Counted from the first letter of the stretch, positions 1-32,000 are shown. The stretch: DNA of 32,000 nucleotides from Telmatocola sphagniphila (GCF_018398935.1 NZ_CP074694.1:1560001-1592000), one strand, 5' to 3'. The notes: generated by a model not told the origin, from the letters alone. Numbers and translations: made by a program.

Positions 1-1212
1 TCGTTGCATCAGAGTCCGATTCCCCATCCCCGCATTTTGAAGGGTCCAGACTGCCGCAACATCAAAATCAACTCTTCCATCCAATCGGCTGTACGAATAT
101 GAAACGCGATCGCCTCCTCCGGTGATGGCGCCGTTGCTCAAACCTGCAAAAATAGTGGGGAGCCAGGGGCGTACCTGTTCCTGCCTCAATCTCGTCTTCG
201 TCTCCGCCAACTCGTTGGTGCGAACTTTTATTTCCGGCCGATTAGCCAAGGCACGCGGAATCAGCTCTTCCAATTTGGCTTTTTCGTCCACCAAAGTGAG
301 CGGTATAAGAAGTTGCGTGTCGAGATGTAACGGTTCGGAGGGATCCAAATTGATCAGGCCGGCCAGACGGGCGGAAGCCGCCCCGGCCTCTCCTTTCAAG
401 TCGCGAATTCGCTTGTCGAGGAGTCGCGAATTCACTTCGGCTCTCTGGGCATCTGCCAATCGTCCCTGTCTAGCCTGCGCATAGGAACTCGTGATTCTGA
501 CAATTTCTGAAAGATCGCCTTGGCTCTGAATCAAACTCGCAATCCTGGATTCGTAGCCGAGTAAATCCCAGAAGGCCAAGCTGACTTCCAGCAGCATATT
601 GTTTTGGACCGCTATTGCCTCGGCCGAGCGAGCCGCAAAGGTTTCAGACCGGGCTCTAGGCTCCAGATACATATCTCCCACAGGATAAACGATATGGACT
701 CCGGGAATTCCCACCGTACCGGCACCGATTGCGTAGGCGCCGTTACCCATGTAAAGATTTTGGCGATCGGCATCGTAGATTAAGCCGCTCGATCTTTGAA
801 GCACACCATAATGGAGATCGATGCCCACGCCGGCAGTGAGGTTAGGAAGCAGTTGAGCTTTTGAGGCTTGAAGGTTGGCATAGGCTTCGTTCACGATTTC
901 TCGTGCGATCTGAATCGTGGGATTATCGACTCCTGCCAGTTGAAGCACTCCCGCAAGGTCAATTGTCCGATCTGGATTACTGGTGGCGTTTGCCGGGATT
1001 ACAGAAGAATTACTTCTGGAATCCGGAATCTGTTCTGCCGCACTTACGAGCTGAATCTGGGGTGGTTCCGACGATTTCGCAGGTGTACTGATACTTAGAA
1101 GGGAAGAATTACTCGAAATCTGCTTGGGCTCAAACGTAGCGCAGCCGCTCGTAGCCGCACAAACTACTGCGCAGATTGAAAGCCCGCGTTTGGTCCAACC
1201 AGAAAAACTCAT
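1..1212 (-). CDS. TolC-family outer-membrane channel protein, partial (C-terminus lies beyond base 1)
   Basis: Absent from the ORF track because it has no stop in the window. Reading the minus strand from ATG at 1212 gives 404 uninterrupted codons to base 1 (MSFSGWTKRGLSICAVVCAATSGCATF...), with a signal peptide and a possible lipobox (SGC). It is clearly paralogous to the neighbouring 1277-2884 product: LLPNL, GAGTVGIPG vs GAGTVNIPG, AQARQGRLADAQRAE vs AQVKQGRKADADRAN, DFDVAAVWTLQNAGMGN vs DFDAVAYWTLQNLGVGN. Confidence 0.8.
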   Translation of the reverse strand, partial: MSFSGWTKRGLSICAVVCAATSGCATFEPKQISSNSSLLSISTPAKSSEPPQIQLVSAAEQIPDSRSNSSVIPANATSNPDRTIDLAGVLQLAGVDNPTIQIAREIVNEAYANLQASKAQLLPNLTAGVGIDLHYGVLQRSSGLIYDADRQNLYMGNGAYAIGAGTVGIPGVHIVYPVGDMYLEPRARSETFAARSAEAIAVQNNMLLEVSLAFWDLLGYESRIASLIQSQGDLSEIVRITSSYAQARQGRLADAQRAEVNSRLLDKRIRDLKGEAGAASARLAGLINLDPSEPLHLDTQLLIPLTLVDEKAKLEELIPRALANRPEIKVRTNELAETKTRLRQEQVRPWLPTIFAGLSNGAITGGGDRVSYSYSRLDGRVDFDVAAVWTLQNAGMGNRTLMQR

Positions 1213-1276
1213 CTCTTTCTCACCTGGCCTGCGATAGCTCGAAATTGCAAACAGTGCTCAAGAACTATTCGCAGGA

Positions 1277-2839
1277 CTACGGCTTATTAGGATTGGGAAC
1301 TAGCTCACTGGGTACTGGCCGGGCCAGCCGATCTGCTGGCGGCTGGCCTAGAGCCACGTAGAGCTCGAATTGAGCTCGGTTGTAATCGACGATGGTGTCC
1401 AGATAATCGAGTCGAGCTCTTCCCAGCAGACGCATGCTGTCGATGACTTCAATCGGCAATCCCTCCCGCCCTTTGATTCGAATTAACTCTTCTCGAAATC
1501 CTTCAGCACCCGCCATAACGGCCTTGGCGGTGGTATCCAATGCTCCGTAGCGGGCAGCGGCCCGAGCGTGGGACTCGGCTACCTCCGTGCAAATCCGGTT
1601 AAGGGTCTCGATCTGCCGAAGATTGGCCTGCCGGACGCGGCTTTGATTGATATGTACTTGCGCTACGTTCCCCACGCCAAGGTTTTGCAATGTCCAGTAA
1701 GCCACAGCGTCGAAATCCGATCGGGATTCGAGATTTCCAAATCGGGGACCTACCTGAGGCTTACCGTCGGATCCAATAAATCCCTGCGTAATGAGATTGC
1801 TTCCCCCACCGAAGCCCCCCGCGCTAAATCCGATCAGCACATTTGGAGAAAAGGGTAAAAGTTTCGCATGAGACAAAGCATAGAGAGCTTCCTGGATCTC
1901 GGCGCGGCGAGCTTCCAGTTCAGGGCGCTGAAGGAGGGCGATGGCAATTAACTCCTGAAGCGAAATCGGGTTGGGAACAATCGGTTCCGGAACGACCCAT
2001 CCATCGATCGGTTTTAGTCGGGTTGTAGGATCCAGGCTCAGGAGCTGACATAACCGGGCCGAGGCGATTTTGGCGTCGGCTTCCGTCTGAATGACCGCTG
2101 TTTCACGTCTCTTCAATTCGACATTAGCTCTATCGGCGTCCGCCTTACGACCCTGTTTTACTTGAGCGTAGGCATTTGTCAGTCGCGACAATTCTTTGCC
2201 ATCTTCCAGGTTCTGTTTCGCGATGGCCAGACGGCCTTCGAATCGAAGTAATTCGCAATAGGCTAAACTCACCCGAAGCAGAGTCTCCTGCTCCGAAGAT
2301 TTGGCTAAAGCGATATTTCGAGCGACTATCTGTTTGGATCTCAGATAGTCAAACCAGGCAGTTCCAACGTTCAGATTGTATTGCAAGCCCGGGATGTTAA
2401 CGGTGCCCGCTCCAACCGCTCCGGACCCCAAACCCAGATACAGAGCGTCGCGATTGACGTTCAAAATATTGCCATTGCTTTGCTGCAGTGCACCGCGATG
2501 CAGATCGTAATTAGTGCCCAGATTTAAATTCGGTAGTATTTGCGCCGCCGTGAGTTGCTGTATGGCGGTCGCTTCAGTTATCCTCTCTCGACTGAGAATC
2601 AGCTGAGGGTTCTGAGAGCCCGCGAGTCGTAAAGCCGTCGCGAGGTCTATCGGGAGTTCCCCTGCCGCCAAGTTCGGAAGCGATGTTTTCCCAAGCTGGG
2701 CCGAATCTTGCTTTGAAGTCTGGAGTAATGCGGGTTTGGTAGCCGAACGCGATGGATCTTGGGCGAAACTAGCGGTGGATAAATAGAGTGCCAGGGTAAA
2801 GACCGCAATCCGAAACAAACCATCTGGCGCTGGATTCAT
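1277..2839 (-). CDS. TolC-family outer-membrane efflux/channel protein
   Basis: Track ORF 1277-2884 (TTG start). The ATG at 2839 gives a cleaner signal peptide (MNPAPDGLFRIAVFTLALYLSTASFAQ), so I prefer it. The start is uncertain; the stop at 1277 is firm. The two-repeat OEP-like pattern (LLPNLNLG..., LLPFSPNV..., coiled helical segments) is typical of the TolC/OprM/CzcC family. Confidence 0.85.
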   Translation of the reverse strand: MNPAPDGLFRIAVFTLALYLSTASFAQDPSRSATKPALLQTSKQDSAQLGKTSLPNLAAGELPIDLATALRLAGSQNPQLILSRERITEATAIQQLTAAQILPNLNLGTNYDLHRGALQQSNGNILNVNRDALYLGLGSGAVGAGTVNIPGLQYNLNVGTAWFDYLRSKQIVARNIALAKSSEQETLLRVSLAYCELLRFEGRLAIAKQNLEDGKELSRLTNAYAQVKQGRKADADRANVELKRRETAVIQTEADAKIASARLCQLLSLDPTTRLKPIDGWVVPEPIVPNPISLQELIAIALLQRPELEARRAEIQEALYALSHAKLLPFSPNVLIGFSAGGFGGGSNLITQGFIGSDGKPQVGPRFGNLESRSDFDAVAYWTLQNLGVGNVAQVHINQSRVRQANLRQIETLNRICTEVAESHARAAARYGALDTTAKAVMAGAEGFREELIRIKGREGLPIEVIDSMRLLGRARLDYLDTIVDYNRAQFELYVALGQPPADRLARPVPSELVPNPNKP

Positions 2840-3117
2840 CGGATTTTTCCCTGCAAGAACTTCCAATTCGGCGCTAATCAGCAATTACCTACAATCGAAG
2901 GATTTATCGGACGGCCAGATACGTTAAGATCATTAGATCTTGCCTGATTGGAACGGATGTGAGACTAGGAAGTTTGGAAAGCTTTACGGAAGTCGGGAAT
3001 AACTCGGATTATTTCGCCATTCGGGGAAAAGCGAGAGGAATTGCGTGCTCTCTGCTCGATCTCTGGCTTCTCCATGTCAGCGCAATATACCCCTCCACTA
3101 ACTTCAAATGGAAAAAA

Positions 3118-3513
3118 ATGCCAGTAGTAAATGAAGAGAAACCGGACACCCCAGATCCTCGAGTTCGGATGGCGGCCGAGCGAACTCTGTTAGCATGGAT
3201 TCGAACGGGTGTCGCTATGATGGGCTTTGGGTTTGTGGTCGCTCGATTTGGCTGGTTCCTTCGCGAATTCTCTGCTCGAGAAAATCAACCAATTCCTTCC
3301 ACGCGCTGGTCTTTGATTCTGGGAGTGGGACTGGTGGCACTAGGCGTTTTCGTCAACATTCTGTCTGCCGTCGAACATCGCCGCTTTCTCTTCCGGCACG
3401 ATAAAGGTTTACCTTATCAACCGCCCAGTTGGTCGAGCGGAATCGCGATTTGTATGATTCTCGCGGTTCTGGGGGCAATCATGGTAGTCTATCTGCTCTT
3501 ACTGGAGATTTGA
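3118..3513 (+). CDS. DUF202 (YidH-like) small membrane protein
   Basis: The motif RMAAERTLLAWIRTGVAMMGFGFVVARF followed by two further hydrophobic helices is the DUF202 signature. The track ORF begins at 2959, but its first 53 codons look non-coding. ATG at 3118 (MPVVNEEKPD...) gives the usual ~130 aa size. Confidence 0.8.
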   Translation: MPVVNEEKPDTPDPRVRMAAERTLLAWIRTGVAMMGFGFVVARFGWFLREFSARENQPIPSTRWSLILGVGLVALGVFVNILSAVEHRRFLFRHDKGLPYQPPSWSSGIAICMILAVLGAIMVVYLLLLEI

Positions 3514-3540
3514 AATTCCGGTGGGGATTTTGAGTCTGGT

Positions 3541-4266
3541 TTAAGGCGTTTTCCAAACCATATCCTGGTAGAGATTCGCTATGAGGGCACCACCGATGAG
3601 AATAACCAGAACTCCGGTACCGCCTCCCCACATCAGCCACAAATTTCCCTGTTCCTTGTATATGTATCGCAGCCGCCGACGTTGACTGGCGTGGTGCTTT
3701 TTTCGGCGTGTTCGAGGTCGGCTGCCATTCGCCGGTTTCTCGACTGGAGTGTCGGCCTCGAGTGGCTGTTCGACTTTCGCAATCAATTCCGGAGTTTCAG
3801 AGGAATGGTGAGTGTGATCGTGGCTCTGAAGTTTGTTCTTGATCCGGTAGTATATCATCCAGACCAGAAACGAAGCAGTCAGGTAGATGAAAATGCTACC
3901 CCAGTAAAGTATCCCATTGTATTTCGAGGTGACGCGATATGGCTCGCCAGGCCCATCGTCGTTGGGCATACCCGGCATTATCGCGGATCGAGACATTGGG
4001 TACTGTTCGCCGATAGGGTAGAGCACGAACCGCTGAGTGGTTAACAACAACGCCAGCGCGATTAACCCGACAAAAAAGCAACTGATTTCCAGAATCAGAA
4101 CGGGATTATCAGAAACCTTTTGCACCAAGGACCGGTGCGGGGCGAACATCAGTGTCCCCCCCTGTCCGTATCGTATCCTTGCCTTGCATTTCGGGCACTT
4201 GAACTCCTTCGCTCGACGAGGAGGTCGAAGTCGGGCCTGGCACGATGGACAAAGAACGTTGGACAT
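3541..4266 (-). CDS. Hypothetical membrane protein with N-terminal zinc ribbon
   Basis: The N-terminus CPSCQARL-x9-FKCPKCKARI forms two CxxC pairs (zinc ribbon). Three predicted TM helices follow, plus a His/Arg-rich loop (HDHTHHSSE ... RPRTRRKKHHASQRRRLRY). I recognise no family. Confidence 0.65.
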   Translation of the reverse strand: MSNVLCPSCQARLRPPRRAKEFKCPKCKARIRYGQGGTLMFAPHRSLVQKVSDNPVLILEISCFFVGLIALALLLTTQRFVLYPIGEQYPMSRSAIMPGMPNDDGPGEPYRVTSKYNGILYWGSIFIYLTASFLVWMIYYRIKNKLQSHDHTHHSSETPELIAKVEQPLEADTPVEKPANGSRPRTRRKKHHASQRRRLRYIYKEQGNLWLMWGGGTGVLVILIGGALIANLYQDMVWKTP

Positions 4267-4346
4267 CTAGTAAAAATCTCTGGTTGTACGACTCGCAACT
4301 ATTACCATCGAACGACGGCGAATTTCCACACCTAGCTGAAACGCCA

Positions 4347-4360
4347 TTAAATTATTGTCA
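4347..4360 (-). promoter_or_regulatory. Shared 14-nt upstream motif, copy 1 (plus strand TTAAATTATTGTCA; gene-sense TGACAATAATTTAA, preceded by T to give TTGACA)
   Basis: An identical 14-mer recurs at 8759-8772. Both copies lie in the upstream intergenic regions of minus-strand genes. Neighbouring TGTCAA/TGACAA half-sites occur at 4356-4361, 4367-4372 and 4376-4381. Confidence 0.35.
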
Positions 4361-4378
4361 ATTCTCTGACAACTCTGT

Positions 4379-4392
4379 CAACAAATTTGTTG
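4379..4392. promoter_or_regulatory. Perfect 14-bp palindrome CAACAAATTTGTTG (candidate operator)
   Basis: Read directly from the sequence. It lies 113-126 nt upstream of the zinc-ribbon gene start, immediately next to the TGTCAA half-site cluster. Confidence 0.3.
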
Positions 4393-4502
4393 CTCGATTC
4401 GGGAACAGCAACGTCGAATGGGTTAGAATGCATAACGGATAGTAGCTTTGCCTTTGAGGACTCGTCTCCCTCAGTCATTGCGGGAAACAATCCTTAAAAA
4501 TT

Positions 4503-4526
4503 GCTGAAGATGAAATTCTCTTCAGC
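4503..4526 (-). terminator. Intrinsic-terminator-like hairpin downstream of the glycosyltransferase gene
   Basis: The minus strand reads GCTGAAGA-GAATTTCA-TCTTCAGC (8-bp perfect stem, 8-nt loop) followed by AATTTTTAAGG. It lies 78 nt after the stop at 4604. Confidence 0.45.
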
Positions 4527-4603
4527 CTAATCAGAGACTGAGAGGCCGCTAAACCCTAGACCTTGTGCGACTGATTCAGTTCCGCCGAGAGCGGAATCGG
4601 GTT

Positions 4604-5842
4604 TTAAAGCAGTTCTCTCAATTCCTGATCCCATCTGTTCAGGAGATGATCCTTGGAAAAGTGCGTCTGGTAAATCTGATGACAGTGCCGGTTCATCTGC
4701 AACAATTGCTCAGGACTTGAAGCCAGTCGATTCAGCTGGTCTGCAACCTCCTTGATATTCTCTTTGGAAAGCACCCAGCCCACTTTAAATTCTTCAATCC
4801 ATTTTGCAATCGCTGAGTTCGGGGACCCGCTGAAAAGGACGCTTCTTCCCGTTGCGAGAGCGCCGAAGAATTTGGAGGGAACTACCGTTCCCGTCCATTC
4901 CGGTCGCAAGCTCACCATGTGAATGTCGCAAGATCCGAGTCTTTTTTCGAGCTGCGATTCGGGTGCAAATCCGGCGAAATGAACATTGGAATCGTCCGAT
5001 GTGACCTGGCTCTTCAATTCTTCAATCCGATTGCCCCGGGCCGCAAAATTAAACTGAATGTCGGTATTCGGCTTCAAGTGTCGAGCCAGTTCCAGAAATT
5101 CCGCGCAGGAATGCGCTCGACCATAACTCCCGGAATAAAGGAGCGCTAACTGGGCTTCACCGAAGAGTTCTTTGCGGGTGTTCGGATCGACTGTCACTGG
5201 CTCGTTCGGTTCCACGAGCGCCCAGGGAACCAGGGTTGTAGTTTTTGCCTGCGATTGGTACCTGGAAAGCAGTTGAGCCATGCATGGACCCAGATCGGCA
5301 ATCAGATCGCAGGCTTTATAGGCTTTTTTGAGGCTGCCGCGAACCAGGCGTATGAGACGGGAGTTCTCCTGAAACATCCCTTCCGCAATGGGGGCTTCCG
5401 GGTAGAGATCGAAGCACCAGTGGACGATCTTGCATGAGGGTTTGATCAGCTTCCAAAATCTCGCAACTAACACGCTCAGAACGGGATCTGTCCCGACGAT
5501 CATGACTTCTCGCCTGTGCCGCGAAACATGTCGGGAGGCAATGGACCAGCGCAGGATCATGAAAAAAGCGTTAAGCAATCGACCTTTGCCACTACTCTGC
5601 TTAAAGTTTGGGCGCCAAAGGCGATGGATTTTTACCCCCGCCCATTCTTCCCACTTGGGATAGGTGATCGATTCATCCCTGCAACCCCGGTTGCACGGCT
5701 TGGCAACGACTTCCCATCCCCTTTTAGCTAATCCTTCGCAGAGATCTGAAAAATGCCGGGCACTAACTACATCATCCGGATGAAAGTAGTGATAAAAAAC
5801 GGTGACTTTAGGCGGTAGCGTTACCGGTTCGGATCGGCTCAT
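4604..5842 (-). CDS. GT-B fold glycosyltransferase, WcaI/WbuB-like (GT4-related)
   Basis: 412 aa. The N-terminal VTVFYHYFHPDDVVSARHFSDLCEGLAKRGWEV resembles the acceptor-domain start of WcaI-type enzymes. The C-terminal half has VVPSKFFGALATGRSVLF in place of the EX7E region, as in that subgroup. Confidence 0.8.
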   Translation of the reverse strand: MSRSEPVTLPPKVTVFYHYFHPDDVVSARHFSDLCEGLAKRGWEVVAKPCNRGCRDESITYPKWEEWAGVKIHRLWRPNFKQSSGKGRLLNAFFMILRWSIASRHVSRHRREVMIVGTDPVLSVLVARFWKLIKPSCKIVHWCFDLYPEAPIAEGMFQENSRLIRLVRGSLKKAYKACDLIADLGPCMAQLLSRYQSQAKTTTLVPWALVEPNEPVTVDPNTRKELFGEAQLALLYSGSYGRAHSCAEFLELARHLKPNTDIQFNFAARGNRIEELKSQVTSDDSNVHFAGFAPESQLEKRLGSCDIHMVSLRPEWTGTVVPSKFFGALATGRSVLFSGSPNSAIAKWIEEFKVGWVLSKENIKEVADQLNRLASSPEQLLQMNRHCHQIYQTHFSKDHLLNRWDQELRELL

Positions 5843-6219
5843 GTCAGTCCGTTGCTCTACTTAGTTCGTTTGCCTGAAAGCAAATGACCACCGGTAATGA
5901 TTAGGTTTTTTTCAGAAATCACCTGATCCAACCAATTCTTGGGTAAGCTCAGTCTTCAAGCATATCTTAAAAATTACGTATTAGAACGCATTTTGGTTTC
6001 CCGCTTTTCTCTGTCTTGTTTCGATGTACATAAATTTATGCCAAATATAGGCAGTCGGGAGCAAAACAACCATATTTGGATAGGGTTATTAGATAGAAAA
6101 GTAAGCGTTTATACCTTCGGAATTCTCAAAGCCGCTTAATAGTTGTGCTTCATCCAAATTGATTGCGAAGCTGCCGTCTTTAGAAATGATGTTGTTTTGA
6201 TAGTTAGATCGTTTGGGAT

Positions 6220-6243
6220 GGGGAGGATTCGTCGAACCTCCCC
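6220..6243 (-). terminator. GC-rich hairpin downstream of the tyrosine-kinase gene (possible terminator, no U-tract)
   Basis: GGGGAGG / CCTCCCC 7-bp stem with a 10-nt loop, 38 nt beyond the stop at 6281. No T-run follows on the minus strand, so function is uncertain. Confidence 0.3.
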
Positions 6244-6280
6244 CTTCTCCCACGCTATGCTTTTTGTGCGCCGTCGAGGA

Positions 6281-8707
6281 TTACCCCTTCTTAGGGCTAT
6301 CATTGATAGCCGGAAGATCGATCACATCGTCCAGATTATACTTATCCGCGTATTCGTAATCGTAGTTGTAAGCGTACTTATATCCATACCCGTAGTTATA
6401 CCCGTACCCATAGCTGTACCCGTAGCCGTATTGAGCCCCCTTGTCATCCAAGGAGTTCACTACCACCCCGAGCAATTTCACACCGAGCGTTCTCAACATG
6501 GTCCGTGCTCGCTCGGCCGCGGGACGAATATTCGGTCGAATCCGAATCACAAGTAATAGACCGTCAACGCAGGAAGCGACGACCGCCGGATCGGAAACCG
6601 CCAGGAGGGGCGGGGTGTCGATCAGAATGAAGTCGTACTCTTTCCGAATTTCTTCCAAAACCAGTCGGAAAGCGGGCGAGGAGAGGAGTTCGGCAGGGTT
6701 GCTCGGGCGCTGTCCGACCGGGAGAATGGAGAGATTCTCGATTCCCGTAGGTTGAATGGCTTCCTTGATCGTTTTCTCACCAATAACAACACTCGACAAA
6801 CCAAATTCTGCACTGACGCTAGGGAACAGCTTGTGAATTCTCGGTTTTCGCATATCGGCGTCGATCAAAACAATCTTTTTCCCCGATTGGGCGATTGATA
6901 CCGCCAAATTCGAGATCAGGGTCGACTTTCCATCGGCCGGATTCGGGCTGGTAACTTGAATAACCTGATGCCCTCGCCCCAGCAAGCTGAAGTAAATGGA
7001 GGTTCGAAGGCCTCGAATGGATTCCGCGGAGCGAGATTTCGGAGTGTGGTAACAGATAATCGACGGGTCGGCTATAGGCTGACCGTTACTGCCCTGTGAG
7101 GAAGAGGTGCCTAATTGCAAATTCGATTCCAGAGTCGGGATATGCGCGATGACTGGAACTCCCAGCTTTGTGCGTATTTCATCGGGAGTGTGGAAGGTTC
7201 GATCGGTTACTTCTGCCAGCGCGGCCAAAGCAATGCCAATCAGCAAGCCAAGGAATCCGCCCAGCACGGTTCCCGTGAACATATTGGGTTCAACTTTATA
7301 TACCGGCGACTTCTCGGGTGGCTGCAGCAGGGTCATTTCGTAACCGCCGGAGTTTTTCGTCGCTTCGAGGTTACGTTTGGTGCGCTCCAAGTCTTCTTTC
7401 CGTGCCAGATATCTTTTCTTTTTCTCATCGAGATTCGTCTGCAAAGAGGTATACAGGCCAACCGTCTGAGCAAGCTTGGTATCGCGTTCGAGCTTATCCT
7501 TCAAAGTTTTCAAATCGACTTCATTACTACCCTTTTCGGCATCCAGTAACTGATTTTGAAACTCAATCACATCTTGCTCGATTCCCCCATTACCGCCGTT
7601 GGCCTCTTTCATTTTCAGAAGCTGATTCTTCAAGAAGTTCAACCGGGATTTCATACTCAGCGCTTCGGGGTGATTGTTGCCCAAAGGGACCATTTTGTAG
7701 TCCAAATCCGATTGCATTCGACCAACTTCCAACTCCGTGCTGCGAATCAGAGCATCCAGGGCCGAGATGGAATTATTGCCGTTATTCGTACCCCCATTGG
7801 GGTTAGTTCCTGGAGCTTGAATGGAGAGCTGAGCCAGTAGCAATGGGCGATCTTTGGGTGGACTATCTTTTGCACGGAATTCGGCGATGAGAGCCAGTTT
7901 CTTCGCAATGGAAGCCTGTCTAACTTCCAGTGCGTCGATGCGCTCCTTCGCATTCGATATGCGTTTTTTCAGATCTTCCGGATTCTCTTCAAAAACATTC
8001 TTCTCGGTTCTGGCTTTTTCGACCAATTCCTCTTCACCGTGCTTTATTTCCGAGTCCATATCTTTGAGAGTCTTCTCAATTTGTTTGATTTCGATGTTCG
8101 TGGCCGCATCGAATTTATCTTGCAGAAACTCCTGGTAGCTGCTGATGATGCTTTCCAGATAGCGGGCGCAGTATTCCTGAGAACTGCTCCGGAAGGTGAG
8201 CATGACCACATTACCGCCGCGACCAGCTGTGTCTTTATCGCGCAAGGCACCCAATCCACCGCCGAGCATTCCGACTGCAGAATCTACGCTGGCCGCTCCA
8301 GGAAGACTGAATTTCTCAAAATTCTTCGCGGCATTACGTAAAATCAAATCGCTTTTGAGTAACAGCAGTTGAGTCGTTACGTAGTCATCCAGATAAGCAG
8401 TACGAGTATCGGCTAAAGGTCCAGTCCCCTCTGTCATAGTGGGTTGTTTTTTTCGGCTCAGCATCACTTGAGCCGAGGACTGGTAGATTCGAGGTTTTTC
8501 AAATGTGTAAACGAATCCGATGACAAGTCCTAGCAAGCCTGCAATGGCCAGAATCCATTTTCTGCGCCAGAGTACTGTGAGATAACGCGAAGGGCTTTGA
8601 TCCTGGTCATCGGACGATCCCCCTTCGTATTCTTCCAAAGCTGAGTCGTAATCCCGCAATCTACCGTCGGCGACAGGTCGTTGAACTATTTGCCCCTGCA
8701 CAGACAA
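6281..8707 (-). CDS. Polysaccharide co-polymerase / tyrosine autokinase (Wzc/GumC-type, PCP-2a)
   Basis: 808 aa. TM1 (ILAIAGLLGLVIGFVYTF) is followed by a long coiled-coil periplasmic region and TM2 (VLGGFLGLLIGIALAALAEV). The cytoplasmic BY-kinase domain has Walker A TSPNPADGKST, Walker A' VLIDADMRKP and Walker B DFILIDTPPLL, then a C-terminal Tyr cluster. The true start is probably GTG at 8701: AGGAG ends at 8708, 6 nt upstream of it, whereas it directly abuts the track's TTG at 8707. Confidence 0.9.
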   Translation of the reverse strand: MSVQGQIVQRPVADGRLRDYDSALEEYEGGSSDDQDQSPSRYLTVLWRRKWILAIAGLLGLVIGFVYTFEKPRIYQSSAQVMLSRKKQPTMTEGTGPLADTRTAYLDDYVTTQLLLLKSDLILRNAAKNFEKFSLPGAASVDSAVGMLGGGLGALRDKDTAGRGGNVVMLTFRSSSQEYCARYLESIISSYQEFLQDKFDAATNIEIKQIEKTLKDMDSEIKHGEEELVEKARTEKNVFEENPEDLKKRISNAKERIDALEVRQASIAKKLALIAEFRAKDSPPKDRPLLLAQLSIQAPGTNPNGGTNNGNNSISALDALIRSTELEVGRMQSDLDYKMVPLGNNHPEALSMKSRLNFLKNQLLKMKEANGGNGGIEQDVIEFQNQLLDAEKGSNEVDLKTLKDKLERDTKLAQTVGLYTSLQTNLDEKKKRYLARKEDLERTKRNLEATKNSGGYEMTLLQPPEKSPVYKVEPNMFTGTVLGGFLGLLIGIALAALAEVTDRTFHTPDEIRTKLGVPVIAHIPTLESNLQLGTSSSQGSNGQPIADPSIICYHTPKSRSAESIRGLRTSIYFSLLGRGHQVIQVTSPNPADGKSTLISNLAVSIAQSGKKIVLIDADMRKPRIHKLFPSVSAEFGLSSVVIGEKTIKEAIQPTGIENLSILPVGQRPSNPAELLSSPAFRLVLEEIRKEYDFILIDTPPLLAVSDPAVVASCVDGLLLVIRIRPNIRPAAERARTMLRTLGVKLLGVVVNSLDDKGAQYGYGYSYGYGYNYGYGYKYAYNYDYEYADKYNLDDVIDLPAINDSPKKG

Positions 8708-8758
8708 CTCCTAGGAACGAAACGGGAGGAGCCGCATCGTCTGAAAAACAAAAATTCT

Positions 8759-8772
8759 TTAAATTATTGTCA
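8759..8772 (-). promoter_or_regulatory. Shared 14-nt upstream motif, copy 2 (TTAAATTATTGTCA)
   Basis: Identical to 4347-4360. It lies 52-65 nt upstream of the tyrosine-kinase gene start, inside an AT-rich intergenic region. Confidence 0.35.
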
Positions 8773-9073
8773 TCGAATGGGGCGAGCCATTCAAGCAAAT
8801 TCTACTCTGGTAGCAATATCCCAAATGGTCTCAGTTCCGATTTGCGCGAATTTCGTCTAAAAATAGTGTTTTTTACTTACAAATGCACTTCGAAATATAT
8901 GAAAATCACCAAATATAGCTTTTCAGACCAGTCTGCTTGTCGATTAGATCGGGTTCAACAAAGTTTGAGACTTTTCAAATATCAACTTGATTCAGAAGGT
9001 TGGACGATTAAAAGATCATTGAGCTGAGCAGTTTCTCTAAGCATGGTTTCTCGGCCGGAAGTAGCGAAAGATC

Positions 9074-10570
9074 TTATTTCTGCTTGGGGATCTCATTCAA
9101 AGTATAATAGGCTTTTTTATGAAGCAATTTCTCCCGCTCGGCTGACGTCAGGCCGTCCAAGTCAAAATCGTACACATGACCTGGAATCAATTTGTCCAGT
9201 TTCAATTGAACCGTTTTCCGATCTTCCGAAAGTTCAAGGTTTTTCACCACGGGAGTAGTCTGATCGATTTCAGGACCGCCGTAGCCCGCATGATAAGGGT
9301 GCGTGAAAGTTGAGATTTTGTAGGACTTCGGATCCAACGCTTTCACAGATTCCAACGCTTTTGTAAACGCGATCTGGAATCCTTCCGGAGTGATGGTGAT
9401 TTTCTTTATTTCGAACGGCATTTTCCCGTTCCAGTCGATCCGCTCTAGGGCGAAGGGTTTAACGCCGCGAACTGGCCAACCGCGGTTCGTTCCGCCGCAA
9501 AGAAGGTTCCCTTCCTCCGTAAAAATCACGTTAAGGATGCCGGTTGAAAGCCCCTCTCGGAAGGGATAGCAGGCACCTTGCCAGACCCCATTTACCTGTT
9601 CGGTAGTCGCTCGCATGATGATCGAGAGCGTATAGTCCCCGAGAAAAATTTGATCCTCAAACGGGCCGAATTTCCCTTTACTATGGTTTACTGTGAAACC
9701 CGTAATCGAACGCCCCATTCGAATATAAGGAAACACCACGGCGTATGGGACAAGTTGTTTGACACGCTCTTTCTCGATGATAATTTTGGAGCCCGATTTG
9801 GGCTCCTCGGGAACGGGCCCCATCTCCGGGGTGTACTTGTACCAGTTAAAGCTCGCGGGATGTCCATGAAAGCTACCGGGTGTAATTGCTTTCAAACTGT
9901 TTGAACAGTTCCAGGGGCCCTGGCTTTCGATGTAGAAGAGGGCGCCCTGTTCATTCGGTCCTATCCCGGCCGGACTGCGTAAGCCACTGGCAATCGCCCG
10001 AGTTTTTCCCTCAGGAGCGATCTGCATAGCAAAACCGCGAAAGAGGGCGTGCGATTCATACGAATACGATAATCCTAATGCAACATAGAGATTGCCTTTG
10101 TCATCGAATTTGGAGCCGAAGGCATACTCGTGATAGTGCGAATATCCCCACGCATCAGAAATAGTTTCGAAGCGATCGGCCTTTCCTCTGTGTTTCGTGT
10201 CGCTGACTTTCGTTACCTCGCAACTTTGCGTCACATAAAAAGCACCGTCCTTGTAAGCAAGGCCGAAAATCTCATCCAATCCCGTCGCGAAGAGCCGGTA
10301 ACTGGGGTTCGGTTTCTTCTGATCGACACCGCTCACTATATAAATTTCGCCGTGACGAGTGCCGACTGCTATTTTGCCGTCCGGTAACGCGCAGAAGGCC
10401 CCGGCTTCGATCACCAATTCCTGCGGGATCGGAAGATTTACGATCGGATAGTATTCCCGTTCGCGATCCTCTGTACCCCAGCGAGCACCCACATCCTCAG
10501 CGCGAGTTGTGCCGAAACAACTGAGGAGTATGCAAATTATCGTCAAACCCAGCTTATTTGAGCAATTCAT
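9074..10570 (-). CDS. Secreted beta-propeller protein, PQQ/sorbosone-dehydrogenase-like ('putative membrane-bound dehydrogenase' domain of PVC bacteria)
   Basis: Repeated propeller-blade patterns (GLAYKDGAFYVTQ, GNLYVALG, GALFYIESQGPW, GNLLCGGTNRGW). The signal peptide MNCSNKLGLTIICILLSCFGTTRA begins at ATG 10570. The track start at 10609 adds 13 poorly fitting residues. Family assignment is from memory of the motif style, not a search. Confidence 0.7.
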   Translation of the reverse strand: MNCSNKLGLTIICILLSCFGTTRAEDVGARWGTEDREREYYPIVNLPIPQELVIEAGAFCALPDGKIAVGTRHGEIYIVSGVDQKKPNPSYRLFATGLDEIFGLAYKDGAFYVTQSCEVTKVSDTKHRGKADRFETISDAWGYSHYHEYAFGSKFDDKGNLYVALGLSYSYESHALFRGFAMQIAPEGKTRAIASGLRSPAGIGPNEQGALFYIESQGPWNCSNSLKAITPGSFHGHPASFNWYKYTPEMGPVPEEPKSGSKIIIEKERVKQLVPYAVVFPYIRMGRSITGFTVNHSKGKFGPFEDQIFLGDYTLSIIMRATTEQVNGVWQGACYPFREGLSTGILNVIFTEEGNLLCGGTNRGWPVRGVKPFALERIDWNGKMPFEIKKITITPEGFQIAFTKALESVKALDPKSYKISTFTHPYHAGYGGPEIDQTTPVVKNLELSEDRKTVQLKLDKLIPGHVYDFDLDGLTSAEREKLLHKKAYYTLNEIPKQK

Positions 10571-12878
10571 AGGTGATACTCTTTTTGGTTGTGCCTTCGG
10601 AAAGCTCAAATTTCAGAAGCAACTCTGAAGTCTTAGCAGGAGTCTGTAAAGATCGAACGAGCGTTTCACAATTGGGAATGACGATACGGATCTCCCCATT
10701 TTTAAAGGAGTCTTGCGATTCTTTTTCGATGACTCCGGTGAGTGCTCGGAACCAGATTGTCTGATGGTTAGGACTTTTGAAAATGAATTGTCGTTCCAGT
10801 TTTGTTGCTTGTTTCCCCGTAACAACCTGCGAGCGATCGGCAATTTCTAGCTGATCGATACGATACAAGAACGTTGGGATATCCTTGTCGTCCAGTTCGT
10901 AACCTTTGAACTGATACCCACGGTTTTTGGGATAGAGGGGATCTGGTGAAATCGGCTGTTCCCGGGTCGTCAGTGGAATCATTGGCCAGGGACTTTTCTC
11001 ATTCTCCAATTTGTAAAACGAGAGATCCTGGCTTAGCTGCACCGGCCGACTCGCTGGATTGAAGGCTCCGGAACCCTGCCCTCCTCGGTCCACGCGAATG
11101 TAATCGCCTTTCCAGAGTGCAGTGAGCGTCCCCGTTTCGGCATTAAAAGCATAATGGAGTTTCTCGGGGAACCCCACCGCTATTCCCCGATAGCCCGCGA
11201 CACTACTGCGCCCTCGATATGTTCTCGTGGCAGTGCCAACAGATAGCTTTGTCTCGGGCGTTTGAAGGCCAGAGGGGTTCGGGGCCGATGTTCCGAGCGA
11301 GAGGTAATACCAAATGGCTTCAATTTGTCGATCGGTATCTCCATGAAGAATTGTCTGTTGAGCGGCCTTCCCCCCCGGCCAGGAATCCGGCATTACAATG
11401 CGCGGTCGATAAACTCCCGGAGCTTTCAGAAACTGATAAAACCAATTTGGTTGTAGCCTTTCCGTGGAGGTCATCAACTCCATGCCATTTTGCCCTTCCA
11501 TGGAAATCGTTTTTCCGTTGACATAATGGCAGGAAATGCAATACAGCCCTTTATCCCCCATCAGTCCACGGCCCGCATCTCGCATCACCTCGGATCGCTT
11601 TCGCTCCGCCTCCTCCTCGCTCTCAGGATTCGGTAGAGAAAATTTGATGCTGGGAATTCGATCCTCTTTGGAAATCAATTCGGGGAGATGGCGTAACTGA
11701 GCTTCGCCGAACTGCGGCATTCGAGTTAACATGTAGGGTCGAACGGATTCGCCATCGAAGAGCACTTTTTTCAGCCATACCGCTTGGAGCTTCGCCCCCA
11801 CCAGTGTCAGAGGCGGCGGAATTCGGGCTTCCTCACCAAGGTTCTTAGCTGAGGTTTGAAAATAGGCATTTCGTTCGTTGGAAATTCCACCAAAATTGTC
11901 GCGACTATGGCAGGCGATACAGTTAAATGTTGTGAAAGTGAGAGCAACTTTTGCTGAGTCACTTGCAGGTACCGGCTTTCGCAAAGCTGCACGAATAGCC
12001 CGCAGTTGCGATTCTTCGAGATCGAATCGAGGGCTATTAGTTGTGTTGGAGTCCAGACAGCCCCGATCTAAATTCACCTTTGCAAGATCGCCCTTTAAAG
12101 CATGTGGAACTACTCCCTCCAGCGAATGGCAAGCGGAACACTGGAATTGTTGAAAGTATTTTTTGCCCGACTCCACCAAATCCGCTTTCGGCTCGAGAGG
12201 TTTTTCAGCCAAGTTCGTATTTTTCAGCAAATAACCCGCAATCCAAACTGCCTCCTGAGGAGTCAACTTCATATCGGGCATCCGCCCAGCCGGCCGGATT
12301 TTCAACGGCTGAAACAGAAACTCCGTTAGTGAGTTCAAGCTATATTTGGAGGTTAGATGGCCTAGCGAAATGGCTCCGTCCACTGGCAATTCTTTGCCAT
12401 TCTCCTCACGCGGGGCATGGCAGGCCACACAGCCAATCGTATGAAAAAGGTTTTTTCCGCGGGCGTCGTCACTTGGTTGCGATTGCTGGAGCGACCATTT
12501 TGAAGTGGACTGAGCAATCAGGAAGTGTAATAGGGATTCGGCAATCTGCTTGCGCTGCGATTCGGGTGCCTGGTTCAAAACATTCGGCATCAGAGAGCCT
12601 GAATGGCTCGCGCCAGGCGACAGTAAAAATTTCTTTAAATAATCCGGGGAGATTCGCGAGCCAACGTCCTTGAGATCCGGTGCTTTGCGCTCAATTGGAA
12701 GGTCGCCCTGCGAACGCGTATGACAGGCCAGACAACGCAATTCTCCCAGAAGTAATTCCCCTAACTGCAACTCCGAGAGAGGATGACTTCGCGAGACACC
12801 GACTAGTACGGGGGAAGCCTTTGCCGAGAAACAGCAGCAGAGATAGCTCAGACAGAGAAAAAATCGCAGAAATGGCAT
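10554..12878 (-). CDS. Five-heme c-type cytochrome domain protein with heme-free C-terminal domain
   Basis: Five CxxCH motifs (CLACH, CVACH, CSACH, CIACH, CISCH). Four of the five are followed ~45-65 residues later by an MP-containing segment (LMPN, RMPD, RMPQ, VMPD), as in class I cytochrome c modules. The signal peptide MPFLRFFLCLSYLCCCFSAKA begins at ATG 12878 (track TTG start 12911). The last ~240 aa have no heme motif. The stop overlaps the downstream gene start by 17 nt. Confidence 0.8.
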   Translation of the reverse strand: MPFLRFFLCLSYLCCCFSAKASPVLVGVSRSHPLSELQLGELLLGELRCLACHTRSQGDLPIERKAPDLKDVGSRISPDYLKKFLLSPGASHSGSLMPNVLNQAPESQRKQIAESLLHFLIAQSTSKWSLQQSQPSDDARGKNLFHTIGCVACHAPREENGKELPVDGAISLGHLTSKYSLNSLTEFLFQPLKIRPAGRMPDMKLTPQEAVWIAGYLLKNTNLAEKPLEPKADLVESGKKYFQQFQCSACHSLEGVVPHALKGDLAKVNLDRGCLDSNTTNSPRFDLEESQLRAIRAALRKPVPASDSAKVALTFTTFNCIACHSRDNFGGISNERNAYFQTSAKNLGEEARIPPPLTLVGAKLQAVWLKKVLFDGESVRPYMLTRMPQFGEAQLRHLPELISKEDRIPSIKFSLPNPESEEEAERKRSEVMRDAGRGLMGDKGLYCISCHYVNGKTISMEGQNGMELMTSTERLQPNWFYQFLKAPGVYRPRIVMPDSWPGGKAAQQTILHGDTDRQIEAIWYYLSLGTSAPNPSGLQTPETKLSVGTATRTYRGRSSVAGYRGIAVGFPEKLHYAFNAETGTLTALWKGDYIRVDRGGQGSGAFNPASRPVQLSQDLSFYKLENEKSPWPMIPLTTREQPISPDPLYPKNRGYQFKGYELDDKDIPTFLYRIDQLEIADRSQVVTGKQATKLERQFIFKSPNHQTIWFRALTGVIEKESQDSFKNGEIRIVIPNCETLVRSLQTPAKTSELLLKFELSEGTTKKSITYELLK

Positions 12879-13251
12879 CGCAGCTGAACTCCTCAAAGAG
12901 CCGTCACTCAACTCAGCGATTAATAAAGTAATGGATTAAACCATAGCCAAGCACGAAATCTAGTAGGAATTTCGAATTATCCACGGTAGCAATTGCACGA
13001 ACCTCCCCCCGAGTTTCATTTCTTGCTGGCAGAGCCTGAAGGCAGTTCAAGAAATCGTTTCCTTACCCCGGGAAGGTGTTTGTCTGGTTTTGAGGATTAA
13101 AGCGCAAGTGTCGATTAGCACTGGGGGAGCCTGGGATGTGCTCGCGTCACTCTCTGTAACAAGCGGTCTTTTCCGCATAGTCCGAAAAAATTCACCGTCT
13201 TCCGCCATCGGGTTCAAAGAATATAAATAGAGCTACCGACAAATTCATGGT

Positions 13252-13257
13252 TATAAT
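13252..13257 (+). promoter_or_regulatory. TATAAT -10-like hexamer upstream of the kinase/che operon
   Basis: A perfect TATAAT lies 45-50 nt upstream of the TTG start at 13302. There is no convincing -35 (AGAGCT at 17-nt spacing). The assignment is tentative. Confidence 0.25.
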
Positions 13258-13301
13258 CGGATTGCTGGCATTTTCCAGGTACAGCGTTCAGGAGTGAATC
13301 G

Positions 13302-15245
13302 TTGGACGTCACGGCAGCGCATATCGGAGTAGGTCGAGAAGAATTTCTCTCGAACCTCGCCGCCGCGGAATTGCTTAATGAAAGCGATCTCAAGGCACTG
13401 CAGGCAGAAACTCAATCGGATGTGATGCAACTTGCCGATACCGTATTGCGCAAAGGTCTGATCACACCCTACCAACTCGATGCGATCGTCGCCGGTCGTC
13501 CCCAGGACCTAAAAGTCGGCAATTACACCCTGCTATCCAAACTGGGTCAGGGGGGTATGGGGGTAGTCTTTAAAGCGCGCCATCGCCGTATGAAGCGAAT
13601 GGTGGCAATCAAAGTGCTTTCGGCCCAACTCTGTCAGGATGAATCATTCGTCGCACGCTTTCAGCGGGAAGTAGAGACCATCGCCAGGCTGGGCCATCCC
13701 AATATCGTCATGGCGTACGATGCGGACGAAGCCGAGATCGGTCACTTTCTCGTTATGGAATTTGTTGAAGGCCGAGATTTAGCTTCCGAGATCGCCAAGA
13801 AAGGTCCCGCTCAACTTCCTTTAGCAGTGGATTACATCCTTCAGACGGCTCGAGGGCTTGCGTACGCTCATTCGCAGAACATCGTTCACCGCGACATCAA
13901 ACCTCATAACCTCCTTCTCGATGAGCTTGGGGTGGTCAAGGTTACCGATCTGGGGCTGGCGGCCTTATCTTCGGGTGACAAGACTGCGGGTTCGGGTTTA
14001 ACTCAATCGGGCGGAATACTGGGAACTGTCGATTACATGCCCCCCGAGCAGGCCGTCGATTCCGCTTCCATCGACGCCCGGGCCGACATCTACAGTCTGG
14101 GATGCACTCTTTATTATCTTCTGACTGGCACACCCCCCTTCTCTGGCCCCTCCATGATGTCGGTTTTGCTGAAGCATCGGGATGCCCCGATTCCGAAACT
14201 CTCGAGTAAGCATGGGCCGGTTCCTCCCGGCTTAGAAGCGATCTACGAAAAAATGATGGCTAAGTCGGTTGCGACACGCTACCAGTCCATGGGCGAAGTG
14301 ATTCAGGAACTGGAACAGATTCGACTTCAGCTCGGCAGTGTTCCCGGAACAAACATCAGCAGCCAGACGACGGGAATTTTCCACCCCTCCTCGATCTCAT
14401 CCATTGCGATACTTAGACCCGATCAAAAAACGATTGTAGCTCGCCCCGTCGAAAATAGTGCGATCAGCGTACTGGTGGTCGAACCTTCTCGATTACAGGC
14501 CGGGTTCATTCGCAAATATTTGGAACAAAGTGCTATTCGAGTACTCTCCTCGGTAACGACGGGCGCGGCTGCAGAACAGGCGATTCGCATGGAGAAACCC
14601 ACCGCGATTGTATCCAGCCTCTATCTTTCGGATATGACGGGTCTCGAGTTGGCTCAGAAGATTCGGGCCGATTATCCAAGCGCAGCCCCAGGATTCGTGC
14701 TCATTTCCAGTGAATCGGAAAGCAGCGAAGCTCAGCAACTGAGTCAGTTAAATCGCGTTTTGCTTTTGCCGAAGCCCTTCGGGCCGGAGCAGTTGGTGTC
14801 CAGCGTTCACTTGGTCACGGGACAGTCGATATCCGGTCGAGCGGGTTTAGCCCCGCCGATAACCCGGCGAAATAGAGCCGAGCTGCGAGTATTAGTGGTC
14901 GATGACAGCTCCACCGCTCGTGTACATGAACGGATAATCCTGAATCAGCTAGGCTTTACGCAAATTCACGAAGCTTCGGATGGAGCCCAGGCGATCGCGG
15001 CGGCGACTCGAGAAGCTTTCGACCTGATAGTCACCGATTACAATATGCCGCTTTTGGACGGTCGGGCGTTGGTAAGCTATTTGAAGCAAACTACGTCTAC
15101 TGCGGCGGTTCCAATCGTCATGGTCACCACCGAAACGGAAGCTCGAATTTTGGATCCTGTGAGGGAATTGGGCGTAGCGGAGATATTCCCAAAAGCATTT
15201 CCGTCGGATCAGGTAGAAAGCTTGATGAAGAAGTTGTTCGGCTAA
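13302..15245 (+). CDS. Hanks-type Ser/Thr protein kinase fused to a degenerate receiver and a CheY-like receiver (STK-REC*-REC)
   Basis: Kinase motifs: GQGGMGVVF...AIK (ATP site), HRDIKPHNLLL (catalytic loop), DLG, GTVDYMPPE, DIYSLG. REC1 (~aa 388-505) has VVEPS and SSLYLSDM. REC2 (~aa 528-645) has VVDD, TDYNMPLLDG, MVTTE and PKAF, which is very CheY-like. The TTG start at 13302 is supported by AGGAG at 13290-13294 (7-nt spacing). Confidence 0.9.
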   Translation: MDVTAAHIGVGREEFLSNLAAAELLNESDLKALQAETQSDVMQLADTVLRKGLITPYQLDAIVAGRPQDLKVGNYTLLSKLGQGGMGVVFKARHRRMKRMVAIKVLSAQLCQDESFVARFQREVETIARLGHPNIVMAYDADEAEIGHFLVMEFVEGRDLASEIAKKGPAQLPLAVDYILQTARGLAYAHSQNIVHRDIKPHNLLLDELGVVKVTDLGLAALSSGDKTAGSGLTQSGGILGTVDYMPPEQAVDSASIDARADIYSLGCTLYYLLTGTPPFSGPSMMSVLLKHRDAPIPKLSSKHGPVPPGLEAIYEKMMAKSVATRYQSMGEVIQELEQIRLQLGSVPGTNISSQTTGIFHPSSISSIAILRPDQKTIVARPVENSAISVLVVEPSRLQAGFIRKYLEQSAIRVLSSVTTGAAAEQAIRMEKPTAIVSSLYLSDMTGLELAQKIRADYPSAAPGFVLISSESESSEAQQLSQLNRVLLLPKPFGPEQLVSSVHLVTGQSISGRAGLAPPITRRNRAELRVLVVDDSSTARVHERIILNQLGFTQIHEASDGAQAIAAATREAFDLIVTDYNMPLLDGRALVSYLKQTTSTAAVPIVMVTTETEARILDPVRELGVAEIFPKAFPSDQVESLMKKLFG

Positions 15246-15302
15246 ATTGGGCAGGTAAAAAGGATGCGGGGTCAAGGAGGGCAATTTCCGATTATTCACT
15301 GA

Positions 15303-17612
15303 GTGGGTCTAATGACCGAAGTGATGCGCGAGTTCATTCTCGAAACTTTCGAGAATCTGGCACAACTCGACACCAATCTGATCGCGCTGGAGAAATCGCC
15401 AGGCGATCGTTCGACGCTAGCCAGTGTTTTTCGAACCCTGCATAGCATTAAGGGATCCGCCGGCTTCGTCGGATTGCCGAAGTTGCAGGCGATCTCTCAT
15501 GCGGCAGAAAATCTCCTCAGCCGACTCCGATCCGGAGAATTGAAATTCAATCGCCCAATTGCCACCACTCTGCTGGCAGTGGTCGACGCCATCCGACAGA
15601 TTATTTCGTCCATCGAACGGGATCAAACGGAGGGAACCGGCGATTACGCGCATTTGATCGGCGAACTCGATCGGCTTCGAGAAACGGGTGGCACCGTTTC
15701 CCCTGGCCTGGAAACCGAGACGGCTAAAATCCCGTCAGCAGCTCCGACAACTATAATTGCATCCGAGCCAATTTTCGCCGAAGCTGTAGCACATCCTGCT
15801 CCTCCGATTACAGAGTTCTCAGACAATGCATCAACCGGGCCGATTGTTCCCCTCGCGCCCCTCGTTGAGGAAGTGCCGCTCGCCGAAGCCAATTTAGAAG
15901 CGGAAAATACTCCCAAAAATCACGCGACGGTCGCCGACACAACCATTCGCGTCGATGTGGGATTACTCGACAAGCTCATGAATCTGGTCGGTGAACTCGT
16001 ACTGGCTCGCAATCAGATCGTTCAACACAGCAGTGATAATTCGGATCGTGGATTCGTCGGAACGGTTCAGCGCCTCAACCTGCTCACCAGCGAATTGCAG
16101 GCCGGGGTGATGAAGACTCGCATGCAGCCGATCTCCACACTCTGGAGTAAATTCCCTCGCGTGGTTCGAGATCTCGCCGTCGCCTGTGGGAAGAAAGTCC
16201 AGTTAGACATGGAAGGTCAGGGAACGGAACTCGACAAGACTATCCTCGAGGCCATCCGAGATCCTCTCACCCATCTCGTGCGGAATTCGGTCGATCATGG
16301 AATTGAAGCTCCCGAACTCCGGCGCTCCAAAGGAAAATCTCCCGAGGGGCGACTGGTACTTCATGCCTTTCACGAAAGCAGCAAAGTCGTAGTCGAAATT
16401 CGGGATGACGGCGGCGGCATTGATCCCGCCAGAGTACGGGATAAAGCTGTTCGTTCCAAGATTATTACTCCGGAAGAGGCCGCCCGGTTGACCGATCGTG
16501 AAGCGGTAAACCTGATCTTTATGCCCGGATTCAGTACCACCGAGCAGATCACGCAGTTTTCCGGTCGCGGGGTGGGGATGGATGTCGTCCGCACCAATGT
16601 GGAAAAGATAGGCGGCACCGTCGATGTCGATAGTCAGGTCGGTTTAGGTACTACCGTCCGAATGAAGATACCGCTTACATTGGCCATTATCCCTGCCCTT
16701 TCCATAACCTGCGCGGGAGAGAGGTACTGCATTCCTCAGGTGAACCTATTGGAACTGGTTCGGATTGAGGGAGACCAGGTCGCGCGAAAGATTGAAAAGA
16801 TTCACGGTACGCCGGTATTTCGTCTTCGCGGCAACCTGTTGCCCATTGTTTTTTTGCAGGAACAGCTCAAGCTGAGTGCGTGCCGACCAGAGGGATCGGA
16901 TCTATTCATCGTTGTCCTGCAGGTAGAGGACCGACAGCTGGGTTTAGTCGTCGACGCGATCCACGACACCGAAGAAATCGTGGTGAAGCCCCTTCAGAAA
17001 CAGCACAAGTCGATCAGTGTGTTTGCCGGTGCGACCATTATGGGGGATGGTCGGGTTGCTTTGATTCTCGATGTCATGGGTATAGCCGTGAGATCGGGTG
17101 TGCTCTCCGGTCGTCGCGGACGATCCGTCGGAGACGCCAATACAAAATCGGCTTCGGGAGTTCAAACAGTCCCGGTACTCGTCTTCGCGACTTTCGACGA
17201 CAATCGGATGGCCATTCCCCTACCGGCAGTTGCCCGACTGGAAGAATTTAGCATTGCCAATTTTGAAAAAGCCGGGTCGCGTCAGATGATCCAGTATCGA
17301 GGAGAAATCCTGCCACTTCTGGATATTTCACAAGAACTCCGACAGTTCGATTCTCTGGGTCAAAGACCCTCTATTCAGGATGTGACCTACAGCGAACACT
17401 TCAAGAATCGCGAATCGACACCCGTCGTTGTTTGTACCGAGGATGGACAAAATGTCGGCCTGATCGTGGATCGCATTATTGATATTGTCGATGAAGAACG
17501 CACCTCCCAGGCGCGATCTACTCGTCCAGGGATTCTCTTCAACGCAGTTGTTCAGGGCCGGGTTACTGAATTCCCGGATATCTCGGCAATAATCCGATCT
17601 CTGAAAGCATAG
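15303..17612 (+). CDS. cheA: Chemotaxis histidine kinase CheA (Hpt - dimerisation - HATPase - two CheW-like domains)
   Basis: The Hpt motif is FRTLHSIKGSAG. The dimerisation region is TIRVDVGLLDKLMNLVGELVLARNQ. The N, G1 and G2 boxes are HLVRNSVDHGIE, IRDDGGGID and GRGVGMDVV. Two CheW-like segments follow. The start is either GTG 15303 or ATG 15312; TGA at 15300 closes the frame upstream. Confidence 0.93.
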   Translation: MGLMTEVMREFILETFENLAQLDTNLIALEKSPGDRSTLASVFRTLHSIKGSAGFVGLPKLQAISHAAENLLSRLRSGELKFNRPIATTLLAVVDAIRQIISSIERDQTEGTGDYAHLIGELDRLRETGGTVSPGLETETAKIPSAAPTTIIASEPIFAEAVAHPAPPITEFSDNASTGPIVPLAPLVEEVPLAEANLEAENTPKNHATVADTTIRVDVGLLDKLMNLVGELVLARNQIVQHSSDNSDRGFVGTVQRLNLLTSELQAGVMKTRMQPISTLWSKFPRVVRDLAVACGKKVQLDMEGQGTELDKTILEAIRDPLTHLVRNSVDHGIEAPELRRSKGKSPEGRLVLHAFHESSKVVVEIRDDGGGIDPARVRDKAVRSKIITPEEAARLTDREAVNLIFMPGFSTTEQITQFSGRGVGMDVVRTNVEKIGGTVDVDSQVGLGTTVRMKIPLTLAIIPALSITCAGERYCIPQVNLLELVRIEGDQVARKIEKIHGTPVFRLRGNLLPIVFLQEQLKLSACRPEGSDLFIVVLQVEDRQLGLVVDAIHDTEEIVVKPLQKQHKSISVFAGATIMGDGRVALILDVMGIAVRSGVLSGRRGRSVGDANTKSASGVQTVPVLVFATFDDNRMAIPLPAVARLEEFSIANFEKAGSRQMIQYRGEILPLLDISQELRQFDSLGQRPSIQDVTYSEHFKNRESTPVVVCTEDGQNVGLIVDRIIDIVDEERTSQARSTRPGILFNAVVQGRVTEFPDISAIIRSLKA

Positions 17613-17633
17613 ATCGAGTGTTTGAATTCATGA

Positions 17634-18104
17634 TTGGATCTAGCGATGGCGGATGAAAGTCAGTTCTGTACTTTTCGAGTCGGGGATCTGTACCTCGGTG
17701 TGGATGTTATGCGCGTGCAGGAAATCATTCGCTACCAGGAAGTGACCCCGGTGCCGCTCGCTCACCCGGTGGTACGTGGATTGATCAACCTTCGCGGGCA
17801 AATCGTAACCGCCATCGATCTCCGACGTCGACTCGACTTGCCCGCCAAGAAAAATGAAGATTCCGAAGTGAATGTTGTGGTTCAGACGGAAGACGGCGCC
17901 ATCAGCTTACTCGTCGACGAAATTGGTGACGTGCTAACAGTTTCCTCCGAAGACTTTGAACGCCCTCCGGAAAGTCTAAGAGAATCCGCTCGCGAGTTGA
18001 TCCGTGGAACGTATAAGCTTCCCGAGAAATTACTTTTGATTTTGGATGTCGAACAAGCTGTCCTGCTTCCAAATGGCTCTAAGGACATCGAACATAAACT
18101 TTAA
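17634..18104 (+). CDS. cheW: Chemotaxis coupling protein CheW
   Basis: ~150 aa with the CheW pattern (FCTFRVGDLYLGVDVMRVQEI...VPLAHPVVRGLINLRGQIVTAIDLRRRL...LLVDEIGDVL). ATG at 17646 is an alternative to the track's TTG at 17634. Confidence 0.9.
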   Translation: MDLAMADESQFCTFRVGDLYLGVDVMRVQEIIRYQEVTPVPLAHPVVRGLINLRGQIVTAIDLRRRLDLPAKKNEDSEVNVVVQTEDGAISLLVDEIGDVLTVSSEDFERPPESLRESARELIRGTYKLPEKLLLILDVEQAVLLPNGSKDIEHKL

Positions 18105-18144
18105 CCCGAAATTCCATTCTTTTTTTGGATTCGATTGAGGCTAT

Positions 18145-20085
18145 ATGAAAGTGAAACCGAGCGTTCCCTCCAGCAAGCGGAACCCCCTGACGGACCTTCT
18201 GATTGCGACTATGACCGATGTACAAGCCAATATTATGGTGGCCGATGCCGCCATGAACATTGTCTTTATTACTCCAATGGCCCTGAAAACGCTTCGCAAC
18301 ATCGAATCTGAATTGCAGCGAGTGTTCCAGATCTCCGTCGATCAGATCGTGGGGTCCTCGATTCACACTTTCCACAAGGATCCTCGACATGTGGAAAGAG
18401 TGTTGAACAGCCACGATCACATGCCGCATCAAGCCGAGTTCAGTTTCGGTAAAGTGACGTTTCGAGCCAAAGTGAACCTGGTTCGACACCCCTCCACGGA
18501 GGATGTGATCGGCTACGTCGTGGCCTGGGAGGATATCACTCTCCAGCAGAGGCTAGACTTGGACTATGCCGGGCAGATATCGGCGATAAGCAAATCGCAA
18601 GCGGTTGTCGAATTCGAAATGGATGGCTCGATCATTACGGCAAACGATAATTTTCTCAATCTGATGGGTTACACTCTCGAAGAGATTCAAGGCAAATCGC
18701 ATTCGATATTCATCGAGGAATCCCATCGATCGAGCCGAGAGTACCAGGAATTTTGGGAAAGGCTGAGGCGGGGCGAATATCAGGCGGCGGAGTACCTGCG
18801 CATTGGCAAAGGCGGGAAAGAAGTCTGGATTCAAGCCTCCTATAACCCCATCCTGGACAAAAAAGGTAAGCCGTTCAAAATCGTCAAATATGCCACCGAT
18901 ATCACTTGCCAGAAAAATCGAGCTTCGGACATGGCCGGGCAAATCGCGGCGATCCGCAAAGCTCAGGCAGTCATCGAATTCAACATCGACGGCACCATCC
19001 TGGATGCCAACGAAAATTTCCTGAATGTGATGGGCTACCGGCTCGAAGATATTCGCGGTAAGCACCATTCCATTTTCGTCGATCCGACCTACTCCAATAG
19101 TGCGGAATATCGCGATTTCTGGGCTGAGTTGGCATCTGGGGAATCAAAAACCGGCCGATATAAACGATTCAACAAGAACTCCAAAGAAATTTGGATTCAA
19201 GGTTCCTACTTCCCGATCTTGGATCTCAAGGGCCGACCCTTCAAAGTCGTTAAATTCTCCAATGACATTACCAACTTGCGGAAGGTCGAAGATTCCCTTC
19301 GCGGTACAGTGCAAACTCTGGCCAGCGCCTCGGAAGAATTAACCGCCGTCAGTCAGCAGATGGCCTCGACAGCTGAAGAAACTTCCGCGCAAGCAAACGT
19401 GGCCTCCGCCGCGGCAGAGCAGGTCAGCCGGAATGTTTCAACGGTAGCTACCGGCACCCAGGAAATGGGAGCCAGCATCAAGGAAATCGCCAAAAGTGCT
19501 AACGAGGCCGCCCGTGTGGCCACATCGGCAGTCGGCATGGCGGAAAAGACAAATCGAACGATCAATAAGCTCGGAGAATCTAGTACGGAGATCGGGAATG
19601 TCATCAAAGTTATCACGTCGATTGCACAGCAGACCAATCTCCTCGCCTTGAATGCAACTATCGAAGCCGCTCGAGCAGGAGAAGCTGGAAAAGGATTTGC
19701 CGTCGTGGCAAACGAAGTGAAAGAACTGGCCAAGCAGACAGCCCGCGCGACGGAGGATATCAGTCGTAAAATTGAAGCAATTCAGGGAGATACGAAACAG
19801 GCCGTCGATGCCATCGGGCAGATCAGTAAAATTATTTTGCAGATCAACGATATCCAAAATACCATTGCCAGCGCTGTCGAAGAACAGACGGCCACCACTG
19901 CAGAGATTAGCCGTAACGTAAGTGAAGCAGCCAAAGGAAGTAGTGAGATCGCTCACAATATCACCGTTGTGGCTCAGGCGGCCCGGGGCACGACCGAAGG
20001 CGCCTCCCATACGCAAAAATCCGCCGATGCACTTACGAAGATGGCCGTCGATTTACAAAAGATCGTCGCCCAGTTGAAGGCTTAG
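18145..20085 (+). CDS. Soluble methyl-accepting chemotaxis protein, PAS-PAS-PAS-MA architecture
   Basis: I can see no TM helix. There are three PAS-like modules (~aa 15-133, 141-256, 262-378). The MCP signalling domain carries the hairpin tip [31 protein letters not shown] and candidate methylation sites ([16 protein letters not shown]). GAGG lies 4 nt upstream of the ATG. Confidence 0.93.
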
Positions 20086-20152
20086 TGCTATGAATAGAGT
20101 GCACCGGGCTTGCTTTTAGCCAGGCTTGTGGTGATTCAAAAGGGCTTGGCTG

Positions 20153-21232
20153 ATGCGGAAGATTCGTGTACTCGTTGTGGATGATACCGTCGTAATCCGA
20201 CGGGTGGTCAGCGAGGTACTGAATGAAGATCCGGAAATTGAAGTAGTCGGTGTGGCCGCCAATGGGATTATTGCCTTAGCCAAGATGTCGCATCTGACTC
20301 CCGATTTGGTTATCCTCGATGTTGAAATGCCGGAACTGGATGGCCTGCAAACACTCGCTCAATTGCGGCCAGCTTATCCCAGCACTCCAGTAATCATGTT
20401 CAGTGCCCTTACGGAAGCAGGAGCCAGCGCCACACTGGAAGCTTTAGCACTTGGTGCCACAGATTATTTTCCGAAACCTTCCAGTGTCAACGGTCTGGAG
20501 GAATCTCGAAACGTCATACGCAATCGGTTGATTCCCGCCATTAAATCCCTAGCACGGCTGGAACCGATCGCATCTCGGCCCACTCCAACGGTAGTTTCAA
20601 CAGTCTCATCTGAAGCGAATTCCAATAAGACAGAGCCTTTACCAGAGGTGCAGATTTTAGCCATCGGAGTCTCTACAGGCGGGCCGAACGCCCTTCTGGA
20701 GTTATTTCAGTCTTTCCCCTCCGATTTTCCCGTTCCGATCGTTATCGTTCAGCACATGCCGCCGATGTTCACCAAGATGCTGGCCGAACGGTTGACGACG
20801 AATTCCCGCATTAGAGTCTCCGAAGCGCAACATGGTCATCCGCTGGTGACCGGCCACGCTTTAATCGCGCCAGGAGACTATCACCTGACCCTGCGAAAGA
20901 TGGGACTGAAGGTGTTCGCGGAACTGAATCAAAATCCCCCGGAGAACTCCTGCCGTCCCGCTGTCGATCCTTTGTTCCGGTCCGTGGCGAGTATTTATGG
21001 TTCTGGGGCTTTAGCGCTCGTCCTCACGGGAATGGGACAAGATGGCTTACGGGGGTGCGAGCAGATTCGAGAAACGGGTGGTCAAATTCTGGTTCAGGAT
21101 GAGGCCAGCAGTGTCGTCTGGGGTATGCCGGGTGCCGTCGCAAAGGCTGGTTTGGCGCACAAGGTGTTGCCCCTCTCCTTGTGCGGAACTGAAATTGTGC
21201 AGCGCGTTAAGGCGAGACGAGGCGGTAGATGA
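20153..21232 (+). CDS. cheB: Chemotaxis response regulator protein-glutamate methylesterase CheB
   Basis: N-terminal REC (VLVVDD, ILDVEMPELDG) plus a methylesterase domain with catalytic-triad contexts GVSTGGP, VQHMP and TGMGQDG. Confidence 0.93.
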   Translation: MRKIRVLVVDDTVVIRRVVSEVLNEDPEIEVVGVAANGIIALAKMSHLTPDLVILDVEMPELDGLQTLAQLRPAYPSTPVIMFSALTEAGASATLEALALGATDYFPKPSSVNGLEESRNVIRNRLIPAIKSLARLEPIASRPTPTVVSTVSSEANSNKTEPLPEVQILAIGVSTGGPNALLELFQSFPSDFPVPIVIVQHMPPMFTKMLAERLTTNSRIRVSEAQHGHPLVTGHALIAPGDYHLTLRKMGLKVFAELNQNPPENSCRPAVDPLFRSVASIYGSGALALVLTGMGQDGLRGCEQIRETGGQILVQDEASSVVWGMPGAVAKAGLAHKVLPLSLCGTEIVQRVKARRGGR

Positions 21233-22044
21233 CCGATTCCGCTTTTGAATTCGCTGCTCGACTCCTTAAAGACCGAGCTGCTATCGTTTTAGAGTCAGAA
21301 AAGCTCTATCTACTCGATGCGAGGGTAACGCCGCTAGCTCAAAAACTCGGATTGAAAACGGCAGAGGAGTATATCCTCCGAATCCAGCAGAGCCGCGACG
21401 AAAATCTGATCCAAAATCTCATTGAAGCCATGGTCACTACTGAGACCATGTTCTTTCGGGACACGATTCCATTTACCACGCTTCACAATCAGGTACTTCC
21501 GAACCTCATTCGAGTTCGCTCAGCAGTTCGAAAATTGAACATCTGGTGTGCGGCCTGCTCCAGCGGCCAGGAACCGTACACCATCGCAATCATAATCAAA
21601 GAATATTTCCCCGAGTTGGCCACCTGGTCGATCAATCTGACTGCTACTGACATCTCCCGGGAGATGCTCAAGCGTTCTGTCGATGGCCTCTACACTCAAT
21701 TCGAATTGAATCGCGGTATGCCTCCTTCTTTGATTCCCAAATATTTTCAGCAGGAAGGGAATGCCTGGAGAGTTGTAGAGCCGATTCGACGCATGATTCG
21801 ATTTGAACCACTGAATCTGGCGATGCCTTGGCCGCCCCAGCCGATTTGGGATTTGATTTTTATGAGAAATGTGATGATTTATTTCGATACGGAGACAAAA
21901 AGGATGATCCTGGGTCGAATTCCATCCGTTCTGGCGCAGGATGGTTTTCTGATTCTGGGGGGTGCGGAGACGACCTTCCACCTGGTGGATAATTTTATGC
22001 GAGCGGAACAGTATTCCAGCGGCTACTATCAAGTCGTTCGCTAA
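21229..22044 (+). CDS. cheR: Chemotaxis protein methyltransferase CheR
   Basis: ETMFFRD followed by the SAM-binding IWCAACSSGQEPYTIAI and LIFMRNVMIYFD. Its ATG overlaps the cheB stop (ATGA, 21229-21232). Confidence 0.93.
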   Translation: MTDSAFEFAARLLKDRAAIVLESEKLYLLDARVTPLAQKLGLKTAEEYILRIQQSRDENLIQNLIEAMVTTETMFFRDTIPFTTLHNQVLPNLIRVRSAVRKLNIWCAACSSGQEPYTIAIIIKEYFPELATWSINLTATDISREMLKRSVDGLYTQFELNRGMPPSLIPKYFQQEGNAWRVVEPIRRMIRFEPLNLAMPWPPQPIWDLIFMRNVMIYFDTETKRMILGRIPSVLAQDGFLILGGAETTFHLVDNFMRAEQYSSGYYQVVR

Positions 22045-22049
22045 CCCAA

Positions 22050-25000
22050 TCAGCGATTTTCGATGGGCACCTCGCAGAATGTCAGTGCTGCGATGCCGTT
22101 AGTACCTTTCAGTAGAGTCTTCTGGCTCCAGGATTTACTGTCGAGGTAAGTAATGTTTCTGGGGGGAGATGGAGATTTCACTTTCAATACGATCTGCGAT
22201 CCCTTGGCCTCTCCGGCCAGGACTTTGCCCGCTTCTCCCTCCAGGTAGAATTGATTGACCAGGGAAGCCTCCCACTGTATGGGCTGATCGAACTCCAGTA
22301 TCAATTCTTCGGGTGTGCTTCCACGCATCACGCGTTGAAGGTTCGCTGCCGAAATGGCTTGTGGAAACTTCTTGCCATAAAGATCACGCTCCATCAGTGG
22401 GAACAGCAAGCGAGCAAACTCGGCATAACCCGCGGCTGGAAAATGACATCCCCCAGGTGGGTCGATTCCCAATGTTGATTGGACAGAAAGATTTGAGAAG
22501 GCCGATTTCAGTTGCCTCTGAACTTCGCGAAGTCGATTATCCGAGCCATTGATTCCCATGGAGCACGACTTGGGCCAGATTTGAAACAGATAATAGTTCT
22601 GAATGTTCGGATAATCTTCTTTCCACGCACCCGCCAGATTTATGAAGAGCGACCGGTAATTTTCCCAGCCATATTCACCCGTCGGACCATCGGCTCCCTG
22701 GTCATTTTCCCCCTGATGCCAGATGACTGCCCGGATTCCGTGCGTCAGATGGGCTTTTTTGACTCTCCATAACAAACGGCCGTAGAGCGTCGTGAGATTC
22801 TCCGGATTTTTCGCATCCCGCTGATGCTGATCGATTCGGGTTCCACCTACCGCACCGTTGATCAAGAAAACCGGCACCTTTTCAGCTTCCACTAGTCGGC
22901 GACCAAGTTCCATACCCCAATAACCGATTTGAAGCTTTTCGGCATCTCGACTCCGATGAACCGCCCTACCCCATACTGCGACCGGTTCGGGACTTCCCGA
23001 CATGCTGCCGAACGTTCGTATCCAGTCACTGGTGTAGGTCGGTTCTTCCTTGCCAAAGTCGGTCGCCACGGCATTCGACTGCCCCATGATGATAAAGGCA
23101 TCGCCACAGACGATATTGTTGACGGATTCGAGTGTTTTTGATTGGTCCTGGTTTTGGATGCCCAGATCCACTCGGTACTTCACCAAGCCCGCGGGCAATT
23201 TCACAGTGAATGCATAACGATTCTCGCCATTTGGTTTCTGGTTCAGAGTCTCGATCAGGCGATCCTCCGCATACAGCTTTAAAAAGACCGATTCCGCCGA
23301 TTCGGTGAGCTTGCCGTTATAGAACAGAGTTCCCTCATTATTAGGGTTACGAGCATAGAATTGTCCGTTCATAGGCTTCTCTTCCAAATCCGATTTGCGA
23401 TCGATCCAGGCATCCTGTTTCGGTTCCTTCACGGTAATTTGGATAGATTCGCTGGTTTCGGGGCCGCCGTTGTCGAGGGCCAGGTTGATATTAACCACGC
23501 CACTATTATGAGCCCGTTTCAGGATCAAGCGATCGGATCGGATTTCGTGTGTTGTCGCGATGCCGGATACCGTCCAGCGATAGTTCAATTTGTTGGCCCC
23601 GGCTGTTTCCATCGCTAGTGAATTTTGAATATTGGCAACAACTTCGATGCGATCACGGCCATTCCAGTTCGCCACCGACTGAAGTTGAAAGACCGGTTCT
23701 GGAGTTGCTTCCTGAACCTTGACGGGAATTGAAATCGTTTTGATCTGATCAGGATAAATCGCCTTCAATTCCCATTGGAAAGCTGCATCCCCGCGCACGC
23801 GGCCGGCTACGAAAGGAAGTTCGAAACGATCTGTGGCAACTACCCGTTCTTTACCGTTCCGTTTCTCGATCCAGATCAGTTTCTGTGCGCCGCCGGCCTC
23901 AACCCGGATGTTCGCCGTTGTTCCTTCCTGAACATGAATTTCATTGGGAAATACCCTAAACACATTACCTGATTGAACGATGGGACCTACGAGAGTCTGC
24001 GTCGGTTTCTGGTTCTCGTACTGGAGATAAATCCAGTCGGCGGATCGGGCAACCCTCGAGATTCGAACTTCATCGATGGCTCCGACATAATCGTAATTGT
24101 GATACCAGCCGCCAATCCAAAAACGGGAGGGATTTTTTATGTCCAGACGTGGCGAGGAACTGCCTTCCAGCCTTCCATTCAGGTAAATCTTGCCTTGACC
24201 TTTTTCGTACGTGTGAACAACGTGAGTCCATTCCCCCAAGGGGATTTTTGTGTCGCTGTTGACATCCGAAAAATCGCTATCGATATGAAGATGGGGCGGA
24301 CTGCGAAGTTGCATGCGAATTTTGCTGCCCCGTCCTCCGCCTTCATTACCCCAGCCGATAATCGTGGAGTTGGATTTCTCCGGTCGAAACCAAGCTTCAG
24401 TGCTTTGAGAAGAGGATCCGCTGGGATAGGTCGTAATTTTTTCACCTCCGAACAATCCCTGCTGTCCAGAGAAGTATCTGGCGGAACCGATCACACCCGG
24501 AGTCGAACGGGTTCCGGTATCTTTAAGTTTCAAAGTGCAAGCTTCGTCAATCAACGACTCGTCCATGTGCCAGACGCTGACGTAGCCATTACTGGCGTTG
24601 AAAACGGCGGAGCCGTTCGATTCATTTTTGGCATCCGGCTTACCCCAGTAGATTTTGATCTCCTGTCTGACCTGTCCCCGAATTTCTGGAATGCGTACCC
24701 AGATTTGAGCAAGACCCTCTTTGGGATTCCATTCTTCGATTTGATATGCCAGAATCTGACCCGAACTTGTGCTGAATCGCAAATCCTCGCCTTTGGGATG
24801 AGCCTGTTGGAAATCAAAAAAGCTCTTATGCAATCGCACTAAAAGCGGGAACTCTTTCACAGAAGTGGTAACCGGCAGGTTGGCACCTTCGGCGGTAGTG
24901 AGCAGATATATCGATCCGGAATGTTTCCAGGTGGAATACTGAGCCCAGCCGAAATTTGCAAAAACGAGTATGTAAAAGAGAGCGAGTAGAATGAAACGTG

Positions 25001-25076
25001 GCACGGGGGGGAAATATCCTGAGGAATGAATCTCGATTATTCCCAGCATGCTAGCAGTTTCACTGGCATCAATCAA
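22050..25076 (-). CDS. Secreted multidomain protein: DUF2341 - LamG/concanavalin-like - Ig-like repeats - SASA-type (sialate O-acetylesterase-like, SGNH) esterase
   Basis: The N-terminal third has a DUF2341-like segment (EFPLLVRLHKSFFDFQQAHPKGEDLRF...QIWVRIPEI...IYWG). A LamG pattern follows (TEAWFRP...WTHVVHTYEKGQGKIYLNGRL...GAIDEVRISRVARSADWI). The C-terminal part has IIMGQSNA, INGAVGGTRI and VIWHQGENDQ, typical of the SASA/DUF303 esterase family. The start is uncertain: TTG 25076 (track), ATG 25049, or GTG 25004. GTG 25004 gives the best signal peptide, M-PRFILLALFYILVFANFGWA. Confidence 0.8.
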   Translation of the reverse strand: MIDASETASMLGIIEIHSSGYFPPVPRFILLALFYILVFANFGWAQYSTWKHSGSIYLLTTAEGANLPVTTSVKEFPLLVRLHKSFFDFQQAHPKGEDLRFSTSSGQILAYQIEEWNPKEGLAQIWVRIPEIRGQVRQEIKIYWGKPDAKNESNGSAVFNASNGYVSVWHMDESLIDEACTLKLKDTGTRSTPGVIGSARYFSGQQGLFGGEKITTYPSGSSSQSTEAWFRPEKSNSTIIGWGNEGGGRGSKIRMQLRSPPHLHIDSDFSDVNSDTKIPLGEWTHVVHTYEKGQGKIYLNGRLEGSSSPRLDIKNPSRFWIGGWYHNYDYVGAIDEVRISRVARSADWIYLQYENQKPTQTLVGPIVQSGNVFRVFPNEIHVQEGTTANIRVEAGGAQKLIWIEKRNGKERVVATDRFELPFVAGRVRGDAAFQWELKAIYPDQIKTISIPVKVQEATPEPVFQLQSVANWNGRDRIEVVANIQNSLAMETAGANKLNYRWTVSGIATTHEIRSDRLILKRAHNSGVVNINLALDNGGPETSESIQITVKEPKQDAWIDRKSDLEEKPMNGQFYARNPNNEGTLFYNGKLTESAESVFLKLYAEDRLIETLNQKPNGENRYAFTVKLPAGLVKYRVDLGIQNQDQSKTLESVNNIVCGDAFIIMGQSNAVATDFGKEEPTYTSDWIRTFGSMSGSPEPVAVWGRAVHRSRDAEKLQIGYWGMELGRRLVEAEKVPVFLINGAVGGTRIDQHQRDAKNPENLTTLYGRLLWRVKKAHLTHGIRAVIWHQGENDQGADGPTGEYGWENYRSLFINLAGAWKEDYPNIQNYYLFQIWPKSCSMGINGSDNRLREVQRQLKSAFSNLSVQSTLGIDPPGGCHFPAAGYAEFARLLFPLMERDLYGKKFPQAISAANLQRVMRGSTPEELILEFDQPIQWEASLVNQFYLEGEAGKVLAGEAKGSQIVLKVKSPSPPRNITYLDSKSWSQKTLLKGTNGIAALTFCEVPIENR

Positions 25077-25441
25077 AAGCTAAATGGTCGGATTGCAGGA
25101 TTCGGTAAAGGGTTCTCCGCCGGAGTTTCGGGTTCCTTCGGCTTCAGATAATCCTCGGCATTCATCTCTAAGGATCGCAATTTCATCCGGAGTGTCGTTC
25201 GGGAGATTCCCAATAGCTCGCTGGCATGAACTTGATTTCCCTGGACGTGCTTTAAGATCACATCCAGAATGGTTCGATCTAACTCATGCGTCAAACGGCG
25301 GTAAAGATCCTTCTCCCCGATTTCCAGCAGATGCTGAATCCGCACGGCCAGATCGCCGAACTTGCCAGTAAAGGAATTCAGCGAAGGCTTTTCCTCGAAA
25401 GGAATCATGTTTTCGTTCATAGCGTTCATTTGTAGCTTCAC
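25073..25441 (-). CDS. Small Fis-family / NtrC-C-terminal-like HTH DNA-binding protein
   Basis: DLYRRLTHELDRTILDVILKHVQGNQVHASELLGISRTTLRMKLRSL matches the Fis/HTH_8 pattern found at the C-terminus of sigma-54 activators. The start is GTG 25441 or ATG 25429 (AGGTGA lies 9 nt upstream of the latter). The gene ends 0-70 nt before the downstream esterase gene, depending on that gene's start. Confidence 0.7.
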   Translation of the reverse strand: MKLQMNAMNENMIPFEEKPSLNSFTGKFGDLAVRIQHLLEIGEKDLYRRLTHELDRTILDVILKHVQGNQVHASELLGISRTTLRMKLRSLEMNAEDYLKPKEPETPAENPLPNPAIRPFSF

Positions 25442-25547
25442 TTTCCGAGCATAGGGGGTGTAATCGGAATCTCATCTCGGAAGCTGACTTATCGGCCACT
25501 GCCAGTTAGCCAGAATACTTCTCTAACCCTTTAAACACCTCCAAGTT

Positions 25548-25563
25548 TGCAATTCACGTGCCA
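25548..25563 (-). promoter_or_regulatory. Sigma-54 (RpoN) -24/-12 promoter
   Basis: The minus strand reads TGGCACGTGAATTGCA, an exact match to the consensus core TGGCACG-N4-TTGCW. It is intergenic, correctly oriented, and ~100 nt upstream of the HTH gene. Confidence 0.75.
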
Positions 25564-25959
25564 TACGGGATAGCGAAAATAGACTTAAATCAGAGCGGAT
25601 TTGTCTTTTTGGGGTTGGAACGGTTTGCCCTGGAAATGCTCGGGAATCGCGGCCTTTTTACCGGAAGCTTCTCAAGAGCCGAAGAAAATTTGTTTTTGAG
25701 GATGAGCCGACGCAATGATAATGCCGTGAATGAGTCGGTTTTTGCTGGATACCAATTTGCCAGCTATGCCAAAGAATGACCATCTGAACCCGGGTCGCTT
25801 GAATTGGAATAAACCTTCAGCTTTAATTCCTTCCCCGCGCGAATCGAGCATCCGTAAGATTGTCTCTTGAAATCTTCTGAAAACCCACTTTCGATTCAAA
25901 TCGGACTTATTTGTATACAACGAGTGTGTGAACGCGTTCGCACCTTAGGAGAAATTTGC

Positions 25960-27369
25960 ATGCATCGATTGCTCACAGCTTTATTAGTGCCTCTAGCAGT
26001 AATTTTGATTTCGTCGTACTCGGTTACACTGAGCGCGCAAACCCCAGCGAACCCACCGGCAGCGGAGAAAAAATCTCCTGATGTAGAAGAGTTGCTTTCG
26101 AAGTTGGAATCTTCTTTTGGTCAAAAAACAAAAGGACGAGAGTTCTATCAGGCTTACTCTCAGCTTACTGCGTTAGTTCAAGGTAAGGAGAAGTCGACTG
26201 CGGAGAAGGCTTCAGAAGCGATATTGGCCAAACTGAAAACTCTTCTACCTGAAGGGGCCGCCCGTAAAGAACTCGAAACCTCGCAAAAAAGTAAAACCCA
26301 GTTGGTTGCCGCTGAGCGGGGGCTGGAGATCTTGAGAGCCCTTCACACCGTGAAAAGTATCGGTCGCGGTAAAATCGCTTTTGGAACTTTGAAGGTCGAG
26401 GATAGTAAGCTCAATCCCGAAATGGTATTGGCCCAAATGGTCATTTTTGAGGATGGCTGGTTTGTGACCGATATTGGAGATTCCAAAAAAACACTGGGAT
26501 TTCGTGCCGCCGGTTACCTCCCTTTGGACGCTAAACTTCCGGAGACCTGTGATGAACTGCAACTAGATACCCTTATTTTGAAGCCGATCAGCTTGGCCGA
26601 TAGTGCAACGATTACTGGGAAAATCGTATTCGATGGGCCGGACGGAATGAAAAATCTGAAAGCGAACTTGAACCTCACGGTCCCGCCGCCCAATACTGCA
26701 ACTGGTGGTTATAGTCCGCGTAAAAAATGGCCGGAAGCCACGAGTTTAACCGTGGGAAAAGATGGCGGATTTGAACTGACCGGGCTGACGCCGGGAGACT
26801 ATTTTCTATACCTGCAGACGGGTAAGCACGAAGATGTTAGTAAAAAAGTGACCCTCAAACCCGCCTCGACAGAAGACCTGGGCAAATTGACGATGCGATC
26901 GACCGATATGGGTTACTACCTGAAAAAAGAGACGCCCAAAGCCGGTAAGTTTCCCTGGCAGAAAGATATTGAAGAAGCTCGCAAGCGAGCCTTGGCCGAA
27001 GGCAAACCGATGATGATTATGATGACGGCCACCTGGTGCGGACCTTGCAAGCTCCTGGAAGAAAAAACGTTGAATGATCCCTGGGTGCAACAATTCCTGA
27101 AGGAGTTCGTGGTCGTCAAAGCGTACGAAGATAAAGAAGTCGAAAAGCTTTACAACGGTAACGCTTACCCGACGCTAGTTTTTACAGATAAAACAGGCAA
27201 AGAGTTGCATCGAACGCTCGGCTATCAACCCCCGGGTACATTCAGTGGTAATATTTTCAAAGCCTGTCAGGAACTGGGTCTAAAAATCGATCCCGACTTG
27301 CAAACTCTGGTTGATCAGAAAATTATAAAGCTGCCAAAATCAGGAAAAGCCGTTTCGATTCAGAATTAA
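25960..27369 (+). CDS. Secreted thioredoxin-fold protein with N-terminal helical and carboxypeptidase-regulatory-like domains
   Basis: ATG at 25960 is preceded by AGGAGA (7-nt spacing) and opens a signal peptide, MHRLLTALLVPLAVILISSYSVTLSAQ. The track's upstream extension from 25867 is unlikely. The thioredoxin motif ATWCGPCK lies at 27034-27048. The mid-region ATITGKIVFDG...GGFELTGLTPGDYFLYLQ looks like a CarboxypepD_reg fold. Confidence 0.75.
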   Translation: MHRLLTALLVPLAVILISSYSVTLSAQTPANPPAAEKKSPDVEELLSKLESSFGQKTKGREFYQAYSQLTALVQGKEKSTAEKASEAILAKLKTLLPEGAARKELETSQKSKTQLVAAERGLEILRALHTVKSIGRGKIAFGTLKVEDSKLNPEMVLAQMVIFEDGWFVTDIGDSKKTLGFRAAGYLPLDAKLPETCDELQLDTLILKPISLADSATITGKIVFDGPDGMKNLKANLNLTVPPPNTATGGYSPRKKWPEATSLTVGKDGGFELTGLTPGDYFLYLQTGKHEDVSKKVTLKPASTEDLGKLTMRSTDMGYYLKKETPKAGKFPWQKDIEEARKRALAEGKPMMIMMTATWCGPCKLLEEKTLNDPWVQQFLKEFVVVKAYEDKEVEKLYNGNAYPTLVFTDKTGKELHRTLGYQPPGTFSGNIFKACQELGLKIDPDLQTLVDQKIIKLPKSGKAVSIQN

Positions 27370-27393
27370 TTTCAAAGCCAATCACTTATTCTC

Positions 27394-27418
27394 ACATTCC
27401 CCATCTGTCGGGGAATGT
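27394..27418 (+). terminator. Terminator-like hairpin after the thioredoxin-fold gene
   Basis: ACATTCCCC-ATCTGTC-GGGGAATGT: a perfect 9-bp stem with a 7-nt loop, beginning 25 nt after the stop. Only a weak T-rich tail follows (ACTTTAGCTT). Confidence 0.4.
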
Positions 27419-27490
27419 ACTTTAGCTTCAAACATCAAGCCCCTTGCACAGTTCAATCCAGATTTGAATCGAATAAAAAATTCAATTAAA

Positions 27491-27501
27491 GACAACAATT
27501 T
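27491..27501 (+). promoter_or_regulatory. Weaker third copy of the upstream motif (GACAACAATTT vs GACAATAATTT), gene-sense upstream of the GT pair
   Basis: 10 of 11 positions are identical to the gene-sense core of the 14-mer at 4347-4360 and 8759-8772. It is flanked by AATCGAATA direct repeats at 27467-27475 and 27512-27520. Confidence 0.2.
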
Positions 27502-27660
27502 CCGCAAGTGAAATCGAATATCGCTCAAAGGCTTCGCAATCTGCCATTGCCCAAGTTTTCTATTTTGCCAAATCTAAAATTACCGATTACTAATGATGTC
27601 TGCTAAATCCATTTGCCGATGTTTCCTGGACTACCGTTCTTGCGGAAAATAGGGAAGGTA

Positions 27661-28779
27661 ATGACGACCATCGCTTACTTAACGCCACAATACTTTGACG
27701 ACAAAAGTTATGTCGGAGGGGGCGAGCGATATCCGCTGAACTTGGCTATGGGCGTTGCGGAGAGTACCCCCAAGGACATGCAGATTCGAATTCTTTCCTT
27801 CGGGCCGGAACCTTTTGTCCGCGAACTTCACCCCGGCGTTACTCTTCGAGTCATGCAAGCGGCCTATACCCCTCGCCATCCGCTCGATCAACTTTCCTGG
27901 GAAATCGTCGATGCCCTCAATGATGTTGACCTAGTTCACATCATGCAAGCCCACACACGTTGCAGTGAAGTTGGTTACCTGGTGTCGCAGATGCTGGACA
28001 AGCCCATCTGCGTGACCGATATGGGTGGGTATTCGAGTTCACTAGGACAGAGTTTCGATGCCCACCATCTGATCGATTGCATCATCTGTTATTCCGATTT
28101 TGGCGCGCAAATGATGCGAGCAAGTCGTCAATTGGTCACGATTAAAGGAGGCGTGGATTCTCGGCTGTTCGTCCCGCCGGTAGGAAAACCGAAGCGAGAT
28201 CGCATTCTGTATGTAGGACGGCTACTCCCCCACAAGGGGATTGATCAGTTGATCCAAGCTTTGCCCGAGGGGCTGGCGCTGACCTGCTGCGGCCGTCCTT
28301 ATAATCCCGAGTATTTCCAATTGCTTCAGAAACTCTCCCGGAACAAAGAGGTCGATTTTATCCTCGATGCGGATGACAAAACGATTCGAAAGCTCTATGG
28401 CAAAGCCTTTGCTGTCGTTCTGCCGAGCGTTTATCGCGATTGTTACGGGCAATCTTATGTCGCTCCCGAATTGATGGGTCTGACCTTGCTTGAGGCGATG
28501 GCCTGTGGCACACCGGCGATTTGCAACCGGGTCGCGGCGATGCCTGAGTTCGTTCGCCAGGGTGAGACTGGTTTCGTTTACGACAATTTGGAAGAGTTGA
28601 CTGGGTACCTCAAGCGAGTCTCTACTGAAGCGGATCTACCCGATCAGATGGGACGCGCTGCCAGAAAGCTCGTGGAAACAGAATTCGACATGCGGGTGTG
28701 CGGGCAGAAACTGGCGAGTATTTATCGACAGATTCTTAGAGCCCGGAATGCACAGGATACCTTGCGGGAGGCTGCATGA
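27661..28779 (+). CDS. Glycosyltransferase family 4 (Glycos_transf_1)
   Basis: ILYVGRLLPHKGIDQLIQAL and the EX7E-type region PELMGLTLLEAMACGTPAIC...GETGFV. The N-terminus MTTIAYLTPQYF...GGGERY from ATG 27661 fits GT4 starts better than the track's TTG at 27613. Confidence 0.88.
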   Translation: MTTIAYLTPQYFDDKSYVGGGERYPLNLAMGVAESTPKDMQIRILSFGPEPFVRELHPGVTLRVMQAAYTPRHPLDQLSWEIVDALNDVDLVHIMQAHTRCSEVGYLVSQMLDKPICVTDMGGYSSSLGQSFDAHHLIDCIICYSDFGAQMMRASRQLVTIKGGVDSRLFVPPVGKPKRDRILYVGRLLPHKGIDQLIQALPEGLALTCCGRPYNPEYFQLLQKLSRNKEVDFILDADDKTIRKLYGKAFAVVLPSVYRDCYGQSYVAPELMGLTLLEAMACGTPAICNRVAAMPEFVRQGETGFVYDNLEELTGYLKRVSTEADLPDQMGRAARKLVETEFDMRVCGQKLASIYRQILRARNAQDTLREAA

Positions 28780-30050
28780 AAATTCTGATTATCAGTAATT
28801 TGTATCCGCCAGATTTTCTGGGAGGTTATGAACTCGGGTGCCGCCAGGTCGTGGACGCATTGCGGACTGCGGGTCATGAAGTAATGGTGCTCACCGGAAC
28901 GCCTCGGCGAGTGATACCCAACCACCGGGACGAACCTCATGTTACCCGCCGTCTGAAACTGGAAGATCTCTACGATGACTATTCCCAGAGAACTATGCAT
29001 CCGGTGATGCAATCGATTCAAAACCTGGAAGCTAACTGTATCAGTTCCTTTAATGTGCAGATCCTATGTGAGCACCTGGAAAAGTTCGAACCCGATGTGG
29101 CCTACCTTTGGAATTTGATCGGACTGGGAGGCCTGGGGTTGATTGCCGCTTTACAGCATGCGGGAACTCCTTGGGTGATGCATCTGATGGACATGGTTCC
29201 GGTTAAACTCTGCGAAATCTTTCGCGATCGAGCTGTTAATGGCATCCAGGAATCTTTCCTAAAACTCTGCCAGGGACAGTTTATCTCTTGCAGTCAATCG
29301 ACGTTGCATGAACTCGCCCACTACGGGTTGCCAGTCTCCGAAAGATCGATTTTGATCCCAAATTGGGTGGAATTTTTCGACGAACTCCCGCGTGAGTATT
29401 GTCCGGAAGGTAAGCTGCGAGTTGTCTGTGCTGGCACTCTGTCGGAAGCTAAAGGTACGAAAATCCTGATTGAAGCGGCCTTTAAGCTAAAGAACAGAGG
29501 TTATTCGAACTTTTCGATCGACTTGTTTGGCCACTGTCCGGATCCGCAATTCGAATCTCTAATTTTATCGTTTGGATTGTGTGATCAGGTCAAATACCGA
29601 GGAGTCAAGTCTCAGGCAAGTTTGATTGAATCGTACACGAATTACGATTTGTTTGCTTTCCCGACGCATGAACGGGAACCTTTCGGATTTGCGCCCATGG
29701 AGGCGGCTGCTCGCGGCTGCGTTCCTTTGGTTTCGGAGCTTTGCGGATTCTCGGAGTGGTTTGTTCATGCTGTCGATTGCGTCAAAGTCCACCGAAGTTC
29801 CGAAGCCTGGGCGGATGCGCTGCAAAGAGTTCTCGATGATTTTAGTCCCTATCAGCGGATCGGAATTCGAGCAGCCAAAATCATTAAACGAGATTTCTGC
29901 CTGCCTTCTATTCTTCCGAGAATTGTGCAAGTTCTCAAACACGCTCAGTTCATGAATACGACTCGAAAGAGGTCTCTCGAGGATGCCTGTCGGATGGCGA
30001 TTCTCGCGGAACGAACCTTCCGCAGCTTACTTCAGGAATTGGCCGCCTAA
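28776..30050 (+). CDS. Glycosyltransferase family 4
   Basis: MKILIISNLYPPDFLGGYE..., LRVVCAGTLSEAKGTKILIEA and FPTHEREPFGFAPMEAAARGCVPLVS. GGGAGG lies 4 nt upstream. The ATGA overlap with the previous GT (28776-28779) indicates translational coupling. Confidence 0.88.
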   Translation: MKILIISNLYPPDFLGGYELGCRQVVDALRTAGHEVMVLTGTPRRVIPNHRDEPHVTRRLKLEDLYDDYSQRTMHPVMQSIQNLEANCISSFNVQILCEHLEKFEPDVAYLWNLIGLGGLGLIAALQHAGTPWVMHLMDMVPVKLCEIFRDRAVNGIQESFLKLCQGQFISCSQSTLHELAHYGLPVSERSILIPNWVEFFDELPREYCPEGKLRVVCAGTLSEAKGTKILIEAAFKLKNRGYSNFSIDLFGHCPDPQFESLILSFGLCDQVKYRGVKSQASLIESYTNYDLFAFPTHEREPFGFAPMEAAARGCVPLVSELCGFSEWFVHAVDCVKVHRSSEAWADALQRVLDDFSPYQRIGIRAAKIIKRDFCLPSILPRIVQVLKHAQFMNTTRKRSLEDACRMAILAERTFRSLLQELAA

Positions 30051-30070
30051 CTAATAACGGGATTACGGAA

Positions 30071-30415
30071 ATGGATTTCGCATTTTATCATCACGAGCAG
30101 AATCCCCAAGGCTGGCGTAAGGCCATCGTTCCGGTCAGACGAGCGCTGCGCCGAGTTCAGCGACCTTACTTCGTACGCTTGAAAGACCTCCTTGTAGGTC
30201 TTTGGCAGTCGGATAAAATGCTGGCCGAAGATCTCCGTAAGCTGCGCATGCAGTTGGAAGAAATGGAAGAGGCACATCAGGCCCTGGTGAAAAGTCACCG
30301 CGCTTTGGAGATGGACCGCGACGCATTGGCCTCTCGACTCGCACAGATAGAGGATGTAATTCTGGAGAATCCGATACCGAGGAAATCGGATAAACCCCGT
30401 TTACTCGCTTCCTAG
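30071..30415 (+). CDS. Hypothetical small coiled-coil protein
   Basis: 114 aa with a basic N-terminal part, then a heptad-like acidic/leucine segment (LAEDLRKLRMQLEEMEEAHQALVKSHRALEMDRDALASRLAQIEDVI). It starts 20 nt after the GT gene on the same strand. I recognise no family, and coding status rests on position and composition only. Confidence 0.55.
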   Translation: MDFAFYHHEQNPQGWRKAIVPVRRALRRVQRPYFVRLKDLLVGLWQSDKMLAEDLRKLRMQLEEMEEAHQALVKSHRALEMDRDALASRLAQIEDVILENPIPRKSDKPRLLAS

Positions 30416-30456
30416 TCGTTGAAGAGTTTCAGCTATCTACCGCATCAAGAGGCCAG

Positions 30457-30492
30457 GCGACTTTTGGTAAATATTAATTTATCGAAAGTCGC
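30457..30492 (+). terminator. Long RNA hairpin (16-bp stem, AUUA loop) downstream of the GT / coiled-coil operon
   Basis: GCGACTTTTGGTAAAT-ATTA-ATTTATCGAAAGTCGC gives 14 Watson-Crick pairs plus 2 positions that are G-U wobbles only when transcribed from the plus strand (C-A mismatches on the minus strand). It lies 42 nt after the stop at 30415. No U-tract follows. Confidence 0.4.
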
Positions 30493-30623
30493 GCCCCATC
30501 ATATCAAGGTCCTTCACTCAGGAAATCCGTTCTAAATCCCGAAGAAACAGGCGGACAGCTAAGTTCAATATTTCACAGTATTTACATCCTACCGCCATTT
30601 CCGATAATAGCGAAATTACTTGA

Positions 30624-30652
30624 TTGACAGTCAGTTGCGGGTTTTCATATCA
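30624..30652 (+). promoter_or_regulatory. Sigma-70-like promoter candidate (TTGACA-N17-ATATCA)
   Basis: A perfect -35 hexamer lies at 30624-29, with a 17-nt spacer and ATATCA at 30647-52. If this promoter is used, transcription would start after the ATG at 30652. That would make ATG 30703 the real start of the downstream gene. Confidence 0.3.
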
Positions 30653-32000
30653 TGGAGCAAATCAAGTCAACGCGATTAGCGTACTTCCGCTCGAGAGACC
30701 TCATGCGATATGCGATTCTTACGATTTTCGTCGCTGGTGCTTTTCTAACTTGTGGTCTCGATCAGGCCATCGCGCAGACTTATACCTGGAATGGAGGCGG
30801 AGCCGATTCCAACTGGTCGACAAGCGGAAACTGGTCCTCGCCCCCTCCGGTCGGTGGTTCCAGTTCCACTGCGATTGTGCTCAATGGCACCACTCGAACA
30901 ACGACCAACCAGGATTTAGGGAATCCTTTTCTTCTGAATTCACTGGCACTGAATACCGATGGGTCAGCCACGAGCGGGTTTGTTATCACGGGAGGACAGT
31001 TGCAGTTCACCGGTGCTGGAGCGAATATCACTGTCAACACCAATGGACCTTCGCAACCGGGCAATCCGCTCGTGATCCGATCCGCGCTAGACATTAGTAG
31101 CAATGCTTTGAGCATTAGCCTTCCCAGTGCTTCCGGCGATATTAACAATCCGTACGAGGCATTACTCAGTGGGGCTTTGACCGGGACGGGGACAATCACA
31201 CAGAATGGATCGGCCATTGGATCCAATTTTGTCTTGGCGGGGCACAATTCGGCGTTCGCTGGAACTTATACAGTTACGGGAACGAGTACTCTGGTGATTG
31301 GTGCGAACGACGCTCTGAATCGCCAAAGCATTGTAAATTTGAATTCCTCCTTGGGTGGCTTAACCACACTGACTCTCACCAGCACCTTAGCCGGAACATC
31401 CAACACGGCGTACAGTCTTGCCATTGGAAGCTTAAGCGGCACCAGCGGCGGCTCCTCACTGGCGCTGGGCGATGCTACTAATTTTTCCACATTGCTCACG
31501 GGATTTAACAACGACTCCAACGATATCTATGCCGGAACGATCTCTATGTCGGGTTCCGGCTCGCACTTCGGTAAAGTGGGTACCGGAACTCAGACTCTAA
31601 GTGCTTCCAGTACGAATACTCAGGGCTCGATTTCTGTCCGAGATGGCAGTTTGATTCTTTCGGGTTCGGGCAATCTCGGTTCGACCTCCACTTCCCCTGT
31701 CAATTCCCTGTCCATCAGCATTTATTCCGGCGCGAGTTCCACCCCCGCCGAACTGCGAACGGTAACCGGCACGTCCACGAACAGTCGAATCCAGAATAAC
31801 GCCGCCATCAACATAGGCGGGGGATTATTTCATATTAACGCCAGCGGATTGGGAACCTCCGCGACCGGCTACGTGGAAATCGTCGGGGGATTGACCCTAC
31901 TCTCCGGTCAATCCACAATTCAAGTCGACGCCTCGACCAACAGTGGTGCCGGGCTGCAATTTTCCTCGTATTCCGCCGGTACCAACGAGGGAACGGTATT
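30652..32000 (+). CDS. Autotransporter-associated beta-strand (PATR) repeat surface protein, partial (continues beyond the window)
   Basis: Absent from the track because it has no stop. The frame from ATG 30652 (or ATG 30703, MRYAILTIFVAGAFLTCGLDQAIAQ) stays open to base 32000. YTWNGGGADSNWSTSGNWS is followed by repeated G-x-G-T-L/T-rich segments (GTGTITQNGS..., GKVGTGTQTLSASSTNTQGSISVRDGSLILSG), the PATR style common in planctomycete and verrucomicrobial giant surface proteins. Confidence 0.8.
   Translation, partial: MEQIKSTRLAYFRSRDLMRYAILTIFVAGAFLTCGLDQAIAQTYTWNGGGADSNWSTSGNWSSPPPVGGSSSTAIVLNGTTRTTTNQDLGNPFLLNSLALNTDGSATSGFVITGGQLQFTGAGANITVNTNGPSQPGNPLVIRSALDISSNALSISLPSASGDINNPYEALLSGALTGTGTITQNGSAIGSNFVLAGHNSAFAGTYTVTGTSTLVIGANDALNRQSIVNLNSSLGGLTTLTLTSTLAGTSNTAYSLAIGSLSGTSGGSSLALGDATNFSTLLTGFNNDSNDIYAGTISMSGSGSHFGKVGTGTQTLSASSTNTQGSISVRDGSLILSGSGNLGSTSTSPVNSLSISIYSGASSTPAELRTVTGTSTNSRIQNNAAINIGGGLFHINASGLGTSATGYVEIVGGLTLLSGQSTIQVDASTNSGAGLQFSSYSAGTNEGTV

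Follow-up and report, generated by a model that had tools for sequence, protein, structure and literature searches.

The bog bacterium Telmatocola sphagniphila (Gemmatales) carries a six-gene chemosensory operon that opens with a Hanks-type Ser/Thr kinase ending in two receiver domains and continues with CheA, CheW, a soluble PAS-containing chemoreceptor (PAS-MCP), CheB and CheR; it occupies positions 13302-22044 on the forward strand of the 32-kb stretch of DNA that was analysed (the window). The pairing of this kinase gene with chemosensory genes recurs across planctomycetes, and its description was not found in the literature searched. On balance we favor the interpretation that this is a conserved Planctomycetia chemosensory operon coupled to a PknB-like Hanks kinase (STK), in which phosphotransfer from CheA to Asp579, within the second receiver (REC2), most likely controls the kinase. 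The first receiver (REC1*) is a pseudo-receiver.

Operon organization

ORF mapping places the six genes, all co-directional, exactly where the initial annotation had drawn them, with successive intergenic distances of 57, 21, 40, 67 and -4 nt (Table 1). The domain calls that it had proposed as a check were all returned by Pfam: Pkinase, Response_reg, Hpt, H-kinase_dim, HATPase_c, CheW, MCPsignal, CheB_methylest and CheR. The chemosensory core is therefore complete, with CheA domains and Hpt His, CheW, an MCP signalling domain, CheB and CheR all present. The intergenic region upstream is presumably the operon's promoter region; a sigma-70 scan of it gave counts at shuffle level and was uninformative, and an AGGAG motif lies 8 nt 5' of the TTG start of the kinase gene. 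At its other end, the operon stops 5 nt before a convergent gene, so that a cheX gene would not fit there.

Table 1. Features of the kinase-chemosensory locus (window coordinates)
Feature	Position	Strand	Description and basis
Upstream intergenic region, 390 nt	12912..13301	+	Divergent from cytochrome-c gene; sequence read and ORF map
STK-REC*-REC2, 647 aa	13302..15245	+	N-terminal helical region, PknB-like Hanks Ser/Thr kinase, pseudo-receiver, canonical receiver; Pfam and motifs
Kinase catalytic domain, residues 75-343	13524..14330	+	RD kinase; catalytic motifs
REC1* pseudo-receiver, residues 389-506	14466..14819	+	Alignment
REC2 canonical receiver, residues 529-646	14886..15239	+	D534, D535, D579, T609, K631; proposed phospho-acceptor
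CheA	15303..17612	+	Pfam Hpt, H-kinase_dim, HATPase_c, 2x CheW
CheW coupling protein	17634..18104	+	Pfam CheW 8.1e-35
Soluble chemoreceptor (PAS-MCP)	18145..20085	+	Pfam PAS x2-3 and MCPsignal 2.7e-34
CheB methylesterase	20153..21232	+	Pfam Response_reg and CheB_methylest; N-terminal receiver
CheR methyltransferase	21229..22044	+	Pfam CheR_N and CheR; 4-nt overlap with cheB

The earlier claim that the window holds no stand-alone CheY, no other Che genes and no flagellar or pilus genes also stood up to three kinds of search. Neither Pfam analysis of the larger ORFs of the window nor phmmer searches with all its ORFs of 50 aa or more revealed a further REC, Che, flagellar or pilus domain, and tblastn of the window with CheY and CheX queries returned REC2 and REC1* themselves plus noise, with no CheX remnant.

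CheA comprises a P1 Hpt domain with His47 verified in the sequence, a disordered linker without P2, a P3 dimerisation domain, a P4 ATPase and two CheW-like P5 domains; Pfam detects no fused receiver. Its sequence matches T. sphagniphila CheA P0121 at 100% identity; as P0121 measures 766 aa, codon 4, an ATG, is probably where the annotated protein starts. The chemoreceptor contains three PAS-like modules followed by a ~260-aa signalling domain with methylation-site-like motifs (24 residues, not shown); it lacks a hydrophobic or transmembrane segment (maximum KD19 1.51) and is therefore soluble, and among NCBIfam models it comes closest to the aerotaxis transducer Aer2, scoring below cutoff. The CheB receiver has its acceptor Asp within LVILDVEMP, and the protein scores 404.9 bits against the NCBIfam CheB subfamily model (cutoff 293).

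Kinase and receiver domains

Pfam recognizes Pkinase at residues 75-295 of the first gene product (1.4e-51; 175.8 bits against a gathering cutoff of 31.7) and Response_reg in two stretches, the better at 530-639. An AF2 model (pLDDT 85.9) resolves four folded modules with disordered linkers at 348-384 and 511-520, its inter-domain geometry being unreliable (pTM 0.59). The best NCBIfam match is PknB_PASTA_kin (306 bits, below cutoff), covering the kinase part alone, and full-length homologues share 52-67% identity. The catalytic set of a Hanks kinase (VAIK Lys, alpha-C Glu, HRD Asp, Asn, DFG Asp) is complete: GQGGMG at 82, K104, E123, HRDIKPHN at 196 (H196-R197-D198, N203), D216-L-G at 216, where the DFG motif reads DLG, and PPE at 247, with T234 in the activation loop. 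K104, E123, D198, N203, D216 and the other catalytic residues, together with Thr234, are unchanged in all 120 homologues compared.

The receiver quintet test separates the two receivers, REC1* failing and REC2 passing. REC1* has E394-P395 where the acidic pair belongs and Ser439 at the acceptor position, and keeps K491-P492-F493. None of the 120 homologues has D at the acceptor-equivalent position, which is A in 91, S in 21 and T in 8, and all of them keep EP and KP; just 169 of 1.84 billion representatives match this domain at E<=1e-10. The annotated REC2 residues D534/D535, D579 (in TDYNMPLLDG), T609 and K631 were all verified, and the phospho-acceptor pocket is kept in 119-120 of the 120 homologues.

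REC2 had also been said to align almost motif-for-motif with E. coli CheY, which holds for the generic receiver pocket and not beyond it. Identity is 32% to E. coli CheY and 29% to the in-cluster CheYs of relatives, with generic receivers about as close; Ile occupies the Tyr106 position (I or V in 120/120 homologues); and Lys631 is followed by Ala, Pro occurring after this Lys in none of the 120, so that the K-P cis-peptide motif is absent. A stand-alone protein with Tyr106 and Lys109-Pro110 is what relatives encode as in-cluster CheY; REC2 is fused to the kinase and has neither the Tyr nor the Pro. The best receiver-family model for REC2 is nevertheless the CheY equivalog NF007901, at 84.2 bits with its cutoff of 189 not reached, and the same model gives a genuine in-cluster CheY 88 bits, versus 84 for REC2. 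Similarity of the STK receivers to ~265-aa tandem REC-REC proteins is 25-32%.

Distribution and gene loss among relatives

A neighborhood search for STK orthologues recovered 58 related loci spanning Gemmatales, Pirellulales and Planctomycetales. The kinase gene adjoins cheA in 50 of them, and the remaining 8 contigs end right after it; L001, L002, L083 and L084 likewise show the adjacency. Thirty-two clusters are complete: 20 encode REC2, CheY and CheX; 8, including the window, encode REC2 without CheY and CheX; 4 encode CheY and CheX without REC2; and none lacks both REC2 and CheY. REC2 had been described as the only canonical receiver besides that of CheB, which is correct for the Telmatocola cluster but not for the family at large, since about 70% of clusters with full-length STK (20/28) encode a canonical stand-alone CheY (Y106 and K-P kept) and the CheX phosphatase.

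From this proportion the family looks ancestrally two-branched, one branch being CheY/CheX and the other the kinase, and the window appears to be a derived, reduced state; for the same reason the che cluster may be of flagellar-class origin. Neither CheY nor CheX is ever lost without the other, and the scatter of these losses over the STK tree implies joint loss in at least six separate lineages. The closest relative (L003) still has CheY. The best 120 homologues of the cluster-type CheY include no close orthologue from Telmatocola, where the kinase branch alone remains, fully intact. In one clade (L044, L045, L047, L051, L055) REC2 is missing and the STK-REC1* gene still stands beside the che cluster, so the link between STK and Che cannot rest on REC2 phosphotransfer alone.

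Telmatocola sphagniphila is non-motile and non-flagellated according to its published phenotype, and flagellated swarmers are reported for Gemmata and Limnoglobus, whose clusters (L012, L007) contain CheY and CheX; this correlation spans three cultured genera. No flagellar or pilus genes occur in the window or within the 10 kb flanking L001, L002, L083 and L084. Clustering of neighboring genes found none shared next to the loci that would suggest a substrate.

Proposed signalling route and alternatives

The best reading of these sequence comparisons is that phosphotransfer from CheA to Asp579 would control the kinase. The soluble PAS-MCP, CheW and CheA would form a cytoplasmic array with methylation-based adaptation by CheB and CheR, in which the PAS domains would sense an intracellular or diffusible cue and determine how fast CheA autophosphorylates on His47. 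From CheA~P the phosphoryl group would then most likely move to Asp579 in REC2, the C-terminal domain of the kinase protein, and phospho-REC2 together with REC1*, the invariant pseudo-receiver, would alter kinase activity in one direction or the other. Probably it would do so by shifting how the kinase dimerises and trans-autophosphorylates the invariant activation-loop Thr234, the mode of PknB-type RD kinases; the kinase would then phosphorylate putative downstream substrates on Ser/Thr. In most relatives the same CheA would also feed a branch of CheY and its phosphatase CheX, plausibly with the flagellar motor as its target. Telmatocola, which is non-flagellated, appears to have cleanly deleted this second branch and to have kept the kinase branch. 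What the route governs there may be a process other than motility, for example metabolism, the life cycle with its budding, or the formation of stalks and rosettes.

We count in favor of this model the intact architecture, the adjacency to cheA in 50/58 loci, the residue conservation in 120/120 homologues, the complementary loss of REC2 and CheY, and the CheY-model score of REC2. Against it we count the ~30% identity of REC2 to any CheY, its lack of the Tyr106 aromatic and of K-P, the REC2-less clade, and the lack of a conserved neighbor hinting at a substrate. The broader proposition, that Planctomycetia possess a signalling route in which a cytoplasmic methylation-adapting array controls a Hanks Ser/Thr kinase via CheA-to-receiver phosphotransfer, ancestrally parallel to CheY/CheX and repeatedly the sole output, we hold with about even confidence.

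The last two points counted against the model are also what speak for a different role of the kinase, namely that it acts on Ser/Thr residues of the Che machinery itself (MCP, CheA, CheW, CheB or CheY) to tune or switch the array, REC2 serving only as feedback from CheA. That eSTKs phosphorylate histidine kinases and response regulators is well established (review PMC12189002), and such a role is compatible with the main model. We consider it rather unlikely, because the REC2 pocket is so uniformly conserved as to point to a strongly selected phosphorylation input, and because complementary loss of either REC2 or CheY/CheX suggests alternative receivers of one donor. That the donor is another histidine kinase, with the adjacency to cheA reflecting co-expression or scaffolding, is improbable: L001 and L083 do have HisKA/HATPase_c genes a few kb upstream, and by identity REC2 is as near to generic receivers as to CheY, but clustering of upstream ORFs found no histidine kinase common to more than two loci, the window has none, the invariable neighbor is cheA, and the CheY model tops the receiver-family matches of REC2.

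Receivers that act as phosphate sinks are known in Che systems without CheZ, and most clusters here carry CheY, so that REC2 might be a sink speeding signal termination for the CheY branch, with the kinase domain regulated independently. This is quite improbable given that 8 clusters, the window included, keep an intact REC2 without a competing CheY and that clusters with CheY already have a dedicated phosphatase in CheX; a sink would also leave the invariant fusion to an active-type kinase unexplained. The non-motile host and the deletion of CheY and CheX could instead indicate that the Telmatocola operon is a decaying, functionless leftover of a flagellar chemotaxis system. We regard this as very improbable, since its six ORFs are intact with every catalytic residue in place, the branch of the window STK in the STK tree is of unremarkable length, and the same reduced six-gene form arose and lasted in at least six lineages.

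If the model of CheA-controlled kinase activity is true, this would be the first Che pathway with Ser/Thr protein phosphorylation as its output, those described so far for Che-like non-motility pathways being second-messenger enzymes, transcription factors, histidine kinases and PP2C phosphatases. It would join His-Asp to Ser/Thr signalling, the two major phospho-signalling systems of bacteria, in the direction opposite to the usually reported crosstalk (eSTK to two-component system), in a family widespread in Planctomycetia, whose phylum stands out for its very large kinomes and unusual cell biology. The natural variants (both branches, kinase branch only, REC2-less kinase) make the hypothesis directly testable, and offer a handle on the purpose of adaptation-equipped chemosensing in a non-moving cell.

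Comparison with known systems

The nearest parallels are the Wsp system of Pseudomonas aeruginosa and other ACF pathways (Myxococcus Che3, Rhodospirillum centenum Che3), in which chemoreceptor, CheW, CheA, CheB and CheR likewise lead to a receiver fused to an enzymatic or regulatory output, with no motility genes in the cluster and no motor-binding CheY as output. One ACF criterion of Wuichet & Zhulin is a multidomain response regulator as output, and STK-REC*-REC2 lies directly upstream of cheA. Unlike in those pathways, the output domain here is a Hanks-type Ser/Thr kinase, a pseudo-receiver and then the receiver follow on its C-terminal side, CheA carries no receiver of its own, the chemoreceptor is a soluble protein, and most STK-che family members also keep the canonical CheY and CheX typical of flagellar classes. 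In the Myxococcus xanthus proteins FrzZ and FrzS, tandem receivers, one domain of which lacks the acceptor Asp, operate in a Che-like pathway with no kinase fusion. A Hanks-type Ser/Thr kinase is not among the ACF outputs listed in PMC3447774; as the initial annotation had supposed, no characterised Che-like pathway with such an output was found in the literature searched.

The STK kinase domain is 37-40% identical to that of Mycobacterium tuberculosis PknB (TM 0.8-0.9), and both are RD kinases with a conserved activation-loop Thr, which makes dimerisation and trans-autophosphorylation plausible; unlike PknB, STK has no transmembrane segment or PASTA sensor, and its tandem receivers, fed by a chemosensory histidine kinase, would do the regulating. 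REC-PP2C regulators such as P. aeruginosa PA3346/HsbR similarly place Ser/Thr phospho-signalling under receiver Asp phosphorylation (PMC12189002), but what their receiver governs, in a partner-switch, is a PP2C phosphatase or a GHKL anti-sigma kinase and not a Hanks kinase, and no CheA equipped with receptor and adaptation machinery serves as their donor. A phosphorylatable receiver also gates a Hanks-type kinase in yeast Sln1-Ypd1-Ssk1 to Ssk2/22 signalling and in Schizosaccharomyces pombe Mcs4 (PMC3829895). There the receiver and the kinase on which it acts in trans are separate proteins, whereas the planctomycete proteins combine both in one polypeptide with input from a chemoreceptor array and, if our model is right, would be a bacterial one-polypeptide counterpart of eukaryotic phosphorelay-to-MAPKKK logic.

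Gene content of the operon

An ORF map places the six genes of the window operon at exactly the coordinates read in the initial annotation, separated by 57, 21, 40, 67 and -4 nt, and Pfam returns the expected domains in all six. The first gene encodes a 647-residue Ser/Thr kinase that carries a pseudo-receiver (REC1*) and a canonical receiver (REC2), hereafter STK. The residues on which that annotation relied are likewise present, namely D534, D535, D579 (in TDYNMPLLDG), T609 and K631 of REC2 and His47 of CheA, so that the observation behind it is real in its genes, domains and residues. The kinase domain has a complete Hanks catalytic set (K104, E123, HRD at 196-198, N203, DLG at 216); REC1* is degenerate, with E394-P395 replacing the acidic pair and a Ser in the acceptor position. 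The MCP is soluble, as had been proposed, being without any hydrophobic segment, and comprises three PAS-like modules and methylation-site-like motifs.

Two observations back the TTG start of the kinase gene: the N-termini of homologues align with it at full length, and an AGGAG lies 8 nt before it. The longest cheA ORF opens at a GTG (15303) and encodes 769 aa; because the database protein has 766 aa, the true start is probably the ATG at codon 4 (window 15303-15314), which would widen the STK-cheA gap from 57 to 66 nt. Scanning for promoters and terminators gave counts no higher than chance.

Elsewhere in the window, Pfam and phmmer on the other ORFs detect no receiver, Che, flagellar or pilus gene, in agreement with the initial annotation, and stand-alone CheY or CheX genes, or remnants of them, are found by none of Pfam, phmmer and tblastn. 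The remaining genes encode an outer-membrane efflux protein, a Wzz/P-loop protein, glycosyltransferases, a multihaem-type cytochrome c, a Laminin_G/SASA protein, a small HTH_8 protein and a thioredoxin-like protein. Polysaccharide-type genes lie on both sides of the operon, and relatives showed no tie between these and the Che operon. The gene for the 1008-aa Laminin_G/SASA protein shares 4 nt with the end of that for the HTH_8 protein (122 aa, Fis-type), and this pair is convergent with cheR, the stop codons being 5 nt apart.

Coordinates of features in the window and in related loci of other genomes (L numbers)
Locus	Feature	Position	Strand	Content
Window	STK-REC*-REC2	13302-15245	+	Pkinase, two Response_reg stretches
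Window	CheA	15303-17612	+	Hpt, H-kinase_dim, HATPase_c, two CheW-like domains
Window	CheW	17634-18104	+	CheW
Window	PAS-MCP	18145-20085	+	PAS domains, MCPsignal
Window	CheB	20153-21232	+	Response_reg, CheB_methylest
Window	CheR	21229-22044	+	CheR_N, CheR
Window	1008-aa protein	22050-25441	-	DUF2341, Laminin_G_3, SASA esterase domains
Window	Polysaccharide-type genes	4604-8707	-	Set on both sides: 808-aa Wzz chain-length-determinant/P-loop ATPase fusion (BY-kinase-like architecture), three GT4 glycosyltransferases
Window	Polysaccharide-type genes	27613-30050	+	Same set
L045	STK without REC2	3418-5025		Example of the REC2-less type
L045	che operon	5009-12400	opposite to STK
L006	Second che set	19214-21700		Other-type CheY, CheA
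L029	Second che set	788-3360		Other-type CheY, CheA, CheW
L001	Histidine kinase upstream of STK	5079-6263	-	HisKA/HATPase_c
L083	Histidine kinase upstream of STK	7748-9109	+	HisKA/HATPase_c

Conservation of the kinase and its receivers

A search of 5.8 billion proteins yielded well over a hundred full-length STK homologues (52-67% identity, 628-698 aa) with identical Pfam content, the named ones belonging to Gemmataceae, Pirellulales, Planctomyces, Lacipirellula and Anatilimnocola. Residue conservation was read across 120 homologues.

Residue conservation across 120 STK homologues
Region	Residue	Conservation
Kinase	K104, E123, H196, R197, D198, N203, D216, G218	120/120
Activation loop	Thr234	120/120
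Activation loop	Thr242	119/120
REC1*	E394-P395, K491-P492	120/120
REC1*	Acceptor equivalent	Ala 91, Ser 21, Thr 8; Asp 0/120
REC2	D535, D579, T609, K631	120/120
REC2	D534	119/120
REC2	Tyr106 equivalent	Ile or Val in all 120
REC2	Residue after Lys631	Pro in 0/120

Judged by this conservation, REC2 is a strongly constrained, predicted phosphorylatable receiver that does not qualify as a CheY orthologue. Its identity is about 29% with the CheYs encoded in related clusters and 31-32% with E. coli CheY; a recent origin by CheY duplication was ruled out, REC2 being no nearer to the cluster CheYs than to the E. coli protein. On the CheY equivalog model, still its top receiver-family match, REC2 scores 84 bits against a cutoff of 189, and a genuine cluster CheY scores a similar 88 bits. 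Of 1.84 billion representative clusters, REC1* alone matches 169 at E<=1e-10, mostly fragments or STK family members. The next group consists of tandem receiver-receiver proteins of ~265 aa (P0379 and P0391-P0395 among these database proteins), aligned in two stretches at 25-32% identity, and possibly the stock from which the REC*-REC2 module evolved.

The AF2 model of STK (pLDDT 85.9) has four well-folded modules joined by disordered linkers, an N-terminal helical region (12-70), the kinase (75-343), REC1* (389-506) and REC2 (529-646), the mutual placement of which is untrustworthy at a pTM of 0.59 and supports no conclusion about receiver-kinase docking. The kinase domain is 37-40% identical to M. 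tuberculosis PknB (TM up to 0.91), and the PDB matches returned by Foldseek are isolated kinase domains only, with no solved STK-receiver structure among them.

Linkage of the kinase gene to cheA

We scanned one genome per species, obtaining 80 loci of which about 55 are family members, a set that left out Telmatocola's own genome even though the search pattern GHPNIVMA occurs in the window. We annotated every ORF of the 80 loci by phmmer, with the window Che proteins and Lacipirellula CheY and CheX as queries. The adjacency seen in the window recurs: cheA adjoins the kinase gene in 50 of 58 loci, and in the remaining 8 the contig stops just past the kinase. In most of the 50 it follows the kinase gene immediately, in the same orientation; in six the che operon is convergent with the kinase gene and cheA is its most distant gene (L045, L047, L051, L054, L055, and the REC2-less clade generally where the contig is long enough). 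The usual order is STK, cheA, cheW, PAS-MCP, [cheY], cheB, cheR, [cheX], with which precomputed Pfam annotation of L001, L002, L083 and L084 agrees. This linkage is far beyond chance. Flanking genes vary by locus and no upstream gene is common to more than 2 loci, so that the six to eight genes are the unit; no conserved up- or downstream gene that could be a candidate substrate was found across the loci.

Ordinary HisKA/HATPase_c histidine-kinase genes occur 1-5 kb upstream of STK in L001 and L083; they are not conserved in the family, and the window has none. Anatilimnocola floriformis encodes two paralogous STK-REC*-REC2 proteins (P0085, P0109) on the same 6.25-Mb contig, one of them in a cluster (L002) that lacks CheY and CheX and in which the MCP is split into two ORFs. 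The titles of the MAGs containing L003, L027, L051 and L013 name Bacteroidales, Alcaligenaceae, Bryobacteraceae or Kuenenia, and their planctomycete-type clusters are probably mis-binned contigs, not true occurrences outside Planctomycetia.

Distribution of CheY and CheX

The initial annotation held that the kinase is the only CheY-like output. This stands for the window cluster and fails for the family, most complete clusters of which also encode CheY and CheX.

Types among 32 complete clusters with room downstream of cheR
Type	Clusters	Details
STK-REC*-REC2 with CheY and CheX	20/32	CheY a 121-150-aa receiver in the MCP-cheB interval; cheX after cheR
STK-REC*-REC2 without CheY and CheX	8/32	Window, L002, L006, L008, L020, L037, L041, L048
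STK-REC1* (500-535 aa, no REC2) with CheY and CheX	4/32	L045, L047, L051, L055; plus truncated L044

CheY and CheX co-occur or are co-absent in all 32, and every cluster has REC2, CheY or both. Identity among the in-cluster CheYs is 60-75%, and 38% to E. coli CheY; they retain DWNMP, Thr87, Tyr106 and Lys109-Pro. On a neighbour-joining kinase tree the REC2-less kinases form one clade, their genes facing a complete cheA-W-MCP-Y-B-R-X operon in a convergent, tail-to-tail arrangement. Clusters without CheY and CheX are scattered over the same tree: L002 pairs with L062, L008 with L004, L037 with L026 and L030 to L032, sisters that each have CheY and CheX. Both genes are also absent from a Fuerstiella clade, the window, L020 and L041, which implies at least six independent joint losses. 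These distributions point to an ancestrally two-branched family, in which the kinase as the only CheY-like output is a derived minority state.

Extra CheYs of another type, with 24-38% identity to the in-cluster class, occur near L006, L029 and L002. In two MAGs (L006, L029) a second, different che set, its CheY 30-38% identical to that class, lies directly beside the STK-linked cluster, so that more than one Che system is present in some such organisms.

The nearest relative of the window cluster in the collections, L003 (STK 67%, CheA about 69% identical), still has CheY. A relocated CheY in Telmatocola was sought with the L003 CheY: no Telmatocola protein is among the best 120 matches (61-100% identity), where an orthologue should rank high, although a divergent copy may fall outside them. 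Remnants of CheY or CheX would have no space in the 67 nt between the MCP gene and cheB or in the 5 nt behind cheR, and tblastn finds none; the module was therefore probably deleted, not moved. Telmatocola is described as non-motile and non-flagellated, and its relatives Gemmata and Zavarzinella have flagellated swarmers (PMC3327967); later comparative tables agree, with Limnoglobus and Frigoriglobus entered as motile (PMC7397252, PMC7534041). Motile Gemmata (L012) and Limnoglobus (L007) have CheY and CheX whereas non-motile Telmatocola has neither, a match that covers three cultured genera only, MAG genus labels not being phenotypes.

Proposed mechanism and alternatives

The best-supported reading, drawn from genomic anatomy, is that a chemoreceptor array with full methylation adaptation would lead CheA to phosphorylate Asp579 of REC2, and that phosphorylated REC2 would in turn control a PknB-like RD kinase, likely by way of dimerisation and trans-autophosphorylation of Thr234. 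REC1* may serve as a constitutive structural or dimerisation module. In the ancestral state the one CheA would also feed CheY, reset by CheX. The transfer from CheA His47 to Asp579 proposed in the initial annotation is plausible, and comparative evidence now supports it better.

Loss of REC2 or of CheY/CheX, but never both, fits a pattern of two alternative receivers served by one donor. CheY and CheX have repeatedly been lost together while the other genes were kept, which indicates that the kinase branch is worth keeping alone; that Telmatocola, a non-flagellated species, retains it speaks against a flagellar output. The other six cluster genes of Telmatocola are intact with all catalytic residues present. 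In the main rival reading, the Che proteins themselves are what the kinase modulates. In its favour, the REC2-less clade still stands beside a che operon, and the kinase-Che association therefore outlasts loss of the phosphorylatable receiver; such modulation is compatible with the array-to-kinase model. A different donor kinase for REC2, REC2 as a phosphate sink and the operon as a decaying remnant each agree less well with the data.

Comparison with known systems

The initial annotation had put forward a Hanks-kinase output as a candidate for an undescribed system, and a full-text literature search found no such arrangement, which a census table may nevertheless mention. The outputs listed for ACF-class pathways in PMC3447774 include no Hanks-type kinase domain. 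A 2025 phosphorelay review treats eSTK phosphorylation of two-component proteins and the REC-PP2C regulator PA3346 (PMC12189002); no receiver-controlled Hanks kinase is among the systems it covers. That most members have a CheY/CheX module is a hint that the family descends from a flagellar-class system. By function, the STK-Che cluster belongs with the Che-like pathways of alternative output (the ACF concept).
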